DNA from: an uncultured Candidatus Peribacteria bacterium
GTDB lineage: Bacteria; Patescibacteriota; Gracilibacteria; RBG-16-42-10
Length of the DNA stretch: 64,000 nt
Assembly: GCA_964512325.1 (NCBI GenBank)
Contig: CAZEGN010000001.1
Span: 89,483-153,482 of the forward strand
Direction of reading: 5' to 3'
Shown here in pieces: positions 1-64,000 of this stretch. How positions within the stretch are numbered: position 1 is the first letter of the stretch; the number at the start of each line of letters is the position of its first letter. The notes beneath the pieces were generated by a model. The model was not told where the DNA came from. It did not search any database and saw only the letters and a program-made list of their open reading frames with translations. Both the position numbers and the translations under genes were made by a program.

Positions 1-1494
1 CTTTGCAGCAAGCTGATTTTGACTTTGTAGTAACGGCTCTGATCCATCACCAAAATCCCATTCGGCTTTTACTAATTGTGTACGAGCATTAAAGCCCGCC
101 ACCACAGCACCACTGCTCTCTTGTGCGGTAAAGTCGAGACTAGTTGCACCAAAAAATGGTTGGGTAAAAAAGTGCTTATTGGAATTTGACCAGTTTGTTT
201 GAGTGGCAGAACGGATTTGCAATTTGATATCAGGTGGAGCAGAAATTACTCTAATTTTTCTCTGCGTGACTCCTACAAATTGCCCATTTTCCGCCCGTAA
301 AACCAAGGTGTAATTTCCCGCTACTGTATAGGTATGCGACACGACACCATTATCTACACCACTATCAGTTTTTCCATCACCAAAATCCCAAACCAGCTTC
401 AGTTGAGATCCTGGGGTAGGGTCATACGACGACAAACCAGAAAAAGTAACAGGTTCATTCGCAGTAACTACTAGCTCATCAGGAATAGGTCCTAGAATTG
501 AATCTTGATCGGTAATAATAATCGCCACAGGCACTACAGGCGTTACTTTTACTTCACTTGTAACAGCTGAAAAACCCGATGGCCCCTTGACCATTAGCTT
601 CACTAAATAGGTAGTTGCCTTAGTATATGTATGTGAAACATAAGGACCAAAAGCAAATGTACCATCACCAAAGTCCCAAAAGTAATCTTTGGTAGCAATA
701 GTACCCAAACTATCAGATGAATCGGAAGCATCAAAGTGAATTACTTGGTAAGTAGAATTGCTCGCTTTTGCTGCTTGATTGCTTTTTAAATTTGCTTTGA
801 TGGTACCACCTGACTGATCTCTATTGGTAGAAAGATTCTGTAGGGCTTGATAAAGAAACACGGCGGCATCCATTTGAGCCTGATATTGTGCAATATCGAT
901 ATTTCCACCATTATTCATGGCTAGCACTCCTATACCAGCGATGTTGTCGCCCACACTTCTTAAGCTCTGGCCTAGTAATGACATGCTAGGGAAAAAGAAA
1001 CTCGTTGAACTGCTTGTACCTTCTTGTAGGGTAGTTGCTGCTAGAACTAATGATTCAGCAAGTAAATGCAAACCAAAACCACTTAATACCATGGCCTGCT
1101 CCACTGGAATTACTTGTTCACGCGCTTTTAAGTCATTACCCAACTTTTGCAAAGCGGCGCTGTAGGTTGAAATTACTTGTGCTGCATCGGTTTTTTCGGG
1201 TGTGACTTTTAAAATATAATCTGATACTTGCACTAAAAAGGCTGCCGTAGTCACAAACCATTGAGCCTGGGCATCCATATTGCTCCTAACATAAGTTAAT
1301 TGTTCACTTAACAAGGATTGAGTATTGGGAACAACCGTAGTTTGTGTTTGAGGTAGAGTGGTCGGAGCAACAATATTAATTTGACTTCCCGGCACAGCCA
1401 CTGGTGCAGCCGTCGTAGCAGCGAATAGTGTATCTACCACAAGTGATGGCACTAAAAGCAGACCAAGAAATGCCCGAGCAAGAAATTTACGCAT
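1..1494 (-). CDS. secreted PKD-repeat protein, C-terminus beyond window edge
   Basis: Own translation of the - strand. ATG at 1494 (MRKFLARAFLGLLLVPSLVV..., signal-like) stays open in frame to position 1. It is absent from the ORF track because no stop lies in the window. Three WDFGDG motifs (PKD-domain hallmark) occur in the distal half. Confidence 0.6.
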   Translation of the reverse strand, partial: MRKFLARAFLGLLLVPSLVVDTLFAATTAAPVAVPGSQINIVAPTTLPQTQTTVVPNTQSLLSEQLTYVRSNMDAQAQWFVTTAAFLVQVSDYILKVTPEKTDAAQVISTYSAALQKLGNDLKAREQVIPVEQAMVLSGFGLHLLAESLVLAATTLQEGTSSSTSFFFPSMSLLGQSLRSVGDNIAGIGVLAMNNGGNIDIAQYQAQMDAAVFLYQALQNLSTNRDQSGGTIKANLKSNQAAKASNSTYQVIHFDASDSSDSLGTIATKDYFWDFGDGTFAFGPYVSHTYTKATTYLVKLMVKGPSGFSAVTSEVKVTPVVPVAIIITDQDSILGPIPDELVVTANEPVTFSGLSSYDPTPGSQLKLVWDFGDGKTDSGVDNGVVSHTYTVAGNYTLVLRAENGQFVGVTQRKIRVISAPPDIKLQIRSATQTNWSNSNKHFFTQPFFGATSLDFTAQESSGAVVAGFNARTQLVKAEWDFGDGSEPLLQSQNQLAAK

Positions 1495-1506
1495 GAAAGC
1501 GAAAAA

Positions 1507-2193
1507 TTAGAGACGAACGCCTACAGCAAAGCCCAAACCTGTACCACCTGGGAAACCGGGGAAAGAGCGTTCAATCCCGACTCCCGTAAACCCATCACTA
1601 ACCTGAGGACCAATTCCAGCAATTAAAGTATTGGTTGCTGCATAAGAGAGAGCGATCACAATTACACCAATAACAGCATAAGTGATAGTTTGCTTTCCTT
1701 TTTTGGTCATTTCCGCATCTCCAGCGGAAGCGAGATAACGAAACCCACCATATACTAGCATTAAAAATGCAATGAGAGCTACAAAACCTAAAAAGAAGTT
1801 AATTATCTGCACAATCAAGGGCTCAAGCTGTGGATTATTAGCCTGCAAGACCGTCCCTTGTGGTACATGAATACCGTAACTACTTAATTGACCAAGATTC
1901 AAACCAGGAATGCCACCACTCAAATTGCCAGTAGCACCAGCAATTGCGCCAGCGACAGCTCCCACTCCAGCACCAATCAAACCACCAACTAAAGCACCAT
2001 CACTCCCGCCAACTAAACGCCCTACACCTGCGCCGAGTGCACCACCAGCACCCGCACCAGCTAGTCCACCACCCAAACCACCTAGAACATCGGAGACAGT
2101 GTCAGCCCGTGCTTGGTGAATAGCAAGTGGCGCTAAACTAATAGTAGTGGCAGTAATGAGAAGAAATAATGAAGCTAAAAGTTTGCGGAACAT
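1507..2193 (-). CDS. Gly-rich membrane protein with C-terminal TrbC/VirB2-like (T4SS-pilin-type) two-helix module
   Basis: Signal peptide MFRKLLASLFLLITATT and a long G/A-rich spacer. The C-terminus reads hydrophobic helix - GGFRYLASAGDAEMTKKGK - hydrophobic helix, a pattern shared with the next two ORFs. Confidence 0.55.
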   Translation of the reverse strand: MFRKLLASLFLLITATTISLAPLAIHQARADTVSDVLGGLGGGLAGAGAGGALGAGVGRLVGGSDGALVGGLIGAGVGAVAGAIAGATGNLSGGIPGLNLGQLSSYGIHVPQGTVLQANNPQLEPLIVQIINFFLGFVALIAFLMLVYGGFRYLASAGDAEMTKKGKQTITYAVIGVIVIALSYAATNTLIAGIGPQVSDGFTGVGIERSFPGFPGGTGLGFAVGVRL

Positions 2194-2213
2194 AAAAATA
2201 AGTTGTTATTGGT

Positions 2214-2816
2214 TTAGAGTCCAAGATTTAAGCCAACACCGATATTTACATTGGTATTATTTGCAGGAGCACCACTTTGTCCCCCTGTAACTGCAATAGA
2301 AACAATAGTATAGGCAAATATTGCCACTAAAATTCCCGTTATGGCGCCCCAAATTGCTTTGGTTGCCTTGCTAACCTGACCAGAATCACCACGAGCAGTC
2401 ATGTAGAGATAACCACCGTATACCATATAAATGACAGCAACACTACCAATCAGAGCCAATAGGAAGTTGGTAATGCTGATGATTAAAATATTAGCGCCAC
2501 CAATATTGATACCACGAGCAGGATCGAAAATTGCTCCTATGCTTTCCGCTAAAGCCACAACAACGAGACCAATAACGGCATACGTAATGCTTTCTTTTGA
2601 TTTTTTTATCGCGCCATCATCGCCTCTTGCAGTAATATACAAAAATCCTGCAATCACAATATAAAGTATCGCTACTGAGGCAGATATACTTTGCAAGGTG
2701 CGAATAATAAACAAAAAGAAATTACTTGCTTCCGTAATTTGCGGCACACCACTAACATCAGATGGGAGCGGAATAGCGTATGCTTGAGGTATTAATGCAG
2801 AAATAAGAGAAGACAT
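2214..2816 (-). CDS. membrane protein with two tandem TrbC/VirB2-like pilin modules
   Basis: Two copies of helix - (A/G)GFLYITARGDDGAIKKSK / GGYLYMTARGDSGQVSKATK - helix in one polypeptide. Confidence 0.55.
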   Translation of the reverse strand: MSSLISALIPQAYAIPLPSDVSGVPQITEASNFFLFIIRTLQSISASVAILYIVIAGFLYITARGDDGAIKKSKESITYAVIGLVVVALAESIGAIFDPARGINIGGANILIISITNFLLALIGSVAVIYMVYGGYLYMTARGDSGQVSKATKAIWGAITGILVAIFAYTIVSIAVTGGQSGAPANNTNVNIGVGLNLGL

Positions 2817-2819
2817 AAA

Positions 2820-3131
2820 TTAACGTGCTAAACGAGGTAATTGATTGATAACAATATTTACAATCAGAAATGATAATGTAACCACGATAATACCCACTAC
2901 TGCGCCAAAGATTTTCGTCTTTCCTTTTGCTTTTGTATCAGGATCCCATCCCCATATGTATTGACTAGCACCAATAAACACAAACAACACCGCAACACCG
3001 CCCGCAATACCCAATAGAAAATCTATTGCATAATGGATTAAAACAGCAATATCGCTTAACTGCGGGTCATCTAGAATATAGTCACCTTGATTGGGCGTCA
3101 ATGTCGTGGCAATCAAATAAAACCAGCTCAT
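2820..3131 (-). CDS. small membrane protein with one TrbC/VirB2-like pilin module
   Basis: Helix - GASQYIWGWDPDTKAKGKTK - helix. It sits 3 nt downstream of the previous paralog's frame, in the same operon. Confidence 0.5.
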   Translation of the reverse strand: MSWFYLIATTLTPNQGDYILDDPQLSDIAVLIHYAIDFLLGIAGGVAVLFVFIGASQYIWGWDPDTKAKGKTKIFGAVVGIIVVTLSFLIVNIVINQLPRLAR

Positions 3132-3147
3132 AAATTAATAATTCATA

Positions 3148-4026
3148 CTATTGTAACAAAAATTTCGTAATCGTACCAACTTTATCAGTCCGAATTATGT
3201 TTCCATACTGCGCTAAACGCATCAAAGTCATATCATTCGGGTGACCATAGACATTACTTTCACCGGCACTAATCCACATTTCTTTTGGCTTTAGCACAGC
3301 CAAAAAGGCCGACGTAGAACTAGTAGAACTACCATGATGAGCAACCTTTAAGAATGTTGAGGCTAAATCATATTGATAATAATACAGCAATACTTTTTCT
3401 AGCTCTTTTTCCATGTCGGCTGCAAAGAAAATGCTTTCTTTAGGTGTAATTAGGCGAAAGACTAAAGAGGCATTATTGATATTTTTAAATGCATTATTGT
3501 TTCGTAATGGCTCGAACGGAAATAAAATGTCTAGATAAATATTTTGAGCGATTTGCCAGTCCATATTGGCCTGTGCCTGAAATATAGGGATACCACGATC
3601 TCTAGCCTGAGCGACTAAGCGTTGATAATTAGTACTTTTGTAAGTCACCCCCGTCAGCAACAGTCCTCTTACCTGATAGCGATTCAGCACTGCCAAGGCA
3701 CCATCCAAATGATCAGCGTGAGGATGAGTAATCACTAACAAATCTAAAGCTTGTTTGAGATAGGGCAAGTGCTCTGCCAGAGGCGCCAATATATTTTGAT
3801 CAGGGCCGCCGTCAATAAGAATATACTTATAATCTGGTGTAGTAATCAGAATGGCATCACCCTGTCCCACATCAAGAATATTGATTTTCAGCGCTGTTGG
3901 TTTAACAAAATAGCCAGCGAAGGAGATTGTTGCGAGAAAAATCGACATATCAATCAGAGCAACAGCGATCACCATATTTAGCCGCATTATTAAAAAGGTT
4001 ACTTGCTGTTGAGTATAAAAGAGCAA
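3148..4026 (-). CDS. ComEC/Rec2-related metallo-beta-lactamase-fold protein (MBL domain only)
   Basis: ILDVGQGDAILI, VITHPHADHLDG (HxHxDH) and KVAHHGSSTSS motifs with one N-terminal TM helix. The true start may be an internal Met. Confidence 0.7.
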   Translation of the reverse strand: MLFYTQQQVTFLIMRLNMVIAVALIDMSIFLATISFAGYFVKPTALKINILDVGQGDAILITTPDYKYILIDGGPDQNILAPLAEHLPYLKQALDLLVITHPHADHLDGALAVLNRYQVRGLLLTGVTYKSTNYQRLVAQARDRGIPIFQAQANMDWQIAQNIYLDILFPFEPLRNNNAFKNINNASLVFRLITPKESIFFAADMEKELEKVLLYYYQYDLASTFLKVAHHGSSTSSTSAFLAVLKPKEMWISAGESNVYGHPNDMTLMRLAQYGNIIRTDKVGTITKFLLQ

Positions 4027-4063
4027 ATATGAACTTGTTGTTTTTCCTAGCCAGACAAAAATG

Positions 4064-4072
4064 TGCTACAAT
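4064..4072 (+). promoter_or_regulatory. extended -10 promoter element (TGcTACAAT) upstream of mscS
   Basis: TGCTACAAT lies 23 nt upstream of the ATG at 4095. There is no good -35. Confidence 0.3.
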
Positions 4073-4094
4073 GTAGTGTGAAACAAAAATATAT

Positions 4095-5090
4095 ATGGCA
4101 AGCTCCCAAGTTACCGACGTCTCTAGTCAAACATCAGAAAATGTTGTGGGTTTTGTTAATATGGTGATTAATAAAATTCCAGCACTATTTTTAGCAATAG
4201 TGGTGTTTGGGTTAGCGATCTTATTAGCAAAAGTGGTGAAAGCATGGGCCCAAAGATCAATTCTAAAATCAGGCAGCAATGAAGGGGCAATGAGTATTGT
4301 CGGCAAGACTGCCTATATCGGCACGATTATTCTTGGCCTAACAATAGCTTTAAAAATACTGGAAATTGATATCAGCTTTATTGTAGCTGCCATGGGTTTT
4401 GGTCTCGGTTTTGCGATGAAGGACATTTTAGAAAATTATTTTTCAGGTGTGCTAATTCTGGTTCAGAAACCATTCACCGTTGGTGATATCATCAAAGCTG
4501 GCAATTTCGTGGGAAAAGTAGAAGAGATTGAAGCCAGAGCAACATTTCTGCGTGTTTTTGATGGACAAAGAGTTATCATTCCGAACTCTACTATGATTTC
4601 AAGTGCAGTTATTAATTACTCTTCTTTTCCCGAACGAAGAATTAATATTGAATTCAGTGTTTCTTATGACACTAACCTACAACAAGCATCTCAGCTGGTA
4701 GTGGATCTCATGAAAACTCACCCTAAGATTATGCAGGAGCCATCACCTTCTGTTACTATTAATGGCTTTGGTGATAGCAATATTGACTTAACCGCTCACT
4801 TCTGGGTAGATCGCAGCCAAAACAACTGGATCAAACTGAATACTGAAATGATGCGTCTCATTAAAGAAACTCTAGATCAGAATGACATCGGTGTTTCTTA
4901 TCCTGTTATGACATTAAATGTAAACAAACATGATTCAGATGATATATATCGTGTAATGAACTCTAAGTTACCCCAATCAAATCCTCCTACTGAAATGTCG
5001 ATCCCTACAATCTCTAACACTCGTGAAGCAGAAAGCAGCATGCATCTCGAGCCAATAGCTGGAAATGATAATAATTCAGCGCAAGCGTAA
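4095..5090 (+). CDS. mscS: small-conductance mechanosensitive channel (MscS family)
   Basis: Three N-terminal TM helices followed by the FTVGDIIKAGNFVGKVEEIEARATFLRVFDGQRVIIPNS beta-domain signature. Confidence 0.8.
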   Translation: MASSQVTDVSSQTSENVVGFVNMVINKIPALFLAIVVFGLAILLAKVVKAWAQRSILKSGSNEGAMSIVGKTAYIGTIILGLTIALKILEIDISFIVAAMGFGLGFAMKDILENYFSGVLILVQKPFTVGDIIKAGNFVGKVEEIEARATFLRVFDGQRVIIPNSTMISSAVINYSSFPERRINIEFSVSYDTNLQQASQLVVDLMKTHPKIMQEPSPSVTINGFGDSNIDLTAHFWVDRSQNNWIKLNTEMMRLIKETLDQNDIGVSYPVMTLNVNKHDSDDIYRVMNSKLPQSNPPTEMSIPTISNTREAESSMHLEPIAGNDNNSAQA

Positions 5091-5147
5091 ATTAGGTTGC
5101 ACAAATACATCATTTCTGTAAAATGTGTGCACTAACGTCTGTTCATC

Positions 5148-5453
5148 ATGTCTGCAAACGATCAGTCAAATTCCTCAACGAATAACAGCTCAAAATCTCG
5201 ACAAGCTCATCGTGTAGGGAAGTACATTGTGGAAATCGATCGCAGCAAGTGTATTAGTGTGGCCAATTGCGTTGCCATTACACCAGATGTATTTGAACTT
5301 GATGAAGAACAAATCGCAGTATTTCTAGAGCCTAATGCCGAAACGGGGAAATATGAGAGTGATGATGATACAGTGCTCATGTCCGCTCGCAGCTGTCCGA
5401 CACAGGCCATTATCATCAAAGATGCTGAGACTGGAGAGCAAATTTTCCCTTAG
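5148..5453 (+). CDS. small single-cluster ferredoxin
   Basis: YIVEIDRSKCISVANCVAITPDVF ... SCPTQAIII, the Cys spacing of short Fe-S ferredoxins. Confidence 0.6.
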   Translation: MSANDQSNSSTNNSSKSRQAHRVGKYIVEIDRSKCISVANCVAITPDVFELDEEQIAVFLEPNAETGKYESDDDTVLMSARSCPTQAIIIKDAETGEQIFP

Positions 5454-5561
5454 TCTGAGCATTCATTCGCAACAAGCAATAAGTTTATAGGCTGTAAATA
5501 CATAAGCTGGTGTATCTCATATATTCATATGCTATGATGCCTGCGACTTTTAAATTTCTGT

Positions 5562-7265
5562 ATGCGCAAAGCTCATACGTTTCTCTATACAGCGTTAGGC
5601 TTACTCACTCTCTTGAGCACGAGTAATGTTGCCAATGCTATCGTTCTTGATCCTTCAATTTCACTCCTTTTGATTCCACCCACAGTAGAATCTGTTAGTC
5701 CAACCTTTAATGAACGCGTTGTTGTACCTGCCAGTACAAACTCAAAACGCACCATTGCAGTTCAATTTGACAGCAACATTGAATTTGTCGGCAATCCCCT
5801 CGATGCTGTAGTCGTGACTAATATCGGTACAGGTAGTCCGATTCCGCTTGATGATGTCTCGATCCATAAGAACATGCTTTACATCTATAGTACAGCCTTC
5901 ACGCATGATAGCACCGATGGAACCGGATACACCGCCTGGCTTAATGGTTCTCGGATAAGACGCATTGGTGGAACAACAATGGCTGATGGTGGTCTTGGAT
6001 GGGGATTTACTATTGCCAATGGTTTTGACACTATTTTTCCACCAATTCATGAAAATATCCCTAAAATAACCATTAATCAAAATGTATTTAGTGGAGCAAA
6101 TCTTGCTTTTAGTGGTACTGATAGTCGACATGTAGTGTATCGAGTGTCAGTTACTAACAACAGTGAAGGTTACACAGTAAATAACTTAACAGTCAAAGCT
6201 GTTCTGCCTAGCGGCTTTGTATACGACAGCTTAACATTTGGTACAGATGTTACTGTAAGCGGTAGCCGTGTGCTTACTTTTAATATTGGCACACCAATTA
6301 CACCTAGCAGTACCAAGATCTTTGATTATCGAGTTAGTGTCCCTAGCACATTAGCTGATGGCGTTTATGATAGTAGTGCTATGGCTACAGCGGAGTTCTC
6401 TCCATCCGGTATTAATTCTGATCGCTACAGCCTCCCAGCAAGAATCAGTCATTTTGACGACAACCGAGCTGATGACGACAATGTGACTATTTCACACCTT
6501 ACCCCTACCCCGACTCCCACTCCAACGCCAACCACAACCGCAAGCCCAACGCCTTCTTCAACTTCAACACCCACATCAACCAGTACACCATCTGCGACAC
6601 CAACCAGCACTAGCACAGCATTATCTCACCCCAGCTCTGATCCATTAACATGCCTCCGTCTTAATGGAGCGGTAGCGACAAGCTTCAGTGATGTGCCATC
6701 ATCCTTGCTTGAAGCTCCATATGTATCGTTTTTGAATACTACCGTGTTTGCAAGCAACCCCGATGTGCGTCTTTCTCGTGGTTATGCAAACGGCACCTTT
6801 GGTACAAATAACACCTTAACTCGTTTTGAGTTAACTAAAATGGCCTTAGGAGCCAACTGTATTAATTACAATGAAAGCCCCGCCCCAAATCGAGCATTTA
6901 GTGACGTGCCTACTGATAATTCTGAAATGTCATTAGTAATTGGAAAAGCAAAGTCACTTGGCATTGTGCAGGGTATTGGCAATCAATTTTTTCCTAATCG
7001 TCCAGTGAGTTATGGAGAAATGGTAAAAATTCTAGTTGGGTCAGGAGTCTATTTTGATCGCGGCACACCTACACGTACGCTCACACATACTTTAAGCGGC
7101 ATTACTGATGAGTCTTTCCGCCAATTTGCTGAATACAGTGCACGAATGAATCTGGTTAATTTAAATGGTAGCGCTTTCCCTCAAAATGATTCCGTACAAC
7201 GTCGTTATATGGCCCAAGCAGTAGCTCGTTATATCGCTTGGCTTAAAAACATTTCTCTTCTCTAA
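5562..7265 (+). CDS. secreted surface protein: DUF11-like repeat, Thr/Pro/Ser linker, two SLH domains
   Basis: Signal peptide. VVYRVSVTNNSEGYTVNNLTVKAVLPSGFVY is DUF11-like. There is a TPTPTPTPTPT... linker and two FSDVP...(G)...F.PN...R.E... SLH-type units at the C-terminus. Confidence 0.65.
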   Translation: MRKAHTFLYTALGLLTLLSTSNVANAIVLDPSISLLLIPPTVESVSPTFNERVVVPASTNSKRTIAVQFDSNIEFVGNPLDAVVVTNIGTGSPIPLDDVSIHKNMLYIYSTAFTHDSTDGTGYTAWLNGSRIRRIGGTTMADGGLGWGFTIANGFDTIFPPIHENIPKITINQNVFSGANLAFSGTDSRHVVYRVSVTNNSEGYTVNNLTVKAVLPSGFVYDSLTFGTDVTVSGSRVLTFNIGTPITPSSTKIFDYRVSVPSTLADGVYDSSAMATAEFSPSGINSDRYSLPARISHFDDNRADDDNVTISHLTPTPTPTPTPTTTASPTPSSTSTPTSTSTPSATPTSTSTALSHPSSDPLTCLRLNGAVATSFSDVPSSLLEAPYVSFLNTTVFASNPDVRLSRGYANGTFGTNNTLTRFELTKMALGANCINYNESPAPNRAFSDVPTDNSEMSLVIGKAKSLGIVQGIGNQFFPNRPVSYGEMVKILVGSGVYFDRGTPTRTLTHTLSGITDESFRQFAEYSARMNLVNLNGSAFPQNDSVQRRYMAQAVARYIAWLKNISLL

Positions 7266-7269
7266 AATC

Positions 7270-8064
7270 ATGTCTGCTGAGTTAATAGATGGTAAGAAGC
7301 TAGCTGAAGATTTTGTAACAGAACTACGCCGCAAGTCCCCCATGAACCGGGGACTTGGCGTGGTTTTAATTGGTAATAACCCAGCTTCAGAAATTTATAT
7401 AAAAAACAAACAGAGTCTTGCCGCTCGACTCAATATTCCTTTTGAAATTTTACGAGTCACTGAGTGGCAGGATATCACTCAGTTAAAAGATGCAATCACA
7501 ACCTTCTCTGAACGCAGTGATCTCGCTGGCATTATTTTACAAATGCCATTGCCTGAAGGTTTACAAAGCCTTGCCAATGAACTACTTGAGTTAATTCCTG
7601 TTAACAAAGATGTTGATGGATTGCTTCCTCGATCCCCTTTTATTCCAGCAACTGCTCAAGGAGTAATGCATGCCCTAAAAAGCACTAAACAGCTATTAAG
7701 CGGTAAACATGCAGTGATTCTTGGTCGCTCAAAACTAGTTGGTCGTCCATTGGTGGATTTATTGTTGGCGGAAAATTGCACTGTTACTATTGCCCACTCC
7801 TATACTATGGATTTACCAAATTTAACCAGGCAGGCTGATATATTAATCAGTGCTGTTGGTAAAGCAGGCCTTATAAAAGGCGACATGGTAAAAGCTGGCG
7901 TGATTGCAATTGATGTAGGTATTAATAGAATAGGTGATAAAATTATTGGCGATATAGTGTTTGATGAAGTAAAAGAAAAAGCGAGCTTCATCACCCCTGT
8001 ACCAGGAGGAATCGGCCCGCTTACTGTTGCGTACCTGATGAACAATGTTTTATTAAGCGCCTAG
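7270..8064 (+). CDS. folD: bifunctional 5,10-methylene-tetrahydrofolate dehydrogenase/cyclohydrolase
   Basis: GVVLIGNNPASEIYIKNK, ILQMPLP, DVDGL, GRSKLVGRPL, PVPGGIGPLTVAYLM. Confidence 0.9.
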   Translation: MSAELIDGKKLAEDFVTELRRKSPMNRGLGVVLIGNNPASEIYIKNKQSLAARLNIPFEILRVTEWQDITQLKDAITTFSERSDLAGIILQMPLPEGLQSLANELLELIPVNKDVDGLLPRSPFIPATAQGVMHALKSTKQLLSGKHAVILGRSKLVGRPLVDLLLAENCTVTIAHSYTMDLPNLTRQADILISAVGKAGLIKGDMVKAGVIAIDVGINRIGDKIIGDIVFDEVKEKASFITPVPGGIGPLTVAYLMNNVLLSA

Positions 8065-8514
8065 CTGTGCAATAGCTTGTTTTAATACAGCATTAAGACG
8101 TGCTCCTTCAGCCGCTCTACCAAAGCGTCCTTCTCCAGCATCAGCTTGTGAAGGGCTATCTGTAAATGCACTCATTACTTGGCCCAATTCATTAATGAGA
8201 TACATTTCGCTGCTTCGTTCGCGTGAAATAGTAATCAACATAGTTTCCCCTAAGCGTTGGACCTCAACATCGCCAATACCTAGGATAACACAACGTACAA
8301 CATTTTTCTTACCCAGTAACTTTTCTGCTAAAGCAGAACACTCCATACTAAGTCTAGCCACACGCTCTGCAGGAGCTGTGGGTTCTTCTTTCAGAGCAGC
8401 ATGCACTCCAGCACGTACCATAGCAACCCCACTATCTCGAGTGCGCACTATATCCATGGCATGAGGTGCAATGGGTGCTAACTCACTTGAATCTCTTTTG
8501 CTTAAATCTTTCAT
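8053..8514 (-). CDS. hypothetical protein (Ala/Arg-rich, no motif recognised)
   Basis: 153-aa ORF convergent with folD, with a 12-nt overlap of the 3' ends. The only support is ORF length and the absence of a competing frame. Confidence 0.4.
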   Translation of the reverse strand: MKDLSKRDSSELAPIAPHAMDIVRTRDSGVAMVRAGVHAALKEEPTAPAERVARLSMECSALAEKLLGKKNVVRCVILGIGDVEVQRLGETMLITISRERSSEMYLINELGQVMSAFTDSPSQADAGEGRFGRAAEGARLNAVLKQAIAQLGA

Positions 8515-8624
8515 AGTTTTCTTAAGTAATCATTTCATTATACATGGAATTTGGATGTTATGAATAGTGAGTTACTAGTTACACTTGCTGAATGAGGACA
8601 ATTATTGCCGCACTGCAATAAAAG

Positions 8625-9800
8625 TTACGTGCGATCCGTTTTGAATTGATGTAATTGTGGGGGAGAAAAGATTATCTTTACCAAAAAGTAGCAGAATTGA
8701 AGCAATCTCAGGTAAAAACCAAGCAGATACAAAGCTAAATTCAAAAAAGAAAAACATTGTCTCCAAACCAGATGAATAATCGCAGGTATAATGAACAGGA
8801 TGATAAACATTGGCCATGATCGCCATAACAAATAGGGTGAAATAGCAATAGCAATGAACTCTAAAATGAATACTATATACCAGCAAATTCCAGCAACAGA
8901 CTGCTTTAGGGTAAGCGACACATGATATCTTTGTGCTAATGAAAAGTAGCAAAAAACGCCATGCAGTATCGGAATTATTTGCCGAAAGGCATTGCCTAAA
9001 TTGGGTGGTGATTGAACTTGAGTAAAAAATGGCAGCGAGCGGTAAGCAACGCCTTTCCAGCGAAGCAAATACTGCAACGGAATATCATCAATTGGCTCAG
9101 GAAAAGCAGGCAGCTTGTCCCAAAGCTGCGGCGCTATCACCATAGTAGCGCCCATAGGATAATTCCAGCTAGCTGATGCTATCAATGAAGGAATATATTC
9201 CCACACGAAAACCCTTTCCAAATGGTGCAACATCAATGCTGCTACACTCTTACTATAAGCAGCAATCTTCGACACTGGCACAAAAGAGTAAATACAAGCA
9301 TTACCCTTGTTAAGGAAACTTCGATCTACTTGTATAAAGTCATCTATTGCGATACGCGCATCACAGTCAAAACAGACCACGTAAGGAAACTGTTGTTGCT
9401 GATACTTTGTGCGTACCCAGTGCAAACCAACATTTAACTGGGTCGCCTTCGTGCCCGTCATCTGGTGTGATTCTACTACATGAATACGCTCGCGAAAGCC
9501 TGAACCTTGCCTGTAAGCTTCAATATATTCAGCGGTATTATTGCTATCCCCTCTTTCTTTAATAGTAGTAATAAAAAGGAGCTGAATATTTTCTGAATAA
9601 GCAAGGAAAGATTCATAATATTGCAGCGTATCGCGTATAATCTTTTGCTCCCGAAAAACCGGAAAAAGAAACACATAGCCATGTAGCACTGCTTTTGAAG
9701 GAGATAAGGGCGACGCTGTCCTTCGGCGCCAGCGCCAATTGCTCAATGTGATTGAAACAATGAAGACACGATACAGCAATATAATCGCGACTAGGTACAT
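8625..9800 (-). CDS. family-2 glycosyltransferase with C-terminal TM helices
   Basis: N-terminal TM, GT-A like core with a VVCFDCDARI (DxD) motif, and several C-terminal hydrophobic helices. Confidence 0.6.
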   Translation of the reverse strand: MYLVAIILLYRVFIVSITLSNWRWRRRTASPLSPSKAVLHGYVFLFPVFREQKIIRDTLQYYESFLAYSENIQLLFITTIKERGDSNNTAEYIEAYRQGSGFRERIHVVESHQMTGTKATQLNVGLHWVRTKYQQQQFPYVVCFDCDARIAIDDFIQVDRSFLNKGNACIYSFVPVSKIAAYSKSVAALMLHHLERVFVWEYIPSLIASASWNYPMGATMVIAPQLWDKLPAFPEPIDDIPLQYLLRWKGVAYRSLPFFTQVQSPPNLGNAFRQIIPILHGVFCYFSLAQRYHVSLTLKQSVAGICWYIVFILEFIAIAISPYLLWRSWPMFIILFIIPAIIHLVWRQCFSFLNLALYLLGFYLRLLQFCYFLVKIIFSPPQLHQFKTDRT

Positions 9801-10648
9801 AGCGCTAATTGTGTTATTGCTTCATCTTTAAATGGATAGTCTTCTTGGTAGCCGCGGTACTCAAAGTATGACACAGCCGCCAGATACTCTATTCCCGTAA
9901 AGCAAAACAACTTCTCTCGCTCTAGGGCTTGTGGTTTACGCCCTAGGTAGGCTCCTAATAACTCAGTTGCCGCCAGAGCATCACTACCTAATACACGCCA
10001 GACAAACTTGGCCAAATCACTGTATACATCTCCTTGACCAGTGCGCTCAAAGTCGAGCAATGCAAAAGGTTGCTCTGCTGCTTGTGCATAAAGAATATTA
10101 CCGGCATTGAGGTCACCATGGATTAAGTCGGCTGACCTCACCTCAAATGAATCTAAAGCGTTCTTTATACGTGCAGACATCTTTAAAGCCAAACTGCACT
10201 CTTCAGCTTTTAAATGCCGTGCAGAATGAAAGTTCTGCTCATAAAGTGCCAGCATTTTTCTGATATTACTCTTTGTCATTGTTGGAACAGGGAGTTGATG
10301 GAATGACTTTAGTGTATTGGCGAAGACAGGCAATTCTTGATCTAGCAAAGTGGACTTTTTTAAAGGTTGACCGACGAGAAACGTCATCATTAGTACTAGC
10401 CTTTGATCATCAGCATGTATGAGTTTAGGCACTCGAAAATCCAGCTTATGACCGGCTAAAGTCTCAAGCCAGTACTTTTCAGCCTGATAATGCGCTGCTG
10501 TATCATATGCTTTGATGACCCCAGACACATCTTCAGGCAGAGTGACCTCAAGTAAGCAATTTTGAAATGTACGACGCACCGACTTGATTTTCGCAGCCGG
10601 AAATAGGTCACTAATATGTTCTACCGATAGCAATGGCATGATAGGCAA
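9791..10648 (-). CDS. APH/choline-kinase-fold phosphotransferase
   Basis: LIHGDLNAGNILY ... LLDFERTGQGDVYSDLAKF (Brenner/APH catalytic and DFE/DxD motifs). Confidence 0.7.
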   Translation of the reverse strand: MPIMPLLSVEHISDLFPAAKIKSVRRTFQNCLLEVTLPEDVSGVIKAYDTAAHYQAEKYWLETLAGHKLDFRVPKLIHADDQRLVLMMTFLVGQPLKKSTLLDQELPVFANTLKSFHQLPVPTMTKSNIRKMLALYEQNFHSARHLKAEECSLALKMSARIKNALDSFEVRSADLIHGDLNAGNILYAQAAEQPFALLDFERTGQGDVYSDLAKFVWRVLGSDALAATELLGAYLGRKPQALEREKLFCFTGIEYLAAVSYFEYRGYQEDYPFKDEAITQLALCT

Positions 10649-11204
10649 GACTGTTATCTAAAAAGTAATGTGTTAATGAGCAATGAGGAATTTTCATGAG
10701 CAAGACTTCACGATCAATATGGCGCATATAGGCAATTGCAGCCCGAATAACATTTTCATGAGAAACTATCCCGATATTTTGATAGGTGCTTTCTTTTGCT
10801 AATCTCTCTAAAAACTTGCCCACCCGAATCTTTACATCATCGAGACTTTCCCCTTCTTGATGATGAAAGTGATAAGGATCTTCACGATAGGCCGCGTCCA
10901 CCTCCGCAGGAATATCTTTAATATGAACATTAGTCATCAAACCGAAGTCTTGCTCTTTCAGCTCTTCACTCGTGATTAATGGAATACTTTTAGCTGCAGT
11001 TAAAATTTCTGCAGTTTCCTGAGCTCTGGTATTCGAGCTCACAAAAAGCACCTCTAAAGGTAGCATTTGTACCACTTTTGCCAGGCTCTTTGCCTCTGCT
11101 ATTCCCTTTTCTGTTAAAGGCGAGTCACTGCGACCACCCATTAGTTTTTGTTCAAGATTTGCTTTGGTTTCACCATGACGGAAAAAGTAAATGTTTTTGG
11201 TCAT
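10611..11204 (-). CDS. histidine phosphatase (phosphoglycerate-mutase-like) family protein
   Basis: IYFFRHGETKANL (RHG catalytic motif) and a later SHENVIRA. Confidence 0.75.
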   Translation of the reverse strand: MTKNIYFFRHGETKANLEQKLMGGRSDSPLTEKGIAEAKSLAKVVQMLPLEVLFVSSNTRAQETAEILTAAKSIPLITSEELKEQDFGLMTNVHIKDIPAEVDAAYREDPYHFHHQEGESLDDVKIRVGKFLERLAKESTYQNIGIVSHENVIRAAIAYMRHIDREVLLMKIPHCSLTHYFLDNSLAYHAIAIGRTY

Positions 11205-12778
11205 AAAAGTTGATTAAGTAAGTAAAGCCCTTGCAAGAAAAACTGTTTTTTTAACGCTTTGTTCTCATAACAACGAATCATGCTTAAAAAGCAAAGCGCC
11301 TCAATCCACATCACATCCGCGATTGGAATCCGGTATTGATCCAATAAAGGTTGAATATTTTTGACCGATTGCCACATGTCAGTCGGCAATTCAAAGGAGA
11401 ATGAGTTGTGACCGGTTTCTCGAAATTTCACCAAGCCTCGTTTTAAGTACTCATAGCCACCATGCAGTGAGTGCAGAAGTTTGGCTAAGTCATAACGGAT
11501 ATCACCATAAATTGAATATTGATTACCCCAAGTACCACGAGGATCGACGAAGAAAAAAACATGAGCATAAGGGTCATACAAAATATTGGCGAGGTGCAAG
11601 TCACCATGAATAACTCTAATCTTTGTTGTTTTAGCCAATTGTTTCGCCTTATTTAACAAAGTCTCATGTAGCTGTTCAAAGCCAATAACTTTTTTACCAT
11701 TAAGTAACCAATACTTAACTTCCGCAAGCTCTTTAGAATCTTGCTGCACCAAATCAATCACTCTTTGGCCATACATCCAATTCGTTTGAGCTTTACCAGC
11801 TAGCCAGTGTCCTGATTTGCTGTAGAAGTGCTTCTGCAATGAAGCCAGTAAACCTTGCCAAATATGACTTATTCCTTGATTTTGAATTCTTTCAAATAAC
11901 GCATAATAAGCCAATGACCGAACAGGAATATATCCTAGCTTTAGTTTGTGCGCCGTGCTTGATAACACTCGTGGCATTATTTCTGGCGCTTGAAAATGAC
12001 GATAAAAGTATTGTTCACGTTCAATATCACTGTGTTTTGTTTTTTTTATGACTACATTATCCTGACGAACAACCTGAACTTTCTTATAAGTAGAAAATGA
12101 TTCAGTGAGAGCATGCAGGTGTTTAACATTTCCTATATCAGACCAATCTTTTCTAAGCCTTACCTGAATCCCATCTAATTGATTATAAGCCAATAAAAGG
12201 GTACTTATCTCTACATTCTCTCTATTTAGGGTAGCAAGTGCCTGACGAAATAATTGGGCCCGCTTAAAAAAGTAGCATCCGCACAGGGCAGTACCTGCCT
12301 CTGCAGTAGTTGGTTTATCGACAATTGTATTTATTTCACCAGTCGCTGAAGAAGTTACTATCGCCCAAGCTGATGACTCTGCAACTTTTGCAGCGAGCAC
12401 AAAGCTCTGAACAAAATCCTTTTCTTTAAATGGCTTCGTAAATAATGTATCAGCCAAGTGTATACATATCTCGTCTACATGCTGTAACTCTTCACTCGAT
12501 TGGATAATAGCGGACAACAAGCCGCTGGCATTTTCTTGAACGATCAACTTAATTGGCCAGCATTGCTGATAAGTGTGACATATCGTATCGAAGCGTTCTT
12601 TCTCATGTGGACTCACAATGATAATCACCCCAGCCAATGATACTTGTTGATAAAGTGCTAATATTTTGGCAAGAATCGGCTCATCACCAAAAGGAACTAA
12701 CACTTTCGGGTAAAAGTTACTCAAAGGACTAAGCCGCGTTGCCAAGCCGGCAGTGGGAATAAGGAGGTATCTCTTCAT
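11201..12778 (-). CDS. fusion protein: N-terminal nucleotidyltransferase + C-terminal APH-fold kinase (LicC/LicA-like arrangement)
   Basis: N-terminus LIPTAGLATRLSPLSNFYPKVLVPF (G-x-G-T-R-L NTP-transferase loop). C-terminus VIHGDLHLANILYDP ... FFVDPRG ... GDIRYDLAKL (kinase). Confidence 0.65.
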   Translation of the reverse strand: MKRYLLIPTAGLATRLSPLSNFYPKVLVPFGDEPILAKILALYQQVSLAGVIIIVSPHEKERFDTICHTYQQCWPIKLIVQENASGLLSAIIQSSEELQHVDEICIHLADTLFTKPFKEKDFVQSFVLAAKVAESSAWAIVTSSATGEINTIVDKPTTAEAGTALCGCYFFKRAQLFRQALATLNRENVEISTLLLAYNQLDGIQVRLRKDWSDIGNVKHLHALTESFSTYKKVQVVRQDNVVIKKTKHSDIEREQYFYRHFQAPEIMPRVLSSTAHKLKLGYIPVRSLAYYALFERIQNQGISHIWQGLLASLQKHFYSKSGHWLAGKAQTNWMYGQRVIDLVQQDSKELAEVKYWLLNGKKVIGFEQLHETLLNKAKQLAKTTKIRVIHGDLHLANILYDPYAHVFFFVDPRGTWGNQYSIYGDIRYDLAKLLHSLHGGYEYLKRGLVKFRETGHNSFSFELPTDMWQSVKNIQPLLDQYRIPIADVMWIEALCFLSMIRCYENKALKKQFFLQGLYLLNQLL

Positions 12779-12781
12779 AAT

Positions 12782-14050
12782 TTAATATGATTGCAAAACA
12801 TGCTTTGCCGTAATGAGTGCCGCAAAGGTTGGATTAAATAGACCGGTTGAAGATAGAGTGGCTTGGCCAGCAATTGCTACATTCTTCATAAAGTGGACCC
12901 TCAACTGTTCATCTACAACCTCTGGAAAAACAGCGCCTCCAGCCAAGTGTCCAGCAAAGAAAAATGGAAAATGCTGATTTAAAAGAACAACACGCTCATC
13001 TTGAAAGAAGTGTTTCTGCAAATAAGGCAATAACACTCTTCTTTGCTGACGTAGAGTATTAAGAAACACAGCGTTTAGGCTGGCTTTATCAGCCGATTTA
13101 CCAGAAACTTGAAGACGGGAGTGGGCTAACTTGGGAAATTGATAAATGAGCGCGACCCGTAAAAAACATTGTTCAAAGTCCAAAGTCGCGTATTGTGGCA
13201 AGCGCATTCTGGTACGCTTTATTAATTCTTCTCTAGGTGGAGCGATATGGAACTCTAATCGATAGGGTATGTCTTGATAAGACCGGTCCTGATAGCAAAA
13301 ACCAGGCAGTGTCGTTCTCGGCACAATGGTACCTGGCAGTAACAGACCAAAAGATGTTTGGGCATGATCTGAAAAGTATCTGCCGATCAGTTTATGAGCT
13401 CTTAACTTGTTCATCACACAAGTACGAGCAAGCAAAGCAATGGTGCTAGGAGTATGACAGGCCAAAACAAACTGCTTTGCTGCAACAATCTTTTCTCGAC
13501 CATGCTCATCAGTGCACACCAGTTTTTTTGCCTCACCTTTTTCGATAATAAAGTACTGTGCCTGTAGGAATTGAGAATCGTCTGAGGAAAAACGCCACAT
13601 TGGCTTTTGAAACCGCCAATACTGATCATATGCGAGTCGCTCCATGAAGGTTGGCCCAGTAATTTCATGATGAGCACAGTGAAAGAACTGTGTCATGGCA
13701 CCAGGAAATATGCTTTGCAAAGTAGCTACAAATTCTTTGTAAGCAGGCTGACTGATTAGTGAAGATAAACTTTTCAGTGCTAGCTCCTCTTTGAGTTCTT
13801 GTTCATATATTTGATACTTGTTCCAGGAAAAAGGAAAAATGTCTCTATCCTGTCTGGTAGGAAAAGAAAAAATGCCTGTCGCTTTTTCTTGCCAGGTGTC
13901 GTTTACACCCAAATAGTTTTCTATTTTATACTCACCGCTTGAATGATATTGTTGATTGTGTCCGCTAATCCAAAGCACATCACGACCAGCCAAATGATGT
14001 GCCAGGTATTTGCCAACAATGCCGCTGCCGACAACACAAATTTCAGTCAT
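12782..14050 (-). CDS. FAD-dependent oxidoreductase (GMC-like C-terminus)
   Basis: ICVVGSGIVGKYLA dinucleotide-binding motif. The C-terminal GQATLSSTGLFNPTFAALITAKHV resembles GMC oxidoreductase ends. Confidence 0.55.
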   Translation of the reverse strand: MTEICVVGSGIVGKYLAHHLAGRDVLWISGHNQQYHSSGEYKIENYLGVNDTWQEKATGIFSFPTRQDRDIFPFSWNKYQIYEQELKEELALKSLSSLISQPAYKEFVATLQSIFPGAMTQFFHCAHHEITGPTFMERLAYDQYWRFQKPMWRFSSDDSQFLQAQYFIIEKGEAKKLVCTDEHGREKIVAAKQFVLACHTPSTIALLARTCVMNKLRAHKLIGRYFSDHAQTSFGLLLPGTIVPRTTLPGFCYQDRSYQDIPYRLEFHIAPPREELIKRTRMRLPQYATLDFEQCFLRVALIYQFPKLAHSRLQVSGKSADKASLNAVFLNTLRQQRRVLLPYLQKHFFQDERVVLLNQHFPFFFAGHLAGGAVFPEVVDEQLRVHFMKNVAIAGQATLSSTGLFNPTFAALITAKHVLQSY

Positions 14051-14051
14051 A

Positions 14052-14085
14052 AATCACTTTACCTGCTCTACAGGTTAAAGTGATT
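14052..14085 (-). promoter_or_regulatory. 5'-UTR hairpin abutting the start codon of the 12782-14050 operon
   Basis: Arms 14052-14065 / 14071-14085 (AATCACTTTA(A)CCTG) give 14 bp with one bulge and a 5-nt loop. The hairpin ends 1 nt from the ATG (14050). Confidence 0.4.
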
Positions 14086-14187
14086 AAGAGCATGAACCTA
14101 GCAATTTAAAATTAAGATTTTGTGATTCTTCACTACTTTTTAATAGTGATCAAGAACATTATTCTAGAGCCATAGAAGAGTACTAGT

Positions 14188-14841
14188 CTACAAAAACTCT
14201 TTGCACTTTTCTACCACTGCAGCAGCCATTTCATCACTCCATTGATGGGTATGTTTAGATAAAACTGTAGCATCGGTCACCAGCGCACGTGCAATTTCCA
14301 ATTGGTCCAAAGGTGGAACGAAAAGATCATTTTCAGCAAATACAAGATTTACCGAGCCCGCTACTGCATGATACGTATAGTTGGTAATCAGACCGGGACA
14401 CGCTAACACCACTTTTTTTACCAATTTCGGTGTAAACAAATGAGCCAATAAGCTAATAATTGCTCCCTGGCTATATCCTACTAGTATCACCTCCTTATAA
14501 TATCGTTGTATTGCTGACACCATACCTCCTACATGATCTAGTGCTAGCTCGATATCATCAATATCAAGCTCCATAGGCAGTTCAACATGGCTTCCCTTAA
14601 GCTTTGATAAAATACGACACCAATAATACCGCTCACTGCTAGTTCTTCTTAGTCCTACTGCAGCCATAACATCTGCTCGAATATGTTGCTGTAACTGCTC
14701 TACCTTTTTGGCTGTTTCAGCCAAAGAAACAAATGCACCATCTAGAAAAAGTACCGCACTGGCCGTTCTTTTATCAACAGGAAGCGACTCGATATCTTTT
14801 ATGTCTCTTAGTAACACTACATTAATAATTAATGAGGACAA
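14188..14841 (-). CDS. alpha/beta-hydrolase (carboxylesterase/phospholipase-like)
   Basis: LVGYSQGAII nucleophile elbow (GxSxG). Its size and late His are typical of small serine hydrolases. Confidence 0.6.
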   Translation of the reverse strand: MSSLIINVVLLRDIKDIESLPVDKRTASAVLFLDGAFVSLAETAKKVEQLQQHIRADVMAAVGLRRTSSERYYWCRILSKLKGSHVELPMELDIDDIELALDHVGGMVSAIQRYYKEVILVGYSQGAIISLLAHLFTPKLVKKVVLACPGLITNYTYHAVAGSVNLVFAENDLFVPPLDQLEIARALVTDATVLSKHTHQWSDEMAAAVVEKCKEFL

Positions 14842-14960
14842 GTATAAGACGCGTTATATTGAAAGAATACTGCTCACATTAAAAAACACCTGCGATATCC
14901 TAGATTGTGTAAACACTAGTATTACAGATAGCGGCGAGGTGCCGAGAGCCGCTCAGTTAG

Positions 14961-14988
14961 TTGACTATACGTGATATTTCAGTATGCT
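14961..14988 (+). promoter_or_regulatory. candidate promoter of tRNA-Arg
   Basis: TTGACT - 16 nt - TATGCT, ending about 19 nt upstream of the tRNA 5' end. Confidence 0.35.
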
Positions 14989-15006
14989 AGGCATGCTCTT
15001 TTATAT

Positions 15007-15083
15007 GTATCCGTAGCTCAGCTGGATAGAGCGCAACCCTGCGGAGGTTGAGGCCAGAGGTTCGAATCCTCTCGGATACACCA
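15007..15083 (+). tRNA. tRNA-Arg, anticodon GCG, CCA encoded
   Basis: Hand-folded cloverleaf. Acceptor GTATCCG/CGGATAC, D arm GCTC-AGCTGGATA-GAGC, anticodon arm CAACC-CTGCGGA-GGTTG (U33, GCG, G37), T arm AGAGG-TTCGAAT-CCTCT, A73, CCA. Confidence 0.9.
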
Positions 15084-16523
15084 ACGTTGACGATCGTTAC
15101 ATTTGAGTATCAAATCAAATGGTTCGTAGGCTTCGTATACTATTTTTTTGCCTTCGAGCCTGAGGTTCTGAAGTGTCAGTTTTACTATTTGCCTTTTCTG
15201 TTCGACTTCTGAACCCACGAATAGTTCGTGAGCATGCTTAGCAAGCCTTAATACGCATTCAGCTGTGGTGTAATAATTGTCCTCGGCGTTTTTTAAGAGA
15301 GCGAGTCTAGCCTCAATGTCGCTTATTTTATCCTGGAACTGTTGCTGGTAATTGTCATACTCGCTCTCAGTAATACGCCTGTCGAGTCTATCCATGTACA
15401 ACCTTTCGCGTCGACCCAAGTACAATTCTCTTTCTTTAAGCAGCTGATCACTCTGTTCTTTTCGATACTCCATCTTGCCCTTATGTAGATTTTTTAAACT
15501 ATTTGTCAGATCTTCAAGAACATCCTCAGGAAGCTGCATCCCTTTAAAAACTATCTCAAGCTGAGATGTGATATCTTCTTCACGTACCCATGGTGCGCCA
15601 TGTTTCCCATTGTATTGGGTGCAATGGTAGTAGACGTGGCCTTTATGCTTCTCTGGAGTAATAGCCAAGCCACAGTCAGCACAGCGCAATAAGCCACGGT
15701 AATAGTAGGTTTTACCGGCATACTTGAATGGCTTCTTACAAAAACCAGCCTTGACCTGCTGCACCATATCAAACAGCTCTTTAGAGATAATGGGTTTGTA
15801 CCTGTGTGGGTAGGGTTTATCATCCCACTTCATGACACCATAGTAGAATGAATTCTTCAAAATTTTATCTAAGTATCCTTTTGACCAGTCAATACCATAG
15901 TCTTTCTTCAACTTTGCCCTTAAGAGTTCCATCGAAAAAGCCTGGGATGCATATAATTGGTACACCTCCAGAATAACTTTACTAAAAAATGCATCATGCA
16001 CATTATCCTTTTGCCCATTTTCCGTAACAACACATTGATATCCACGAGGAGCTTTTGCAGGATACTCACCCTTTAATAACTTTTGCTGTTGCGACCTCTT
16101 CACGTTATCTCTGAGCTGTAAAACGTAGGATTTGGCAAACATTACGCCCATATCCCAACGCATAATGTCAGAACTGTTAGAATTTTTAGAAATAATGAGG
16201 CCTTCCCTGAGAAAGTGGATTTCAAGCTTGTCTCTTTTGCATAATTCATCAAGCACAGGACTCTCTTTGAAGCTTCTTTGCAAACGATCTATTGTCTCAA
16301 TAATCAAAGCAACTTTCTCATTACTATTTTCGATCTCAACAATTACATCTTCAAATCTTTTTCGTTCTTCCTTCGTAGAGCTCTCATCAATCTTATGCTC
16401 TTTTTTGATCTCAAGGCCTTTTGCCGAACAGTATTGACGCATTTTTGCAACCTGTGCAGGAATCGAATAGCCTTCCTGCATCTGTTCCTTCGTCGACACT
16501 CTAGCAAAGATAATGGCTTTCAT
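15018..16523 (-). CDS. large serine recombinase (integrase); last 66 nt antisense to tRNA-Arg
   Basis: MKAIIFARVSTKEQ resolvase-type catalytic Ser domain, recombinase domain, Zn-ribbon CADCGLAITPEKHKGHVYYHC and a coiled-coil tail. I prefer the Met at 16523 over the track start at 16595. The stop TGA (15018-15020) lies in the tRNA D arm. Confidence 0.85.
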   Translation of the reverse strand: MKAIIFARVSTKEQMQEGYSIPAQVAKMRQYCSAKGLEIKKEHKIDESSTKEERKRFEDVIVEIENSNEKVALIIETIDRLQRSFKESPVLDELCKRDKLEIHFLREGLIISKNSNSSDIMRWDMGVMFAKSYVLQLRDNVKRSQQQKLLKGEYPAKAPRGYQCVVTENGQKDNVHDAFFSKVILEVYQLYASQAFSMELLRAKLKKDYGIDWSKGYLDKILKNSFYYGVMKWDDKPYPHRYKPIISKELFDMVQQVKAGFCKKPFKYAGKTYYYRGLLRCADCGLAITPEKHKGHVYYHCTQYNGKHGAPWVREEDITSQLEIVFKGMQLPEDVLEDLTNSLKNLHKGKMEYRKEQSDQLLKERELYLGRRERLYMDRLDRRITESEYDNYQQQFQDKISDIEARLALLKNAEDNYYTTAECVLRLAKHAHELFVGSEVEQKRQIVKLTLQNLRLEGKKIVYEAYEPFDLILKCNDRQRWCIREDSNLWPQPPQGCALSS

Positions 16524-16527
16524 AAGA

Positions 16528-16704
16528 TTATTTAATACTATCGCGTTCAAGAAAAAGGTCGAGCTGTTCCTTACTGATGCGGTATTGCTTACCAACCTTG
16601 TAAGCCTTTAATTTACCAGCCTTTACCCATCGATACACAGTAAGATAAACCACTTTCAACATCGCTGCTACTTCATCAAGAGTGTAATATTCTATTTGCT
16701 GCAT
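16528..16704 (-). CDS. excisionase/MerR-type helix-turn-helix DNA-binding protein (58 aa)
   Basis: Own translation: MQQIEYYTLDEVAAMLKVVYLTVYRWVKAGKLKAYKVGKQYRISKEQLDLFLERDSIK, the typical 'excisionase family' HTH pattern. It is below the ORF-track size cut-off and sits 9 nt after the Rep-like stop and 4 nt before the recombinase ATG. Confidence 0.6.
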   Translation of the reverse strand: MQQIEYYTLDEVAAMLKVVYLTVYRWVKAGKLKAYKVGKQYRISKEQLDLFLERDSIK

Positions 16705-16712
16705 GATATGCT

Positions 16713-17873
16713 TTAGTTATCTTTATTTAACATCTTACCAAGGCTAGAATCAAGTTTAAGTGGAACAAAAGCTATAAGATGTTCACGAACCAGATCAAAG
16801 GTGTCCTTGCTTGTGGGTAAAGAAATGTCTCTGGCTTCACCCATCAAACGGTACCAACTTCGTGAGTGGCATCGTCCAAACATTAGGCGCAACTCACGAG
16901 TACTAACCCTATCAAGTGCCTGTTTAAGTCCGAAAATTTGTATGATACGACTAATACTCAACTTAGGGTTATGTATTATTAAATCAGCTAGAAAGTCTTT
17001 ATCTGATCTACTTTGATACTTTGCATAAAATGGTCTCTTCTTTTCCATTTCATCAAGAAAGTGAAGAAGTATGGCTTGAGACTTTTTCGAGTCAAACAGA
17101 TCTCGTAGTGTTAAATTGTTAGGCATATTAATCGTCTTCATCAACTGCTTTACCTTTGCTCTTTTGTTCAACCGTACTTCAATGCGCAACACTTCAAATG
17201 GTTTCTTGGTATCAAGCTGGTCGAACAACGATAATTGAATGCCATTGTCCTTTTCAATAGCTCTTTTACCACTTACCTTAGCCTTCTCAAGATCTTTACG
17301 TTTGTCATAAAAGGCTACCTCATAGGAATTACAATGCCATTTGAAGCTGGTCCCATCATTACGAAAATCCGTTTGGTTAACATCTACTGAAAGATTGATA
17401 TTAGCTTCTTTTATTTTCCCAATGTAATAATGCGGCGTAGTACCATCGGTTAAAACGATGTTCTTAGAGTAATGAATCGCTGACACGGGAGCACTTATTA
17501 AAGCATAAGACCAAACCAGAACTCCCATTTCTTTCAAACTCTTTTCTAGCAAATCTATCACTACAGCGAACTCATCATTTTGTAACTCATCAAAGTTGTT
17601 TCCAAATAGTAGCTTCGACAAAGACAACTCAATCCTGAGGGATGCCTCGCAATGCTTGCTCAAGTGATTGTAACGATTTGTAAGAGTAAGACGAGGCCTA
17701 TAAATCCCATTACGCAATTCAGTAGGAGTAGGATTTTGTTTAGAAACAATATAGCCTCTACCACCGAATCTGGACTCATCATCCAATATCCAGCGAGCTG
17801 AAGGTGTGAATTTGTCAGGTTCAAGAATAGTGTATTTCCCCTCGCTAAGCACCAATACTATCGTGTCTATCAT
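16713..17873 (-). CDS. replication-initiation-like protein (phage/plasmid gene II/X-type?)
   Basis: The N-terminal MIDTIVLVL... and LRIELSLSKLLFGNNFDEL resemble, from memory, phage/plasmid replication proteins. No HUH motif was identified. The context with the recombinase supports the call. Confidence 0.4.
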   Translation of the reverse strand: MIDTIVLVLSEGKYTILEPDKFTPSARWILDDESRFGGRGYIVSKQNPTPTELRNGIYRPRLTLTNRYNHLSKHCEASLRIELSLSKLLFGNNFDELQNDEFAVVIDLLEKSLKEMGVLVWSYALISAPVSAIHYSKNIVLTDGTTPHYYIGKIKEANINLSVDVNQTDFRNDGTSFKWHCNSYEVAFYDKRKDLEKAKVSGKRAIEKDNGIQLSLFDQLDTKKPFEVLRIEVRLNKRAKVKQLMKTINMPNNLTLRDLFDSKKSQAILLHFLDEMEKKRPFYAKYQSRSDKDFLADLIIHNPKLSISRIIQIFGLKQALDRVSTRELRLMFGRCHSRSWYRLMGEARDISLPTSKDTFDLVREHLIAFVPLKLDSSLGKMLNKDN

Positions 17874-18138
17874 ACAGCTTAGTTACTTTTTCAAATTTAG
17901 TGATAATGAGCTGCTCAACTAGCTTGGCCATGCTTCTGTTAATTGGATAAAAGATGGCCAAGCTATTGTCTGCCACTTTGCGTGTGGGATAGGTTAAACG
18001 GTATCCACCATGCGGCCTGGTATAAATTCCGATTGAACCACAATAAAAAGCCGAACCAAAAACAAAACTGGCAAAGCCAACTAATCCTAACTTGGGTTTA
18101 ATTGGTATTACTTGAATCTCTGTGATCATCTGCTGCAT
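17845..18138 (-). CDS. SpoVG-like small nucleic-acid-binding protein
   Basis: ITEIQVIPIKPKLGLVGFASFVFGSAFYCGSIGIYTRPHGGYRLTYPTRK...IFYPINRSMAKLVEQLIITKF follows the SpoVG pattern (beta strands, then 'P..R' and 'hP.n...r..i'). It overlaps the Rep-like start by 29 nt. Confidence 0.4.
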   Translation of the reverse strand: MQQMITEIQVIPIKPKLGLVGFASFVFGSAFYCGSIGIYTRPHGGYRLTYPTRKVADNSLAIFYPINRSMAKLVEQLIITKFEKVTKLYDRHDSIGA

Positions 18139-18341
18139 AAGGCTGAGTTAGTTTTAATTTACGATCGACTTCAATAAGAATAGAAAAGAAAGCCGTCAGA
18201 CGATCTAGAGCTTCAACTGACAACTTCTTTTCCGGCAATGTTTTCTTTACGTCATCATCACTCACTGGCATTCTCTAAAGTCGCCGTGAGATTAGAGAAA
18301 CCAGAGAGGTACCCAGTGGGACCCGTTGTGGTACCACTAAG

Positions 18342-19505
18342 TTAAGGCCAATATATTGGATTCACTTTAACTGAGCTTTTAGTAAAGATTAGGAATTGCA
18401 CCACACCCGATTTGGCAGCAATCCTTCGGACAATCGCTTTACAGACCTCATAGAACTTATCCCTCTCTTCTTTTCCAAACTTCTCAACCTTTATACCTTC
18501 TATTAGCTCGTTGAGTTCATCGTAAAACCATTCCTGGTGTACTGCGTTATCGTCCTTCAGCACAATATTCAACAGATCCCTAGTCTTTGAGGGCCTAAAA
18601 GCAAGACGACACCCATCCACGATTAGCTCTCCCAACTCCTTTTCGTAAATCCATTTGATCTTTTTTCCGGTTACGGGAGAAACTTCAACATCCACACCCT
18701 GCATACTCGACAAATAGTGTTTAGTGTAAAGGTGAACTCTTTCTAGGCAAGTGCGGTGTTCTTCCATTTCGTTCATATCCTGCGCAGAGAAACTACTATT
18801 GATACCATTATCTCCCATCAAATGCTGTATTTTCTTGAAAGCTGAATGGGTAGCTAATACCATGAGTAGCTTTTCACTTTTAATGTACTCGGCACTCGCT
18901 ATTTCGTAATCCCTATACAACGCACAAAAACCGGTCAATTTATCCCAAGCAAACCATATCTCAAACGACTGTAAGCGTTCAATCCTACTGCTTTCAGCCT
19001 TCCACTTATTATAAGCTGGCTCAAACTGCAGATCCTCTATCTGCTTTGTATTTGTAATAGTAGCGAATTGCGTTACAAATTTATCAGCATCTCGACATGT
19101 AGATCCTAGCAATAAATGAAATGTTCTACCTAAAACAAAGAACTTGGTCTCAGTCACGGCTGCCGAAGTAAGAATTCTATTCTCTTCATGAGCATAAAAC
19201 TCTGCCAGAGGAAACTTTATTTCTTTGAGCTCAGCATTATTCTGTTTTATAAACTCCACTATTGCCTTAAATACAGATTCCATTTCCGTATTAGCAGCAT
19301 GAGCGAGTTGATTCAACAAAGCTAAACCATGCTCTTTGTGTTCGTGAATTGCCATGACAATAGGCCCAAGCACATCGTTTTCATCGTAAAGACTTATATA
19401 CTCATACATTGCTTGAAAAAAATCCGTAGGCTTGCTAGCAGCCCTTGCCCTAAGATAGATGCTTTCCAGTTTTTCTAACAATAGTTCTACTTTTCCCATA
19501 ATCAT
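18342..19505 (-). CDS. hypothetical protein, 387 aa, no recognisable domain
   Basis: Long uninterrupted ORF on the same strand as the element genes. No motif was recognised. Confidence 0.5.
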   Translation of the reverse strand: MIMGKVELLLEKLESIYLRARAASKPTDFFQAMYEYISLYDENDVLGPIVMAIHEHKEHGLALLNQLAHAANTEMESVFKAIVEFIKQNNAELKEIKFPLAEFYAHEENRILTSAAVTETKFFVLGRTFHLLLGSTCRDADKFVTQFATITNTKQIEDLQFEPAYNKWKAESSRIERLQSFEIWFAWDKLTGFCALYRDYEIASAEYIKSEKLLMVLATHSAFKKIQHLMGDNGINSSFSAQDMNEMEEHRTCLERVHLYTKHYLSSMQGVDVEVSPVTGKKIKWIYEKELGELIVDGCRLAFRPSKTRDLLNIVLKDDNAVHQEWFYDELNELIEGIKVEKFGKEERDKFYEVCKAIVRRIAAKSGVVQFLIFTKSSVKVNPIYWP

Positions 19506-19586
19506 TACATCTTCAAAGCACTCGACATTAGCATGAAAGAAAAATGAAAATGATGCAAGAATATCTACAGTTGTAGACTCTAGTGA

Positions 19587-20234
19587 TTACTTCAATAGAT
19601 TCTTGATTTTACTACATGTAACTTTACGTTCAATAAAACTTATTATTTTCAGATAAAGGACTCTAAGTTCGTCTGCAATATCAGCCATATATATATGGTA
19701 CCCATCAATTCTTAACTCATGGGCATCCGAGGACAAATTTAAGACGGGCGAATTCCCTACGTGACCTTCAAATCGTGTTTCAGCATGCTCAACAGCAGCA
19801 CGCATACTTGCTAATAATGCAATATTATTTCCTGTAATTGAAGGAAATACCGCCCGCATCTTATTTATGCGGTTTAGCGCATTTAGAAGATTTTCAAGGT
19901 GATCAATGATAGTAGCAGTATATATTGGTTGAACACCATTAATTAGAACCGATCTAAACTTAGGCTTAAACCTTCGACTAAATCGTCTATTAATTTGTGA
20001 GAATGTAAGTCTAGATTCTTTTACCTCTTCAAGAACAACCTCCCGAACCATTGTGTATTCCCACACCGCTTTATCAATAAGTCGCACTAAAATTACCAGC
20101 CCTTTCTGCTCTTTTGTGGATAATGCTTGATTGAGACCACAGAAAGACGCTGCAAAGTAGCAGCCCGTTGCTGAAGGTATATCATTTTCAATACTCGGCA
20201 TTTTACAATTTTGCATTCTCATAGTGTATTTCAA
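19587..20234 (-). CDS. hypothetical protein, 215 aa, no recognisable domain
   Basis: The ORF starts 8 nt after the tyrS stop on the same strand. No motif was recognised and the start codon is uncertain (several Mets in the first 12 codons). Confidence 0.5.
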   Translation of the reverse strand: MKYTMRMQNCKMPSIENDIPSATGCYFAASFCGLNQALSTKEQKGLVILVRLIDKAVWEYTMVREVVLEEVKESRLTFSQINRRFSRRFKPKFRSVLINGVQPIYTATIIDHLENLLNALNRINKMRAVFPSITGNNIALLASMRAAVEHAETRFEGHVGNSPVLNLSSDAHELRIDGYHIYMADIADELRVLYLKIISFIERKVTCSKIKNLLK

Positions 20235-20242
20235 AGTTTAGC

Positions 20243-21376
20243 CTAGGCTCTAGTCACAAGACATGCTTCTAATTCATCTAGCATCTTTCTCCCTTCACCT
20301 TTACTAAAGTGCTCTCTCACTGGAGCTAAAAGTTCAATCAGGTATTCAGCCACAAATTGTTTCAGATCTTTAGGATGAATCATTCCATCCTTGAACAGCT
20401 GTACTAATTCTGGAAAAGAGCTAATGTTGAGATTACCACCAAACTTTTCATCTCGTTGGATAGTAACACTTGATTCACGAGAGAAGATGAGGTGCTCAAC
20501 CCAATCTAATACGGGGTTGAATTCAGTTTCCTTTTCTGGACAGAAAGCTTTCATGACTTTTCTTTGTATTTCTTCTGGCTCGTCATGAATAAAGACTGCA
20601 CTGTCTGGTTTCGATTTACTCATCTTCATGGACGACCAAATGTCTTGCCTATCCATATCAGTAGGAATAGGCCACACACTTGGTTTTTGTAATCCGAGGA
20701 GGAGATGATGATGAACAGCTACAGGTTTTACTATATTTCCCCCTAATCGTAGGGGACTGATAGTCAGCTTGTCAGCAACATCTCGTGCAATCACCTGTGC
20801 CTTTCTCTGATCCATACCTGCATGAGCTATGTGAATTCCTTGCACAAAAATATCTGCTACCTGCATAGCTGGGTACATGAGCTTAGCAAAATCTACTTCA
20901 TCACCTTCTTTTCTTCCAAGAATTGTAATACTGCGCTTCATACGCGAAAGCGTCGTGTGTTTACCTACTTCAACTACTGTATCCCAGTATTCAGGATGTT
21001 TGCTATAGAGTTCAGAACCAAGGACAAAAGTAAGCTTATCTGGATTCCCACCAAGACATTTAAAAGCGATTTTGAGTCCTTCCTGAAAGTAGCCGATAGC
21101 AATTTTCTTGATCTTAGCTCTGTCTCCCCCTAGTTTATCATTAATCCAAGTATGCCAGTCCGCCAAAAAGACGTGACAGTTTACACCAGCATCTTGGAAG
21201 TCTTTCACTTTTTGCATACACACCAGACCTGTCCCTAGATGAATCTTTCCAGAGATCTCGAAACCAATGTAATGGTTGAGCGGCTGTGACGACTCTAGCA
21301 TTTTCTTCAGGTCTTCCTCTGTCATGATATCTTCTGTGCGCGCTTTGATACGAGCAAGTTGGTCTTTGGCAATCAT
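20243..21376 (-). CDS. tyrS: tyrosyl-tRNA synthetase, archaeal/eukaryal type (no bacterial S4-like C-terminal domain)
   Basis: A class I aaRS with HYIGFEISGKIHLGTG (HIGH region), FLADWHTWINDKLGGD, YPAMQVADIF..IAHAGMDQRKA and a literal KMSKS. The pattern is collinear with my recollection of Methanocaldococcus jannaschii TyrRS (AYIGFEPSGKIHLGHY, LLADLHAYLN, YPIMQVNDIH..GGMEQRK, KMSSSK, KFGGD, LHPMDLKNAVAE). Confidence 0.85.
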   Translation of the reverse strand: MIAKDQLARIKARTEDIMTEEDLKKMLESSQPLNHYIGFEISGKIHLGTGLVCMQKVKDFQDAGVNCHVFLADWHTWINDKLGGDRAKIKKIAIGYFQEGLKIAFKCLGGNPDKLTFVLGSELYSKHPEYWDTVVEVGKHTTLSRMKRSITILGRKEGDEVDFAKLMYPAMQVADIFVQGIHIAHAGMDQRKAQVIARDVADKLTISPLRLGGNIVKPVAVHHHLLLGLQKPSVWPIPTDMDRQDIWSSMKMSKSKPDSAVFIHDEPEEIQRKVMKAFCPEKETEFNPVLDWVEHLIFSRESSVTIQRDEKFGGNLNISSFPELVQLFKDGMIHPKDLKQFVAEYLIELLAPVREHFSKGEGRKMLDELEACLVTRA

Positions 21377-21389
21377 AGGATAAAATTAT

Positions 21390-21465
21390 TGGTCCAGCGG
21401 GTAAGATTTGAACTTACATAACCTGGTTTTACAGACCAGTGCATAAACCACTCTGCCACCGCTGG
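21390..21465 (-). tRNA. tRNA-Tyr, anticodon GUA, C1-G72, 5-nt variable loop, CCA encoded
   Basis: Hand fold of the - strand: CCAGCGG TG GCAG AGTGGTTT ATGC A CTGGT CTGTAAA ACCAG GTTAT GTAAG TTCAAAT CTTAC CCGCTGG A CCA (76 nt). Confidence 0.9.
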
Positions 21466-21470
21466 TGAAA

Positions 21471-21512
21471 CAAAAAAAGCCACCCTCAACATAAAGATTA
21501 TGCAAGGGCGGC
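21471..21512 (-). terminator. intrinsic terminator of the T-box leader
   Basis: - strand A-GCCGCCCU ... AGGGUGGC-U stem (extendable via GCAUAA/UUAUGU) followed by UUUUUUU. It ends about 6 nt before the tRNA-Tyr 5' end. Confidence 0.75.
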
Positions 21513-21784
21513 TATATAATTTCATAATTAGACCGCGGTACCACCTTACTTTAAATAAACTATTACTAGCTTATTACTTTTCATCCTCAATCAAGGACTT
21601 ACGCTGTAACGGGCGATCCCGTTGAACTCTACAAGCCGAAGCTTTCGTGTTCACCTTTCCGAAGGAGTATTTCCTACTCTCATGATACGATAGCCTCGCA
21701 ACGACCGGCTATTTCGAGTGTCACCCATGATTTTGTACTGCATCCTTCTTCACTAAGTTTAGGAAGACCGAATTTTCAAAGAGC
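21471..21784 (-). promoter_or_regulatory. T-box riboswitch leader (presumably Tyr-specific)
   Basis: AGUAAGGUGGUACCGCGGUC (21550-21531) matches the T-box consensus AANNNGGGUGGNACCGCG. The antiterminator is GUAAGG/CCUUGC + 7-nt bulge UGGUACC + GCGGU/GCCGC, and its 3' strand is the 5' arm of the terminator. UGGU is complementary to the ACCA end (A73) of the adjacent tRNA-Tyr. An AUGAGAGUA motif (21683-21675) resembles the Stem I K-turn/specifier 5' side. Confidence 0.75.
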
Positions 21785-21790
21785 ATCTGC

Positions 21791-21818
21791 ACTATAGCAT
21801 CTTTTTACAGAATGTCCA
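21791..21818 (-). promoter_or_regulatory. promoter of the T-box/tRNA-Tyr/tyrS transcript
   Basis: - strand TGGACA (21818-21813) - 16 nt - TGcTATAGT (extended -10, 21799-21791). Confidence 0.5.
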
Positions 21819-21902
21819 TTAAGACACCACTACGTCATCCATTTAAAAATGGCTATAACTAACTGATATTAGCGCAATTTCATCACATCAAAACTGCTTA
21901 GC

Positions 21903-21930
21903 TTGTCGAAAAGTCATAAGAATGTATGAT
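21903..21930 (+). promoter_or_regulatory. candidate promoter of the 22096 operon leader
   Basis: TTGTCG - 16 nt - TATGAT. The predicted start coincides with the first base of the 14-bp P1 helix at 21937. Confidence 0.4.
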
Positions 21931-21936
21931 ACTAAC

Positions 21937-22072
21937 GACGTTTCACTTCAATTTGTTTTTCTTGGTCATTTTTGTGCGCATCTGTGGTAACGCGGGGTCA
22001 ATCCCACTTGCTTACAGATGCCTTCGCAAGAAGACTGAAGTGAGACGTCCAAGATGGGGTTGGTCCCATTTT
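21937..22072 (+). ncRNA. unclassified structured 5' leader (three-way junction plus terminator-like hairpin)
   Basis: P1 21937-21950/22036-22049 (14 bp, one G-U). P2 21978-21985/22014-22021 (8 bp). P3 CUUC-GCAA-GAAG 22022-22033 (GNRA loop). Then hairpin AUGGG(G)-UUGG-(U)CCCAU + UUU at 22054-22072, 24 nt before the ATG. Confidence 0.45.
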
Positions 22073-22095
22073 GCTTAATCACTTAAGTTATTTTT

Positions 22096-23781
22096 ATGAA
22101 AACTGTTTACCTGGTACGGAAATTGATGCTACTCAGCATCGCGTTGGTATCATTAATCGGTCCTGCACAGGCAAATGCAGATACATATGTGCGTGGTTAC
22201 TATCGCAGTAATGGGACATACGTACAGCCCCACTATCGATCTAGTCCTGATAGCTCTGTGACAAACAATTATAGCTATTGTGGTAATACAAATCCTTATA
22301 CAGGCACTACTGGCACACAAGGTTGTGGAAGTGGAAGCAGTAGCTATAGTCTCCCTAGTTACACCGCACCAAGTTATGTTACTCCAACGCCTATCAGTTA
22401 CCCCTCTATACAAGTTCCATCATATACACCATACACCTATACCCCACTTGCAATTCCTACCCATACACCTTATGTATATACTCCTCCTGCAGCTCCCACA
22501 TACGAACCTCCCATTGTAGCACCGCCATCAAATAATACAGAATCACATGATACTACCAATAATACTTATGTTACAGCTCAATTAGTAGCAGACTTAGGAA
22601 ATAACCATCTACTTGTTCTTGATGGTCAGGAAGCATTCTTTGATATCACCTATCATGGATGTCTTAGTACTAACTTCAATAAGGGTGAGTCATTACATTT
22701 TAACCAAGCACAAGGTTACTTTCTTGCTGGCAATGTAACTGCTTATGATCGCTGCTCTATAGGTGAAGCCAAGAAGCTTAACCTGTTTAAGTATGCTCTT
22801 TCCGATGTCATTTTAGCTTCTAGCCAGGTTGTCCTAGAAGATGCAAACGGTCAAAAGTGGATTAGCACGTATTACGAGGGCTGTTCCAGTTTGGCTCTGT
22901 ATAAGGGGCATGACGTAGTAGTAAACGTAGACGAGAATGGCTCTGATGATCGCATAATTTTGGTACAAGAAAAAGAAACATGCCTTTTTAGCAAAGCGCA
23001 ATTGTACAATCCTGAATTGGCTACTACAGATATTCCTTTACCAACAACATCGTCAGAGTTTTTAGACGTACATGATGACACCCCCTTTGCTCCGGCTATC
23101 CGGTTTTTGCAAAACAGAGGGATTGTCGCTGGTCTTTCTGATGGGACATTCCATCCCAATAACTTTCTCACCAGAGCTGAATTACTTAAGATGGTTCTTC
23201 TGGCCAAACAAGATAACGGTATTGGTGAAAGCTACAGTAGCAGTTGCTTTTCTGACGTTGATGCGACCACTTGGTATGCAAGATTTGTATGCTATGCCAA
23301 GGAAAATCAGATTATTGGGGGGTATGATGATGGGACATTTAAGCCAGGACAACCAGTATCATACGTAGAAGCCCTGAAAATCACTCTAAATATACTTGGT
23401 CACACACCAAGTACTACAACTAATCCCTGGTATGACGCTTTTCTTACCAAGACAGACGAAGTCAAAGCTGGAGTGGCAGATACTAAGCTTAATGATCCGC
23501 TAACCCGAGGAAAAATGGCAGAGCTAATCACTAGAATTATTAAGTACGATGAAGAAGGACCAAATAGTAGCTATCTTACAGGTTACCAACCACTTAAATC
23601 TTCTGTATTACAACCCATAGTTTCTGCAGCTCCAGAAAGTGTATCGACATCTAAAGTGCCATCTAGTACTTACTACACACCTGAAAGTGCTACAGCACTC
23701 TGTAATGATGGCACATACAGTTTCAGTGCAAATCGACAAGGTAGTTGTTCACACCATGATGGGGTTGCTCAATGGTTATAA
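22096..23781 (+). CDS. secreted protein: YxRxNGTYVxPHYR motif, Tyr/Thr/Pro-rich spacer, two SLH domains, C-terminal DUF3761-like Cys motif
   Basis: Signal peptide. YVRGYYRSNGTYVQPHYRSSPD. SLH units FLDVHDDTPFAPAIRFLQNRGIVAGLSDGTFHPNNFLTRAELLKM and FSDVDATTWYARFVCYAKENQIIGGYDDGTFKP. Tail CNDGTYSFSANRQGSCSHHDGVAQWL. Confidence 0.65.
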   Translation: MKTVYLVRKLMLLSIALVSLIGPAQANADTYVRGYYRSNGTYVQPHYRSSPDSSVTNNYSYCGNTNPYTGTTGTQGCGSGSSSYSLPSYTAPSYVTPTPISYPSIQVPSYTPYTYTPLAIPTHTPYVYTPPAAPTYEPPIVAPPSNNTESHDTTNNTYVTAQLVADLGNNHLLVLDGQEAFFDITYHGCLSTNFNKGESLHFNQAQGYFLAGNVTAYDRCSIGEAKKLNLFKYALSDVILASSQVVLEDANGQKWISTYYEGCSSLALYKGHDVVVNVDENGSDDRIILVQEKETCLFSKAQLYNPELATTDIPLPTTSSEFLDVHDDTPFAPAIRFLQNRGIVAGLSDGTFHPNNFLTRAELLKMVLLAKQDNGIGESYSSSCFSDVDATTWYARFVCYAKENQIIGGYDDGTFKPGQPVSYVEALKITLNILGHTPSTTTNPWYDAFLTKTDEVKAGVADTKLNDPLTRGKMAELITRIIKYDEEGPNSSYLTGYQPLKSSVLQPIVSAAPESVSTSKVPSSTYYTPESATALCNDGTYSFSANRQGSCSHHDGVAQWL

Positions 23782-23793
23782 ACGACAGCCCTT

Positions 23794-24300
23794 ATGACCA
23801 TGCTTCAAAATCTAAAGATTATAGGCATCACTATAGTTTCTTCAATATCAGGACTGGCAGGAGTTTTGTATGGCATGAATTTGAACGCACAATTGAATGA
23901 CTTAAAAAGCAATTTCAACGCTACAGCCTCCGGGTTAAGTGCCACTCTTACAGACACCAAATCTATTACACGCGTATCAGAAGCAAATATAATCATTCAG
24001 CCAACATTCCCTGATGGCGAAGTCGAAGTGTACATTAATGACCGATTGATCAAAACTGTATTGGTGAATGCAGGTGTAATTAATACAACGATACCGCTTA
24101 TGAGTGGCGTTAACAGAATTAGCATTAACCAAAAGCTAAGTAAGTTATGGATGAGTACTGAAACTCAAGAACAAAAGGTAAAGAACATTTTGTACGCACC
24201 ATCGAGTGCTTCGGCTATTTGTAGCGACTTGAGCATTAGTTACAGCGCTAGCCGAAGAGGCACTTGTTCGCATCATGGTGGAGTTGCTGAATGGTTATAG
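23794..24300 (+). CDS. membrane-anchored protein with Ig-like module and DUF3761-like tail
   Basis: N-terminal TM. The PDGEVEVYINDRLIK module is paralogous to the next ORF. Tail CSDLSISYSASRRGTCSHHGGVAEWL. Confidence 0.55.
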   Translation: MTMLQNLKIIGITIVSSISGLAGVLYGMNLNAQLNDLKSNFNATASGLSATLTDTKSITRVSEANIIIQPTFPDGEVEVYINDRLIKTVLVNAGVINTTIPLMSGVNRISINQKLSKLWMSTETQEQKVKNILYAPSSASAICSDLSISYSASRRGTCSHHGGVAEWL

Positions 24301-24318
24301 TTTTACAAAGAACACTTT

Positions 24319-25512
24319 ATGATTACAAAAGATGAAATAAAAGTTGCTGCTATTACTTCTACTATAGCAATCGTCATACTTCTTGCCTTTTTCTACGGTA
24401 TTAATCAGTACACAAAGTTCCAAGATGTGAAACAAAAGGTGCTATCCCAAACAGGGTTCAATGCATTTATTAACGGTCCACACAATACTAGTAATGCTAA
24501 TATCACCCTCGCTTTTTCAGCAGTTGTACCTGATGGCGAAGTTATTGTACGTGTAGATAATAAGGAGATGATCAGAGAACCAATAACAACTAGTATCGGT
24601 AATCTCACACTGAATTTAAAAAAAGAAGGGAATTATACTATTCAAGCGCACCAACAGCTCCATCAATGGGGTTACGTGCTAGAGAGTCCATTACTCTCAT
24701 TAGGTAACATTACATACGATCATACTGCTCCTACCGGTACCCTAAAAAAGCTTTCTTCCCTACCTAAAGAAACCAACAGTAATACTGTTTACGTTTCACT
24801 TGCACTGGAGGCTAGCAGTATAGAGAAGGATGTAACTTTAGCTATTAAAAGCAATGATCATACGATTGATACAGTAAGTGCAAATACCAACGGTGTATTT
24901 GAAAATGATATGAATCTGTATGAGGGGGAGAACTCCATCGCTTTTGTTCTAAGAGATGGAGCAGGTAATGAGTCTCTTCCCTTGGCGACTGCTATGATCA
25001 CTGTTGATGGGACACCTCCAATGCTAGATACTAATTCTCAATACTCTTGCAGCGCGCAGACAGAATTTGCTTGTGTGTGGTTCAATGGAGAATTGAGAGG
25101 TCCGTTATATGGGACACTATGGGCACCAATTCTAGGCCGATACAAAAACATCAAGTCACTCAAAATAAATGGAAAAGACATTACCCTAAAGGCTGACGGC
25201 AGTATTAGCCAACGTATTGCCTTATATGTAAAACCAGGTGAAAACAAATATGAAGTACGTGCGATGGATAAGATGGGCAATCAAAATACAAGTTACTTAT
25301 CCCTATATTGGAGCTCAGAGAATGATAGTAATTCGAGTAGTGATGACTATTGTACTTTCAACTGTAGCGGTCATGAGGCAGGTTACAACTGGGCTGAAGA
25401 TAATGACATTAGTAACATATATGACTGTGACGGGAATTCAGATTCTTTCAATGAAGGCTGCCAGGAGTATGTAGAAGAGAATTATCCTGATGAGGGAGAA
25501 TTTGACTATTAG
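24319..25512 (+). CDS. membrane-anchored protein with Ig-like repeats and Cys-rich C-terminal motif
   Basis: N-terminal TM, PDGEVIVRVDNKEMI module and bacterial-Ig-like segments (DHTAPTG..., VDGTPPML). Tail CTFNCSGHEAGYNWAEDNDISNIYDCDGNSDSFNEGCQEY. Confidence 0.55.
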   Translation: MITKDEIKVAAITSTIAIVILLAFFYGINQYTKFQDVKQKVLSQTGFNAFINGPHNTSNANITLAFSAVVPDGEVIVRVDNKEMIREPITTSIGNLTLNLKKEGNYTIQAHQQLHQWGYVLESPLLSLGNITYDHTAPTGTLKKLSSLPKETNSNTVYVSLALEASSIEKDVTLAIKSNDHTIDTVSANTNGVFENDMNLYEGENSIAFVLRDGAGNESLPLATAMITVDGTPPMLDTNSQYSCSAQTEFACVWFNGELRGPLYGTLWAPILGRYKNIKSLKINGKDITLKADGSISQRIALYVKPGENKYEVRAMDKMGNQNTSYLSLYWSSENDSNSSSDDYCTFNCSGHEAGYNWAEDNDISNIYDCDGNSDSFNEGCQEYVEENYPDEGEFDY

Positions 25513-25777
25513 AAATATAGTGCAAAGAGGCTAATTAAGAGTACATTGCAATTTGCATTCTTAGACTCATGTTAGAATAGCATCGAAACTCTTAACCATA
25601 CCTTGAAGCAATTGCAGACTTAAGTTAAGCTTAATTTTGCCGTTCCTGAATGCGTCTACTAGGGGACACCACGAGCACGAAATATATTTGCTTGCTGTTA
25701 GTTTTGAGAACACTCAGTTTATTATATGGCTTTTTTGAGGTGCTCGAAGGATGAGGAGAAGGATAAGGGGGAAAATA

Positions 25778-25812
25778 AAAAAGCAGTTGAACAGACTGTT
25801 CAACTGCTTTTG
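25778..25812. terminator. bidirectional intrinsic terminator
   Basis: Near-perfect palindrome AAAAGCAGTTGAACAG-A-CTGTTCAACTGCTTTT with an A-tract on one side and a T-tract on the other. It lies 21 nt downstream of the - strand ORF ending at 25833. Confidence 0.75.
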
Positions 25813-25832
25813 ATAGCTATAGAAGACACGGC

Positions 25833-26048
25833 TTAGGCAGCGCGGTGAGTTGTGCCAGGTCTGCTACCTGAATTAGGATTTTGATCACTCAATGGTACAG
25901 CTAAACCTCTAAGACGAGCGCGATATTTTGCTCTTTCCTGTCCTTCTTGACCTGTGAGATCTAATACTTCAGGAGTACCAGCCAAAACGAGATAATCAGT
26001 CAGCTCTTCACGTGTAGTATCGATTTCTGCAAAACGATTCATAGCCAT
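25833..26048 (-). CDS. hypothetical small protein (71 aa)
   Basis: ORF followed by a strong terminator. No motif was recognised. Confidence 0.4.
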   Translation of the reverse strand: MAMNRFAEIDTTREELTDYLVLAGTPEVLDLTGQEGQERAKYRARLRGLAVPLSDQNPNSGSRPGTTHRAA

Positions 26049-26144
26049 TTAGATAATTAACTTCGTTTACACCTTAACACACACACCTTGCCAATTGCAA
26101 GCATTGATTGTATTTTAACATCTAATTGAAATTTATCAACTATC

Positions 26145-27017
26145 ATGGCGAGATCATATAAAATACGCGCTACCAGAGCACCAGTACTACAATTAGGACC
26201 ATATTCGCATCAACTGGCCAGTTATCTCCACACCAATGCAAGAGCATTAATTGATTATGCAGACATAGAAGCAGACGTTCTTGCCGACGAAATCACTCCA
26301 GCGCGCATTAGGAATGCATTGCAAGCCGCATTATCTACCCCACAAAGACAAAGAGCTTTTGTGGCCTTAAATCTTGATAAGCCCGCAGCCGCAGAAATAA
26401 AGCAGGCGCCATCAATTTCAGAAGAAGAGATCGAGCAAAGATTAGCAATGATTAGATTAGAGTTTACGATGCTTGTACGACTAGTGCTTGGCGTAAACAC
26501 CGCCCGATCAGCATTAAAGGAAATATTAACTTCACCAGACACACCTACAAAGTCGTTATTAAAGCAGCAATTTGAGCATACTCTGAGCACGCTAGATTCT
26601 TTGCTCAAACTAGTTGAACTGCTCATGCAAACCTTTATTAGAGAGCAGAGCCATCGTAAAGACTCTCGAAAAAAAGGTGAACAGATATACAGTTCTAATA
26701 AAGCGCCAGAGATAGGTGGTACATTGCTGGCCATTGAAGTGCATAAGTTAGTAGCCAATTTCTTAAAAACCACCATCTTAATTATCCGCAGAAGCCACGA
26801 CAGCGGACACACAACATCATCATTGGGCAGATTAGCAGAAATACTAAAAGAGAAGTTTGAGATTGCTACTGATATTCCACCCTGGCATGAACTTTCTATA
26901 CAGCACTTAGACAGACTGTATGAAAATCTGATCGCCCTTACTGAGGGGATATCTCATCAGCCTCATGTGGCGTTAATCGATACACTTGAGCAAAAGAAAG
27001 CAGCAGAACGTCAATAA
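26145..27017 (+). CDS. hypothetical protein (290 aa, predicted helical)
   Basis: Long ORF with no motif recognised. The 185-aa antisense ORF is judged spurious. Confidence 0.5.
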   Translation: MARSYKIRATRAPVLQLGPYSHQLASYLHTNARALIDYADIEADVLADEITPARIRNALQAALSTPQRQRAFVALNLDKPAAAEIKQAPSISEEEIEQRLAMIRLEFTMLVRLVLGVNTARSALKEILTSPDTPTKSLLKQQFEHTLSTLDSLLKLVELLMQTFIREQSHRKDSRKKGEQIYSSNKAPEIGGTLLAIEVHKLVANFLKTTILIIRRSHDSGHTTSSLGRLAEILKEKFEIATDIPPWHELSIQHLDRLYENLIALTEGISHQPHVALIDTLEQKKAAERQ

Positions 27018-27071
27018 TTTACTAATATAGAGGTTTAGGTACACTACAGCATGATTTAGCTGTCACGTCTC

Positions 27072-27737
27072 ATGTCTAAACAAGTTTGGAGGTTAATGTC
27101 TGCAGTGTGGGCCATGTGGAGAAGCTTAATTATGAAAATGAGCTTTTACCCCCTTTTGTTTTGCTTGCTGGGTGGGATTATACTCAATTTCACGCAAAAC
27201 AATGTGCTGAGTCTCCAAATCACCAGCTTTTTTATTTGGATCATTGTTGCCTTACCACTATGGTTTTTAGGACAACATTGGGTTTTTCTAGTTCCTGTTG
27301 TAACTATGAATACAGGCCTATCTTTTTTTAGCTCAACCTTGTTTGGCTACCACGTGATCTTTTTATCACTTTGCTTATCTTTGTTGCTCTGTATCATTTA
27401 TGCTCCCCGCTCTTTATTTAGTCTTTACATTTTATTCGAAGACAAAAATAAACATCCTTTGGCCTTATCCTTTGCACTAACGGAAAACTCTTACACCAAA
27501 CTTTTACTGCATGTGCTTGTATTTAGTAGTGGCAGTATTTTATTCCTATGGCTTGTTCCATTCTTATTAGGACTGATTGTGAGCCACTTTTTACTCCCCT
27601 ATTCCTCTTTTTACGTAACAACACTTTCAATTGTGCGCTTTATAGCAACTATCATGTGTGTTGCATTGACTACTTTGGTCTGGAACAGACATTTTTATGG
27701 ATTGTATAAGAGAGCGAAGATGAGTCATAGATTATAA
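27072..27737 (+). CDS. polytopic membrane protein, unknown function
   Basis: About six hydrophobic helices. The start may be the Met at MKMSFYPLL. Confidence 0.5.
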   Translation: MSKQVWRLMSAVWAMWRSLIMKMSFYPLLFCLLGGIILNFTQNNVLSLQITSFFIWIIVALPLWFLGQHWVFLVPVVTMNTGLSFFSSTLFGYHVIFLSLCLSLLLCIIYAPRSLFSLYILFEDKNKHPLALSFALTENSYTKLLLHVLVFSSGSILFLWLVPFLLGLIVSHFLLPYSSFYVTTLSIVRFIATIMCVALTTLVWNRHFYGLYKRAKMSHRL

Positions 27738-27765
27738 ATTTAAGAATCAGGGGGCAGACCCAAAA

Positions 27766-27792
27766 GAGGAGATGCGCTTATACGCTCTCCTC
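27766..27792 (+). terminator. hairpin between convergent genes (weak terminator)
   Basis: GAGGAGA(T)GCG - CTTATA - CGCTCTCCTC followed by CAATTT. It is nested inside the outer pairing AGGGGGCA (27750-27757) / TGCCCCCT (27825-27832). Confidence 0.4.
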
Positions 27793-27830
27793 CAATTTAC
27801 AATCTATAATTTATAATCCACACTTGCCCC

Positions 27831-28490
27831 CTATCTTGAATAATTGTAATAACGAACTTTCACCTCAGTCAGCCCTCCTTCTTTGGAGAAGTCTATTTTC
27901 ATTCGATCATCACTTGAGCCCTCTAGCTTTTGTAATTCAACATACCCACTTTCAGCTCCTCCCATTTGACTTTTCACTTTCCAACCTGTGGGCAAAGGGT
28001 TTTTTATAAGCTGACGATAGTAGCTCGTCACTGTAGTTACAGGGTCTAAAGTGTTGTATGTAAGACGAATATCTAAAGGCTCGCTATTCTCAATTGATGC
28101 TCCTACCAGCTTACCATTAGTATAATTAAACTGTTTTACTATATCTGGAGTTCCTTCTGGCATATCAACAGGATCAACCATTTGATAAGACTGCGCCGCT
28201 TGTTGTTGTTCAATTTGATTCAATGTGTTAGCAAAGTTGTTCAGTGCCTGCGCATTTTGCATTTGACCATTTGCATCTATTGATTGCCCCAGTTGGCCCA
28301 AAGCATTCAATCCTTGCATTGCTGCATTTAGCTCATTTGCTGGCAAATTAGTAGGCAAGCCAGCTAATGGATTTCCTAATGGTGATGGCACAACGACCGT
28401 TGGTGGTACTGGTGGTGTTCCACACGCAACTAACACTAAGCTTAAAGCTACCGGCAGAAGCAATTTAGCTTTTTTTGATATTTCGTTCAT
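27831..28490 (-). CDS. lipoprotein, unknown function
   Basis: Signal peptide with lipobox LVLVAC-G, followed by a Pro- and Gln/Asn-rich linker. Confidence 0.6.
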   Translation of the reverse strand: MNEISKKAKLLLPVALSLVLVACGTPPVPPTVVVPSPLGNPLAGLPTNLPANELNAAMQGLNALGQLGQSIDANGQMQNAQALNNFANTLNQIEQQQAAQSYQMVDPVDMPEGTPDIVKQFNYTNGKLVGASIENSEPLDIRLTYNTLDPVTTVTSYYRQLIKNPLPTGWKVKSQMGGAESGYVELQKLEGSSDDRMKIDFSKEGGLTEVKVRYYNYSR

Positions 28491-28547
28491 ACTGAACTAA
28501 TAGTTAATACATATTAATGATAGCATGCTTTTCAGTCCTAGGCAGTA

Positions 28548-28907
28548 GTGTATAATAGTATGGCCATTAACCCTAAAGTGTATATGATTATTGATTTAAA
28601 TGATCAGACATTCGCCCAGGAAATTGAACAATCAAAAGGAGTTATATTAGTAGACTTTCATGCTCTATGGTGTGGTCCATGCAAAAGACAGGGCCCGATC
28701 GTCGAGGCATTAGCTGACAAATTTAAAGACAATTTTAAAGTCGTTAAAGTAGACGTAGATGAAGCTCCTGTAACGGCTGAAAAGTTTGGCATCTCTAGCA
28801 TTCCTACCCTAGTTTTCTTTAAAAATGGTCAAATGGTAGATACGTTGTTAGGATTGCAACAACCAGCGACACTTGAGAGCAAGATCAATCAGCTTCTAGC
28901 CAGTTAA
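28548..28907 (+). CDS. trxA: thioredoxin
   Basis: VDFHALWCGPCKRQGP active site and SIPTLVFFKNGQ. Confidence 0.9.
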   Translation: MYNSMAINPKVYMIIDLNDQTFAQEIEQSKGVILVDFHALWCGPCKRQGPIVEALADKFKDNFKVVKVDVDEAPVTAEKFGISSIPTLVFFKNGQMVDTLLGLQQPATLESKINQLLAS

Positions 28908-29799
28908 TCTCTTTGTTTCTACGCCACCAGGTCATCTGCCGTTTAGCGTATGTACAAGTGTCTTTGATGATCTGGTGTTTCATGTCTTCATACGAGCACA
29001 ATCCATCTAAGTATGACTTAACCTGTCTGTAGCCAATTCCTGTGATAGCAATCTTGCTCTGCGGATAGTTTGTCAGTATTTGTTCGACCTCAGCGACTAA
29101 GCCTTGTTTTAGCTGTTGCTCTACGCGTGTGGCAATTCTCTGTTGTAGCAACTCCTTAGGAACACTAAGTCCTAACAACAGATACGGGTATTTGCATCTG
29201 CCTCTATTTTGTTTTTCCCAAATCCAGTTGCTAGTTTGGTAATAAAACTCTAGTGCACGCATTAAACGGACAGGATTCTGCCAATCCAAAAACCGAGGTG
29301 CGTCGGGATTTAGTGTTAAAAGTAGAGATTGCAACTGAGGTAAAGACATAGCGCGCACCACTTGATTGCTTTCTTTACCACCAGAAGGCAATTCATAATT
29401 ATAAACAATGCTATCAATATATAACATGGTTCCTCCTACCAGAAAGGGCGTATGTTTATCAGTAAAAACCTGCTCAATAGCAGCAAATGCTAAGGATTGG
29501 TAGTCAGCAAGGGTGAACATTTGGTCTGGCGACACAATGTCGATCAGGTGATGTGTAACCACTTCTCTTTCTTTGTTTGATGGTTTTGCGGTACCAATAT
29601 TCATATGCCGATATACCAAACGCGAGTCAGCCGAAATGATTTCGCCAGCAAATTCAAGAGCCAAGTTCAGTGAAAGAGCAGTTTTCCCAGAAGCAGTTGG
29701 TCCCAAAACCACAATCAAAGATTGGGGGTGGCACTTTAACTGCTCTCCTATAAGGAGTTTTGCTTGTGCTAAGACACCTTCTCGCCGCGTAGTACCCAT
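28885..29799 (-). CDS. miaA: tRNA dimethylallyltransferase
   Basis: VVLGPTASGKTALSL P-loop, ISADSRLVYRHMNIGTAKP and a TCTYAKRQMTWWR tail. It overlaps miaB by 31 nt. Confidence 0.9.
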   Translation of the reverse strand: MGTTRREGVLAQAKLLIGEQLKCHPQSLIVVLGPTASGKTALSLNLALEFAGEIISADSRLVYRHMNIGTAKPSNKEREVVTHHLIDIVSPDQMFTLADYQSLAFAAIEQVFTDKHTPFLVGGTMLYIDSIVYNYELPSGGKESNQVVRAMSLPQLQSLLLTLNPDAPRFLDWQNPVRLMRALEFYYQTSNWIWEKQNRGRCKYPYLLLGLSVPKELLQQRIATRVEQQLKQGLVAEVEQILTNYPQSKIAITGIGYRQVKSYLDGLCSYEDMKHQIIKDTCTYAKRQMTWWRRNKEINWLEAD

Positions 29800-31064
29800 G
29801 TGAGCGCTTCTTTAATCTTTACAGACACAATATCACCAAGACTAACTCCTTCTGCAGGCAGCTCAGTATATTTAAAGTTCTCAGCTCGACCTGAAGCAAC
29901 ACCATTTTTAATCTTATCCACCAAAACATGGAGCACAGTATCTAAATACTTTTGATTATTCTCTTCAGCAATTGCTTCCTGGAGAGCATGCAACTTGTTA
30001 AAACGATCTTTCTTTACCTCCGCCGGAACATCATCCTGCATTTTATAGGCCAACGAGTGAGGTCTCGGTGAATACATACCAATAAAAACCAAATCAAATT
30101 TTGCCTGACGATATAGGTCTAGAGTATCTTGAAACTCCTCCTCTGTCTCACCACAAAAACCTACAATAATATCTGTACTGATTGTAATCTGAGGCACCGC
30201 CTCTCGAAACTTTTTAACTAAGTCCAAAAAACTCTCTTTCGTATAGAATCGATTCATGCGACGCAGCACAGCAGACGACCCAGATTGCACTGGCAAATGA
30301 ATGGTAGGACAAAGCTTGGGAATAGTAGCATGTGCCTCTATTACATCATCCTTCATGTCCTTTGGATGTGGGGAAGTATAAAAAATACGCTCTATACCAG
30401 GAATTTCAGCGACCTTGTGTAACAAGTATGCAAAACTCGCCTGTTTGCCATCCTCTTTTATTCCCCGAAAACTATTCACATTTTGTCCCAACAAAGTGAC
30501 CTCTTTCGCCCCTTTCTCTGCGAAAGCAGAAATTTCACGAACAATGTCTTTTACAGGCCTACTACGTTCACGGCCACGGGTAAATGGAACAATGCAAAAG
30601 CTACAAAAGTTATTACATCCTGTCATAATAGGCACATACACTTGAAATGCATTTTTGGTTTTAGGAATGACATTCAGATAGTCCTCGTACTCAGCCTGTT
30701 TTAAGTCAACCCCCATGAGCTCTGCTAACTGGGCAGGCAATTTAGGTAATTCCTGAATATCAAAAGTGATATCTACTTCCGGCAGCTTACGCTTAAAGTT
30801 GTATCCTTTATGCGCAACCATACAGCCAGTAACAGCTATTACTAAATTAGGATTTTTCTCTTTCAATTCTCGCCATTTATCCCGACTCCCCAGAATTCTA
30901 TTCTCTGATTTTTGGCGTACTGAGCAAGTATTATAAATCAAAACGTCAGCTTCAGCCTCGCTCGCCGCTTGTGAAAAGTTTAAACTTTCCAAGACAGAAG
31001 CAACTCGTTCTGAATCAGACACATTCATTTGGCAACCGAAGGTAGTAATATGATATTTACGCAT
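29769..31064 (-). CDS. miaB: tRNA-i6A37 methylthiotransferase (radical SAM)
   Basis: MRKYHITTFGCQMNVSDSE start (I prefer the ATG at 31064 over the track start at 31124), CNNFCSFCIVP radical-SAM Cys triad and a TRAM-like C-terminus. Confidence 0.88.
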   Translation of the reverse strand: MRKYHITTFGCQMNVSDSERVASVLESLNFSQAASEAEADVLIYNTCSVRQKSENRILGSRDKWRELKEKNPNLVIAVTGCMVAHKGYNFKRKLPEVDITFDIQELPKLPAQLAELMGVDLKQAEYEDYLNVIPKTKNAFQVYVPIMTGCNNFCSFCIVPFTRGRERSRPVKDIVREISAFAEKGAKEVTLLGQNVNSFRGIKEDGKQASFAYLLHKVAEIPGIERIFYTSPHPKDMKDDVIEAHATIPKLCPTIHLPVQSGSSAVLRRMNRFYTKESFLDLVKKFREAVPQITISTDIIVGFCGETEEEFQDTLDLYRQAKFDLVFIGMYSPRPHSLAYKMQDDVPAEVKKDRFNKLHALQEAIAEENNQKYLDTVLHVLVDKIKNGVASGRAENFKYTELPAEGVSLGDIVSVKIKEALTWVLRGEKVS

Positions 31065-31231
31065 GTAATCAACATAATAACGAACGGGAGCAAAATACCA
31101 TGCTCGCCCAGAGAAGACTAGCAAAAAACGTACAAATGGCTCTCTTAAAAAGATATCGAGCCTGTTTTGCTTGAAATAGTAAGAGAATGACTCTACCCTA
31201 TATATGCTATTTGTAATTTGTCATCACAGTT

Positions 31232-32482
31232 ATGATTGATATTAATTTTTTACGCACTAATCCAGAAGTTGTAAAAGCAAATAATGCCACACGCAATGTT
31301 TCAGTTGATATTGATTCAATTTTAGCACAAGATAGTGCTTATCGAGCATTACTAACTGAGGTTGAGACCCTGCGTAGTCAAAGGAATCAAAAGCCCAAGA
31401 CAAAACCAACCCCAGCTGAGTTAGAAGATCTTAAACGATTAAGTGAAACTATTAAAGAAAAAGAAGCTCAAGTCCAAACACTAAAAAATGCCTTAGACAG
31501 CCTGCTATGTCAGCTTCCTAATCTCAACCACGAAAGCACCGCTGTGGGAAAAGATGACAGTGAAAACAAAGTGGAACGGATGGTAAATCCCAAACCCCAG
31601 TTTGAATTTGTCCCCAAAGAACACTTCGAATTAGCAGAAAGGCTAGACCTCATTGACATGGAACGAGGCGCTCGCCTCTCAGGAGCGCGCTTTTGGTACT
31701 TAAAGAATGAGCTTGTATTATTAGAATTTGCCTTATTGCAATTTGTGACTAGGAAACTTTATCAAAAAGGCTTTTGTCCCATGATCCCTCCCTTTATGGT
31801 GAAGGAACAAGCCATGTATGGCACAGGTTTTTTCCCTGCTGAAAAAAATGAAATCTACACAGTCAATCCTGATGAAGACAACTTATTTCTCATTGGTACA
31901 TCAGAAGTACCACTGGTCAGTTACCATATGGATGAAATCATTGACGTAACAAGCCCTAAACGTTACTTTGGTTTTTCTCCTTGTTTTCGCCGGGAAGCAG
32001 GCACATATGGTAAAGACACTAAGGGCATTATTCGTGGGCATCAGTTTGATAAACTTGAAATGGTGATTTTCTGCAGACCTGAAAATTCATGGCAAGAACA
32101 TGACTATATTTTAGCTATTGAAGAAGAAATTTTGACTGAGCTTGGCTTTCACTATCAAGTTATCAATGTATGTAGCGGCGACTTAGGCTTCCCTGCTGCC
32201 AAAAAGTATGACACTGAAGTATGGTTACCTGGACAAAAGCGTTATCGCGAGTTGACTAGCTCTTCAAATACCACTGATTATCAATCTCGCCGCTTGAACA
32301 TTCGACATAAAGATGATCAAGGCAAAAACCAGTTGGTACACACTCTCAACGGTACAGCCTGTGCATTAGGCAGAACACTTGTTGCCATCATGGAAAACTA
32401 TCAAGATAAAAATGGGAATATCACAGTTCCTGAAGTACTTAGACCTTACATGCCAGATCAAATGAGCATGATTAAACGATAG
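31232..32482 (+). CDS. serS: seryl-tRNA synthetase
   Basis: N-terminal coiled coil, class II motifs FSPCFRREAG and NGTACALGRTLVAIMEN. Confidence 0.92.
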   Translation: MIDINFLRTNPEVVKANNATRNVSVDIDSILAQDSAYRALLTEVETLRSQRNQKPKTKPTPAELEDLKRLSETIKEKEAQVQTLKNALDSLLCQLPNLNHESTAVGKDDSENKVERMVNPKPQFEFVPKEHFELAERLDLIDMERGARLSGARFWYLKNELVLLEFALLQFVTRKLYQKGFCPMIPPFMVKEQAMYGTGFFPAEKNEIYTVNPDEDNLFLIGTSEVPLVSYHMDEIIDVTSPKRYFGFSPCFRREAGTYGKDTKGIIRGHQFDKLEMVIFCRPENSWQEHDYILAIEEEILTELGFHYQVINVCSGDLGFPAAKKYDTEVWLPGQKRYRELTSSSNTTDYQSRRLNIRHKDDQGKNQLVHTLNGTACALGRTLVAIMENYQDKNGNITVPEVLRPYMPDQMSMIKR

Positions 32483-32571
32483 CAGCTCACACTTGTAAAG
32501 AGCTTGTAAAACTGTTATCTGGGCTTACCTAGAAGGCATGATACAATGAAGACTATAAATAAATTCTAATC

Positions 32572-32820
32572 ATGTTAGTCTCTCATGTGGATCAAGCCGT
32601 CTCACAATATTTGACTTCAGCTAGCGTAGAAAGCATTACGAATGGACAGGCTGTGCTAAAATTAGAACAAACTGGTGAAATAGTTTCTTGGCCAATAAGC
32701 CATCTTCCTGCACACATATCACCAGGCAGCCATATCACCATTCAATTTGGCGATGAAAAGCAAAAAGTGCAAGAAAGAAATAACATTGCATATATGGTGC
32801 TTGAGCAGTTAATGCAATAG
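32572..32820 (+). CDS. small DUF3006-like protein
   Basis: The GQAVLKLEQTGEIVSWPISHLPAHISPGSHITIQF pattern resembles DUF3006 (from memory). It lies 6 nt upstream of the sbcC-like gene. Confidence 0.4.
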   Translation: MLVSHVDQAVSQYLTSASVESITNGQAVLKLEQTGEIVSWPISHLPAHISPGSHITIQFGDEKQKVQERNNIAYMVLEQLMQ

Positions 32821-32826
32821 CTTTTC

Positions 32827-35346
32827 ATGCATCCTCAACGTCTTTATCTCAAAAACTTTCTCAGCTACGGCGCACAAGGTACTGAAATCGACTTCACACC
32901 ATATCAAACTGTATTGCTCATCGGAGCAAATGGCGCAGGTAAGAGTTCTATTCTTGATGCCATTTTATGGACACTATGGGGAAAAACACGTTTTGGCAGT
33001 GATACTGATGTAATGCATAGTGGTAGCAGTGATATGGAGGTTCGTTTAGATTTTCAAATCAACTCCTACAACTACCGCATCATTCGTAAACGCAGCAAAA
33101 AAGGCAAAGGATTTGTATCAGTATTAGAGCTACAGAGCCTGACTGAACCGATAACTGTTCTAACAGATGCCACGATCAGCAAGACGCAGGAGAGAGTAAA
33201 CGAACTGATCGGAGTCGACTATGAATTATTGGTTAGTTCAGCGTTTTTGCGCCAGGGAGATGCGGCAGAATTCACCCACAAATCTCCTAGTAAAAGAAAG
33301 GAACTACTATCTTCAATTTTACACCTGGATCAATATCAGCGGTGGCATGAAGAAACCAAATTGGAACTGAAAGAGATTGAAAGCAGTTTGCTTGCCACCC
33401 AGGGGCAACGAGAGTATTTGCTGTCTGAAAAAAACCGCCTACAGAGTGAAATAGCAGCTTTAGAAAAAGAACTCAGTGACAATAATGTTGGCCAATTAGA
33501 AAAGCTGATTGAGGAAACTCAAGCAGAAATTAAGAAACAGGCAGATAGTATTCAAAGCCAGAAAGAAAAAGCTGAAAGAATAAAACTTTTACAGAGCTCT
33601 TTTGAGCAAACAAATAAAAAGTTACAACAAACCCAGAAAAAGCTTGACCAATTAACAATTCAAAAGAACAACGCTCAAAGCAATGGTACTGATGTGAAGC
33701 CAATAGATCACGATTTACTGCAACATTTAACAAATGAATTGGAAAAGTTACAGAAAGACTTAGCACAAAAAGAGGCCATCAATCAAACTATTGTGTTTTT
33801 AGAAAAACAGCTGGCTCAACTAACTAGCCAATATTCAAACAGTACGGCAATTCTACAAAAAGAGCTAACACGCCTAGAGAGCCTGCCAGCCGTGTTAGCA
33901 GCACAAGCAATACCTGACCACAACATTTCTGAGTTACAAACTAATTTGCAAAAGACAATTGAGGAAACCAATCAAAAACTTATAAGCTACAGTGAGAAAA
34001 TTGCTACATTAGACTTTGAGCTCAACGCCACCGTCAGCAGCGGTAATGCGATTAAGGAAAAAAAACAAAAACTTGAGCAATTAGATCACAATTGTCCTCT
34101 GTGCGAGCAGGCAATCGATGATAACCATAAAAGAGAAATAGCAGAAAAGTATGAGACTGAACGGGCCCAACTGTTAGCGCATTATAATGACATAAAACAA
34201 CAAAAAGAGATCGTAGAAGCCAACAAAAAAACAACTCAGACAGAGCTTGAGCAACAGCGGGCAAGGCTTGCCGAAATAAATAAAGCAGCTGAAGGCACAA
34301 TACTTATTACACAGCTACAAAATCTTCATTTAAGATTACAACAAGAAGCTGAAACTTATAAAAGTCAACATGATTCGCTCGAGCAATCACTTCACGATCA
34401 CAAAGCTCAAGTGACTGCACTATCTTTGAATTTATCCCAGTTTGATACAACAAAGGAACAAGTTAATAAGCTACAAAAGCAGGATGCGTTATATCGTAAA
34501 CACCAAGAGTTAGCTTTAACGATAAAAAGCTTAGAAAAGGAAATCGAGCTACTAGAATTGAATGTACAAGCTGAATATGAAGAACAGACACATATTCAGC
34601 ATCAAATTCAAGCTATTCAAGCAGAGTTAAGCCCCCCAGGTAATGAGGAAACAGCATTAACCAAAAGCCAAGAAAGGCTCAAGCTTCTAGAAGAGCAACA
34701 GGAAGAAATCAAGCAAAGACAGACCCAGCTTGCACATCTCAAAAAAGATTGTGAGCGTATTGAAGACACTCTTACCACGCAAGAACAACAAGACCAAGAA
34801 CTACTTAAAAATCGTGAAACATTGACAGTTTTAGCAGAGGCTCTTAGCTACAGAGGCATACCAACCATGATTATTGAAGAAGCAATCCCCCGTTTAGAGC
34901 AATACGCAAATGATATATTGAGCTTTCTTTCAGATAATACAATGTCAGTTCGTTTCAGTCTCAGTCGAACCAGTAAAACTGATAAGGACAATCAAATTGA
35001 GACACTAGATATTCTTATTGGTGACACATTCGGTACTAGAGCCTATGAACTATTTAGTGGAGGTGAAGCATTTAGAATTGATATTGCGCTCCGCTTAGCA
35101 CTAACTAAGTTATTAACTGAACGCAGCAATGGAAAGATTGATTTTTTAGTAATCGATGAGGGCTTCGGATCTCAAGACGAAAGTGGCAAAGATCATGTTA
35201 TGCAAATCATCCACAAGCTAGAAAGGTATTTCAAACTCATCATTATTATTACTCATGTCGATTCATTAAAAGAGACCTTCCCCGACCGCTTATTAGTCAA
35301 GAAAGGCCCTTATGGCTCAGAAGTAATGGTCGATCAAGAAGATTAA
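32827..35346 (+). CDS. sbcC: SbcC/Rad50-family ATPase
   Basis: Walker A GANGAGKSSILDAI, long coiled coil with Zn-hook CPLCEQ, signature SGGEAFR and Walker B LVIDEGFGSQD. Confidence 0.75.
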   Translation: MHPQRLYLKNFLSYGAQGTEIDFTPYQTVLLIGANGAGKSSILDAILWTLWGKTRFGSDTDVMHSGSSDMEVRLDFQINSYNYRIIRKRSKKGKGFVSVLELQSLTEPITVLTDATISKTQERVNELIGVDYELLVSSAFLRQGDAAEFTHKSPSKRKELLSSILHLDQYQRWHEETKLELKEIESSLLATQGQREYLLSEKNRLQSEIAALEKELSDNNVGQLEKLIEETQAEIKKQADSIQSQKEKAERIKLLQSSFEQTNKKLQQTQKKLDQLTIQKNNAQSNGTDVKPIDHDLLQHLTNELEKLQKDLAQKEAINQTIVFLEKQLAQLTSQYSNSTAILQKELTRLESLPAVLAAQAIPDHNISELQTNLQKTIEETNQKLISYSEKIATLDFELNATVSSGNAIKEKKQKLEQLDHNCPLCEQAIDDNHKREIAEKYETERAQLLAHYNDIKQQKEIVEANKKTTQTELEQQRARLAEINKAAEGTILITQLQNLHLRLQQEAETYKSQHDSLEQSLHDHKAQVTALSLNLSQFDTTKEQVNKLQKQDALYRKHQELALTIKSLEKEIELLELNVQAEYEEQTHIQHQIQAIQAELSPPGNEETALTKSQERLKLLEEQQEEIKQRQTQLAHLKKDCERIEDTLTTQEQQDQELLKNRETLTVLAEALSYRGIPTMIIEEAIPRLEQYANDILSFLSDNTMSVRFSLSRTSKTDKDNQIETLDILIGDTFGTRAYELFSGGEAFRIDIALRLALTKLLTERSNGKIDFLVIDEGFGSQDESGKDHVMQIIHKLERYFKLIIIITHVDSLKETFPDRLLVKKGPYGSEVMVDQED

Positions 35347-35348
35347 GC

Positions 35349-38300
35349 CTATTTTACAATCACATTCTCTACTGCAGTTGTCCCAAACATATCAGGCGCT
35401 CGCTGTAAAAAGATACGGGCGGGTTTCACTTTATATGCTCCCTGTATTCCAGCTTTCGCTAAGTACGATACCGTATAAACTCCCCTCGGTAGATTATGGG
35501 CATACGTTATGACCCGGTTATCTCTAATTTCTTGATAGTCCCAATTTAACGGTCCAAGCTGTGTTTTGATACTTTGGCGATCAATTTTCAAATTGTTGAT
35601 TTCATCTAACAAGTGCTCTTGCCATGATGACGCAGTGGCAAAGACAAAATTTTGTGCGGTAAGACCAGCAGGCAAATTATCCTCAATCACTGCAAAGTTT
35701 TGATCAGCCGGCACAATCACTGTAAGTTTGACTTGCACGTCCTGACCTCGGTTAAAGGTGGTTAACGGATACAAATGTCCTTTGTCAGCCAGATCATAAT
35801 ATTCACGATATATACTTAATCCCTCAGTCCTTGGCTGAGCATTTTCACCTCTTACCTCATAAGACATATAACCCCAATAATAAAGAGGCCCTGGCGAAGA
35901 TTTCTGAATGACAATGGTATTACTTGCTAGATTTTCTTTTGTTAGAAAAGAAGAAATATCAATATCAGCCACTTGAGTCGATGTGACAACAGGAGTTTCA
36001 TTTACCCATATAGACCAGGTGGTGTTTTCTTGAGTTGTACGGTTTTTTAGCCATTGATTTACCGCCCATATATAGTTGCTATCTCCATAGCCATCATTAT
36101 ATTCCTGTGCCGTACGCGCAATGACAATATACCGCACAAGATCATGGATAATCTGTAAATTGCTCGCTATTTTTTCCTGCATAAACACATTTAGTAGGAC
36201 ACTATTTAAATGGACCTTACTCATTGACTCAGCTAACTCAGAGCTTTCTTCAAAGTGAGCTAAGTTGCCACTCTTAATCAACTTGTTTTTGATAGCGGCA
36301 ATAATTACTTGAGCTTGTTGATCTCGTTTCTGATTTTGAAGTGCCAAAGTTAGGTAGCCTTGACCAATTAGAGGTAGTTCCTGGTAGCGATCAAACAAGC
36401 CCTGAGTGCTTATGCTCGTGTCATCAGAAAGTGTAAGGACATAGGCAATAAAAGCCTTATCAGTTAGCACACTTGCTAGCTGCCTTTGAGCACTTACCCG
36501 CCCCTCAGCGGTAAATGAGGCTTGAACCTCAGAACTTATCTCTGTTGGCGCCTGATAGAAATACTGTGTTACAAATTCCTTAGCTCGATTCAAAATCCAA
36601 TCGTCCACATGCAAACCATTTGTCACGGCAATATGGAATGCAAGTGTGACTTGTGCTGATAAAAAGGGCGAACTCTCGTTATTACCTGGATAATAAGTAA
36701 ATCCCCCATCATTTTGAGCGTATGTATAAAGTTTTTGCAGGACGAGACTAGACTGTTCATTTTTCTGCTGCACTGAAAGATTGTGATTAAGACTCAGTGC
36801 AATTAATTTTGCTGCCAACACATCAGCAGATTCATAAGTGTTTGCATCAATACCCTCATAAAAAGCCCTGGTCGTGTCAAGCAAATTGCTAGTGATATGC
36901 AGACCAGCTTGTACAGTGTCACTAATCACTCCAACTGGTATTATTAACTGTTCAAGCGCCGTATTACTTTCTAGTATGCCCCCAAAAGTTGTAGTCTCCT
37001 TGCTGACCCAAGGAACAACAGGAATGCTTTTTTCTAAAATATCACTGCCCTTTTCATTCTGTAAACTGTAAGTAAATGTTGCTCCGGTTGCCGAAGAATT
37101 TACTTTCGTATCCCAATACACTGTCTGCTGTGATTGACTTCCAATATGTATATTTTGTTTACTACTTTCTATAGTAACATGTTCAGCGTTGAGAGAAATC
37201 GTAGTATCGACTGGTGTACTAGTTTGATTATGGATAACAGCCCCGATTCGTACGCGATCTTCATTGGTCAAAAACCGCGGCAAGATTGGATCAACAAAAA
37301 TACTTTTCTGTGCTACCACCTGAATAGTGGCACTGCCAACATCAGTCTTATCGGTAGCTCCAAATACCCATACCTGCCAAGTCGTAGTATTGTCAGGCAG
37401 TGTGAATTTTATAGTAGCCTTTCCATCGTGATCGGTTACGATATGAGGATTGAAGTAGGCAGTATCTTTGAAGTTCTTTCGCTTTGCTAAGGCATCACTT
37501 CCGCCACCTCCTTTTGTACCGCCAGTTTTTTTCACATCAATTCTTTGAATTAAGTTTACTAAACTCTCATAAGTAGTAACTGCTAATGAACGCTGGCCAA
37601 AGAATCTTTCTAACAAATCAACATCACGCCCACCAGTTAAGGCTAATAATCCCTGGTCAACCACAGCCACAGCAAAGTCACCGCTTACCGGTTGATTTGA
37701 TGCGTCCCTAACTAACATATCGACACTGACAATGTTGCCAGGTTCATAAGCTTTTTTATCAGGCATTAAACTCACAGCGAGTTTACGTGATTCATTGTTG
37801 AGTCTGAGGTTTATATATCCCAGTTTAAAACCAGGAATATTGTCTTTTCCATACCCCTTGACCAAGGTGAGCGATACAAAAACATTAGGCAAGTACTCAG
37901 CTTTAAGCGGCACATCTATAGTGGTAGCAGTTGTTGTTATATCTATCACTTTTTTTTCTAAGATGCCGCTTCTTTCGATGGTAAGTAATCCCTTCACTCC
38001 TTCATATGGTGACTTCACTAGTAGCTTAGCGGTGTCACCAACTTTGTACTCTTCACGATCGGGAATGATTTCCAAGCGATCATTATTATCTCTACCCCAA
38101 CTGATATATGACTCACTACTTGCCCAGATGTCGGTAGCTGATGTAATGACATGTCCTTTACTATCAATAGTACGGACCACGACGTGATATTGTCCCCCCT
38201 CTGGTAGGGCAAATACAATCTGGCCCTTGCCTTCATTATTTGTTGCAAAGGACGATATTTTTACCAAGGTATCATTAAATGAAGTATCATAATAAAAGAA

Positions 38301-41183
38301 GCCATCAATGCCTCGTTTTTTTACTGTTTTGTATTCACGTTTATACATTTGCACTTCTCCCCTAACATTTCCTCTTGGCTTACCTAAAGTTGTAAGTGAT
38401 TGAAGCAAGAAAGTGGCATTTTCTTTTTGCTTTACTACATAATTCTGATTAGCAATGCCTACGTAGAAGTCTCCCTTATGAATAATCACCTCTTTGGTCG
38501 TGTAAATCATTTGCAAGGTATTTGGATCTTCCACGCCGACTTCGATGCTCATTAGCTGTGATTCTTTTTGTTGGTTAAAAGTGGCCGGAATGGTTAACGT
38601 TGCCTGACCACGTTCATCAGTGGTGATAGTTTTTTCAAGCCAGACCTTGCCCGACTCACCAGTCGGATCACAATAAAAGCAGTCTGTCATACTGTCAGAG
38701 AAACTATAGCTCCAAGCACCTCGGTCAAAAAAGTAATCAGCTGAGTATACCCGGTATTTCAACTTTGCATGTGCTAGCGGTGCACCAAAATAATAATTGG
38801 CATTAATAGCAACTTTTACTTCATCATCTCGAATATATTCATCTTGATCCGTGGCAAGCTCCACCTTAAATAAAGGCTTTTGATATTCCTCAACCAAAAA
38901 TGATGTGGCAAAGTGCTCATTTTCAATTTGAGTGGTTAGAGTATAAGTCCCTACTGGAGCGACAGCCGGCAATACAAATGCTTCACTGATTGTGCCATGC
39001 GAATCAGCGATCAGCTCTTTCTCCCAAACACTCTCGCCCTGAGGATTAATGATATTTGTTTTTATTTTTGTACCAGCATTCAGCACTTGATAGTATGTAT
39101 CCAAGTCTTGACGATAAATTCCCTTAAAGAAAACCTCTTGTCCAGGCTGATAAAGAGGCCGATCTGTAGTAATAAATGCTCTTATTGTCTCGGGGGCATA
39201 GCTTTGACTGATATAGTAATTCCACGGTTCAATTCCTTGATTCCAAGTGTAATCGTTTCCAGCGATTGCAAGATCTCCATTATACTCCCCTATCACCAAG
39301 ACGGAAGGCAAACTATAGTAGTTATCTGGGGACTTAGTAAAACCCTCCGGCCAAGTAAAAGCAAAGACACCATCTTGATCTGTATTACCACTGAGCAGCA
39401 CTTTATTTGGACCTGAGAGAATAGAAACCGCAACTCCAGCAATTGGTAAACCAGATTTCAAGTCAGTCGCCCACACTAGACCGCCCTTAGGAAACGTTTT
39501 AAAAGTGAGGGCTGTTTTGCTAACCATAAATGCTTGACTGAGTTTCAGCTGCGTACCGGCCACTGAAGATGCCTGCATAATATATACCCCAGAGTTTTGT
39601 AATCGACTGGTTAAATCAACTGGAATTTCTACCACTTCATTCAATGGGTTGGGCGAAGTAATCTGCCATGTACCTAGGACAACTCCCGCCACCTTTCCGC
39701 TCTGTAAGAAATCCCAAACTTGAGCAGTATCGACTTTTGCAAGTGACAAATTAACTTTTGCCACATTGATGGCTTGTAGCATTTGTTGATATTCAGAACC
39801 ATAACCATCTATTAAACCAAACCGCTGCCTGCCAACGAAAGCAAGATCGGGTGTGACAGGCGCAGTATCAAATTGTAATACAAAGTCATAAGGCATTTTT
39901 TGCCCATATTGGTCTTTCCAATCTTTACTCAATGTTACTTTATAGTGAGTGGAAGGAAGAAAATCGCCACTAATACTCAAACTCTGATTTTCTGATACTT
40001 CAGCCAGGTCATTAAATTGATTCGAGACTCCTGGCTCTATTCTAATAAATTGATCAATATTTTCAGAGCTCATTGGATTAGAGAATGTAATCGCCACTCC
40101 ATATCGAGAAGCACTTTTTGCATTTTGTTCTGGTTGGCTCTGCTGCACGATTGGCAAACCAACAGTTGTAAAAGGCAGGACAAATGGATTTTGCAAAGAG
40201 AACTGTCCTTCTTTTGATTTCAAACCTTGATTAATGGTAACAATAAACTTCGTCTGATATGCCAATGGCTGTTGTGGCGTCAGAATTGCTTGAGTCCCCT
40301 CTTCTTCTAGACGTAGCGCAAAAGAAACCTTCTGATTAGACTCAGCGACTTCCCATTCAATATTCTGCTCTAAAGAGCTTTGATCAACAGCCTGGTTAAA
40401 ACGAATAATTACCTCTGTATTAGGTCCTGCCTTACTGTAATTAGACGATGGATAACTATAAACAATATCAGGATGTGCAGTATCAAACTGCCAAGAAAAA
40501 TTGCTGGCTAAGTTAATGCCATAAATATCTTGCATGCTTTTATCCACCTCCACAGTATAAGTTGTAGCTGGCAAAAGCTGCTCTGGTTGGTACTGTACTG
40601 TATTTGTACCTAACCATTTAAATTGACCTTTCACCGCTGGTGTAATTTTTATTGGCGGGATAAGACTATCTCTGGCCTGTATCGATGTAGCAGGAATCAT
40701 TGCCCGATCAAATACTACTGTAATTGGTGTAGAGCGGTCTTCTACTATAGCCTTGGGCAAACTCATAACAACTGCAGGCGGTCCAGAAATTTCGAATCTT
40801 TGGTAAAAAGACTCTGTCAGCTTCTTTTGAAAAATATCTTGCGCGCTACTATCAATAAACAGTTGATAATCTTTTTGCATTCCCCAGCTGCCACCAGCCG
40901 GTGTAAACACTAACGTATTTCCCTCCCAACTCACGTGACCTTCATGTGTGGGCAAAATACGAAGAGCATTTTCAACACTTCGCTTATCCATCAACCGAGA
41001 AAAGGGAATACGTAGTGGACTGGTGACCTCTATTTTTTGCACTTCACCAACAGCTAACTTTTCTCCTAGTACTTGTGGCGGAGGCAAAAAGTAGACACCA
41101 GCTCCTATCGCGATTAGCCCAATCATTACTACAGCTACACCAAGCAACAATACTTTAGACCACTTGTTTTTTAATATAGACAT
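35349..41183 (-). CDS. alpha-2-macroglobulin-family giant surface protein (1944 aa), no CxEQ thioester
   Basis: N-terminal TM anchor, Ig-like repeats, MG-domain-like beta-rich body and an alpha-helical TED-like region (..YESADVLAAKLIALS..GGFTYYPGNNESSPFLSAQVTLAF..). The only Cys residues are in SMTDCFYCDP, so no Cys-x-Glu-Gln site exists. Confidence 0.7.
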   Translation of the reverse strand: MSILKNKWSKVLLLGVAVVMIGLIAIGAGVYFLPPPQVLGEKLAVGEVQKIEVTSPLRIPFSRLMDKRSVENALRILPTHEGHVSWEGNTLVFTPAGGSWGMQKDYQLFIDSSAQDIFQKKLTESFYQRFEISGPPAVVMSLPKAIVEDRSTPITVVFDRAMIPATSIQARDSLIPPIKITPAVKGQFKWLGTNTVQYQPEQLLPATTYTVEVDKSMQDIYGINLASNFSWQFDTAHPDIVYSYPSSNYSKAGPNTEVIIRFNQAVDQSSLEQNIEWEVAESNQKVSFALRLEEEGTQAILTPQQPLAYQTKFIVTINQGLKSKEGQFSLQNPFVLPFTTVGLPIVQQSQPEQNAKSASRYGVAITFSNPMSSENIDQFIRIEPGVSNQFNDLAEVSENQSLSISGDFLPSTHYKVTLSKDWKDQYGQKMPYDFVLQFDTAPVTPDLAFVGRQRFGLIDGYGSEYQQMLQAINVAKVNLSLAKVDTAQVWDFLQSGKVAGVVLGTWQITSPNPLNEVVEIPVDLTSRLQNSGVYIMQASSVAGTQLKLSQAFMVSKTALTFKTFPKGGLVWATDLKSGLPIAGVAVSILSGPNKVLLSGNTDQDGVFAFTWPEGFTKSPDNYYSLPSVLVIGEYNGDLAIAGNDYTWNQGIEPWNYYISQSYAPETIRAFITTDRPLYQPGQEVFFKGIYRQDLDTYYQVLNAGTKIKTNIINPQGESVWEKELIADSHGTISEAFVLPAVAPVGTYTLTTQIENEHFATSFLVEEYQKPLFKVELATDQDEYIRDDEVKVAINANYYFGAPLAHAKLKYRVYSADYFFDRGAWSYSFSDSMTDCFYCDPTGESGKVWLEKTITTDERGQATLTIPATFNQQKESQLMSIEVGVEDPNTLQMIYTTKEVIIHKGDFYVGIANQNYVVKQKENATFLLQSLTTLGKPRGNVRGEVQMYKREYKTVKKRGIDGFFYYDTSFNDTLVKISSFATNNEGKGQIVFALPEGGQYHVVVRTIDSKGHVITSATDIWASSESYISWGRDNNDRLEIIPDREEYKVGDTAKLLVKSPYEGVKGLLTIERSGILEKKVIDITTTATTIDVPLKAEYLPNVFVSLTLVKGYGKDNIPGFKLGYINLRLNNESRKLAVSLMPDKKAYEPGNIVSVDMLVRDASNQPVSGDFAVAVVDQGLLALTGGRDVDLLERFFGQRSLAVTTYESLVNLIQRIDVKKTGGTKGGGGSDALAKRKNFKDTAYFNPHIVTDHDGKATIKFTLPDNTTTWQVWVFGATDKTDVGSATIQVVAQKSIFVDPILPRFLTNEDRVRIGAVIHNQTSTPVDTTISLNAEHVTIESSKQNIHIGSQSQQTVYWDTKVNSSATGATFTYSLQNEKGSDILEKSIPVVPWVSKETTTFGGILESNTALEQLIIPVGVISDTVQAGLHITSNLLDTTRAFYEGIDANTYESADVLAAKLIALSLNHNLSVQQKNEQSSLVLQKLYTYAQNDGGFTYYPGNNESSPFLSAQVTLAFHIAVTNGLHVDDWILNRAKEFVTQYFYQAPTEISSEVQASFTAEGRVSAQRQLASVLTDKAFIAYVLTLSDDTSISTQGLFDRYQELPLIGQGYLTLALQNQKRDQQAQVIIAAIKNKLIKSGNLAHFEESSELAESMSKVHLNSVLLNVFMQEKIASNLQIIHDLVRYIVIARTAQEYNDGYGDSNYIWAVNQWLKNRTTQENTTWSIWVNETPVVTSTQVADIDISSFLTKENLASNTIVIQKSSPGPLYYWGYMSYEVRGENAQPRTEGLSIYREYYDLADKGHLYPLTTFNRGQDVQVKLTVIVPADQNFAVIEDNLPAGLTAQNFVFATASSWQEHLLDEINNLKIDRQSIKTQLGPLNWDYQEIRDNRVITYAHNLPRGVYTVSYLAKAGIQGAYKVKPARIFLQRAPDMFGTTAVENVIVK

Positions 41184-41319
41184 AGGAAAAGAAATTTATG
41201 GAGAGGTGCGATCTATTTCAGCACCCATTTTACAACTACAATCTACCACCTTGAATTTATAATTGATACTAGCAATCCGCCCGAACTTCTTTTACTCTTT
41301 TCCTCGATGAATAGCATTT

Positions 41320-42342
41320 ATGAAATTTGCATTATTTGGTAGTTATGGCCGAGACAATATTGGCGATGAAGCGATTGCTGATGGCATTCACAAGATGCTA
41401 CAAGAAATTATACCAAGCGCAGAAATCACTCTTTTCACTCACAACATTGAGACAGCAGCTACACTGCATCCCCAATTTTCAGCTATCAAGCCAGTTATCG
41501 CCACAGGACTACGCAGCCTGTTCAGACAGTGGCAAAGCGGTGTTTGGAAAGAGAATATACGTACGTTGCAAGAGTGTGACTACATTATTGTAGGAGGAGG
41601 GGGCATTTTTCACGATTATGAAACTGAGCAGAAAGGGATCAACCCACTTTTCATATGGTGGCTAAGGGTGTTGATTTTTGCTCTTTTAAAAAAACCTATA
41701 CTAATTTGGGCGGTGGGCATTGGCCCAATACATAAGAGCTTTAGCCACTTTTGGCTAAAAGGAATATTAAAGCGCGCTCATACTATCACCGTTCGTGATC
41801 AAGATTCAGCCTTACTCGTTCACAATGTACAGCACACAGCCACAATCGTTCCTGATCCTGTCTGGGGATTATTTCAAAACCAATCCAAGACAAAAGATCC
41901 AACATTAACAATTAATATCAGACCTAATCAGCGCATCCCTTCACTGCAAATTAAAAAGTTGCTCTATGAAAAAATAAGCAGTTTGCAAACGCAATACCAG
42001 TTCCAAAAAATCCAGTTCATCCCTTTTGCGCTAAAGCAGCCTGATGATCGAGAGCTAATGAATGAGTTTGTGAAAGAGTTAGGAGATCGATTTCACATTC
42101 CGGTCACCATTGTTTCTCCACAATCACCACTTGAGGCATTTACACTGATTGCTAAAAGCACAGCCATGATCGCCATGCGTTTTCACAGCTACATCTTTGC
42201 ACAATCAGCACAGTGTCCCTGTATATTATTAAGCTACAGTGCGAAAACTGATGCCATCGCTCAACAAACTTTATTGAAAAACTTAGCTTTACAAAAACAA
42301 GCTCAGGTTTTTTGGCTGCAAATTTTAAGCACAAAGCATTGA
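41320..42342 (+). CDS. polysaccharide pyruvyl transferase (CsaB-like)
   Basis: FGSYGRDNIGDEAIADGI and IIVGGGGIFHD motifs typical of the PS_pyruv_trans family. Confidence 0.65.
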   Translation: MKFALFGSYGRDNIGDEAIADGIHKMLQEIIPSAEITLFTHNIETAATLHPQFSAIKPVIATGLRSLFRQWQSGVWKENIRTLQECDYIIVGGGGIFHDYETEQKGINPLFIWWLRVLIFALLKKPILIWAVGIGPIHKSFSHFWLKGILKRAHTITVRDQDSALLVHNVQHTATIVPDPVWGLFQNQSKTKDPTLTINIRPNQRIPSLQIKKLLYEKISSLQTQYQFQKIQFIPFALKQPDDRELMNEFVKELGDRFHIPVTIVSPQSPLEAFTLIAKSTAMIAMRFHSYIFAQSAQCPCILLSYSAKTDAIAQQTLLKNLALQKQAQVFWLQILSTKH

Positions 42343-42386
42343 TTATCTCATCAAGAAAACCTACTTTATTAAAAAAAATCATCACT

Positions 42387-43496
42387 ATGAAAAAGCTTTT
42401 TATATTCACCCTCATTGCTGTGCTTTTGCTTACCCCTCAATTCAACGTTGAGGCACAAGAAGGAGAGACGACCGTTTACAATTATTTTCTAGTCACGAAA
42501 GCAGCCAATGTTCGCGCTAAGCCCAATATGAATGGCAAAATTATCGGAGGGGTGCACGCGGATGATCTGGTATATGTGTTAACTAGGAATAATGATTGGT
42601 GCAGTGTTGAATTTGAGGGTTACAAAGAAGCTTATATTTATTGTAACTTGCTGGAAGAAGATACGTCAGCTTATGCAGATTATGACTACACCACAAATGA
42701 CTTTCCCCCAGAGACCAGTCTGAATAGTTCTTGGTCCAGCTTTAGCTTAGCCAATCAGGCTTGTGATAAACAAACACAAATCTGTAGTGGCAATTATCAA
42801 ATAAGCATTAGCGGCTACTTCACTGAGAAAGAGCGCGATCGTCAGGACTTAAATCTGCATGTACATGGTAGTTTCGATTTGCTAAATCCTGGAGCCAAAA
42901 AAATGAGTATAAATATCAACGGCTCAGCTGGAAGTATCAGGGATTCAGTGCAAGGTAGTGCTCAGATAATAGCTACATCAACACAAACTTTTATAAAGTT
43001 TGAAAATGTGCTTGGCAAAAAACTCTTTGGCGAATTTCCCTTAGAACAGAATATATGGTTTGCAACTGAAAAAGGCCTATCAACACTAGCAATCAACGAA
43101 CTAAGCAGCATAAGCAATACAGCTGCCTTGCAAGATCTTTTTCCAAATTCTCAATTTATCAATAGCAGTTCTCATAACGGGATAACCGAATTTCATTATC
43201 AGGTACCGCTAAATATCGATGCACTTACTAATTTTGACGCCTTTGAATTTGAAGATATACCTGTACAGGAGTTGGCAATGTTAAAGCCACAGATCAGTCT
43301 AGATTATTGGGTAAATGAGAATAATATGCTTACTCAGATGAGTGCTACAGTCTATCTTGTAGATCCACAAGTACAAGGCAATGAAGCAAAAATAGAGTTT
43401 GCTTTGAAGCTCCAATCAATCAACCAACCAATTCAAATCGAAATCCCCTCGGTTGAAAATACAACTCCTATCTCTCAACACGCCCTTGATTTTTAA
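42387..43496 (+). CDS. secreted protein with N-terminal SH3b-like domain
   Basis: Signal peptide MKKLFIFTLIAVLLL (I prefer the ATG at 42387). ANVRAKPNMNGKIIGGVHADDLVYVLTRNNDWCSVEF is SH3_3-like. Confidence 0.55.
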   Translation: MKKLFIFTLIAVLLLTPQFNVEAQEGETTVYNYFLVTKAANVRAKPNMNGKIIGGVHADDLVYVLTRNNDWCSVEFEGYKEAYIYCNLLEEDTSAYADYDYTTNDFPPETSLNSSWSSFSLANQACDKQTQICSGNYQISISGYFTEKERDRQDLNLHVHGSFDLLNPGAKKMSININGSAGSIRDSVQGSAQIIATSTQTFIKFENVLGKKLFGEFPLEQNIWFATEKGLSTLAINELSSISNTAALQDLFPNSQFINSSSHNGITEFHYQVPLNIDALTNFDAFEFEDIPVQELAMLKPQISLDYWVNENNMLTQMSATVYLVDPQVQGNEAKIEFALKLQSINQPIQIEIPSVENTTPISQHALDF

Positions 43497-43513
43497 TCAG
43501 CAACTACCTTGAT

Positions 43514-43792
43514 ATGAAAGACCATAACATATTACAGAAAGAGCTAGACCAGGCAAAAACATTAGTAAATTTAGGTGATATTTACCACCACTATAAGCAT
43601 CCCGAGCGCTATTATCAGATCATCACTCTAGGATTTATAGAGAGCAATGAAGAAATTAGTGTGGTATACCAAAGTCTCTATGCGCCATATTTTACCTGGA
43701 TTAGACCTCTTAGTAATTTCACACAAACTGTTGAAAGCAATGGACAAACAGTACATCGTTTTCAAAAGTCAGTCCCATCACTCAGCAGATAG
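43514..43792 (+). CDS. DUF1653-family small protein
   Basis: YHHYKHPERYYQIITLGFIESNEEISVVYQSLYAPYFTWIRPLSNF matches the DUF1653 pattern (from memory). Confidence 0.6.
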   Translation: MKDHNILQKELDQAKTLVNLGDIYHHYKHPERYYQIITLGFIESNEEISVVYQSLYAPYFTWIRPLSNFTQTVESNGQTVHRFQKSVPSLSR

Positions 43793-43854
43793 CAAAAGCT
43801 CTAGCTCTTTTTTCATCTCAGATCTCTAAGCTAAGGTCTTCTTTTCTTTGATGT

Positions 43855-45273
43855 TTAGTTCCCCTCCTTTAAGGTTCCTTGAATCAGGGTAAACTGCTCG
43901 ATATAACGAATAAATGACTGACTAATAGTAATGTCCATTCCCAAAGCTTGGTCTAAACGGGTGGCCGTTTTCTTTTCAAATACGCCTTGGTTCTCAACTT
44001 TTGTTAGTTGGACATTATACTGTTCTTGGAAAGCAGCTACTGCTTGCATCGTTTGTTCACCGTAAAAGTCTGTGACTGGCCCCTTATAGATTCCAATTTT
44101 TTGCAGTTTTTCTTGTAAAATACTCACTTCTGGACTCTTGTCCCCTTTCTTTAGCACAACAACAGGGATCGGTGCGGCTGTTTTCTTGCCAAGCAATACA
44201 GCTAACAAGCGATTACGAGTTCCTTCGTCAAACTCACCAGCACCAGTATCATTAGCATTTTCAATTAAACCTTCTGCCAATTGAAAACGAGTAATTGCTG
44301 CTTTAGTGGAAGGTCCGAAGTAACCAGTAATTGTTGGTGCATCAAAATAGCCTAAGTTACGCAGATTTTCTTGCAACTTACTAACCTCACTGCCCTGTGC
44401 ACCGTAATCAAGTGCAATGCTTACCAAGGGAGTGTCTGCCGGCTTCGCAAGAGCAGTGGTAACTTTTTCTATAGCTTCAGTTGGACTTGACGATTCCTTT
44501 TTTGTTGAGCCCTGTAACGCTAGTAAGGCCTGCCAAGTCCGCGGTCCTACCACACCAGCACCATAAGCATTCTGATCAATTACAATTTTTTTGTCGACTT
44601 GAAACTTAATGAGTTCCATCTCTAATAGCGCATCAAAGTCTCCTTTGGCAGCGACATCATATCCATTTTCTTTCAGAATTCTTCGTAGTAGTAAAACATC
44701 TTCGCCAGTTTCTCCTAAGCTTAAGTTTTTATGTCCTCCTGATAACTTTTGCTCCCAATATGATGATGGCAAGGCAGCATTTGGCAAGTTATAATCACCA
44801 ATTCTTGCTTGCACATCAGGTGGAATAGCACTTCCTGGCAAATAAACAGTACAGCTGGTTGTACGCTTTCCCCAGTTAAGTGCACGCGCCAATCCCTCAT
44901 CACCCTTTCCAACCCATATATCAAACCTGTTTCCTTTAATTGCGCCACCACGGTCATGTACTTTTCCTACACCAAACCCACCAATATCAATAATTGTGCC
45001 AAAAGGATATTCTGGGGGGGCTGCAACCACTCCAACTTTTACTTTGGTGCCATCTGCTGTTGTATCGTCTCCATTTAAAGCAATATCAGCAGCCAAGTTC
45101 CCCTTAATATAAGACTGTTGTCCTTCAATTGGTTGATAGTAAGCCGTAACCACACAATCTAAAGAATTGACAAGATCAACTTGATCCGCATCACTACCAG
45201 CAGCATAAGTCTGCGCTGGAATCAGCATACCAAACACTAAAATCATTATCGAAATCTTTTTATTTTTGTACAT
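43855..45273 (-). CDS. secreted cell-wall protein: 3D domain + three peptidoglycan-binding (PG_binding_1) repeats
   Basis: Signal peptide. GTIIDIGGFGVGKVHDRGGAIKGNRFDIWV is the 3D domain. Three G..G.(D/E)V..LQ..L..LG(Y/I)....G.FG..T..A...FQ repeats follow. Confidence 0.7.
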   Translation of the reverse strand: MYKNKKISIMILVFGMLIPAQTYAAGSDADQVDLVNSLDCVVTAYYQPIEGQQSYIKGNLAADIALNGDDTTADGTKVKVGVVAAPPEYPFGTIIDIGGFGVGKVHDRGGAIKGNRFDIWVGKGDEGLARALNWGKRTTSCTVYLPGSAIPPDVQARIGDYNLPNAALPSSYWEQKLSGGHKNLSLGETGEDVLLLRRILKENGYDVAAKGDFDALLEMELIKFQVDKKIVIDQNAYGAGVVGPRTWQALLALQGSTKKESSSPTEAIEKVTTALAKPADTPLVSIALDYGAQGSEVSKLQENLRNLGYFDAPTITGYFGPSTKAAITRFQLAEGLIENANDTGAGEFDEGTRNRLLAVLLGKKTAAPIPVVVLKKGDKSPEVSILQEKLQKIGIYKGPVTDFYGEQTMQAVAAFQEQYNVQLTKVENQGVFEKKTATRLDQALGMDITISQSFIRYIEQFTLIQGTLKEGN

Positions 45274-45342
45274 GTTTTTTGTGTTTATCTCCTAATTATA
45301 TCAATAATTTGCGTTAATATTTGTTATCAGGAGCAATTACTG

Positions 45343-45371
45343 TTGACAGGCAAACAGGGTGTCACTATAGT
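45343..45371 (+). promoter_or_regulatory. near-consensus promoter of rpoBC
   Basis: TTGACA - 17 nt - TATAGT, about 108 nt upstream of the rpoB ATG. Confidence 0.6.
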
Positions 45372-45479
45372 CATCTTGAACTCTGTTAGGCTCCCGGTAT
45401 TTTGCTTTGTTTTCTCTACAAAGCCCGAGGCACGCCTGTAAATGCGCGCTTATTTATCTTCATTACCCTTTATTACCCT

Positions 45480-48400
45480 ATGGTTAAAAAGTTTACTGAA
45501 CGTAGGTACTTTACTCCTCAGGCAGACATTTTGGATCTACCTAATTTAATTGAAGTCCAGCTAAATTCCTACAACTGGTTTCTTGCAGATGGCATTCAAG
45601 AGCTGCTAGAGGAAGTTAATCCTATTCAGGATTTCACAGGCAAGAATCTCGAGTTACATTTCTTAAGTCATACTCTAGATAAACCGAAGTACGATGAGAA
45701 GACTTCAAAGGCAAAGAACATTACGTTCGAAGCTCCCCTTCGCTGTCAGGTGCAACTTATTAATAAGGTAACTGGAGAAGTAAAAGAGCAAGAAGTGTTT
45801 TTGGGAAATCTTCCGATGATGACTCCACGCGGCACATTTATTATTAATGGTGTAGAGCGTGTGGTAATTAGTCAAATTGTGCGCTCGCCTGGTGTAATCT
45901 TCACCAAAGATGAGAATACGGGCTATTTTGGAGCGAAAATCATCCCTAATCGTGGAGCTTGGTTAGAAATTGAAACCGGAAAGAAAGGTGTTATTACTGT
46001 AAAAGTAGATCGCAAAAGAAAAGTTCCAGTAACAGCATTACTCAGATCATTTGGATTCAGCAAAGACAAAGACATTTTAGATACTTTCAAAGACATTGTT
46101 GGCAACTCAGAAGTTGACTTTATTTTAGCAACTTTAGAGCGTGATCCTACCAGTAATGAAGAAGAGGGTCTGCAAGCTGTATACAAACGTATTCGCCCTG
46201 GTGACTTGGCAACCTCAGAAAATGCTAAGTCTCTATTACAATCAATGTTCTTTGACTATCGTCATTATGACATTGGTCGAGTAGGTCGATACAAAATCAA
46301 CAAGCGCCTCAATGTAAATACTCCGATTGATAAAGAACACCGTGTATTTCAAGTTGAGGATTTAATTGCAATTATTAAAGAGATTATTCGCTTGAATAAT
46401 ACTCCTGATGCAGTTGAAGATGATATTGACCACTTAGGAAATCGCCGCGTGCGTCCAATTGGTGAACTAGCGCAAAACAAATTCCGCGTTGGTTTGCTCC
46501 GCACTGAACGTATCTGTAAAGATCGCATGACCGTTCTAGATCTAGAAACTGTAGTGCCAACACAATTAATCAATGCTCGTCCAATTATTGCTGCTATGCG
46601 TGAGTTCTTTGCAAGCTCACAGCTTTCACAATTTATGGACCAAACAAATCCACTCTCTGAATTGGATCACAAGCGTCGCTTGTCAGCTACAGGCCCAGGA
46701 GGACTTACGCGAGAACGAGCATCTTTTGATGTCCGTGATGTGCATCGCACACACTATGGTCGTATTTGTCCAATTGCCACACCTGAAGGACCAAATATTG
46801 GTTTAGTAGTACATCTTTCTACTTATGCCAGAATTAATGAGCACGGCTTCATTGAAACGCCATATCGCAAAGTTTCACAAACTGCACCGAACAAAGAAAA
46901 GGATTTATTAGGTCATACCATTGGTGAAGCTATTTTCGATCCAAAAAGCAAAAAAGAATTAATCCCTGATCGTACAGTCATCGGGAAAAAAGAGGTAGCT
47001 GTGCTTGCAAAGTTGAAGGATTTAAAACAAGTTCCAGTCCGTCCATATGTAACTAATGATGTAGAATATTACGATGCAGATGAAGAAACTGATTTTGTAG
47101 TGGCCCAGGCAACAATCCCTGTGAATGATATCGGTGAGTTTGTTGAAAATCGCGTTTCTGCTCGTAAAGATGGTGAAGCAGCGCTTTATCATATTAAGGA
47201 ATTAACCCATGTAGATATCGCACCAAAACAAGTGGTATCTGTTTCAACCTCCCTTATTCCATTCGTAGAACATGATGAGGGAGCCCGTGCTTTGATGGGT
47301 TCAAATATGCAACGTCAAGCCGTTTCATTAATTAAACCGGAGGCACCAGTGGTGGGCACCGGCATGGAAGGTCTCGCTGCGGTCAACTCACAACAAGTAA
47401 TTATTGCCGAGGATGATGGCGTGATTTCATTTGTAGATGCAACCCGCATTACTATGATTACTGGCGCCGGCAAGAAAGTGACTTACGATTTAAACACTTT
47501 TGCTCGATCTAACCAAGGCACCTGTATTCATCAAAGACCAATCGTTGAAAAGGATCAAAAAGTCAAGAAAGGTCAGGTCCTAGCCGATGGTCCTGCCACA
47601 GATCATGGTGAGCTCGCTTTAGGTATGAACCTACTCGTAGCCTACATGCCATGGCAAGGAGGAAATTTCGAAGACGCTATTTTGCTTTCAGAGAATATTA
47701 TTAAGAGAGACTGTTATTCATCAATCCATATTGAAGACTATCCTGTAGATCTACGTGATACCAAACTTGGTCCCGAAGAAATCACTAGAGATATTCCTAA
47801 TATTGGTGATGACAAATTAAAGCATCTCGATGAAGATGGCATTATCCGTATTGGCGCCGAAGTAAAGGAAGGCGACATTTTAGTTGGTAAACTTACCCCA
47901 AAAGGAGAAACCGAACTCACTGCAGAAGAAAGACTACTTCGTGCTATTTTCGGTGAAAAAGCGCGTGAAGCAAAAGATAGCAGCTTAAGAATGCCTGGAG
48001 GCAGTCAAGGTAAAGTAGTAGGAATCAAAGTATTTTCACGCGATAAAGGTGATGAGTTACCTACAGGTGTGATTAAACAGGTTGTAATTAGCGTTGCGCA
48101 GATTAAACGTTTACAAGTTGGTGACAAGCTAGCAGGTCGGCACGGAAATAAAGGTGTGATCTCACGCATTGTCAAAGTGGAAGACATGCCTTATCTAGCT
48201 GATGGCACACCGGTTGATATTGTACTTAATCCTCTCGGTGTAGTAAGTCGTATGAACATTGGTCAATTACTTGAAGCTGAACTAGGCTGGGCAGCAAGAC
48301 AACTTGGATTCAAAGTGGCAACACCAGTGCTTAATGGTATTACTGAAGACACAATTCGTGACCTGCAAAAAGAGGCTGGCATTAGTCAGACTGGCAAAGT

Positions 48401-48977
48401 ACAATTATTCGATGGTACTACAGGTGAACCATTCGACAATGAAAGCCTTGTGGGTATTACGTATATCATGAAGCTTTCTCATTTGGTTGATGACAAGATC
48501 CATGCTCGTTCAATTGGACCATACTCGCTTGTTACCCAACAACCTCTTGGCGGAAAAGCGCAACATGGAGGTCAAAGATTTGGAGAAATGGAAGTGTGGG
48601 CATTGGAAGCGTACGGTGCAGCTTACACGCTACAAGAGATGCTTACTATCAAGTCAGACGATGTAGTTGGTAGATCAAAAGCTTATGAAGCAATTATTAA
48701 GGGTGAGCCTATCAAGAAACCTCGAACCCCAGAATCATTTAATGTATTGGTAAGAGAGTTACAAAGCTTAGGTTTAAATGTGGATCTATATGGTAAAGGT
48801 GAGGTTCCTTCAGAGGACTTCAACTTCAACGAGTTGCTAAGTGGAAATGTCGACGCTTTCTTGCAAAGACAACATGAAGCACAAAATCATGTACCAGCAG
48901 CTGAAGCGCACCCAACAACAGAAAGCTCTGCAACGGTTGCACAAGAAACAGCGTCTGACACAAGTACCAACGCTTAA
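45480..48977 (+). CDS. rpoB: DNA-directed RNA polymerase beta subunit
   Basis: [11 protein letters not shown]... start (I prefer the ATG at 45480), plus [29 protein letters not shown] and [11 protein letters not shown]. Confidence 0.97.
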
Positions 48978-49007
48978 TATTGAATTATTATCCCTTATAA
49001 ATATTTT

Positions 49008-52000
49008 ATGGCACAAACCTTTCATCGCCAAGACAAAAGTTATATTCCTCATGATTTTGACGCGATAGCTGTTTCTGTCGCTTCACCAGAGCAAATTCTT
49101 TCCTGGTCATATGGTGAAGTCACAAAGCCAGAAACAATTAACTACCGTACTCAAAAGCCTGAACGTGATGGATTATTCTGTGAGAAAATTTTTGGTCCCA
49201 CTAAAAACTGGGAATGTTACTGTGGTAAATACAAGAAAGTTCGCTACAAGAATATTGTATGTGATCGTTGTGGAGTTGAAGTCACACGCTCATCGGTTCG
49301 TCGTGAACGCATGGGACACATCAAATTAGCTGTACCAGTAACTCACATCTGGTTTTTACGATCAACACCATCTCGTATTGGTTTATTATTAAACCTCTCA
49401 ATCAAAACTCTCGAACAAGTAGTTTACTTTGCAAGCTACATTATTGAAGATGTTAATGAGGAAGCAAAAGCTTCTGCTCTGAAAGAGCTCGAACATGATT
49501 ATCGCAATCGCAGCAAGCGCTTGCAAGAAACATACGAACAAAAGAGCAATGAAATGCGAGTTCAGAAAGTAGCAGCTAAAGAGCTCCAAAAGTATCAAGA
49601 AGAACAAGCGGAAGAATTGAAGTCTCTTACAGAGAATTTTGAGCGCGCCCGCGAAGATTTGAATAGCATTGAAAAATACGCTGTTGTCTCTGAATTGAAA
49701 TACCGTGACCTATCAATGAAATTTGGTCATGTATTTCGTGCTGGCATTGGTGCACAAGCAATCCGTGATGTAATTGAGAATATTGATCTAGTGGAATTGC
49801 TTCGCGCTCTTCGTGAAGAAATGAAAAATGCACAAGGCCAAAAGAGAAAGAAAATCAGCAAACGATTAATGCTCGTCGGAAATCTTATTAAGTCAGGATT
49901 AAGTCCTGAATGGATGGTAATGACAGTATTACCAGTAATTCCACCAGATATTCGTCCTATGGTACCACTGGATGGTGGTCGCTATGCTGCCTCTGATCTC
50001 AATGATCTGTATCGTCGCATCATCAACCGCAACAATCGTTTACGACGTTTGCTTGAAATTGGTGCACCAGAGGTTATTTGTCGCAATGAGAAGCGCATGC
50101 TACAGGAAGCTGTCGATGCTCTTATCAACAATTCTGCACGGGCAGGAAGAGCGGTTACCAAGACGGGCTCATCTCGTTTACAGCTCAAGAGTCTTTCTGA
50201 CATGCTCAAAGGAAAACAAGGTCGTTTCCGTCAAAATCTCTTAGGTAAACGTGTGGATTATTCTGGCCGCTCTGTAATCGTAGTTGGTCCAAAGCTAAAA
50301 TTGCATCAATGTGGTCTACCAAAGAAAATGGCATTAGAACTTTTCAAGCCATTCATTATTGGCAAATTAATTCAAAAAGGACAGGCTCATAACATTAAAA
50401 ATGCTGAGAAACTGATGGAGTGGGAGCGCTCAGAAGTATGGGATGCATTGGAAGAAATCACACAAACACATTATGTATTGTTGAACCGTGCACCTACACT
50501 TCACCGTTTAGGTATTCAAGCTTTCCAACCAGTGTTAATTGAGGGTAAAGCAATTCAGCTTCACCCACTTGTTTGTTCTGCATTCAATGCCGACTTCGAT
50601 GGAGATCAAATGGCAGTACACTTGCCACTTTCAGTCCATGCTCAGGCTGAGGCCCATGAAATAATGCTTTCTGCGAAGAACCTACTAAAACCGTCTGATG
50701 GTCAAGCAATCACGCCACCATCACTTGATATGGTATTAGGTTGTTATTATCTCACCCAAGATAGCGGTGAGGAATCTGCAATGGTATTCACCGACATTAA
50801 CGAAGCAATTACCGCCTATCGTCTGAAACATGTGGGCTTGAGAGATAAAGTAAAAGCGCGTGTCAAAGGAGAAATTATCGAGACAACTATCGGACGCATG
50901 ATTTTCAATAGCTTTTTGCCTACTGAACTTGGTTACCAGAATAAAACGCTGAACAAAAAAGAGCTTGCTGGCCTGATTGCTGAATGTTATGAAAAATGCG
51001 GTCCAGACCGTACAGCTGTATTAGTAGATGAAATTAAACGCGTGGGCTTTAAGTTTGCAACAAAGTCCGGTATCAGTTTGGCAGTTCATGATTTCCAAGT
51101 ATCTGACAAAAAACAAGCTGTACTTGATGAATCAAGTGAATTAGTAGCTGAAGTCACCCGTAAATATCGCAAAGGTCTACTGACCGATGAAGAAAGATAC
51201 TTAAATATCTTGAAGATTTGGAAAAACACCAAGGAAGAAGTATCTAAGCAGATCGCAGATATTATCGACCATAAGGGAATTGTTTATACCTTGGTTGACT
51301 CTGGTGCTCGTGGTACCTGGAGTCAGATTACACAAATTGCAGGTATGAAAGGTCTCGTCGCTAATCCTGCAGGAAAAACAATTGAATTGCCGATCAAATC
51401 AAACTTCTTGGAAGGCTTCCAAGTGTTGGAATACTTTATTGCTCAGCATGGTGGACGTAAAGGTAAGTCCGATACAGCTCTTAAAACAGCTAATGCGGGT
51501 TATCTAACTCGTCGTTTGGTTGATGCTGTACAAGATGTAGTTGTGCGCGAAGAGGATTGTGGTACTACGGATCTAAACCCAATTGCAATTGCTGATGCGA
51601 AAAAAGCTGGTGAAAAGCTCACCAATCGTATCTTTGGTCGAACCTTAGCAAAACCGCTCAGCGATCCAAAAACGGGCGAGATCATTGCTGAAGAAGGTGC
51701 TGAAATCGATTTAAATCTGGTAAGAGTGATTGAAAAAATGGATATAGACACAATCTATATCCGTTCAGTTATCACTTGCCAGACTGTCGATGGTGTTTGT
51801 CAGCGCTGTTATGGTCGTGACCTTGCTTATAATCGTACAGTACGCCTAGGCACAGCAGTTGGTATTATCGCTGCACAAAGTATCGGTGAACCTGGTACAC
51901 AGCTTACTATGCGCACATTCCACTCTGGAGGTGTAGCTGAAGTAAAAGATATTACTCAAGGTTTGCCACGTGTAGAAGAACTCTTTGAGGCACGTACTCC

Positions 52001-52880
52001 CAAAACACCTGCAGTACTAGTTGAAATTGATGGTACTGTGAGTATTGAAAGACGAACCAATCAAAATGCAGTCACTGTTACAGCAGATCAGCTTGGTGTT
52101 GATGTTTATGACATCGAAGGTTACATGCCTTTAGTGAAAGATGGCATGATGGTAAATCCAAAAGAGATAATCGCTAAGAATCAGAAGAATCAGGATGTTA
52201 TTCGTGCAATTAATAGAGGAAAAGTAGCAGTAGAAGGAAACAAGATTAAGATTCACCACACTGAACTAATTAAGCGTGAATATATTGTTCCAGCACGTAT
52301 TCCAATGAAAGTAGCAGATGGTGCTAAGGTCAAATCTGGAAGCACTTTAACAGAGGGCCACTTAAATCTAGTAGATTTAATCAATCTCACTGATATTCTT
52401 ACTGCTCAAAAGTACATTATTAATGAGGTTCAAAGCATCTACTCTGCTCAAGGACAAACTATCAATGATAAACACATTGAAATTATTGTTCGCCAAATGT
52501 TCTCTAAAGCTCGTGTTGTCGACAGTGGCGACTCAACTTACCTGCCAGGTCAAGTTGTTAACTTCCTTCGCATCAATGAAGTTAACAAAGCACTAGAAGC
52601 CGAAGGCAAACGTCCGGCACGCTTTGAGCGCTTATTGCTCGGTCTGATCCGCACCTCACTTACTACTGAAAGTTGGTTATCTGCAGCATCTTTCCAGGAG
52701 ACAATTCGTGTGCTTGTGGAGGCAGCAGTAACTAAGAAAGTAGATAATTTGAAGGGTTTGAAAGAAAACGTAATCATTGGTCGCTTGATTAAAGCAGGCC
52801 AAGTATATGAGGCTGAGCATGAAGGTCGCTCAATTGAGCAACCAATATTGAGCGAAGAAGAGATTGCGAGTCTAGCTTGA
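49008..52880 (+). CDS. rpoC: DNA-directed RNA polymerase beta' subunit
   Basis: Zn-finger CYCGKYKK..CDRCGVEV, NADFDGDQMAVH catalytic loop and a trigger-loop region. Confidence 0.97.
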   Translation: MAQTFHRQDKSYIPHDFDAIAVSVASPEQILSWSYGEVTKPETINYRTQKPERDGLFCEKIFGPTKNWECYCGKYKKVRYKNIVCDRCGVEVTRSSVRRERMGHIKLAVPVTHIWFLRSTPSRIGLLLNLSIKTLEQVVYFASYIIEDVNEEAKASALKELEHDYRNRSKRLQETYEQKSNEMRVQKVAAKELQKYQEEQAEELKSLTENFERAREDLNSIEKYAVVSELKYRDLSMKFGHVFRAGIGAQAIRDVIENIDLVELLRALREEMKNAQGQKRKKISKRLMLVGNLIKSGLSPEWMVMTVLPVIPPDIRPMVPLDGGRYAASDLNDLYRRIINRNNRLRRLLEIGAPEVICRNEKRMLQEAVDALINNSARAGRAVTKTGSSRLQLKSLSDMLKGKQGRFRQNLLGKRVDYSGRSVIVVGPKLKLHQCGLPKKMALELFKPFIIGKLIQKGQAHNIKNAEKLMEWERSEVWDALEEITQTHYVLLNRAPTLHRLGIQAFQPVLIEGKAIQLHPLVCSAFNADFDGDQMAVHLPLSVHAQAEAHEIMLSAKNLLKPSDGQAITPPSLDMVLGCYYLTQDSGEESAMVFTDINEAITAYRLKHVGLRDKVKARVKGEIIETTIGRMIFNSFLPTELGYQNKTLNKKELAGLIAECYEKCGPDRTAVLVDEIKRVGFKFATKSGISLAVHDFQVSDKKQAVLDESSELVAEVTRKYRKGLLTDEERYLNILKIWKNTKEEVSKQIADIIDHKGIVYTLVDSGARGTWSQITQIAGMKGLVANPAGKTIELPIKSNFLEGFQVLEYFIAQHGGRKGKSDTALKTANAGYLTRRLVDAVQDVVVREEDCGTTDLNPIAIADAKKAGEKLTNRIFGRTLAKPLSDPKTGEIIAEEGAEIDLNLVRVIEKMDIDTIYIRSVITCQTVDGVCQRCYGRDLAYNRTVRLGTAVGIIAAQSIGEPGTQLTMRTFHSGGVAEVKDITQGLPRVEELFEARTPKTPAVLVEIDGTVSIERRTNQNAVTVTADQLGVDVYDIEGYMPLVKDGMMVNPKEIIAKNQKNQDVIRAINRGKVAVEGNKIKIHHTELIKREYIVPARIPMKVADGAKVKSGSTLTEGHLNLVDLINLTDILTAQKYIINEVQSIYSAQGQTINDKHIEIIVRQMFSKARVVDSGDSTYLPGQVVNFLRINEVNKALEAEGKRPARFERLLLGLIRTSLTTESWLSAASFQETIRVLVEAAVTKKVDNLKGLKENVIIGRLIKAGQVYEAEHEGRSIEQPILSEEEIASLA

Positions 52881-52924
52881 CGAATTCATAACCTTTAGTT
52901 AATTTAACGCAGCTTACAAATATT

Positions 52925-53341
52925 ATGCCAACAATTAATCAACTTATTCGCAAACCACGCAAGAAAGTTTGGGCAAAATCCAAGTCCCCAGCTTTGCAGT
53001 TTGCTCGCAATGTGCTCAAGAAAATTGATGTACCGTTGAAGCGTGGAGCTCCTCTAAAGCGTGGAGTATGTACAAAAGTAACCACAATGACACCTAAGAA
53101 GCCTAACTCAGCGATTCGTAAAATTGCTCGTGTAAAACTCAGTAATGGTCTTGAAGTTACAGCATATATCCCTGGTGAGGGACATAACTTGCAGGAACAC
53201 TCTGTTGTAGTTATTCGTGGTGGTCGCGTAAAGGATCTTCCTGGTGTGCGCTATCACATTGTGCGCGGTTCATTAGATACTGCCGGTGTGGAGGCTCGCC
53301 GCCAAGGCCGCAGTAAGTATGGTAACAAACGTCCTAAGTAA
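52925..53341 (+). CDS. rpsL: 30S ribosomal protein S12 (with ~15-aa insertion)
   Basis: [12 protein letters not shown]..., [10 protein letters not shown] and [13 protein letters not shown]. Confidence 0.97.
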
Positions 53342-53347
53342 TAGTGT

Positions 53348-53779
53348 ATGAAAAAACGAGTACTCACTCTCAAAGAGAAACTTACCAATATGATTATGAT
53401 GCGCGGAAAGAAATCGATCGCGCTGGACATAGTCAATCGTGCCTTCGCAACAATTGCAGAGCAAAAAAAGAATCCTGACGAGGTTTTTGCTGCAGCATTC
53501 GAAACAGTTGCTCCTGTAATCGAAGTTAAAGCTCGCCGTATTGGTGGTTCTAACTATCAAATTCCAGTAGAGGTAAAACCTAATCGTCGTCAGACTTTGG
53601 CACTTCGTTGGATTATCGGTGCTGCTCGCGAACGCAAGGGGTCAGATATGGCTACCAAGCTTGCAGCTGAGCTTCTAGAAGCTAGCAATAATCAGGGTGG
53701 TGCTATCAAAAAGCGTGATGACACTCATCGTATGGCTGAAGCAAACAAAGCATTTGCTCATTTTGCTAAATATTTCTAA
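53348..53779 (+). CDS. rpsG: 30S ribosomal protein S7
   Basis: MMRGKKSIA..IV, VEVKARRIGGSNYQIPVEV and RDDTHRMAEANKAFAHF. Confidence 0.95.
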   Translation: MKKRVLTLKEKLTNMIMMRGKKSIALDIVNRAFATIAEQKKNPDEVFAAAFETVAPVIEVKARRIGGSNYQIPVEVKPNRRQTLALRWIIGAARERKGSDMATKLAAELLEASNNQGGAIKKRDDTHRMAEANKAFAHFAKYF

Positions 53780-53808
53780 GCTATATTGCTTAATTGAAAT
53801 AAAAAAAG

Positions 53809-53842
53809 GTACCCTACTATTAGATAAGTGGGGTGCTTTTTT
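53809..53842 (+). terminator. intrinsic terminator after rpsG
   Basis: GTACCCTAC / GTGGGGTGC stem (9 bp, two G-U), 10-nt loop and TTTTTT tail. An A-tract lies upstream. Confidence 0.6.
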
Positions 53843-53856
53843 AAAAAATTCTCGCT

Positions 53857-54522
53857 ATGACAGAAACACAAGATTTAACGCAAGTACTAAAAGGGCGGCT
53901 CAGTATATTTATTGATTCCAGCAATGTCTTTTTTATTAGCAAGAAATTAAGAGTCAGAATTGACTATGAAAAAGTCTTAGAATTTTTCAGGACCTTCGAC
54001 CCGCAAACTAAGTGTTTTTTCTATACAGCCTATCAAGAAGGCTATGAAAAACAATTAGAATACCTACAAACCTTAGAGAAGGCAGGAATTGCAGTGAGAA
54101 AGAAACCGTTGAAATTTATTACCACACCAAAGGGGAAACAAAAGCTCAAGGCACTTGAAAAAGATTATGCAGATAACGATGCTCAAAAGAATACACCTGT
54201 GGAGTTCACACCGGAGGATGGTTTCTTCAAAGGAAACATGGATGTGGAGCTTGCCATTGATGCCATTCGTACAATGTCGCAATATGACACTTGTATTCTT
54301 TTCTCCGGCGATAGTGATTTCCACTCGCTGCTTGCATACCTCAAAGAACACGATAAAAATGTTGTAGTTATCTCCCACCCCGGCTTTGTGGCCGAAGAAT
54401 TAACTAATGTAGCTAGCTTTATTAATATTGGCGAATATTTAAAAAGAAAATCACCGAAGCCCAGAAGACTGACAAAAAGGAAATCATCCCCTCCCCAAGC
54501 AAATCATAATTCAACACACTAA
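53857..54522 (+). CDS. NYN/LabA-like (PIN-fold) domain protein with basic tail
   Basis: LSIFIDSSNVFF ... KGNMDVELAIDAI ... ILFSGDSDFHSLL, the three acidic motifs of NYN/LabA domains. C-terminal KRKSPKPRRLTKRK. Confidence 0.65.
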   Translation: MTETQDLTQVLKGRLSIFIDSSNVFFISKKLRVRIDYEKVLEFFRTFDPQTKCFFYTAYQEGYEKQLEYLQTLEKAGIAVRKKPLKFITTPKGKQKLKALEKDYADNDAQKNTPVEFTPEDGFFKGNMDVELAIDAIRTMSQYDTCILFSGDSDFHSLLAYLKEHDKNVVVISHPGFVAEELTNVASFINIGEYLKRKSPKPRRLTKRKSSPPQANHNSTH

Positions 54523-54551
54523 TTGCCAAGGTCCAGCTTTTCTTTTAGAAT
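54523..54551 (+). promoter_or_regulatory. candidate promoter of fusA
   Basis: TTGCCA - 17 nt - TAGAAT, starting immediately after the NYN gene stop. Confidence 0.5.
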
Positions 54552-54624
54552 GCTCGCGCTTTAGGACTCACAAAAGTCTTACGGTTACTTCCATTAGTAA
54601 TTATTTATTATTCATTTTTAGTAT

Positions 54625-56694
54625 ATGGCTGATCTCGCCAAGTTACGTAACATAGGTATTATTGCTCATATTGATGCCGGTAAGACTACTGTCTCAGAGC
54701 GTATTTTGTTCTACACTGGAAAAACATATAAAATTGGTGAGGTACATGAAGGTGAGGCTACAATGGACTGGATGGAACAGGAGCGTGAGCGTGGTATTAC
54801 CATTACCTCTGCTGCCACCACTTGTTCATGGAAAGATGTACGCATTAATCTTATTGATACTCCTGGCCACGTAGATTTTACAGTTGAAGTAGAACGTTCA
54901 TTGCGTGTATTGGATGGCGGTGTTGCTGTATTTGACAGCTCACAGGGTGTGGAGCCTCAATCAGAAACAGTATGGCGCCAGGCTGATAAATATAATGTGC
55001 CCCGTATTGCTTTTGCCAATAAAATGGATAAAACCGGTGGTGATTTCTTCATGACCTTAAACTCTATTCATGCTCGTTTGAGTAAAAATGCAGTTGCCGT
55101 TCAATACCCAATTGGAAAAGAGGGCGGATTTATGGGAGTAGTGGATCTTGTCCAAATGAAAGCTGTTACTTTTGAGGGTCAACATGGCGAAAAGATTGTT
55201 GATATTGAAATTCCTGCCGATATTAAAGACAAGGTGAATGAGTTTCGTGCGACCTTGATCGAGAAAGTATCTGAGCATGATGATGCTTTGATGGAGAAAT
55301 TCCTTGAAGGAAAAGAACCAAGCACAGAGGAAATCAAAGCCGCTCTACGCAAAGCAACAATTGCTGGCAAGCTTTATCCTGTACTTTGTGGTACAGCGCT
55401 ACAAAACAAGGGTGTACAATTAGTGCTAGATGCTGTAGTGGACTATCTCCCCTGTCCTCTCGACTTGCCCGCTATCAAAGCAACAAATCCTAAGACAAAT
55501 GAACCAGAAGAAGTGAAACCTGATGACAATGCACCATTCTGCGGTCTAGCGTTCAAAATTGCAACCGACCCCTTCGTAGGTAAATTAATTTTCTTCCGTG
55601 TATATTCTGGTGTAATGAAATCTGGAAGCTACATTCTCAATTCCTCTACTGGTAACAAGGAACGCATTGGTCGTCTTGTTCAAATGCACGCTAATAGCCG
55701 CCAAGAAGTTGAAGAGGTACATGCCGGTGATATTGCTGCCGCAATCGGCTTAAAAGACACTATTACTGGAAATACACTCTGTGAGCCGGAGCATCCATTG
55801 CTACTTGAATCTATTAAGTTTCCAGAACCAGTTATTCAAATCGCTATCGAACCAAAAACCAAAGCCGATCAAGATAAAATGGGTATCGCGCTAAATCGCT
55901 TGGCTGAAGAAGATCCAACTTTCCGTGTTTCAAGCAACGAAGAGACAGGTCAAACTTTAATCGCTGGTATGGGAGAATTGCACTTGGAAATCATTGTCGA
56001 TCGCATGAAGCGTGAATTTAAAGTGGAGGCGAATGTTGGTAAACCTCAAGTTGCGTATCGTGAGACAATTCAAAAAAGCGTTGAACAAGAAGGTAAATAC
56101 ATCAAGCAAAGTGGTGGTCGTGGACAATATGGTCATGTGTATCTCCGTCTCGAACCAGTTGAGCCAGGTGTGGGATATTCTTTCGAGAGCGAAATTAAAG
56201 GAGGCGTCATTCCACAAGAATATATTCCCGCCATTGATAAGGGTGTGCGCGAGACTATGAAAACTGGTGTACTTGCTGGTTATCCAATGGTAGATGTAAA
56301 AGCAGTAGTTTTTGACGGTTCATTCCATGATGTAGACTCATCTGAAGTTGCCTTCAAAGTAGCAGCATCTATGGCATTCAAAGACGGTTGTAAGAAAGCA
56401 AACCCATGCTTATTAGAGCCTATCATGAGTGTTGAAGTTACCACTCCTGAGGATTTTATGGGAGACATTATGGGCAACCTCAATTCACGCCGTGGTCGTA
56501 TCGAATCGATGGAAGACCGAGGCATGGCTAAGGTTATTAAGGCAAAGGTGCCACTAGCAAATATGTTTGGTTACGCTACTGATCTACGCTCAATGAGCCA
56601 AGGACGCTCTGCTTACAGCATGGAATTTTTCGCTTATGAAAAAGTGCCACAGAATGCTGCTGATTTGATCATTAAAGAAAAGTCAGGTGCCTAG
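54625..56694 (+). CDS. fusA: elongation factor G
   Basis: [26 protein letters not shown] and domain IV/V motifs. Confidence 0.97.
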
Positions 56695-56703
56695 GTAAAG
56701 TAG

Positions 56704-56754
56704 AATTCGGAATTCAGGATTTGGAGTTAAATTCCGAACCCCGAATTCCGAATT
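56704..56754. repeat. 12-bp perfect inverted repeat (AATTCGGAATTC / GAATTCCGAATT) with a third competing copy
   Basis: Arms 56704-56715 and 56743-56754. The inner AATTCCGAA (56730-56738) can pair with the first arm instead. It lies just after the fusA stop. Confidence 0.6.
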
Positions 56755-56765
56755 TAAAAAAGTGC

Positions 56766-56794
56766 TTTACAAAGAACACCTTTTCCGTTAAAGT
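56766..56794 (+). promoter_or_regulatory. candidate promoter of tuf
   Basis: TTTACA - 17 nt - TAAAGT. Confidence 0.45.
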
Positions 56795-56867
56795 CATGAC
56801 GCTTTTTTTCAAGCAATAGGTTTCGTTTATTAAAATTTACTCTTAAATATCATTATTTTTCAATATT

Positions 56868-58061
56868 ATGGCTGATGTATTTCAACGCACAAAACCTCAT
56901 GTAAATGTAGGTACAATTGGTCACGTTGACCACGGAAAAACCACCCTTACCGCTGCTCTAACAGCAGTTGCTGAGAAGCAAGGTTGGGGAAAGGCTAAGG
57001 ATTACAAAGATATCGCAAAAGGTGGTATTGAACGTGATTCAAGCAAGACTGTAACAATTGCTACAGCCCATGTTGAATATGAATCAGCTACTCGCCACTA
57101 CGCTCACGTTGACTGTCCAGGTCACGCTGACTACGTAAAAAATATGATTACTGGTGCGGCTCAAATGGACGGTGCTATCTTGGTAGTTTCTGCTGCTGAT
57201 GGACCGATGCCACAAACTCGTGAGCATATCCTTTTGGCTAGCCAGGTTGGTGTAAAAAATATTGTGGTCTTCTTAAATAAAGTTGATCTAGTAGATGATC
57301 CTGAGTTGTTGGATTTAATTGAGGTAGAAATTCGTGACCTTTTGACCAAATATAAATACGACGGTGCTAACACACCAATCGTGCGCGGTTCAGCTGTTAA
57401 GGCACTTAACGCTCCAGCTGATGCAGATGCTGCGGCTCCAATTTTGAAGCTGCTTGAAACCTTGGATCAATATATTCCAGAACCTGTTCGTGTTCTAGAC
57501 AAGCCTTTCCTAATGTCAGTTGAGGATGTGTTCTCAATTAAGGGACGTGGAACTGTTGCTACTGGAAGAATTGAGCAGGGTGTTGTAAAGGTAAATGAAG
57601 AGGTTGAAATTGTAGGCTTGCGTGATACTCGCAAGACTGTGGTTACTGGTGTTGAGATGTTTAAGAAATTGCTTGATCAAGGTCAGGCGGGAGATAATGT
57701 AGGGTTGCTTCTTCGTGGTATTGAGCGTGAAGATATCGAACGTGGTCAAGTATTGGCTAAAACTGGGACAATCCAGCCACACACAGACTTTGATGCTGAG
57801 GTGTATATCTTGAGCAAGGATGAGGGTGGTCGTCATACTCCTTTCTTCAAGGGTTACAAGCCACAGTTTTACATCCGCACAACAGATGTAACCGGTGAAA
57901 TTGAATTGCCAGCTGGTGTTGAAATGGTAATGCCTGGTGACAACATTCAAATGAAGGTAAAACTAAGTGTGCCAGTCGCTATCGAAGAGGGTGTGCGTTT
58001 CGCAATTCGTGAAGGTGGACGTACTGTTGGTGCAGGTGTAGTAGCAAAAATCACTAAGTAA
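56868..58061 (+). CDS. tuf: elongation factor Tu
   Basis: [25 protein letters not shown] and a typical 397-aa length. Confidence 0.98.
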
Positions 58062-58091
58062 TTCATTTAATCGCTGATAATCGAGCATTCT

Positions 58092-58418
58092 ATGGCACAG
58101 AGCAATAAACCTAAAATTCGTATCAAGGTAAAGGCATATGATCATCGTGTAATCGATGCTGCTGCCAAGGTAATTATTGAAACAGCAGAGAGAACTGGTG
58201 CGCTTATTGCTGGACCAATTCCTCTTCCTACTCGAATCAAGAAATTTACAGTTTTGAAATCGACTTTTGTTCACAAGAATGCTCGTGATCAGTTTGAAAT
58301 TCGTACTCATAAAAGAATTATTGATATTACAGAAAGCACTTCAAAGACTATTGATGCTCTCAGTAGCATCACCCTCCCTGCGGGAGTTGAAATTGAAGTG
58401 AAGATGTTAGCAGCATAA
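58092..58418 (+). CDS. rpsJ: 30S ribosomal protein S10
   Basis: [15 protein letters not shown]...GPIPLPT and operon position. Confidence 0.96.
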
Positions 58419-58461
58419 AGAATCGTTCTTTAATGCTCATTTAACCGCTCTTATTATTTAT

Positions 58462-59040
58462 ATGAAAGGATTATTAGGAAAAAAAATTGGCATGGCCCAA
58501 ATCCCAAATGCAAATGGGAAATTGACTGCTGTGACCTTAGTAGAAGTTGAACCAAACACAATTCTACAAATTAAGACAGCTGAAGGTAAAAATGCATTAG
58601 TATTAGGTACTGGAGTTCGTAATAAGTTAAAAAAGAATAGCTATAGCAATTACGCATTTATTCGCGAGATTGCTTTTGAAAGCATAGAAGGACTCGACAA
58701 GACCAGCAAAATTAGTTTAGACATTTTCCAAGCTGGAGACACCGTGAATGTGGTTGGAACATCAAAAGGTAAAGGTTTCCAAGGTGTTGTAAAACGCTAT
58801 GGATTCAAAGCAAATCCAGATTCACATGGTCATGAAGATCATCGTGAGCCAGGTGGCTTTGGTGGACGTACATGGCCAGGTCGTGTTTCTAAAGGAAGAC
58901 ATCTTCCAGGACATATGGGTCTTGATACCGTTACGCTTAAAAATCGTCAGATTGTGACGATTGATAAGGAGATGGGTATTCTTGCTATTAGTGGTCCTCT
59001 ACCAGGAGGCATCAATAGCTTTGTGAAAATTTGGCAGTAA
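58462..59040 (+). CDS. rplC: 50S ribosomal protein L3
   Basis: GLLGKKIGM, SKGKGFQGVVKRYGF and operon order. Confidence 0.95.
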   Translation: MKGLLGKKIGMAQIPNANGKLTAVTLVEVEPNTILQIKTAEGKNALVLGTGVRNKLKKNSYSNYAFIREIAFESIEGLDKTSKISLDIFQAGDTVNVVGTSKGKGFQGVVKRYGFKANPDSHGHEDHREPGGFGGRTWPGRVSKGRHLPGHMGLDTVTLKNRQIVTIDKEMGILAISGPLPGGINSFVKIWQ

Positions 59041-59056
59041 TCGGATTTATATATAT

Positions 59057-59887
59057 ATGCTTACAATTCCAGTTTATAATACACAGGGTAAAGAACTTGA
59101 GAGCCTATCTCTGTCTAAAAACATTTTTGGCTTAAAGGTGAAACCATCTCTCTTGCACTTGGTATCTACCATATTCTTGGCTAATGAACGTAAAGGTACA
59201 GCGAAGGTAAAAACACGCGCTGAGAGACGAGGTGGCGGTCGCAAGCCATTTAAACAAAAAGGTAGTGGTAGTGCCCGTGCTGGTACCACACGTAGTCCAA
59301 TCTGGAGAAAAGGTGGCCGTGTATTTGGTCCTACAGGCGAACAAAACTACCATCGCGAATTACCTAAGAAAGTTCGTGTAAAGGCATTTTTAATGAGCTT
59401 GTCAGCTAAGGCTCAAGCTAAAAGAATTGTAGCAATGGATAGTCTTAAACTTGATACAATTAATACTAAGAGCTTTGCCGAGATTATCAGCAAGTTACCC
59501 GTCAATCGCTCAACCTTATTGGTTCTACCAGCAAAGGATCAAAACATTACCCTTTCTAGTAGAAATATTCCAAATGTCACTACCCGTACATTTGATAACA
59601 TCAACACACTTGATGTACTTACACATGAATATATTTTGGTATTAGCGGACGCTGTGCCAATGATTGAAAAGAAATGGGGAGAATATAGCTTTAAGGGAAT
59701 AATGACAGATGATGAACTAAGCGCTGCTTTGCAAAAGAGTGAAAGCCAAACAATCAAAGCAGAAAAGCCTGCTAAGGCAGCACAATCAGCAAAGCCAACT
59801 AAAGAGCCATCAGCAAAAAAAGCATCAAAAGCAAAAGTAGCTGCTAAAAAAGGACCTAAGTCCTCTGCTAAATCTTCTAAAGCATAA
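59057..59887 (+). CDS. rplD: 50S ribosomal protein L4 with ~70-aa Lys/Ala/Ser-rich C-terminal tail
   Basis: RRGGGRKPFKQKGSGSARAGTTRSPIWRKGG and operon order. Confidence 0.95.
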   Translation: MLTIPVYNTQGKELESLSLSKNIFGLKVKPSLLHLVSTIFLANERKGTAKVKTRAERRGGGRKPFKQKGSGSARAGTTRSPIWRKGGRVFGPTGEQNYHRELPKKVRVKAFLMSLSAKAQAKRIVAMDSLKLDTINTKSFAEIISKLPVNRSTLLVLPAKDQNITLSSRNIPNVTTRTFDNINTLDVLTHEYILVLADAVPMIEKKWGEYSFKGIMTDDELSAALQKSESQTIKAEKPAKAAQSAKPTKEPSAKKASKAKVAAKKGPKSSAKSSKA

Positions 59888-59889
59888 GT

Positions 59890-60174
59890 ATGAACCACCT
59901 ATATAATGTTATTTCTCATCCAGTAATCAGTGAAAAAAGTGTTTCTCAATCTGAGAGCAATCACTATATTTTTTCTGTCGCTAAAGAAACCAACAAGATT
60001 GATGTAGCAAGAGCTATTAAAGCAATTTATGGCATTACACCTGTAAGCATAAAGATTATTCGTCTCCCCAAGAAAGTTTCTGGCCGTGGTCGTGTTAAAA
60101 GAAAAGAAAAGAAGAAAGCAATTGTAGTTCTCAAAAAGGACGAAAAGCTTGATTTGACTAAAATGCAATTCTAA
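59890..60174 (+). CDS. rplW: 50S ribosomal protein L23
   Basis: VISEKS...YIFSVAKETNKIDVARAIKAIYG and operon order. Confidence 0.93.
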   Translation: MNHLYNVISHPVISEKSVSQSESNHYIFSVAKETNKIDVARAIKAIYGITPVSIKIIRLPKKVSGRGRVKRKEKKKAIVVLKKDEKLDLTKMQF

Positions 60175-60195
60175 AAGTATTTAACCTATAATCTT

Positions 60196-61041
60196 GTGCC
60201 AATCATTAGCTATAAACCTACAACTCCAGCTCGTCGCCATGGAAACAAAGAAGACTACTCTTCTTTGTCACCTAAAGCACGTCCACAAAAAAACTTGCTT
60301 GTTCGTCTTAAAGAGAATGCAGGACGTAATAATCAGGGTCGTATCACCACACGCCATCGTGGTGCCGGTAGTCATCGCCGTATGTATCGTGTGATTGATT
60401 TTACTGGAAAAATGAATGTTCCTGGTGTTATCAAGACTGTGGAATATGATCCAAATCGAAATGTGCGGATTGCATTGGTACATTATCGTGATGGTGACAA
60501 ACGTTATATCCTTTTGCCAAACAAGGTAAAAGTTGGTTTTGAAATATTGACCTCAGCAAAAGCTCCAATACAGCGAGGTAATCGTATGATGCTGAAGAAT
60601 GTTCCAGAAGGTATCGATATTTTCAATATCGAGATTTATCCTGGTCGTGGTGGCCAAGTAGTAAGAACTGCTGGCAGCAGCGCTCGCCTGGTTTCACTTG
60701 AAGGCGAATACGCTCAAGTAAAGATGCCATCTGGAGAAATTCGTCTTTTTCATAAAGATTGCATGGCAACTATTGGTACATTGAGCAATGCTGAATTTGT
60801 AAATGTAAATCTTGGGAAAGCGGGTAGATCTCGCTGGAAAGGTATTCGTCCTACAGTTCGTGGTAAAGCTATGAATCCTAACGACCATCCTCATGGTGGT
60901 GGTGAAGGTAGAAATCCAATTGGTATGCCACATCCTAAAACACCTTGGGGCAAACCAGCTCTTGGTACCAAGACACGTAGGAACAAGCGTACAAATCGTT
61001 GGATCGTTCGAGATGTGCACGGTTTAGCTAAAGTTAAGTAA
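60196..61041 (+). CDS. rplB: 50S ribosomal protein L2 (GTG start)
   Basis: [19 protein letters not shown] and [14 protein letters not shown]. Confidence 0.97.
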
Positions 61042-61046
61042 ATACT

Positions 61047-61334
61047 ATGTCTAGAAGTTCAAAAAAAGGTCCTTATGTTGACCCAAAGCTGTTAAAGAAA
61101 ATTGATGCTCTTAATAAGGGTGGTCAAAAAAAGCTTATTAAAACATGGGCACGTTCATCCAGCATTCATCCTGATATGGTGGGTCACAACATTGCTGTTC
61201 ATAATGGCAAAACACATGTACCAGTATTTATTACTGAAGAAATGGTTGGCCATAAATTAGGAGAATTTGCTGCTACCAGAAAGTTCGTCAAGCATGGTGG
61301 TAAGCTTCCTGGGGCAACAGCCGCTAACGTTTAA
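61047..61334 (+). CDS. rpsS: 30S ribosomal protein S19
   Basis: [11 protein letters not shown] and [27 protein letters not shown]. Confidence 0.97.
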
Positions 61335-61344
61335 TCACTGATAT

Positions 61345-61674
61345 ATGAAAGCATATTCTCGTTATCTTCGAATCTCACCTTATAAACTTCTTGTGATTAC
61401 CGGAATGGTACAAGGGAAAGATGTAAACTATGTTCTTAATCTTCTTGAATTTCTTCCCAAGAAAGGCGCTCGCCTTTTGCATAGAGTAATTAAGTCAGCT
61501 GCCAGCAACGCGGAAAACAATTTCAAAGTGGCTAGCAAAGATTTAGTAGTAAGCAAAATTGTAGTAAATAAGGGACCTGTATTAAAACGCGGTCTGCCTG
61601 TATCAAGAGGACGCTGGCATCCAATCTTAAAAAGAACCTCTTACGTTGAAGTAGAATTAGCTATGAAAGCATAA
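61345..61674 (+). CDS. rplV: 50S ribosomal protein L22
   Basis: RISPYKLLVITGMVQGKDV...AASNAENN and operon order. Confidence 0.93.
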   Translation: MKAYSRYLRISPYKLLVITGMVQGKDVNYVLNLLEFLPKKGARLLHRVIKSAASNAENNFKVASKDLVVSKIVVNKGPVLKRGLPVSRGRWHPILKRTSYVEVELAMKA

Positions 61675-61684
61675 CACTAGATTT

Positions 61685-62392
61685 ATGGGACAAAAAGTTC
61701 ATCCATTTTCATTTCGTCTAACGGTAATTCGCAATTGGAGCTCCAACTGGTTTGGTGGTCGCAAAAAGGATTACGAACAATCAGTACAAGAAGATATCAA
61801 ACTACGTAAGTATTTGAATAAAAAACTAACTGATGCTGGTATTGCAAAGATTGATATCTCGAGAAACAATCAAAGTATCTCAGTGACTCTTCATACCTCA
61901 AAGCCAGGTGTAATTATTGGTAAAAGTGGTGCTAATATCGAAATCCTCCGTGAAGATTTGAAAAAATTAATGAACAAACCCATTGATGTTAAAATCTTTG
62001 AGGTTAGAAAAGCAAATGTTGTGGCAGCATTAGTAGCACAAAAAATTGGTCAACAGATTCAGCGTCGAGTTGCATATCGTCGTGCAATTAAGGGTGCAAT
62101 TCAAGAAGCACTTGAAGATGGTGCTCTCGGTATTAAAGTAGCAATTGGTGGTCGCCTCAATGGAGCGGACATTGCTCGCCGTGAAAGTTATAAGGAAGGA
62201 AACATCCCACTTCACACACTCCGCGCTGATGTTGATTACGCTATTTACCATACTGAAACTACCTTTGGTATCATTGGTATCAAAGTGTGGGTTTATAAAG
62301 GCCTAGTATTTGATCGCGACGCTATATTTGCTAGCCAAGACACCGAGTCAAAAGCTAACAAAAAGTCCGAAGAAGAAACTATGACCTCATAA
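61685..62392 (+). CDS. rpsC: 30S ribosomal protein S3
   Basis: MGQKVHP..FRL and the KH domain GVIIGKSGANIE. Confidence 0.96.
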   Translation: MGQKVHPFSFRLTVIRNWSSNWFGGRKKDYEQSVQEDIKLRKYLNKKLTDAGIAKIDISRNNQSISVTLHTSKPGVIIGKSGANIEILREDLKKLMNKPIDVKIFEVRKANVVAALVAQKIGQQIQRRVAYRRAIKGAIQEALEDGALGIKVAIGGRLNGADIARRESYKEGNIPLHTLRADVDYAIYHTETTFGIIGIKVWVYKGLVFDRDAIFASQDTESKANKKSEEETMTS

Positions 62393-62454
62393 TCTAGTTG
62401 ACTACACAACAATTTTACTTATAATGACAGGGCCTAAAATGGCCTAAATATCAT

Positions 62455-62862
62455 ATGTTACAGCCTAAGAAGACAAAATATCGCAAATGGCATAAGGACA
62501 CCCTAGCAGGTGCCGCAACCAATGGAACAACACTCAGTTTTGGTTCATTTGGTTTAAAAAGTATGTCACGAGGTCGTATTACCTCACGTCAGCTTGAAGC
62601 AGCACGCCAAGCGATGACTCGTGCAATCAAACGTGGTGGAAAAATCTGGACAAGAATATTTCCTCACAAGCCATTTACCCAAAAAGCATTGGAAGTTCCA
62701 ATGGGTTCAGGTAAGGGTAATGTTGAATTTTATGCTGCGATTATAAAACCTGGACATATCCTTTTCGAAATCGATGGAGTATCTCGTGAATTGGCAGTAG
62801 AAGCTTTCACTTTAGCTGGCCACAAGCTACCCGTAAAATTTAAAATTGTTGAAAAATCTTAG
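62455..62862 (+). CDS. rplP: 50S ribosomal protein L16
   Basis: [11 protein letters not shown] and RMGSGKG-like [12 protein letters not shown]. Confidence 0.96.
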
Positions 62863-62865
62863 TAT

Positions 62866-63060
62866 ATGTATACACTCGCTGAACTACGCAATCTTACCCC
62901 AGCCGAGCTCAAAAAGGAGCTAACTAAAGCAAAACAGAATGTGTTTCGCTTAAGTATGTCAGTTCGTACCGGTGCAGAGAAGAACACTAGTCTTGTAAAG
63001 AAAGCAAAGCTTTACGTGAGTCGAATTCTCACCGTAATTAATTCACTTCCAAACGTATGA
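62866..63060 (+). CDS. rpmC: 50S ribosomal protein L29
   Basis: Size, ELRNLTPAELKKELTKAKQNVFRL and operon order. Confidence 0.9.
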   Translation: MYTLAELRNLTPAELKKELTKAKQNVFRLSMSVRTGAEKNTSLVKKAKLYVSRILTVINSLPNV

Positions 63061-63455
63061 GATTCAAAACTGGTGTCGTAGTCGGCACAAAAATGGCAAA
63101 AACTCTTGTAGTACAGGTAGAGAGCTTAAAAGCTCACCCTAAGTATAAGAAGCAATATAAAGTGAGCACTAAGTTTTATGCTCACAATGAAGATGCTTCA
63201 ATCAAGCTTGGTGATGAAGTTACAATTGTTGAAACTCGCCCACTTAGTAAACTTAAGCGCTGGCGTGTGATTTCTGAAAAAGAATATTCTGATTTGACCA
63301 AGAGTAATGACACAAAGAAGAAAGAAACTAAAGTACAGAAGCCTGCATCAGCTAAGAAAGTATTCTTACTTGATTATAAAAAGCGTGTTAAGAAACCTAA
63401 GGCTGGAGCAACCGAAACTGCTGCACCTGAGGCTGAAACTTCATCTGCATCCTAA
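63057..63455 (+). CDS. rpsQ: 30S ribosomal protein S17 with ~50-aa Lys-rich C-terminal tail
   Basis: GVVVGTKMAKTLVVQVE..HPKYKK...HNE...GDEVTIVETRPLSK. It overlaps the rpmC stop by 4 nt. Confidence 0.92.
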   Translation: MRFKTGVVVGTKMAKTLVVQVESLKAHPKYKKQYKVSTKFYAHNEDASIKLGDEVTIVETRPLSKLKRWRVISEKEYSDLTKSNDTKKKETKVQKPASAKKVFLLDYKKRVKKPKAGATETAAPEAETSSAS

Positions 63456-63465
63456 ATTCTAGTAT

Positions 63466-63834
63466 ATGATTCAACAACAAACGGTTGTAAATATTGCTGA
63501 TAATACCGGCGCTCGCACATTGATGTGTATCAAAGTGCTTGGTTCAACTAAGGCTCGCTATGCTCGTGTCGGTGACGTGATTATTGGTGCAGTAAAAAAT
63601 GCACTCCCCACTGGAACAGTAAAAAATCATGAAGTGGTGCGTGCAGTAGTTGTTCGAACAAAGAAAGAATATCGCCGCCAAGATGGCTCTTATGTTCGCT
63701 TTGATGACAATGCTGTCGTTATTATCGGTGGTGATGGAGAGCCTCGTGGTACTCGTATTTTTGGACCAGTAGCTCGTGAGCTTCGTGATAAAGGCTATAT
63801 GAAAATTGTTTCATTAGCTCCTGAAGTTGTTTAA
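63466..63834 (+). CDS. rplN: 50S ribosomal protein L14
   Basis: [17 protein letters not shown]...IRFDDNAVV. Confidence 0.97.
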
Positions 63835-63846
63835 TTTAAAGCTTAT

Positions 63847-64000
63847 ATGAAAATCAAGAAGAATGATAACATCATAGTCATTGCTGGTAAGAGCAAAGGT
63901 AAGACAGGCAAAGTATTGCAAGTTTTTCCAAAAGAAAATGCTGTACTAGTAGAGGGAGTAAACTTGGTTACTCGTCATGTCAAAGCTCGCCAAAATGTGC
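63847..64000 (+). CDS. rplX: 50S ribosomal protein L24, N-terminal part (runs off window)
   Basis: Own translation [51 protein letters not shown] (KOW motif). The position after rplN fits. Confidence 0.9.

Follow-up and report, generated by a model that had tools for sequence, protein, structure and literature searches.

Published work credits the targeting of tRNA genes almost only to tyrosine integrases, and textbook and database practice does likewise. In the islands formed by these enzymes (Williams 2002; Islander, PMC4383910), the 3' part of a tRNA gene serves as the target, the integrase gene lies beside the tRNA and the tRNA is functional afterwards; serine integrases are not known to target tDNAs, according to the Islander paper (PMC4383910). 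A literature search for published tRNA-targeting serine integrases returned none apart from the ssrA islands of Dehalococcoides (McMurdie et al. 2011, BMC Genomics 12:287, PMC3146451), which are the closest published case to the locus described here. In these integrative islands with variable cargo, the gene for a CcrB-like large serine recombinase (LSR), DsiB, is located at the left edge, overlaps attL and extends in antisense orientation over the 3' end of ssrA, the tRNA-like tmRNA gene. The DsiB stop codon is always outside the island, and the authors suggested that the enzyme is perhaps complete only on the circular form (PMC3146451).

The characterized LSRs of phages and ICEs use short att sites without long repeats, with a ZD-motif-like box positioned 5 bp further out in attP. 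Their known attB sites are in protein-coding genes or intergenic DNA, attP is outside the integrase ORF and the enzyme is unchanged by integration. CcrAB targets the 3' end of a conserved gene. An attP within the integrase's own gene occurs in Myxococcus phage Mx8 IntP and in the archaeal SSV1-type 'suicidal' integrases, where integration changes or splits the ORF. The Mx8- and SSV-type enzymes are tyrosine recombinases, unlike the enzyme described below, and SSV-type integration produces two large gene parts, compared with an exchange of the last 33 residues alone at this locus.

The window analysed here, a stretch of 64,000 nucleotides, is from the tiny metagenome-assembled genome of a Candidatus Abawacabacteria bacterium (CPR/Patescibacteria). 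It carries an element that very probably spans positions 15084-25671 (10,588 bp) and was inserted by its own LSR at the extreme 3' end of a tRNA-Arg(GCG) gene, so that the 1.7 kb covered by the original prediction was only part of it. The features of the locus are as follows.

15007-15083, plus strand: intact tRNA-Arg(GCG) gene (ARAGORN; Rfam, 68.9 bits)
15018-16523, minus strand: LSR in its integrated state, 501 aa (Pfam PF00239, PF07508, PF13408)
15078-15083, plus strand: attL core ACACCA, shared by both ends (tRNA nucleotides 71-76: A71, C72, discriminator A73, CCA)
16528-16704, minus strand: 58-aa HTH_17 (Xis/AlpA/MerR-like) DNA-binding protein (PF12728, E 7e-17)
16713-17873, minus strand: p386, a 386-aa conserved core protein with 1547 homologues
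17845-18138, minus strand: 97-aa SpoVG-like protein of the conserved core (PF04026, E 1.4e-5, below the gathering score)
18098-18271, minus strand: 57-aa ORF, no family matches
18342-19505, minus strand: 387-aa ORF, no family matches
19587-25512, both strands: variable cargo region
19587-20234, minus strand: 215-aa ORF
20243-21376, minus strand: archaeal-type TyrRS
21390-21465, minus strand: tRNA-Tyr with C1-G72
21501-21762, minus strand: T-box leader
22096-23781, plus strand: SLH/DUF3761 protein
23794-24300, plus strand: DUF3761 protein
24319-25512, plus strand: Ig-like 397-aa protein
25567-25671, minus strand: native LSR 3' end, detached from the rest of the gene, W-CPLVDAFRNGKIKLNLSLQLLQGMVKSFDAILT and stop (25567-25569), identified from the reconstructed junction, tblastn and homologous tails
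25666-25671, plus strand: attR core ACACCA, followed from 25672 by host sequence, CGAGCACGAAAT, which was formerly the B arm

The LSR has the architecture of a serine integrase, with a resolvase domain containing the catalytic serine, a recombinase domain and a zinc ribbon with an inserted coiled coil, and shares this domain architecture with the enzymes of Listeria A118/LI, phiC31, Bxb1, TP901-1, SPbeta (SprA) and SCCmec (CcrAB). The Pfam matches were Resolvase (PF00239, E 7e-15), Recombinase (PF07508, E 9e-11) and Zn_ribbon_recom (PF13408, E 6e-7), and the protein also matched phrog_95 integrase (E 7e-53). Its start was assigned to the ATG at 16523 and not to the TTG at 16595, yielding a 501-aa protein that begins with MKAIIFARVS; a relative that is 96% identical (P0001) is likewise 501 aa long. 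The catalytic R8 and S10 in this N-terminal segment were invariant in an alignment of 32 family members, out of 2028 homologues at E<=1e-20. In the AlphaFold2 (AF2) model of one homologue (P0070), two long helices (332-379 and 385-411) are inserted in the ZD. No second resolvase-domain ORF, ParB or Mom was matched among the ORFs of the element, in which it differs from the DsiB islands with their small serine recombinase DsiA, ParB and Mom modules.

We next consider the overlap of the LSR gene with the tRNA-Arg gene, which is present in a single copy and encodes the sole CGY-reading tRNA-Arg of the genome. The recombinase frame had been predicted to enter the tRNA by 66 nt and to take its final residues from the tRNA antisense, and both statements held: the stop codon is at 15018-15020 on the minus strand, residues 1-480 are encoded by the element (15084-16523), and W481 to S501 (W-CIREDSNLWPQPPQGCALSS) are the antisense of CCA, acceptor stem, T arm, anticodon arm and D stem. 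The length of this overlap is without significance on its own, because 21 open codons arise by chance with a probability of ~0.36. It is the register that is far beyond chance: the conserved Trp codon (TGG) of the LSR is the antisense of the CCA end of the tRNA.

The boundary on the tRNA side was defined by comparison with relatives. Five of them (G001, G002, G003, G004 and G005) have the same tRNA and no LSR, and in G001, G003 and G005, all without the element, the tRNA-Arg sequence is 100% identical to that of the window. DNA similarity ends at 15083/15084 and synteny resumes at 27072-27830, the region downstream of tRNA-Arg being a variable hotspot in all relatives. This comparison with element-free genomes, which the original prediction had proposed, placed the boundary at 15083 and bore out its location of the att site in the 3' region of the tRNA; neither a domesticated gene lacking a boundary nor an empty site outside the tRNA was encountered. 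In the same-genus relative (G001) the tRNA is followed by unrelated DNA, so that for the window itself attB was reconstructed and not observed.

A sister element in another Abawacabacteria host (L047, from sample ERZ27249646) occupies the same tRNA. Its attL and attR match those of the window, and its B flank differs. The LSRs of the two elements are 96% identical in amino acid sequence and the cores 89% in nucleotide sequence, compared with ~70% for the host flanks and ~83% for host RpoB. The 89% identity spans 14960-18769, with weaker similarity up to ~19559, and the 57-aa and 387-aa ORFs (18098-19505) are the last part common to both. At the position of the window's cargo, L047 carries a type I restriction-modification system, and its LSR tail lies beyond this cargo, directly against the host flank. 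The flank of L047 directly abuts tRNA-Arg in G003, where the contig ends overlap by 13 nt, and in G005 it is on the same contig as tRNA-Arg, downstream of it by ~0.3-0.5 kb that contain no element.

These comparisons bear on whether the recombinase might instead be a domesticated or immobile chromosomal gene that abuts the tRNA, reading through it in a chance frame with no att site. The odds of about one in three for 21 open codons would allow this, there is no direct repeat of the tRNA, and no excision product was seen in the exact-match scan of metagenome contigs (a degenerate-pattern search for attB, attP, attL and attR junctions, 0 matches). However, five relatives lack the gene at the same tRNA, the 89% nucleotide identity to L047 occurs in a host with ~70% identical flanks, a matching detached tail is present, and the W-codon/CCA register recurs at many different tRNAs. 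A domesticated gene is therefore largely refuted already, and we give it next to no credence. We infer that the inserted element is mobile at the present day.

The far end of the element was located from the LSR gene itself. The native LSR tail comprises 34 codons at 25570-25671 on the minus strand, in the LSR frame, and at the reconstructed junction it joins in frame to 15084 to give an LSR of 514 aa, compared with 501 aa in the integrated state. With the native tails of two homologues as tblastn queries (P0070, E 0.001; P0035, E 0.012), the best match in the window was this detached tail, starting from the W exactly, and the genome has no other tail of this kind. An ACACCA core at 25666-25671 followed by the detached tail on the minus strand therefore delimits the element to 15084-25671. 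A right boundary at ~19559, where similarity to L047 ends, was tried and rejected: the frame there enters the 387-aa gene with no CCA or tail, and the true tail is at 25.6 kb. An 81-nt conserved intergenic block at 25601-25680 was considered as a small RNA and is explained by the tail and attR.

One could nevertheless restrict the element to a core of 4.5-5 kb (15084 to ~19560 or 20240). The TyrRS/SLH block would then belong to the host or to a second, decayed element, and the tail at 25570-25671 would be a leftover of another or a tandem integration. The fading of L047 similarity at 18769-19559, the identical G+C of cargo and host, and the variable hotspot downstream of tRNA-Arg in all relatives are compatible with such a core, and two candidate tails in the genome's second element hint at tandem arrays. 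Against this, the genome holds a single tail, 80% identical in amino acid sequence to that of L047, which also lies past cargo and against the host flank, and a search of the stretch from 19.5 to 25.5 kb gave neither an internal att-like core nor a tail. Furthermore, none of the 12 closest relatives has the TyrRS, nor does any same-class genome sampled, and cargo is regularly situated between the core and the tail or LSR in this family. We regard the short element as improbable and retain the 10,588-bp extent. In the second element, on contig C5, a detached tail was not found by homology, and its two candidates came from a core search alone.

We then compared the two ends to define the recombination sites. 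ACACCA is the only sequence that attL and attR have in common, identity stopping directly after it, and a search for direct or inverted repeats across 14.8-28.2 kb gave nothing meaningful and no spare inverted attP. In the former attB the tRNA-Arg served as the B' arm; joined to the 3' end of the LSR gene, it now makes up attL. attP sits within the 3' end of the LSR ORF (in the LSR sense, ...GATCGTCAACGT-TGGTGT-CCCCTAGTAGACGCATTCAGGAAC...), an arrangement that the original prediction had missed, and the detached tail is also its P' arm. attB consists of the acceptor end of the tRNA and the downstream flank and shares only TGGTGT/ACACCA with attP. The 66 overlapping nucleotides are host tRNA and not element DNA, the element supplying at most the last few bases, which refines the earlier proposal that the element supplies or shares tRNA sequence.

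The tRNA overlap invites comparison with the integration of tyrosine-integrase islands. By that model, the crossover would be well inside the tRNA, in its anticodon or T loop, a replacement 3' half of the tRNA would be carried by the element and the 66-nt overlap would be element DNA. This is the classic geometry of tRNA-targeting islands (Islander, PMC4383910) and also that of the Dehalococcoides ssrA islands, which have a 20-bp repeat and a T-loop crossover (PMC3146451). Four family loci with tRNA-like tails and no ARAGORN tRNA (L060, L080, L091 and L105) could be accommodated in the same way. At this locus, however, no displaced tRNA fragment longer than 6 nt was found at the far end or elsewhere in the genome, attL/attR identity ends after ACACCA, and no tyrosine recombinase or phage-integrase domain was detected in the element ORFs scanned against Pfam, including the 168-aa and 397-aa ORFs and the second, paralogous element. 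We judge this geometry to be highly improbable here, and keep the crossover at the tRNA 3' tip. The partial tRNA copy that the original prediction had suggested searching for was not found above chance in the genome, as expected because the enzyme is a serine integrase. Its remark that a tRNA is an unusual target for such an enzyme agrees with the Islander paper (PMC4383910), but the ssrA islands are a partial precedent. The locus differs from tyrosine-integrase islands in having an enzyme of an unrelated family and chemistry and a shared segment of 6 nt, compared with a displaced fragment of tens of nucleotides. It differs from the ssrA islands in targeting tRNA-Arg with a 6-bp core at nucleotides 71-76, compared with the tmRNA gene, a 20-bp direct repeat and a T-loop crossover; a detached conserved tail and family-wide targeting of multiple tRNAs are not described for those islands.

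To define the register across the family, 80 metagenomic homologue loci were examined, 72 of which had enough sequence past the gene end. A convergent tRNA in the Trp/CCA register at offset 0 was present in 53 of the 72, comprising 45 with the Trp codon on the antisense of CCA and 8 at the 3' end of CCA-less tRNAs, and the register also holds in relatives of the host. The targets are Asn, Asp, Glu, Gln, Arg, His, Trp, Ile, Tyr, Lys, Pro and Met tRNA genes. Four loci (L074, L075, L061 and L087), checked for whether their hosts lack an encoded CCA, held no further tRNAs, and tRNA-like tails were noted in L060, L080, L091 and L105, where ARAGORN calls no tRNA. The clade is large in CPR bacteria and is also represented in MAGs labelled Dependentiae (Babeliaceae) and Chlamydiae. 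All C-termini share the segment ...KPFDTILNYADRQxW[LC], beyond which the sequence either continues as tRNA antisense (61/120 through the T-loop and a further 42 with an early stop) or proceeds into a native tail (~16/120). Ten further family elements carry a detached tail at their far end, with shared cores of 6-9 nt, and the placement of attP in the ORF likewise occurs in 10 family elements.

The 2-bp crossover must fall within ACACCA. Family attR sites with non-TGG triplets place it on the acceptor-stem side of CCA, and it is most probably at tRNA nucleotides 71-74, the likeliest position being A15078-C15079 or adjacent bases. The position of the ZD-motif-like box fits a crossover centre at index 4-5; attP shows weak dyad symmetry, insufficient by itself to place the centre, an offset of +4 being best overall, marginally. 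The box TTCGAAC was at index 17 in 10/10 attB sites and at index 22 in 7/8 native attP sites, a pattern reached by 0/20,000 shuffles. According to Rutherford et al. 2013 (PMC3783163), attB of characterized serine integrases has its ZD-binding motif 5 bp nearer the centre than attP does, and the family offset, 5 bp further out in attP than in attB, agrees with this rule. The box in the window's own attP is degenerate, with three mismatches (ATTCAGGAAC). From these positions, the zinc-ribbon domain is predicted to read the TTCGAAC T-loop box in the tRNA. It would do so in attB, and would read the T-loop-like box ~5 bp further from the crossover in attP, the offset matching the geometry by which characterized serine integrases tell attB from attP.

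Combining these observations, we propose that the LSR would insert a circular element at the 3' tip of tRNA-Arg by recombining attP, inside the LSR ORF, with attB. Integration leaves the tRNA sequence intact and cuts the LSR gene after codon 480/481, the integrated gene then reading into the tRNA antisense and acquiring 20 accidental residues. Because attP is inside the recombinase ORF, the native 33-residue C-terminus ends up at the opposite side of the element (25570-25671), stranded at a distance of 10.6 kb. Excision would restore the 514-aa enzyme, with 25671 joined to 15084 in the circle (...CTAGGGGACACCA followed by ACGTTGACG...) and 15083 joined to 25672 in the empty site (...GGATACACCA followed by CGAGCACG...).

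The protein-level role of the tail is only putative, because between the window and L047 the tail has changed more rapidly than the body (63% compared with 96% identity) and has a pLDDT below 50 in the AF2 model of P0070, in which docking was not informative. Across the family, mean identity was 48% for tails and 54% for the body, a roughly equal conservation, part of which may be a constraint on att-site DNA. A broader reading is that a very large clade of serine integrases in CPR bacteria, with homologues in MAGs labelled Dependentiae and Chlamydiae, uses the universal 3' architecture of tRNA genes as attB, with the T-loop box read by the zinc-ribbon domain and the crossover at the acceptor-stem top, and mimics it with an attP in the enzyme's own ORF whose box lies 5 bp outward. 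In this reading, integration exchanges a conserved 33-residue tail for junk, so that the circle alone would give rise to the full-length 'integration' isoform and the chromosomal copy to a truncated one. The pair would act as a built-in state sensor or directionality control, and a few base changes in the core of 6-9 nt would be enough to redirect the enzyme from one tRNA species to another. Taken as a whole, this reading is tentative, and we hold it as a possibility that is more doubtful than the element itself.

If the clade works in this manner, a major class of mobile elements would escape island finders that rely on displaced tRNA fragments when these are applied to ultra-small bacteria, and the rule for attP/attB discrimination would gain a natural, sequence-readable illustration, the T-loop of the tRNA being the box in attB. 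For inserting large payloads into genomes, serine integrases are the tools of choice; many genomes would already contain landing sites for enzymes directed at conserved tRNA ends, and the enzymes of this clade would be natural candidates wherever conserved tRNA genes of an arbitrary organism are to receive an insertion. The self-splitting gene would also be a simple, testable model for how a unidirectional integrase senses the free and integrated states.

The genes upstream of the LSR form a core that recurs in the family. A p386 homologue is found upstream of the LSR gene and on its strand in 35/59 family loci (in one, L102, on the opposite strand), and the second element of the same genome, on contig C5, also carries one. 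No Pfam domains were found among the 1547 p386 homologues, and a PDB fold search with p386 gave no match. Its AF2 model (pLDDT 81.5, pTM 0.79) had BFVD matches at E 1e-8 to 3e-4 and TM 0.41-0.57, including the Inoviridae 'Replication-associated protein G2P'. The protein contains an invariant Y189-D190-K191, and the predicted G2P likeness is one of fold, p386 giving no Pfam or PDB match. The modelled fold suggests that p386 is probably a rolling-circle replication initiator with a fold like that of filamentous-phage G2P, by which the free form of the element would probably replicate. The SpoVG-like homologue is directly upstream of p386 in 20/59 family loci, and Pfam, PHROG, NCBIfam and PADLOC searches of the 386-, 387-, 215- and 57-aa ORFs returned nothing.

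The 58-aa HTH ORF of the original prediction is a real gene with a PF12728 domain, and its PHROG matches are excisionase and DNA-binding families. Its gene directly follows the p386 gene in 25/59 family loci, is often parted from the LSR by cargo, and in the family travels with the Rep-like gene and not with the recombinase. From its sequence matches, the protein is a candidate directionality factor and may alternatively be a regulator. Within the cargo, the T-box/tRNA-Tyr(C1-G72)/archaeal-type TyrRS cassette is carried as part of the mobile element, and the host retains its own bacterial TyrRS and tRNA-Tyr beside it.

The large serine recombinase (LSR) ORF ended antisense within an intact tRNA-Arg(GCG), as originally noted: ARAGORN and Rfam agreed on the tRNA at 15007-15083 on the plus strand, and the minus-strand ORF ended at 15018, 66 nt inside it. 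Translation starts at the ATG at 16523 (MKAIIFARVS), giving a 501-aa protein (15018-16523) with Resolvase, Recombinase and Zn_ribbon_recom domains all present, and the 58-aa HTH reported directly upstream was found as an HTH_17 gene 4 nt from it. The last 21 residues of the LSR, W-CIREDSNLWPQPPQGCALSS, are antisense of tRNA-Arg, with the Trp codon TGG being the antisense of the encoded CCA. Since 21 open codons have a chance of ~0.36, overlap length by itself carries no statistical weight; the weight of the observation rests on the register between the Trp codon and the tRNA 3' end. CGY codons are decoded by tRNA-Arg(GCG) in this host, and no tRNA-Arg(ACG) was present among the tRNA genes detected in its genome. 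The usual bacterial decoder of CGY is tRNA-Arg ACG modified to inosine.

This register was examined across the family. The motif ...KPFDTILNYADRQxW[LC] was common to all 120 homologue C-termini; after W[LC], they either went on as tRNA antisense (61 through the T-loop as DSN, 42 stopping within a few codons) or carried native tails, the C-terminus as on the circle, such as WLPLVNMFLNREIDF... (~16). Among 80 metagenome loci, 72 had room beyond the gene end, and 53 of these had a convergent tRNA with its 3' end at the conserved W codon (offset 0 in 45, the remaining eight being tRNAs without encoded CCA). Asn was the commonest target in metagenome loci, followed by Asp, Glu, Arg, Gln, His, Trp and Ile. 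LSR homologues in relatives adjoined tRNA-Asn, Glu, Pro, Gln, Met, Lys and Thr, and those in MAGs labelled Saccharibacteria and Chlamydiae adjoined tRNA-Gln and tRNA-Tyr. At five loci (L060, L080, L088, L091, L105) with tRNA-antisense-like tails (e.g. WLLGHDSNVQP, WLPREDSNL) ARAGORN called no tRNA; these may be what tandem or decayed integrations left of a tRNA, or else variant attP sites carrying a longer tRNA mimic.

The far end of the element was reached through a 96% identical LSR (P0001) on contig L047. The assembly containing the window (G000, 1.27 Mb, 41 contigs; window at C1:89483-153482) has Candidatus Abawacabacteria (CPR/Gracilibacteria) as its nearest named RpoB relatives, and the L047 host is another Abawacabacteria (RpoB ~83% identical). 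L047 and the window shared 89% nucleotide identity over 14960-18769, compared with just ~70% in the host flanks; this block spans the tRNA, the LSR, HTH, 386-aa (p386) and SpoVG-like genes and part of a 387-aa gene, after which a type I restriction-modification system in L047 replaces the window's other genes. One more shared block, 81 nt at 85% identity, lay at 25601-25680. From 25671 its minus strand runs TGG TGT CCC CTA ..., encoding W-CPLVDAFRNGKIKLNLSLQLLQGMVKSFDAILT-stop and opening with the TGGTGT that also marks the LSR/tRNA junction. The best match of homologues' native tails in six frames of the 64-kb window was this same segment, 25671-25594, from W (E 0.001; 0.012), the sole such tail in the host genome; joining 15084 and 25671 in frame reconstructs a 514-aa protein. 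A homologous tail (80% amino acid identity, E 5e-12) was found at L047's own far end, directly abutting a different host flank (...GGGGACACCA|CGATCGCGAC). The shared core, the detached tail and its L047 counterpart therefore define the element as 15084-25671, 10,588 bp. The proposed att site at the tRNA 3' region stood, with refinement: only ACACCA (tRNA nt 71-76) is common to attL and attR, and sharing of tRNA sequence is limited to it. The original observation is thus confirmed and its interpretation supported with refinements, as a serine-integrase element with attP inside its own LSR gene, aimed at the tRNA 3' tip; we consider this main explanation very likely.

Relatives were compared for empty sites. 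Recombinase-free tRNA-Arg genes, 97-100% identical, were present in G001 (same genus) and four other genomes (G002-G005). DNA similarity to the window ended exactly at 15083/15084; left-flank synteny was kept as far as tRNA-Arg and right-side synteny returned only at ~27.1-27.8 kb. In G003, contig C12 ends in the flank that lies beyond attR of the sister element (the one on L047); this end overlaps the start of C10 by 13 nt (GCGATCGTGGTGT), and C10 runs straight into tRNA-Arg. In G005, a single contig holds tRNA-Arg and a 76%-identical flank with no element in between; the aligned flank begins ~0.47 kb from tRNA-Arg, G005 being longer by about 0.3 kb in this interval. These are empty sites for the sister element; the window's own putative attB is a reconstructed sequence. 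No junction form was matched when metagenome contigs were scanned for exact sequence, a search of the host genome for a partial tRNA-Arg copy found none, and repeats around the element region yielded nothing meaningful. Directly after tRNA-Arg in G003 lies a ~100-nt dispersed repeat with GCGATCGC palindromes, which breaks the assembly at this point and is found at the C12 end, the C10 start and at least 10 other places in that genome; the loop of its hairpin (GACTA or TAGTC) has opposite orientations in G003 and the L047 host. The locus has a second indel: G001, although collinear on either side, lacks the alpha/beta-hydrolase ORF (14188-14841, minus strand, within 14146-14959) that directly precedes the promoter region of tRNA-Arg.

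Ten of the register-bearing elements carried a detached homologous tail at the far end, in LSR orientation; the cores common to both ends were 6-9 nt long, e.g. TGGCTCCC or TGGCGG. Tail length was 34-40 codons in 10 of 11 elements (21 in L128), and mean tail identity was 48%, against 54% for the enzyme body, with some pairs at 83-87% versus 60%. Four elements had TTG, AAG or GTG at attR versus TGG at attL, with the following 6-7 nt intact. On the simplest reading of these sequences, the non-TGG copies would come from hosts without encoded CCA, which would place the crossover on the acceptor-stem side of CCA, for the window nt 71-74. With positions numbered from the T of TGG, the T-loop box (TTCGAAC) fell at index 17 in 10 of 10 attB sites examined, and a similar box at index 22 in seven of eight native attP sites (none of 20,000 shuffles was as good); the window's attP type has a weaker box (ATTCAGGAAC) at index 22-23. 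For Listeria integrase, the zinc-ribbon domain (ZD) motif occupies bp 11-19 in attB, 5 bp nearer the centre than the bp 16-24 it occupies in attP (Rutherford et al. 2013, PMC3783163). Setting the T-loop box at bp 11-19 would make the GT of TGT (index 4-5, tRNA nt 71-72) the central dinucleotide; the shared core fits this position, as does the best, though just marginal, dyad centre. The L/I-R-T residues conserved in many native tails correspond to the box codons CTT CGA ACT, so some of the tail conservation may reflect constraint on the DNA site. When a homologue with a native tail was modelled with AF2, the LSR body was ordinary and had a coiled coil, the tail being at low confidence. We lean slightly in favour of this exact crossover and of the ZD/T-loop reading, with less confidence than in the main explanation.

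That a tRNA gene is an unusual target for a serine integrase was borne out by the literature. Serine-family integrases are stated not to be known as tDNA-targeting (Islander paper, PMC4383910), Durrant et al. leave tRNA unmentioned in their large survey of LSRs, and no description of tRNA-targeting serine integrases was found in the literature searched. The Dehalococcoides ssrA islands are the one clear precedent: the gene for their serine recombinase, DsiB, invariably overlaps attL and extends into ssrA, and DsiB was speculated by the authors to be complete on the circle alone (PMC3146451). Those islands differ from the window element in target (tmRNA rather than tRNA-Arg), in core (a 20-bp repeat with T-loop crossover rather than ACACCA, nt 71-76) and in accessory genes.

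The conserved core has the order SpoVG-like, p386, HTH_17 (found in 20, 35 and 25 of 59 family loci, respectively), with cargo often intervening between core and LSR; the constant partner of the HTH protein, a candidate directionality factor, is p386, not the LSR. None of the 1547 p386 homologues had a Pfam domain. The AF2 model of p386 was confident and, with no PDB match to its fold, had clear BFVD matches, one being an Inoviridae G2P replication protein; on this modelled fold, p386 probably initiates rolling-circle replication, and the element is probably a small integrative replicon resembling a plasmid. Searches of the element for capsid, terminase, relaxase and defence systems gave no matches. 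Locus L049, with a 61% identical LSR, native tail and no tRNA, has SpoVG and p386 genes at the opposite contig end and, from this arrangement, looks like a free form. A second clade member lies in the source assembly at C5:45712-47248 (L040 5713-7248; LSR 39% identical), ending inside tRNA-Asn(GTT) with tail WLPRLDSNQ* and with a p386 homologue and SpoVG-like gene adjacent. Its candidate detached tails are 11.4 kb (C5:57136, WLPLEYTLRTTF...) and 20.6 kb (C5:66374, WLPLLVSLRTCS...) away, and this may be a tandem array.

Cargo features of the window element
Between core and tail: 215-aa ORF
20243-21762, minus strand: TyrRS/tRNA-Tyr/T-box cassette
Cassette, synthetase: archaeal-type TyrRS (NF006330, 423 bits; best PDB match P. 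horikoshii 2CYC)
Cassette, tRNA: tRNA-Tyr(GUA), 76 nt, C1-G72 pair (archaeal/eukaryal), short variable arm
Cassette, leader: T-box (RF00230, 71 bits, below the Rfam gathering score)
22096-25512, plus strand: three surface-type genes (SLH+DUF3761; DUF3761; Ig-like + glucodextranase-B-like)

The TyrRS cassette lies inside the att-bounded element and is therefore mobile cargo. The host's own bacterial TyrRS lies at G000:C12:21216-22427, and its canonical tRNA-Tyr, of 86 nt, at C2:80183-80268. Archaeal-type TyrRS was absent in the 12 closest relatives and all same-class genomes sampled, and present in 51 of 301 Patescibacteria; the two best matches, in genomes of other CPR families (G174, G196), each adjoin a short tRNA-Tyr. 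Many SLH paralogues occur elsewhere in the host genome.

Follow-up and report, generated by a model that had tools for sequence, protein, structure and literature searches.

A tyrosine-specific T-box leader precedes a tRNA-Tyr gene and an archaeal-type tyrS in a CPR bacterium

RESULTS

A compact tyrosine cassette on one strand

The sequence under study is a stretch of 64,000 nucleotides, referred to here in its entirety as the window (64 kb). Its minus strand carries, in immediate succession, a sigma-70-type promoter, a T-box leader, a tRNA-Tyr gene with a GUA anticodon and a tyrS gene of the archaeal type (Table 1). An initial annotation had proposed this anatomy, and all of its elements are present at the coordinates and on the strand that it gave. 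The packing is as tight as it had described: 6 nt lie between the U-tract and the tRNA, and 13 nt between the tRNA and the ATG at 21376. The window also holds bacterial rpoB, rpoC, fusA, tuf and rplD. The best match of its rpoB is 89% identical and belongs to Ca. Abawacabacteria, followed by Gracilibacteria and Peregrinibacteria, and the GC content is uniform along the window (0.39-0.43). The host is a CPR/Patescibacteria bacterium near Ca. Abawacabacteria and not an archaeon.

Table 1. Coordinates of the elements of the tyrosine cassette in the window
Feature	Position	Strand	Composition and basis
Tyr cassette	20243-21818	-	promoter, T-box leader, tRNA-Tyr(GUA), archaeal-type tyrS
Sigma-70-type promoter	21791-21818	-	-35 TGGACA 21818-21813; 16-nt spacer; TG 21799-21798; -10 TATAGT 21796-21791
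T-box leader RNA	21472-21784	-	~313 nt, inferred start site to end of U-tract
Stem I	21655-21757	-	basal helix CUU/AAG; GA (K-turn-like) motif AGUGA/GGA; helix GAAGG/CCUUC
Stem I, upper part	within 21655-21757	-	specifier loop with AGUA; distal bulge; apical loop GGUCGUUGCGAG
Specifier codon UAC (Tyr)	21669-21667	-	followed by U, then closing helix; direct reading
Stem II (with IIA/B)	21610-21653	-	UGAAC/GUUCA; inner hairpin AGC-UUCG-GCU
Stem IIA/B hairpin	within 21610-21653	-	CGGGAUCGCCCG; cmscan alignment
Linker hairpin	21597-21584	-	UCCU-UGAUUG-AGGA; cmscan alignment and sequence
Stem III, AU-rich	~21575-21553	-	cmscan alignment and sequence
Antiterminator	21502-21549	-	helix A1 GUAAGG/CCUUGC; 7-nt bulge UGGUACC 21543-21537; helix A2 GCGGU/GCCGC
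Intrinsic terminator	21472-21513	-	hairpin AGCCGCCCUUGCAUAA-UCU-UUAUGUUGAGGGUGGCU (21513-21478); U7 21478-21472
Spacer GUUUCA, 6 nt	21466-21471	-	U-tract to tRNA position +1; direct reading
tRNA-Tyr(GUA), 76 nt	21390-21465	-	ARAGORN; Rfam tRNA 64.5 bits
Spacer AUAAUUUUAUCCU, 13 nt	21377-21389	-	AU-rich, no Shine-Dalgarno; direct reading
tyrS, archaeal/eukaryal-type TyrRS, 377 aa	20243-21376	-	NF006330, 423 bits (cut-off 220)

In a promoter scan the proposed extended -10 promoter matched the consensus at 10/12 positions and included the TG. Promoter-like sites occur in this region at chance level (6 found against 5.1 expected), and it is position that supports the assignment: the homology to a related metagenomic locus, L001, begins at a conserved TGnTATAGT. 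The start site near 21784 is only inferred, in the absence of a 5'-end measurement, and the leader length reckoned from it agrees with the ~310 nt given earlier.

The leader is a divergent but complete T-box

The match to the Rfam T-box family RF00230 extends from 21762 to 21501 and covers the whole model (1-219), with 71.4 bits and a local E-value of 2e-15. When the entire window was compared with all Rfam families, the leader had an E-value of 1.8e-13. The Rfam test of the proposed T-box was thus passed by E-value and not by score, as the family has a gathering score of 93. At the gathering threshold no T-box is reported in the window, and the leader was revealed by the E-value mode alone.

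Stem I, Stem II with IIA/B, and the linker with Stem III were assigned from the cmscan alignment. The specifier loop ends in GAAA-UAC-U (21673-21666); the tRNA encoded downstream carries GUA, the anticodon that corresponds to this UAC specifier. T-boxes usually carry a purine after the specifier; the window leader has a pyrimidine there. The distal bulge and apical loop of Stem I are also off consensus, with CUCGAAA instead of AGAGA. Set against the AGAGA(G) and GGUUGGUGCAAG of related leaders, the CUCGAAA and GGUCGUUGCGAG of the window keep the pattern in part, a comparison made on primary sequence only. A CGGG...CCCG block is invariant in the alignment of the leader family, and the UUCG loop of Stem II holds the two substitutions that separate it from L001. 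The linker hairpin together with Stem III (21553-21597) is the least-supported part of the leader.

The 3' portion of the leader holds the conserved T-box sequence AAGGUGGUACCGCGG. Its UGGU (21543-21540) is complementary to the A73-C-C-A end of the tRNA. The antiterminator with its 7-nt bulge folds at -13.6 kcal/mol (ViennaRNA) and the terminator hairpin at -19.7 kcal/mol. The 5' arm of the terminator is the 3' half of the antiterminator, the strand common to both being GCCGCCCUUGC, and the two structures are mutually exclusive, as had been proposed. A simple terminator scan missed the hairpin because of an inner bulge in the stem and a long loop region.

The tRNA and its synthetase are of the archaeal type

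The tRNA gene reads CCAGCGG...CCGCUGG-A-CCA with the anticodon loop CUGUAAA, and ARAGORN calls a tRNA-Tyr(GTA) at 21465-21390. The pair C1-G72, the base A73 and the variable loop of 5 nt make it a tRNA of the archaeal/eukaryal identity type, and the CCA is encoded in the gene. It satisfies every criterion for a tRNA-Tyr of archaeal identity, namely GUA, C1-G72, A73 and a variable loop that is short (class I).

In the translated enzyme the HIGH motif appears as HLGT at residues 46-49 and KMSKS lies at 251-255. Pfam assigns the tRNA-synt_1b domain only; the S4-like C-terminal domain is absent. Among PDB chains the best hits are 2cyc_A (E = 7e-134), 7fg6 and 2cya, followed by the 1j1u group, and the bacterial TyrRS 1h3e reaches merely 6e-6. 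The nearest relative, P0001, is 92% identical, and 143 of the 185 nucleotide differences fall at third codon positions. The next-nearest relatives are only ~70% identical and are named for other groups of Patescibacteria. Does the window enzyme charge C1-G72 tRNA-Tyr and reject the G1-C72 type? Support for this is indirect and comes from neighbouring tRNAs, not from charging data: every tRNA-Tyr beside a close TyrRS homologue has C1...G72 (13 bacterial loci, from CPR and Dormibacterota). The archaeal-type enzyme of one locus, L092, is more distantly related and stands beside a G1-C72 tRNA. Among loci with the archaeal-type pair the tRNA occurs in long-arm as well as short-arm versions.

No Shine-Dalgarno sequence precedes tyrS. 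This is not special to the gene, since only 2 of the 31 ORFs in the window have one. For the same reason the 'nearly leaderless' tyrS mRNA suggested in the initial annotation is plausible without being required.

The cassette is conserved as a unit

Similarity between the window and L001 runs from the -10 box to the tyrS stop, and the flanks are unrelated. Within this block the leaders differ at 11/319 positions (3.4%) and the tRNAs at 0/76, against 44.7% of the four-fold sites of tyrS. On these substitution patterns the leader and the tRNA are under strong purifying selection. None of the 11 leader differences is compensatory, which makes covariation within the window's own lineage impossible to assess. 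The exact compact form occurs otherwise in one lineage only (L001-L003).

A metagenome scan widened the comparison. Of 23 matches, 21 have a real tRNA-Tyr directly behind the T-box terminator; the remaining two are chance matches, L097 not being a T-box and L100 being a Phe T-box before pheS. The 21 further loci reduce to 18 distinct ones, and the arrangement is kept in about 19 related lineages. The comparison of homologous loci called for earlier has in this way placed a Tyr T-box terminator before tRNA-Tyr in 18 further distinct loci, 10 of which exceed the Rfam gathering score (95.7-115 bits). Across 15 related leaders, 21 of the 22 Stem I pairs show compensatory changes, and 82.7% of the Stem I cells are paired, compared with 59.3% after shuffling (0/500) and at most 55.5% when the alignment is slid. 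The UAC specifier is invariant in all 20 aligned leaders. The alternative pairings are conserved as well: the antiterminator is intact in 20/20 leaders, with 11/11 pairs in the window, 9-11/11 across the set and compensatory changes among them, and the layout of the terminator is alike in all 20. The spacer from terminator to tRNA is 0-13 nt in 19/20 leaders, the window and L001 included, and 32 nt in L093. Spacers of 0-13 nt leave no room for a separate promoter between terminator and tRNA.

A tyrS gene, bacterial or archaeal in type, follows in the operon wherever the contig is long enough. In most of the related operons the pair is bacterial, with a G1-C72, long-arm tRNA-Tyr and a TyrRS that has S4 and SYY_C domains. 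The initial annotation had called the cassette chimeric. An archaeal-type tRNA and TyrRS do stand behind a bacterial T-box, but the coupling of a T-box to a tRNA gene does not depend on the pair being archaeal. As related operons carry pairs of either type, the new feature is a T-box that controls the gene of its own ligand and not the chimerism. From the other direction, among 83 loci that surround TyrRS homologues a motif scan detected no T-box outside the window's own lineage, and cmscan (E <= 0.1) found none in ten bacterial tRNA-Tyr-tyrS loci outside it; by these two negative searches most bacterial loci with an archaeal-type tRNA-Tyr and tyrS (CPR, Dormibacterota) are without a T-box. 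In other CPR loci tyrS sits inside a tRNA cluster. The T-box/tRNA-Tyr pattern had no match in viral contigs.

DISCUSSION

A model for charging-dependent expression of the cassette

We interpret the cassette as a single transcription unit of an Abawacabacteria-like CPR bacterium, in which a sigma-70-type promoter drives a Tyr-specific transcriptional T-box that gates read-through into the gene of the sensed tRNA-Tyr and an archaeal-type tyrS. We put the probability of this reading at roughly 0.8. The comparative data strengthen the anatomy proposed earlier beyond a single locus, and purifying selection on leader and tRNA, together with at least 18 further distinct loci, supports the regulatory logic in the absence of expression data. 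Control by charging remains an inference from sequence and comparison, without data on transcripts, termination or charging behind it.

By analogy with the B. subtilis tyrS and glyQS T-boxes, uncharged tRNA-Tyr would bind Stem I through its anticodon and elbow. Following established T-box biology, its free 3' ACCA would pair with UGGU and stabilize the antiterminator, allowing RNA polymerase to pass the terminator. Tyr-tRNA-Tyr would also bind but make no contact with UGGU, and transcription would stop after ~313 nt. RNase P is expected to cleave the read-through RNA at 21465, and the 3' end of the tRNA to be trimmed; the mature tRNA-Tyr would then be free, and the tyrS mRNA would keep a 5' UTR no longer than 13 nt. 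This mRNA would be translated without a Shine-Dalgarno sequence, like nearly all genes here. It would follow that a low charging ratio raises enzyme and tRNA together and in fixed proportion, TyrRS acting as negative feedback on the uncharged fraction and the tRNA gene as positive feed-forward on the sensed ligand. If this were the only tRNA-Tyr gene of the cell, basal read-through would have to prevent the loop from collapsing. It is risky to place a sole, essential tRNA gene downstream of a terminator whose default state is closed, and we note this as a point against the explanation that we consider best.

The most serious competitor is that the cassette is an accessory second Tyr module, inducible by starvation or stress and possibly acquired horizontally, with a housekeeping tRNA-Tyr and TyrRS located elsewhere, for instance in the usual tRNA-Thr/Tyr/Thr/Trp cluster. 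We regard this as unlikely, although it retains some force. The canonical tRNA cluster does not include the cassette, which adjoins a probable integrated element, marked by a large serine recombinase (16595-15018) abutting a tRNA-Arg, while its L001 counterpart neighbours a defence island. The unrelated flanks of these two genomes that share the cassette, and the distance to the next TyrRS relatives in other Patescibacteria groups, also speak for this reading. L085 has a T-box-linked C1-G72 tRNA-Tyr and a second tRNA-Tyr of the G1-C72, long-arm kind. A 384-aa ORF beside that second tRNA was considered as a bacterial TyrRS and ruled out, as it encodes an ATP-grasp protein, and two complete Tyr pairs in L085 are not shown. 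However, no att repeats that would place the window's cassette inside the recombinase element were found around it, and the viral contigs hold no copies. L004 (Patescibacteria) has a single pair, located in its canonical tRNA cluster, and the close resemblance of the window's tRNA and enzyme to that pair fits a housekeeping role. The search for a second pair, which had been suggested at the outset, gave neither a bacterial-type TyrRS nor another tRNA-Tyr within the 64-kb window; the genome beyond it is undetermined.

Could the T-box instead be bypassed or decayed? The leader contains a weak promoter-like site, ATGAAA-17-CATAAT (21525-21497), from which constitutive transcripts of the tRNA and tyrS could arise without the 5' arm of the terminator. 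Were these the main source of both products, charging would have little effect. The site scores 9/12, and such a reading might draw further on the sub-threshold Rfam score and the diverged distal region of Stem I. The score is nevertheless at the chance level given above, and the -10 box is not conserved in other leaders. A leader that stays 96.6% identical, Stem I, specifier and bulge included, while some 45% of four-fold sites have changed is unlike one in decay, and in 20/20 loci the terminator abuts the tRNA. We consider a bypassed T-box improbable.

That a DPANN archaeal fragment with tRNA and TyrRS was wrongly joined to bacterial sequence during assembly or binning might be suspected from the many close TyrRS relatives in DPANN-labelled bins and from known CPR/DPANN bin contamination (PMC5370408), but promoter, T-box, tRNA and tyrS follow one another without a break in the independent samples L001, L002, L003 and L107, and with the bacterial genes and even GC content of the window, and a T-box that is itself a bacterial element, this reading is effectively refuted.

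What are the implications of placing a tRNA gene under the T-box that senses its product? The resulting circuit is a different one: the enzyme provides negative feedback, and the ligand adds positive feed-forward. The module would be a rare bacterial example of tRNA supply controlled for a single gene and according to charging. It would also extend T-box regulation to CPR bacteria, with their minimal genomes and few known regulators. We lean, with limited assurance, towards the view that these CPR T-boxes may form an undescribed class whose first product is their own ligand, with tRNA-Tyr autoregulated by its charging and co-dosed with its synthetase. As part of the same tentative view, the module may have been the setting of an in-place swap from the bacterial Tyr identity (G1-C72, long arm, S4-domain TyrRS) to the archaeal one. 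One leader family before bacterial-type and archaeal-type Tyr pairs provides a series in which the replacement of a tRNA identity set can be studied. The leader itself might serve as a natural sensor that reports the charging of C1-G72 tRNA-Tyr, the 'orthogonal-type' tRNA employed in genetic code expansion.

Relation to known systems

The novelty suggested in the initial annotation holds in part. In a literature search that was incomplete and yields absence of evidence only, neither T-box control of a tRNA gene nor any T-box from CPR bacteria was described; the T-box targets in the literature searched are synthetase, amino-acid biosynthesis and transporter genes, and tRNA genes are not listed. 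The archaeal-type TyrRS with C1-G72 tRNA-Tyr is, on the other hand, already published for CPR (Mukai, Reynolds, Crnkovic and Soll 2017, Life 7:8; PMC5370408), in Parcubacteria, Microgenomates, WS6 and WWE3 and with long-arm and short-arm tRNA versions. That study mentions neither Abawacabacteria, Peregrinibacteria or Gracilibacteria nor a T-box or riboswitch, and it gives no description of the regulatory leader or of how this is connected with the tRNA gene (PMC5370408). The CPR tRNA-Trp(A73)-ORF1-TrpRS-A operons likewise unite a non-canonical tRNA gene and its synthetase, but they concern another amino acid and a protein repressor has been proposed for them, with no RNA sensor of charging (PMC5370408).

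The orthogonal pair of Methanocaldococcus jannaschii (1j1u group) shares with the window the enzyme class, C1-G72, A73 and the short variable loop. It is an archaeal housekeeping pair with a 306-aa enzyme and no T-box control, whereas the window enzyme is nearer the 375-aa type (2cyc). Co-transcription of tRNA and mRNA, followed by separation through RNase P and 3' processing as we propose here, is familiar from the E. coli thrU-tyrU-glyT-thrT-tufB operon. Operons of this type have no riboswitch and are subject to growth-rate or stringent control at the promoter.

The closest parallel is the tyrS T-box of B. subtilis, the founding example (RF00230; Henkin and Grundy). It too regulates tyrS from upstream by transcriptional attenuation, and it shares the UAC specifier, the UGGU bulge for A73-CCA, Stems I, II, IIA/B and III, and competing antiterminator and terminator. 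The window differs in its diverged Stem I distal region and the pyrimidine after the specifier, and in its archaeal-type enzyme, C1-G72 tRNA with short variable loop and CPR host. Above all, transcription past its terminator reaches the gene of the sensed tRNA first and tyrS only afterwards.

The T-box, tRNA-Tyr and tyrS cassette

The initial annotation read this stretch of the minus strand as a tRNA-sensing riboswitch gating both the tRNA that it presumably senses and the cognate synthetase. ARAGORN, Rfam, ViennaRNA, a promoter scan and NF006330 recovered the parts as described, including the tRNA-Tyr gene (see the table). The leader matches the Rfam T-box model over its whole length, with E-values of 2e-15 in a local search and 1.8e-13 when the full window is searched against all 4227 families, but at the Rfam gathering threshold no T-box is called in the window. 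The window T-box departs from the norm in this low score, in its diverged distal Stem I motifs and in the pyrimidine that follows the specifier. The curated score apart, all sequence-level features mark the element as a T-box. The predicted antiterminator has the textbook form, and the strand GCCGCCCUUGC is common to the antiterminator and terminator folds. The tRNA gene reads CCAGCGG...CCGCUGG-A-CCA, which specifies C1-G72, A73 and an encoded CCA, together with a 5-nt variable loop. The synthetase contains tRNA-synt_1b as its only Pfam domain and its best solved relatives are 2cyc_A (E = 7e-134), 7fg6, 2cya and the 1j1u group, against only 6e-6 for the bacterial TyrRS 1h3e; 2cyc, 2cya, 2cyb and 1j1u are archaeal enzymes.

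Coordinates of the cassette features in the window and of the two tRNA-Tyr genes of contig L085
Feature	Coordinates	Strand	Basis
Promoter, TGGACA-16-TATAGT with upstream TG	21818-21791	-	promoter scan
T-box, RF00230 match over whole model (1-219)	21762-21501	-	71.4 bits, E-value mode
Stem I: basal CUU/AAG helix, GA motif, helix GAAGG/CCUUC	21757-21655	-	sequence read against RF00230 alignment
Specifier UAC, loop ending GAAA-UAC-U	21669-21667	-	sequence read against RF00230 alignment
Stem II and IIA/B hairpin CGGGAUCGCCCG		-	sequence read against RF00230 alignment
Linker hairpin and AU-rich Stem III		-	sequence read against RF00230 alignment
Conserved T-box sequence AAGGUGGUACCGCGG		-	sequence read against RF00230 alignment
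Antiterminator, two helices flanking 7-nt bulge UGGUACC	21552-21500	-	ViennaRNA fold of this segment, -13.6 kcal/mol
Terminator, 15-bp hairpin, then U7	21512-21468	-	ViennaRNA fold of this segment, -19.7 kcal/mol
Spacer GUUUCA, 6 nt, U-tract to tRNA position 1		-	
tRNA-Tyr(GTA)	21465-21390	-	ARAGORN; Rfam tRNA model 64.5 bits
Spacer, 13 nt, tRNA CCA to tyrS ATG at 21376		-	
tyrS ORF	21376-20243	-	NCBIfam NF006330, 423 bits vs cut-off 220
L085 tRNA-Tyr, G1-C72, long arm, Thr-Tyr-Thr canonical cluster	9728-9814	-	
L085 tRNA-Tyr, C1-G72, short arm, behind T-box	5301-5376	-	

Conservation of the leader

Three contigs from other samples (L001-L003) encode a TyrRS 92% identical to that of the window (P0001), and in each of them tyrS is preceded by tRNA-Tyr and the same T-box core; a fourth independent contig (L107) encodes the exact window protein. 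The window and L001 are alike in DNA sequence from the -10 box to the tyrS stop codon. Outside these limits the sequences are unrelated, and the L001 promoter is immediately preceded by a 3.8-kb block containing AbiU2 and SMC-like genes. Between the two, 185 of 1134 nt differ in the tyrS coding sequence, with 143 of the differences at third codon positions, and 59 of 132 four-fold degenerate sites are changed (44.7%). The 319-nt leader has 11 differences (3.4%); the Stem II UUCG loop, the post-terminator spacer and the nucleotides right behind the start site account for several of these. The tRNA has none in 76 nt. The leader is thus evolving ~13x slower than neutral sites, which means that it is under strong purifying selection as RNA.

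A metagenome scan with the pattern GGTGGTACCGCG, an 85-115-nt gap, CTGTAAA, a 14-28-nt gap and TTCRA returned 23 loci, two of which are chance matches; in the other 21 (18 distinct) a real tRNA-Tyr gene stands immediately behind the T-box terminator. Ten of the 18 leaders exceed the Rfam gathering score, at 95.7-115 bits. Across 20 aligned leaders, window included, the UAC specifier is invariant, the antiterminator around UGGUACC keeps 9-11 of its 11 pairs and a strong terminator with a U-run is always present, bearing out in related loci the two folds first proposed for the window; 19 of the leaders have 0-13 nt between the terminator and tRNA +1. In a 15-sequence alignment that includes the window, 21 of the 22 Stem I pairs have compensatory changes, and 82.7% of Stem I cells are paired, against 59.3% when shuffled (0/500) and at most 55.5% with slid partners. 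Since Microgenomates group bacterium and Ca. Shapirobacteria are among the cluster-member names of the downstream TyrRS proteins, the family is spread across CPR.

Some of these leaders have features of their own. Many Microgenomates-like Tyr T-boxes (L084, L086 at ~6980-7010 (-), L088, L090, L096, L098, L099, L102 and L103) carry a GC-rich hairpin with U6-7 at the Stem III position, e.g. CGACCTCGAGTCGGTTTTTT, which resembles a pause site, or a first terminator placed before the antiterminator, and is absent from the window leader. At L092, L095 and L101 the specifier comes only ~45 nt after a near-consensus promoter (TTGACA-17-TATACT or TAGAAT), so that Stem I would be very short and without the distal platform.

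Two payloads behind the T-box

The T-box/tRNA-Tyr operons fall into two classes. In the bacterial-type operons (12 loci, 10 distinct) a G1-C72 tRNA-Tyr with a long variable arm is followed by an unknown ~300-aa ORF, an M20 peptidase or SLOG protein and an S4-domain bacterial TyrRS. An archaeal-type TyrRS is found at six loci (5 distinct): L085, L089, L105 and L106 have a C1-G72 short tRNA, an unknown 297-aa ORF, a 153-aa YbaK-like editing-domain protein and then the enzyme, L101 has the enzyme directly behind the tRNA, as in the window, and in L092 a distant archaeal-type enzyme accompanies a G1-C72 long-arm tRNA. As both payloads occur behind the T-box, the conserved unusual feature is the order T-box, tRNA-Tyr, tyrS. 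The chimerism claimed at first, an archaeal-type TyrRS and C1-G72 tRNA behind a T-box, stands, but the archaeal-type pair is only one of two payloads, and the comparison suggests that the pair was replaced inside a pre-existing regulated operon.

The ~300-aa ORF, which has no Pfam match, lies right behind tRNA-Tyr in most metagenomic T-box operons (for example L085 4376-5269 (-), L094, oriented 1965-2873, and L092, oriented 529-1497); in archaeal-type operons the 153-aa YbaK/tRNA_edit-domain protein sits between it and tyrS, and the window lacks both. L085 holds two tRNA-Tyr genes of opposite identity types, and the two types can therefore coexist in one genome. The 384-aa ORF beside its second tRNA-Tyr is an ATP-grasp protein, not a TyrRS. 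The contigs with a Woesearchaeota bin label, L022 (1808-2896, 3001-4128), L014 and L063, each carry a bacterial-type TyrRS homologue and an archaeal-type one, the former directly upstream on the same strand in L022 and L014; this could reflect mis-binning or a true double TyrRS.

Ten other bacterial loci with tRNA-Tyr immediately in front of an archaeal-type tyrS (CPR, Dormibacterota) have no T-box at E <= 0.1; in their CPR (Patescibacteria) members the pair is usually within a tRNA-Thr/Tyr/[tyrS]/Thr/Trp cluster. In other Patescibacteria (L004, L005, L007, L008, L021, L064, L070, L071) archaeal-type tyrS is inserted right behind tRNA-Tyr in a conserved tRNA-Thr/Tyr/Thr(or Ala)/Trp cluster, and the tRNA-Tyr is always C1-G72, with a long or short variable arm.

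Genomic context and alternative explanations

The window is bacterial chromosome, with rpoB, rpoC, fusA, tuf, rplD and serS and an even GC content throughout; its rpoB product is 89% identical to a Ca. Abawacabacteria-named protein, with Gracilibacteria and Peregrinibacteria next. An accessory second Tyr system is one possible role for the cassette, since it adjoins what is probably an integrated element. The whole of 15007-20234 looks like such an element: the 3' end of a large serine recombinase (16595-15018, -) overlaps tRNA-Arg(GCG) (15007-15083, +), and hypothetical genes and a SpoVG-like ORF come next, as far as the tyrS stop. Nevertheless, no att (integration-site) repeats were found around the element or the cassette, and neither a bacterial TyrRS nor a second tRNA-Tyr is present in the 64-kb window, which does not cover the rest of the genome. 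Constitutive transcripts could arise from a promoter-like site within the leader (21525-21497, 9/12), but this site is at chance level and is not kept in relatives. Independent contigs and bacterial markers rule out a chimeric assembly.

Directly upstream of the T-box promoter lies a 173-nt non-coding block (21902-22074) without an Rfam match, 90% identical to L001 1628-1801, where the 3.8-kb defence island lies between the block and the promoter. Its fold is very stable (-66.6 kcal/mol with z = -5.75 for the + strand, z = -4.95 for the - strand), and it may serve the divergent SLH-domain gene 22096-23781 as a structured 5' UTR or small RNA.

Proposed mechanism and relation to known systems

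How would such a cassette operate? The parts, their order, the complementarity to the adjacent tRNA, the conservation and the lack of room for a separate promoter are there in the DNA; read-through control, RNA processing and feedback are inferred, the first from the established T-box mechanism. The complementarity, the leader conservation and the related loci lend support to gating by the tRNA as initially interpreted. By analogy with that mechanism, uncharged tRNA-Tyr would dock on Stem I via UAC-GUA pairing and the tRNA elbow, and its free ACCA end would pair with UGGU, so that the antiterminator stays and RNA polymerase enters the tRNA gene and tyrS. With charged tRNA the 3'-end contact would be missing, the -19.7 kcal/mol terminator would form and transcription would end after ~313 nt. 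RNase P would presumably cleave at position 21465 and 3' processing would free the tRNA, leaving a tyrS message whose 5' UTR would not exceed 13 nt and whose translation would not involve a Shine-Dalgarno sequence. Such sequences are almost absent from the genome, judging by the 31 ORF starts of the window, only two of which have an SD-like tetramer in their AU-rich upstream regions, and their absence before tyrS is thus normal for the organism. TyrRS output would exert negative feedback on the uncharged fraction and tRNA output would feed forward on the ligand pool, at a tRNA:TyrRS ratio that would be fixed because both derive from one transcript. Should the genome have no other tRNA-Tyr gene, basal read-through would have to sustain tRNA-Tyr.

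Archaeal-type TyrRS and C1-G72 tRNA-Tyr in CPR have been published (Mukai et al. 2017, PMC5370408), along with tRNA-Trp(A73)-TrpRS-A operons that are maybe tryptophan-responsive; T-boxes and riboswitches do not come up in that paper, nor do Abawacabacteria, Peregrinibacteria or Gracilibacteria. tRNA genes are not among the T-box targets in the TBDB paper, a genome survey of T-box-regulated genes or a 2020 T-box review, and a full-text literature search found no description of a T-box controlling a tRNA gene or of T-boxes in CPR. Most subscription papers were outside this search, and an earlier description of a T-box-controlled tRNA gene is therefore not excluded. Set against these systems, what is new is that the regulated target is the gene of the sensor's own ligand, and new too are the host group and the coupling to a pair of archaeal identity.

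Follow-up and report, generated by a model that had tools for sequence, protein, structure and literature searches.

A predicted T-box leader upstream of a tRNA-Tyr with archaeal identity and an archaeal-type tyrosyl-tRNA synthetase gene in a CPR bacterium

Introduction

How does a tRNA-Tyr with the archaeal/eukaryal identity set come to lie in a bacterial genome, and how is it controlled together with the enzyme that charges it? Such a gene is found in the window studied here, by which we mean the whole 64-kb stretch of DNA that was analysed. A sequence-only reading of this window had described the tRNA-Tyr and had concluded that tRNA and tyrosyl-tRNA synthetase (TyrRS) were co-transferred or had co-evolved. 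A C1-G72 tRNA-Tyr together with an archaeal-type TyrRS has been reported in CPR bacteria of the phyla Parcubacteria, Microgenomates, WS6 and WWE3 (Mukai, Reynolds, Crnkovic & Soll 2017, Life 7:8; PMC5370408). Archaeal tyrosine identity in a CPR bacterium is therefore known since 2017 (PMC5370408), and the locus described here is one further CPR lineage. We asked what surrounds the pair, from where its two members descend and what might control them.

Results

The bacterial nature of the host, as given in the sequence-only reading, is confirmed by rpoB, rpoC, fusA, tuf, miaA, miaB and serS, which match bacterial equivalog models. RpoB of the window is 89% identical to that of Ca. Abawacabacteria (phylum Ca. 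Abawacaibacteriota), followed by Gracilibacteria and Peregrinibacteria, and the host belongs to the CPR. The features of the locus are listed in Table 1.

Table 1. Positions of the features at the tRNA-Tyr/TyrRS locus in the window
Feature	Position	Strand	Details
Promoter-like site	21791..21818	-	-35 UGGACA (21818..21813), TG-extended -10 UAUAGU (21796..21791), spacer 16 nt
Tyrosine T-box leader	21472..21762	-	Stem I with K-turn, specifier loop, stems II and IIA/B, stem III, antiterminator, terminator
Specifier triplet UAC (Tyr codon)	21667..21669	-	Inside GAA-A-UAC-U (21673..21666)
Antiterminator	21503..21548	-	A1 UAAGG/CCUUG, bulge UGGUACC (21543..21537), A2 GCGG/CCGC
Intrinsic terminator	21472..21513	-	Hairpin AGCCGCCCUUGCAUAA...UUAUGUUGAGGGUGGCU and U7 tract
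tRNA-Tyr(GUA)	21390..21465	-	76 nt, class I, CCA encoded; ARAGORN and Rfam
Spacer AUAAUUUUAUCCU	21377..21389	-	13 nt, CCA end to TyrRS start codon; direct reading
Archaeal-type TyrRS (tyrS)	20243..21376	-	377 aa; NF006330, Pfam tRNA-synt_1b, PDB 2cyc
Serine recombinase and four ORFans	15018..20234

The Rfam tRNA model gives the tRNA-Tyr 64.5 bits, compared to a gathering score of 29. The RNA reads CCAGCGG-UG-GCAG-AGUGGUUUA-UGC-A-CUGGU-CUGUAAA-ACCAG-GUUAU-GUAAG-UUCAAAU-CUUAC-CCGCUGG-A-CCA, and a base-by-base check places C1 at 21465, G72 at 21394, A73 at 21393 and the GUA anticodon at 21432..21430. The variable loop GUUAU has 5 nt and the T loop is UUCAAAU. The archaeal/eukaryal identity set is complete, comprising C1-G72, A73, the GUA anticodon and the short variable loop of class I. 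The C1-G72 pair, A73, GUA, GUUAU, UUCAAAU and encoded CCA that had been read from the letters were all correct according to ARAGORN, Rfam and the base check. The strand had been left unstated and is the minus strand. We also looked for folds that would speak against this assignment. A long variable arm is not possible, as 76 nt leaves no space for it, and there is no alternative register with G1-C72 because the flanking bases, A at -1 and A at 73, forbid it. The independent assemblies L001 and L082-L084 contain the tRNA-Tyr without a single difference (100% identity), and the locus is present in identical form in Logan sample SRR16481186. No recognisable Shine-Dalgarno sequence was seen in the 13-nt spacer between tRNA and TyrRS; in related loci this gap measures 5-64 nt.

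The open reading frame 13 nt downstream of the tRNA-Tyr (21376..20243) proved to be the adjacent TyrRS to which the sequence-only reading had referred. It scores 423 bits with NCBIfam model NF006330 (cutoff 220), whereas the general tyrS model TIGR00234 gives 110.4, under its cutoff of 113.8. Pfam detected tRNA-synt_1b alone (residues 31-350) and neither an S4 nor a SYY C-terminal domain. In contrast, the bacterial-type enzyme from contig L086 has both S4 and SYY_C-terminal domains. The closest solved structure is 2cyc (449 bits). For a comparison at the residue level, the TyrRS was aligned by BLASTP to 1J1U, the 1J1U sequence used being confirmed as 100% identical to the PDB chain. In the M. 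jannaschii enzyme (MjaTyrRS), Arg132, Arg174 and Lys175 read the C1-G72 pair (PMC1934993), and these correspond to R148, R191 and K192 of the window TyrRS. The tyrosine pocket is kept as well, with Y36 and D175 at the positions of Tyr32 and Asp158 of 1J1U. The TyrRS is of the archaeal/eukaryal type and a predicted reader of C1-G72. An S4-less enzyme with the C1-G72-reading residues kept supports the earlier claim that the archaeal/eukaryal tRNA set is coupled to the TyrRS.

A T-box directly upstream of the tRNA-Tyr had gone unnoticed in the sequence-only reading. Nothing else at the locus is as unusual. Rfam model RF00230 matches the leader from 21762 to 21501 over its full length (model 1-219) with 71.4 bits and an E-value of 1.8e-13 across the whole 64-kb window. 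This score is below the curated gathering cutoff of 93, which is exceeded by leaders on related contigs (L102, 109.8; L106, 108.4; L092, 102.2; L093, 100.1; L091, 98.3), while the leader of L007 scores 87.9 bits. With a profile made from 20 leaders, the window leader reaches 135.9 bits. On its specifier, T-box bulge and antiterminator/terminator features, we read the leader as a diverged member of the T-box family.

In the alignment to the Rfam consensus 'GAAauuca', the UAC triplet takes the specifier position, and it can pair with the anticodon GUA of the tRNA that follows. As a Tyr codon, it is consistent with both the tRNA-Tyr(GUA) and the TyrRS that follow. GAA-N-UAC-Y is kept in the aligned leaders and in L007, with U or C 3' of the specifier instead of the usual purine. 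The T-box sequence AAGGUGGUACCGCGG contains the 7-nt bulge UGGUACC, in which the last U of UGGU is complementary to the discriminator A73. GGUGGUACC is invariant across the 20 aligned leaders, and A73 is present in every downstream tRNA. The minimum-free-energy fold of the antiterminator is the canonical bulged hairpin (-13.6 kcal/mol), and the same fold is obtained in all 20 leaders. Across the alignment 96.8% of cells are paired and 6 of the 10 pairs, in both helices, changed on both sides; none of 500 shuffles reached the covariation score, and slid controls paired at 32-56%.

The terminator has a folding energy of -20.6 kcal/mol (z = -5.16), which was equalled by none of 200 shuffles, and it ends 6 nt before the 5' end of the tRNA-Tyr. 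Its 5' strand is the 3' strand of the antiterminator (CCGCCCUU is the common strand). All 20 leaders have a terminator (-20 to -38 kcal/mol) with a U-run behind it, and in each of them antiterminator and terminator are mutually exclusive. The T-box terminator was detected by folding; an automated terminator scan did not call it because its loop is longer than 8 nt. Stem I gave no thermodynamic signal when folded alone (z = +0.19), as expected for a motif-rich irregular helix, and its assignment is based on the covariance model and motif conservation. The AG-bulge and distal-loop motifs of stem I are degenerate in the window (UCGAAA, not AGAGA), and docking of the tRNA elbow may therefore be weakened. 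The best promoter-like site of the region, with 10 of 12 consensus matches, precedes the T-box match by about 29 nt, and we consider it a putative promoter.

The same arrangement was found in other CPR bacteria. A metagenome pattern scan for T-box-linked loci returned 22 contigs, and in 21 of them a full T-box leader is followed by a tRNA-Tyr 4-30 nt past the U-run. L085 was discarded as a chance match within a tRNA array without a terminator. GC-rich coding-sequence matches in L041, L066, L068, L079 and L080, from a strict T-box motif search of 84 loci, were taken as chance as well. About 20 independent CPR contigs have this order of T-box, tRNA-Tyr and TyrRS. A survey of pair 1-72 and arm length, which the sequence-only reading had proposed as a check, separated the T-box contigs into 14 with a G1-C72 long-arm tRNA, 11 of which have a bacterial TyrRS (S4 and SYY_C) downstream, and six with a C1-G72 class I tRNA, five of them followed by an archaeal-type TyrRS. 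An operon gene encoding a protein of about 300 aa is common to the bacterial-type and the archaeal-type group; in a BLASTP comparison to TyrRS this protein, at most a possible TyrRS paralog, gave E = 0.065 over one VF(I/L)AD-H motif only. The same leader layout occurs with a bacterial pair or with a C1-G72/archaeal-type pair, which points to a replacement of enzyme and tRNA identity beneath a retained riboswitch. Among 25 CPR loci with a tRNA-Tyr and an archaeal TyrRS, only the window lineage and L007 have a T-box. The riboswitch is therefore not required for the identity switch.

To trace the ancestry of the tRNA, its core was compared to CPR tRNAs and to one archaeal comparator, M. jannaschii tRNA-Tyr. 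Identity to this comparator is 59%, compared to 78-87% for CPR C1-G72 tRNAs, including forms that still have the bacterial long arm, and 71% for a canonical G1-C72 long-arm CPR tRNA-Tyr. Moreover, the C1 class I tRNA of L087 and the G1 long-arm tRNA of L086 are 84% identical in their core. Because of the higher identity to CPR tRNAs, the tRNA-Tyr is most likely a bacterial tRNA with a switched identity, or one passed between CPR bacteria, and not the product of archaeal co-transfer. The resemblance to M. jannaschii tRNA-Tyr that had been noted in the sequence-only reading for acceptor stem, T loop and ACCA end is superficial, with a core identity of 59%. The coupling of tRNA and TyrRS stands, whereas an archaeal co-transfer of the tRNA is unlikely. 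The window tRNA is nearer to that of the T-box-less L002 (87%) than to T-box-linked bacterial tRNAs (65-71%), so the window lineage may have received its tRNA-TyrRS pair from another CPR bacterium, in the form of a cassette, rather than having evolved it in place.

In a TyrRS phylogeny, which had also been suggested, the window enzyme falls into a clade common to CPR bacteria and DPANN archaea, the sequences of which are mixed at 60-63% identity. C1-G72 long-arm and class I forms of the tRNA interleave within the CPR clade of this tree, and T-box-linked archaeal-type TyrRSs occupy at least three separate positions. The tRNA-Tyr adjoins the TyrRS in most bacterial loci. In about 20 DPANN loci no tRNA-Tyr was found beside the TyrRS, nor at up to 10 kb from the archaeal TyrRS genes.

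Discussion

Our analyses make it likely that promoter, T-box, tRNA-Tyr, spacer and TyrRS form one minus-strand unit under T-box control, the regulator of which would have been kept through an identity swap. At the level of sequence all parts of this predicted operon are shown to be present, and the architecture is repeated in independent CPR contigs. Uncharged tRNA-Tyr from the cellular pool would bind the nascent leader at two sites, by pairing of anticodon GUA with specifier UAC and by pairing of the free ACCA end with UGGU in the T-box bulge. Binding would stabilise the antiterminator, which at -13.6 kcal/mol is the weaker structure, against the terminator with its -20.6 kcal/mol, and RNA polymerase would read through and transcribe the tRNA gene together with tyrS. 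With charged tRNA-Tyr the contact of the acceptor end would be lacking, and transcription would halt 6 nt short of the tRNA. RNase P and 3' processing would then free the tRNA from the leader and leave a tyrS message that is nearly leaderless at its 5' end. By this mechanism the riboswitch would co-regulate its own ligand tRNA and the charging enzyme. This may be the sole tRNA-Tyr gene, unless a second one lies elsewhere in the genome, outside the 64 kb; placing it behind a terminator that is opened by tRNA-Tyr looks risky and needs basal read-through.

T-boxes contact the anticodon, the elbow and the NCCA end of the tRNA, but not pair 1-72 or the variable arm, and they are therefore blind to the features by which bacterial and archaeal tyrosine identities differ. 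This would explain how a swap with the regulator retained is possible. An ancestral operon may have consisted of a T-box, a bacterial tRNA-Tyr and a bacterial tyrS. Lineages with this operon would then have taken an archaeal-type TyrRS, flipped G1-C72 to C1-G72 and dropped the long arm, while keeping the regulator. More tentatively, and with somewhat less than even confidence, we propose that T-boxes in CPR bacteria gate their own ligand tRNA together with its synthetase, and that the operon has been a repeated permissive landing site for the archaeal-type swap. If so, uncharged tRNA-Tyr would switch on more tRNA-Tyr and its charging enzyme in a tRNA-autoregulated circuit, and the CPR contigs would be a natural series of intermediates in a cross-domain change of tRNA identity. 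The paired versions of the operon make it testable how a tRNA identity rule changes without the death of the organism, and the series hints at the order in which events took place, with a regulatory element to which the identity switch makes no difference.

The archaeal features next to a bacterial regulator might have other origins. The tRNA-Tyr could itself be archaeal and have been transferred from a DPANN archaeon along with the TyrRS, which would fit with C1-G72, A73, the class I form, an acceptor stem (CCAGCGG) that is like the archaeal CCGGCGG, and the mixed CPR/DPANN clade of the enzyme. We regard such a transfer as quite unlikely, given the core identity to CPR tRNAs, long-arm C1-G72 forms included, as opposed to M. 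jannaschii as the one archaeal comparator, the interleaving of long-arm and class I forms in the enzyme tree, and the lack of tRNA-Tyr/TyrRS adjacency in about 20 DPANN loci, an arrangement that most bacterial loci have. In addition, the place of the tRNA, behind a bacteria-specific riboswitch, is one where canonical bacterial tRNA-Tyr genes are found as well. Archaeal DNA joined to a bacterial contig during assembly or binning would also give a mixed locus, and CPR and DPANN organisms co-occur, with known cross-contamination of bins (Mukai et al. 2017; PMC5370408). Against this, the sequence is contiguous, with the archaeal-type gene 13 nt past the tRNA and the tRNA 6 nt past the bacteria-specific riboswitch. 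The same junctions occur in independent assemblies from different samples, namely L001, where the locus is identical, L082-84, with 87% nucleotide identity to the window across leader, tRNA and tyrS, and L007. A chimera is therefore highly improbable.

Two further explanations concern the role of the pair. It might be an auxiliary or mobile 'orthogonal' pair on an integrase-bounded island by a tRNA-Arg, while a canonical bacterial tRNA-Tyr/TyrS elsewhere does the housekeeping. Indeed, the DNA directly downstream of tyrS, as far as the tRNA-Arg that it abuts, is taken up by four ORFans and a large serine recombinase (phrog_95 integrase, 187 bits). The relative L082 (92% identical) has only the leader, tRNA and tyrS, about 1.6 kb, and 170 bp further upstream in common with the window, its flanks being different, and our view is restricted to 64 kb of the genome. 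PHROGs and Pfam returned nothing on the four ORFs between integrase and tyrS, save for a weak sub-threshold SpoVG match. We nevertheless hold this role to be unlikely. The homology to L082 stops 5 nt past the tyrS stop codon and extends upstream beyond the promoter, and therefore the insertion-like DNA flanks the operon and does not contain it. A search for att-type tRNA-Arg repeats and for direct or inverted repeats bracketing 15-22 kb gave short chance matches only, and no att-like repeat flanks the tRNA-Tyr/TyrRS pair. The same T-box operon with a bacterial TyrRS in other CPR contigs suggests a housekeeping locus, both TyrRS types occur together only in L032 among the fetched loci, and such CPR genomes rely on the archaeal-type system (Mukai et al. 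2017; PMC5370408). It could also be that the T-box is a decaying relic and that tRNA and TyrRS are effectively constitutive, by read-through or from an unrecognised promoter. The sub-threshold Rfam score, the degenerate distal motifs of stem I and the non-purine after the specifier are in line with decay, but the specifier is intact, and so are the bulge of the T-box, the two helices of the antiterminator and a strong terminator with its U7 tract. Moreover, the window and L082 do not differ in antiterminator helices, bulge or terminator, whereas over the whole shared block their identity is only 87%, and the 6 nt from U-tract to tRNA leave no space for a promoter. A relic is thus improbable as well, and a T-box-controlled operon is the reading that we favour.

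T-box regulation is described for synthetase genes and for genes of biosynthesis and transport. In the open-access literature we found no report of a T-box that controls a tRNA gene, or of one in CPR/Patescibacteria. A T-box with its own ligand tRNA as the first gene would be a different circuit, in which positive feedback on the ligand is balanced by the co-made synthetase, and T-boxes in CPR/Patescibacteria would widen the known range of this riboswitch. A close counterpart is the tyrS leader of Bacillus subtilis, reportedly described as a T-box by Grundy and Henkin in 1993. Both leaders have a UAC specifier in the stem I loop, a UGGU box that pairs with the ACCA end and a bulged antiterminator that competes with an intrinsic terminator, and a tyrosyl-tRNA synthetase gene is the target in B. 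subtilis and the predicted one here. In contrast to B. subtilis, the ligand tRNA itself would be the first regulated gene here and the synthetase is of the archaeal type. Furthermore, the ligand is a class I C1-G72 tRNA instead of a long-arm G1-C72 tRNA, U or C follows the specifier instead of a purine, the distal motifs of stem I are degenerate and the host belongs to the CPR and not to the Firmicutes.

With the systems of Mukai et al. (2017; PMC5370408) our locus shares a CPR host, a C1-G72 tRNA-Tyr, which in those systems occurs with or without a variable arm and is often of bacterial descent, and an S4-less archaea/eukarya-type TyrRS related to DPANN. It differs in its Abawacabacteria-like host, which is outside the four phyla named there. 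No T-box, riboswitch or tRNA-Tyr/TyrRS operon is mentioned in that study; here the pair is predicted to be one T-box unit, and bacterial-type counterparts of the operon are found in other CPR contigs. Another CPR operon is similar in that an archaeal-identity tRNA gene comes first and is followed by an archaeal-type class Ic synthetase, with apparent regulation by amino-acid status. It differs in serving another amino acid and in having a proposed protein repressor instead of a tRNA-sensing RNA, and such class Ic pairs coexist with a canonical bacterial pair. Finally, E. coli strains have been made in which the native Tyr pair is exchanged for an archaeal or eukaryal one (references 17 and 18 of PMC5370408). 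As in these strains and in the M. jannaschii orthogonal pair, an archaeal-type TyrRS predicted to read C1-G72, with the responsible residues conserved, would act here in bacterial translation. The window TyrRS is nearer to the 375-aa 2cyc enzyme than to that of M. jannaschii; the latter has 306 aa and is 36% identical to it. Unlike the engineered systems, the pair described here is natural and its tRNA would be a remodelled bacterial one, not an imported archaeal tRNA. Natural pairs with a matched natural regulator may be of interest for the engineering of orthogonal Tyr pairs in bacteria.

The tRNA-Tyr and TyrRS of a CPR bacterium

The window carries a minus-strand operon in which a T-box leader is followed by a tRNA-Tyr(GUA) gene and the gene of an archaeal-type tyrosyl-tRNA synthetase (TyrRS, tyrS).

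Features of the tyrosine operon and of its downstream flank in the window
Feature	Position	Strand	Evidence or remark
Promoter-like UGGACA-16 nt-(TG)UAUAGU	21818..21791	minus	sequence
T-box leader match	21762..21501	minus	permissive Rfam scan, RF00230 full model, E = 1.8e-13 over the whole window; 71.4 bits, short of the curated 93-bit cutoff
UAC specifier, in a loop with AGUA and GAA-A-UAC-U	UAC 21669..21667	minus	sequence
tRNA-Tyr(GUA)	21390..21465	minus	ARAGORN; Rfam tRNA model 64.5 bits
Archaeal-type TyrRS ORF, 377 aa	21376..20243	minus	NF006330, 423 bits (cutoff 220)
Four ORFans, no family match	16713..20234		between recombinase and tyrS
Large serine recombinase	15018..16595	minus	Resolvase, Recombinase, Zn_ribbon_recom; phrog_95 integrase 187 bits
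tRNA-Arg(GCG)	15007..15083	plus	overlapped by the 3′ end of the recombinase gene

As the sequence-only reading had proposed, the tRNA-Tyr (5′ to 3′, CCAGCGGUGGCAGAGUGGUUUAUGCACUGGUCUGUAAAACCAGGUUAUGUAAGUUCAAAUCUUACCCGCUGGACCA) combines C1-G72, A73 and the GUA anticodon with a short, 5-nt variable loop; its T loop is UUCAAAU, CCA is encoded, and the coordinates were verified base by base. A long arm cannot fit into its 76 nt, and no alternative register with G1-C72 exists. The adjoining TyrRS gene, which starts 13 nt downstream of the tRNA, is likewise real and archaeal-type. Its product consists of the class Ic catalytic and anticodon-binding region without an S4 domain, and the best solved relative is PDB 2cyc (449 bits). 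In M. jannaschii TyrRS, C1-G72 is read by Arg132, Arg174 and Lys175 (PMC1934993). All three are kept in the window enzyme (R148, R191 and K192), as is the tyrosine pocket (Y36 and D175 for Tyr32 and Asp158). The M. jannaschii sequence used in this alignment is 100% identical to 1J1U chain A.

The genome had been taken to be bacterial, and rpoB, rpoC, fusA, tuf, serS, miaA and miaB each match the bacterial equivalog model. RpoB shares 89% identity with a protein labelled Candidatus Abawacabacteria bacterium; next, at 82-83%, come relatives that include Abawacabacteria RBG_16_42_10, and then Gracilibacteria and Peregrinibacteria. NCBI places the Abawacabacteria relatives in the candidate phylum Abawacaibacteriota. 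Judged by these core genes, the host is thus a CPR bacterium.

The T-box leader and its relatives

Besides the T-box sequence AAGGUGGUACCGCGG, the leader has a K-turn, stems II and IIA/B and stem III, and by sequence its anatomy is complete, with degenerate distal motifs in stem I. The specifier UAC is a tyrosine codon complementary to the anticodon GUA, and the base 3′ of it is a pyrimidine. The antiterminator (UAAGG, the 7-nt bulge UGGUACC, GCGG ... CCGC CCUUG; -13.6 kcal/mol) offers UGGU, the last U of which can pair with A73 of the tRNA. The 5′ strand of the terminator (-20.6 kcal/mol, z = -5.2) reuses CCGCCCUU; the hairpin is followed by U7 and ends 6 nt before C1. The ~335 bp of non-coding DNA that precede the tRNA share 87% identity with contig L082, which has a 92%-identical TyrRS.

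A metagenome scan for a T-box signature linked to a tRNA-Tyr anticodon loop and T loop returned 22 contigs, 21 of which share one layout: antiterminator core, overlapping terminator, U-run and, 4-30 nt further, tRNA-Tyr. Five leaders score above the Rfam T-box cutoff (98-110 bits), two of them before C1-G72 tRNAs, and GAA-N-UAC-Y is kept in every leader with stem I captured. All 20 distinct leaders form the canonical bulged antiterminator (-5 to -13 kcal/mol) and a stronger overlapping terminator (-20 to -38 kcal/mol). Across these 20 leaders the antiterminator helices covary, with 96.8% of cells paired and both-side changes in 6 of 10 pairs; no shuffle out of 500 scored as high, and in slid controls 32-56% of cells pair. 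With a profile made from these leaders a further case outside its own model came to light, L007 (a GTDB representative MAG), where a leader with a UAC specifier (Rfam 87.9 bits) precedes a class I C1-G72 tRNA-Tyr and, 21 nt after it, an archaeal-type TyrRS.

Of the remaining fetched TyrRS loci only L060 (JAFGVS010000046.1, 8325-9640, bin labelled Alphaproteobacteria) has a leader. Here a T-box with stem I almost deleted (Rfam 38.5 bits, E ~1e-6; box GGUGGUACCACG) stands directly upstream of an archaeal-type TyrRS, no tRNA between them, and is reminiscent of the short, translational T-boxes known from Actinobacteria. L096 (Ga0208958_1018373, 1114-1507) has a leader of 37.9 bits with Rfam and 124 bits with the profile, whose training alignment includes it. 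Its 73-nt class I tRNA-Tyr has A1-U72, which departs from both the bacterial and the archaeal rules, and an ORF of >330 aa without Pfam match follows in place of a recognisable TyrRS. L085 (Ga0315288_10002750) fitted the search pattern by chance and was rejected; at 2491-7359 it has a dense array of ~20 tRNA genes in ~5 kb, where the tRNA-Cys and tRNA-Met calls are unusually long at 89 nt.

Two versions of the operon

Canonical bacterial tRNA-Tyr (G1-C72, 83-88 nt, long arm) follows the T-box in 14 contigs. Downstream in 11 of the 14 is a TyrRS of bacterial type, which has S4 and SYY C-terminal domains and is usually separated from the tRNA by one to three other genes, with recG after it; the named relatives of this enzyme are Patescibacteria lineages only. 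Six T-box contigs carry a class I C1-G72 tRNA-Tyr, five of them with an archaeal-type TyrRS downstream. In L099, and likewise in the window and L007, the enzyme gene comes right after the tRNA; in the rest of these five an unknown ~300-aa ORF and a YbaK-like editing-domain protein come first.

The ~300-aa family is common to the bacterial (L086, L097) and archaeal (L087, L091, L105) versions, directly after the T-box-controlled tRNA-Tyr (in L086 at oriented 7656-8558); in the archaeal version the 153-aa YbaK-like tRNA_edit protein comes after it. It has no Pfam match, and BLASTP against TyrRS was not significant (E = 0.065, a VF(I/L)AD-H motif alone). Its position recalls the unknown 'ORF1' of TrpRS-A operons (Mukai 2017, PMC5370408).

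Both TyrRS types never occur together in the fetched loci except in L032 (CAYXDU010000002.1, 8496-11935, bin labelled Woesearchaeota). This locus has a tandem array of class Ic synthetase genes, three in all, which encode a bacterial-type TyrRS with S4 (399 aa), an archaeal-type TyrRS of 374 aa and another tRNA-synt_1b protein of 353 aa; neither a tRNA nor a T-box was detected near them. L032 may represent a coexistence or transition state of two Tyr systems, or a mislabelled bin.

Ancestry of the tRNA

Bins labelled CPR or DPANN contain thousands of proteins related to the window TyrRS at 60-70% identity. In 25 fetched loci a tRNA-Tyr lies near the TyrRS gene, usually 5-110 nt upstream; all 25 tRNAs have C1-G72 and A73, 8 with a 12-15-nt variable arm and the rest class I. 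No tRNA-Tyr adjoins TyrRS in any of ~20 DPANN loci. Many CPR loci hold the pair within a bacterial-looking tRNA cluster; in the T-box-less loci L002, L004-L006, L008, L011, L014, L017 and L043 it reads tRNA-Thr(UGU), tRNA-Tyr, [TyrRS], tRNA-Thr(GGU), tRNA-Trp, which we take to resemble the bacterial thrU-tyrU-glyT-thrT cluster. The TyrRS gene seems to have landed beside a resident tRNA-Tyr there.

Among one-genome-per-species contigs, archaeal-type TyrRS was also found in Chloroflexota, Dormibacterota and other bacteria. MAGs labelled Dormibacterota, Chloroflexota, Aggregatilineales and 'Angelobacter' encode it, often adjoining a class I C1-G72 tRNA-Tyr (L026, L037, L038, L041, L051, L056, L066, L081 and others), and the Chloroflexota carriers include ~4.3-Mb complete chromosomes. 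None of these non-CPR loci has a T-box. They lie well outside CPR, a wider distribution than in the 2017 paper (PMC5370408).

The resemblance to M. jannaschii tRNA-Tyr named in the sequence-only reading is superficial. With the variable region removed, the window tRNA is 59% identical to it and 55% to E. coli tyrT, whereas identity is 87% to the tRNA of L002 and 78-80% to other CPR C1-G72 tRNAs, long-arm forms included. Identity to the G1-C72, long-arm tRNA of L086 is 71%; the class I C1-G72 tRNA of L087, in the same operon slot, matches L086 at 84%. In a rough NJ enzyme tree without support values, T-box-linked enzymes occur at three or more places, and within the CPR clade long-arm tRNAs are interleaved with class I tRNAs. 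From these identities and the tree we infer that the window tRNA is of bacterial ancestry, that repeated losses of the variable arm followed the disappearance of the S4-bearing enzyme and that conversion of the T-box operon happened more than once. As to the co-transfer or co-evolution suggested earlier, the probable bacterial ancestry speaks against a tRNA transferred from an archaeon. In the window lineage the change may have occurred in place, or a tRNA-TyrRS cassette may have been acquired from another CPR bacterium.

Genomic surroundings

The region 15007-20234, where one of the four ORFans has a weak sub-threshold SpoVG-like match, probably represents a small integrated element next to the operon. 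Around this element and the operon no att repeats turned up. Since homology to L082 ends 5 nt beyond the tyrS stop codon and extends upstream past the promoter, the operon appears to be flanked by insertion-prone DNA and not carried on it.

In L082 itself (JGI 3300055001, Ga0556162_0004155) an insertion of ~3.8 kb (5802-9576) separates the T-box promoter region from the neighbouring gene; the flanking segments are just ~100 bp apart in the window (21800 and 21902). Genes for HEPN_AbiU2 and for an AAA_15/AAA_21/SMC_N ATPase lie in the insertion beside small ORFs, and it resembles a defence island. Adjoining the T-box promoter, the window has a secreted/surface protein cluster at 22096-25512 (SLH + DUF3761; DUF3761 alone; Ig-like + glucodextranase-B-like), and at 35349-41183 (minus) a 1944-aa ORF without NCBIfam match.

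Proposed regulation and relation to known systems

T-boxes pair with a tRNA at two sites, with its anticodon through the specifier and with its NCCA end through UGGN (PMC7778990). The parts and their conservation come from sequence, and by analogy with this established biology we infer that the T-box gates its own ligand tRNA together with TyrRS. Uncharged tRNA-Tyr would stabilise the antiterminator, so that polymerase continues into the tRNA gene and tyrS; charged tRNA-Tyr would not, and transcription would stop 6 nt before the tRNA. Processing would release the tRNA and leave tyrS with a leader of at most 13 nt and no Shine-Dalgarno sequence. As the riboswitch would make no contact with pair 1-72 or the variable arm, the identity switch would be tolerated. 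A second tRNA-Tyr elsewhere in the host genome is possible.

C1-G72 tRNA-Tyr, with or without a variable arm, was reported with archaea/eukarya-type TyrRS in Parcubacteria, Microgenomates, Dojkabacteria and Katanobacteria, and many such CPR tRNAs were described as descendants of bacterial tRNA-Tyr (Mukai et al. 2017, PMC5370408). The archaeal/eukaryal identity pair noticed in this bacterium is supported, but as a further member of a published group it is not new. That paper mentions neither T-boxes or riboswitches nor the Abawaca/Gracili/Peregrini group, and in the searchable literature we found no description of T-boxes in CPR, nor of one that controls a tRNA gene. What stands out is a tyrosine T-box that would gate its own ligand tRNA along with an archaeal-type synthetase, an arrangement whose bacterial-type counterparts occur in related contigs.
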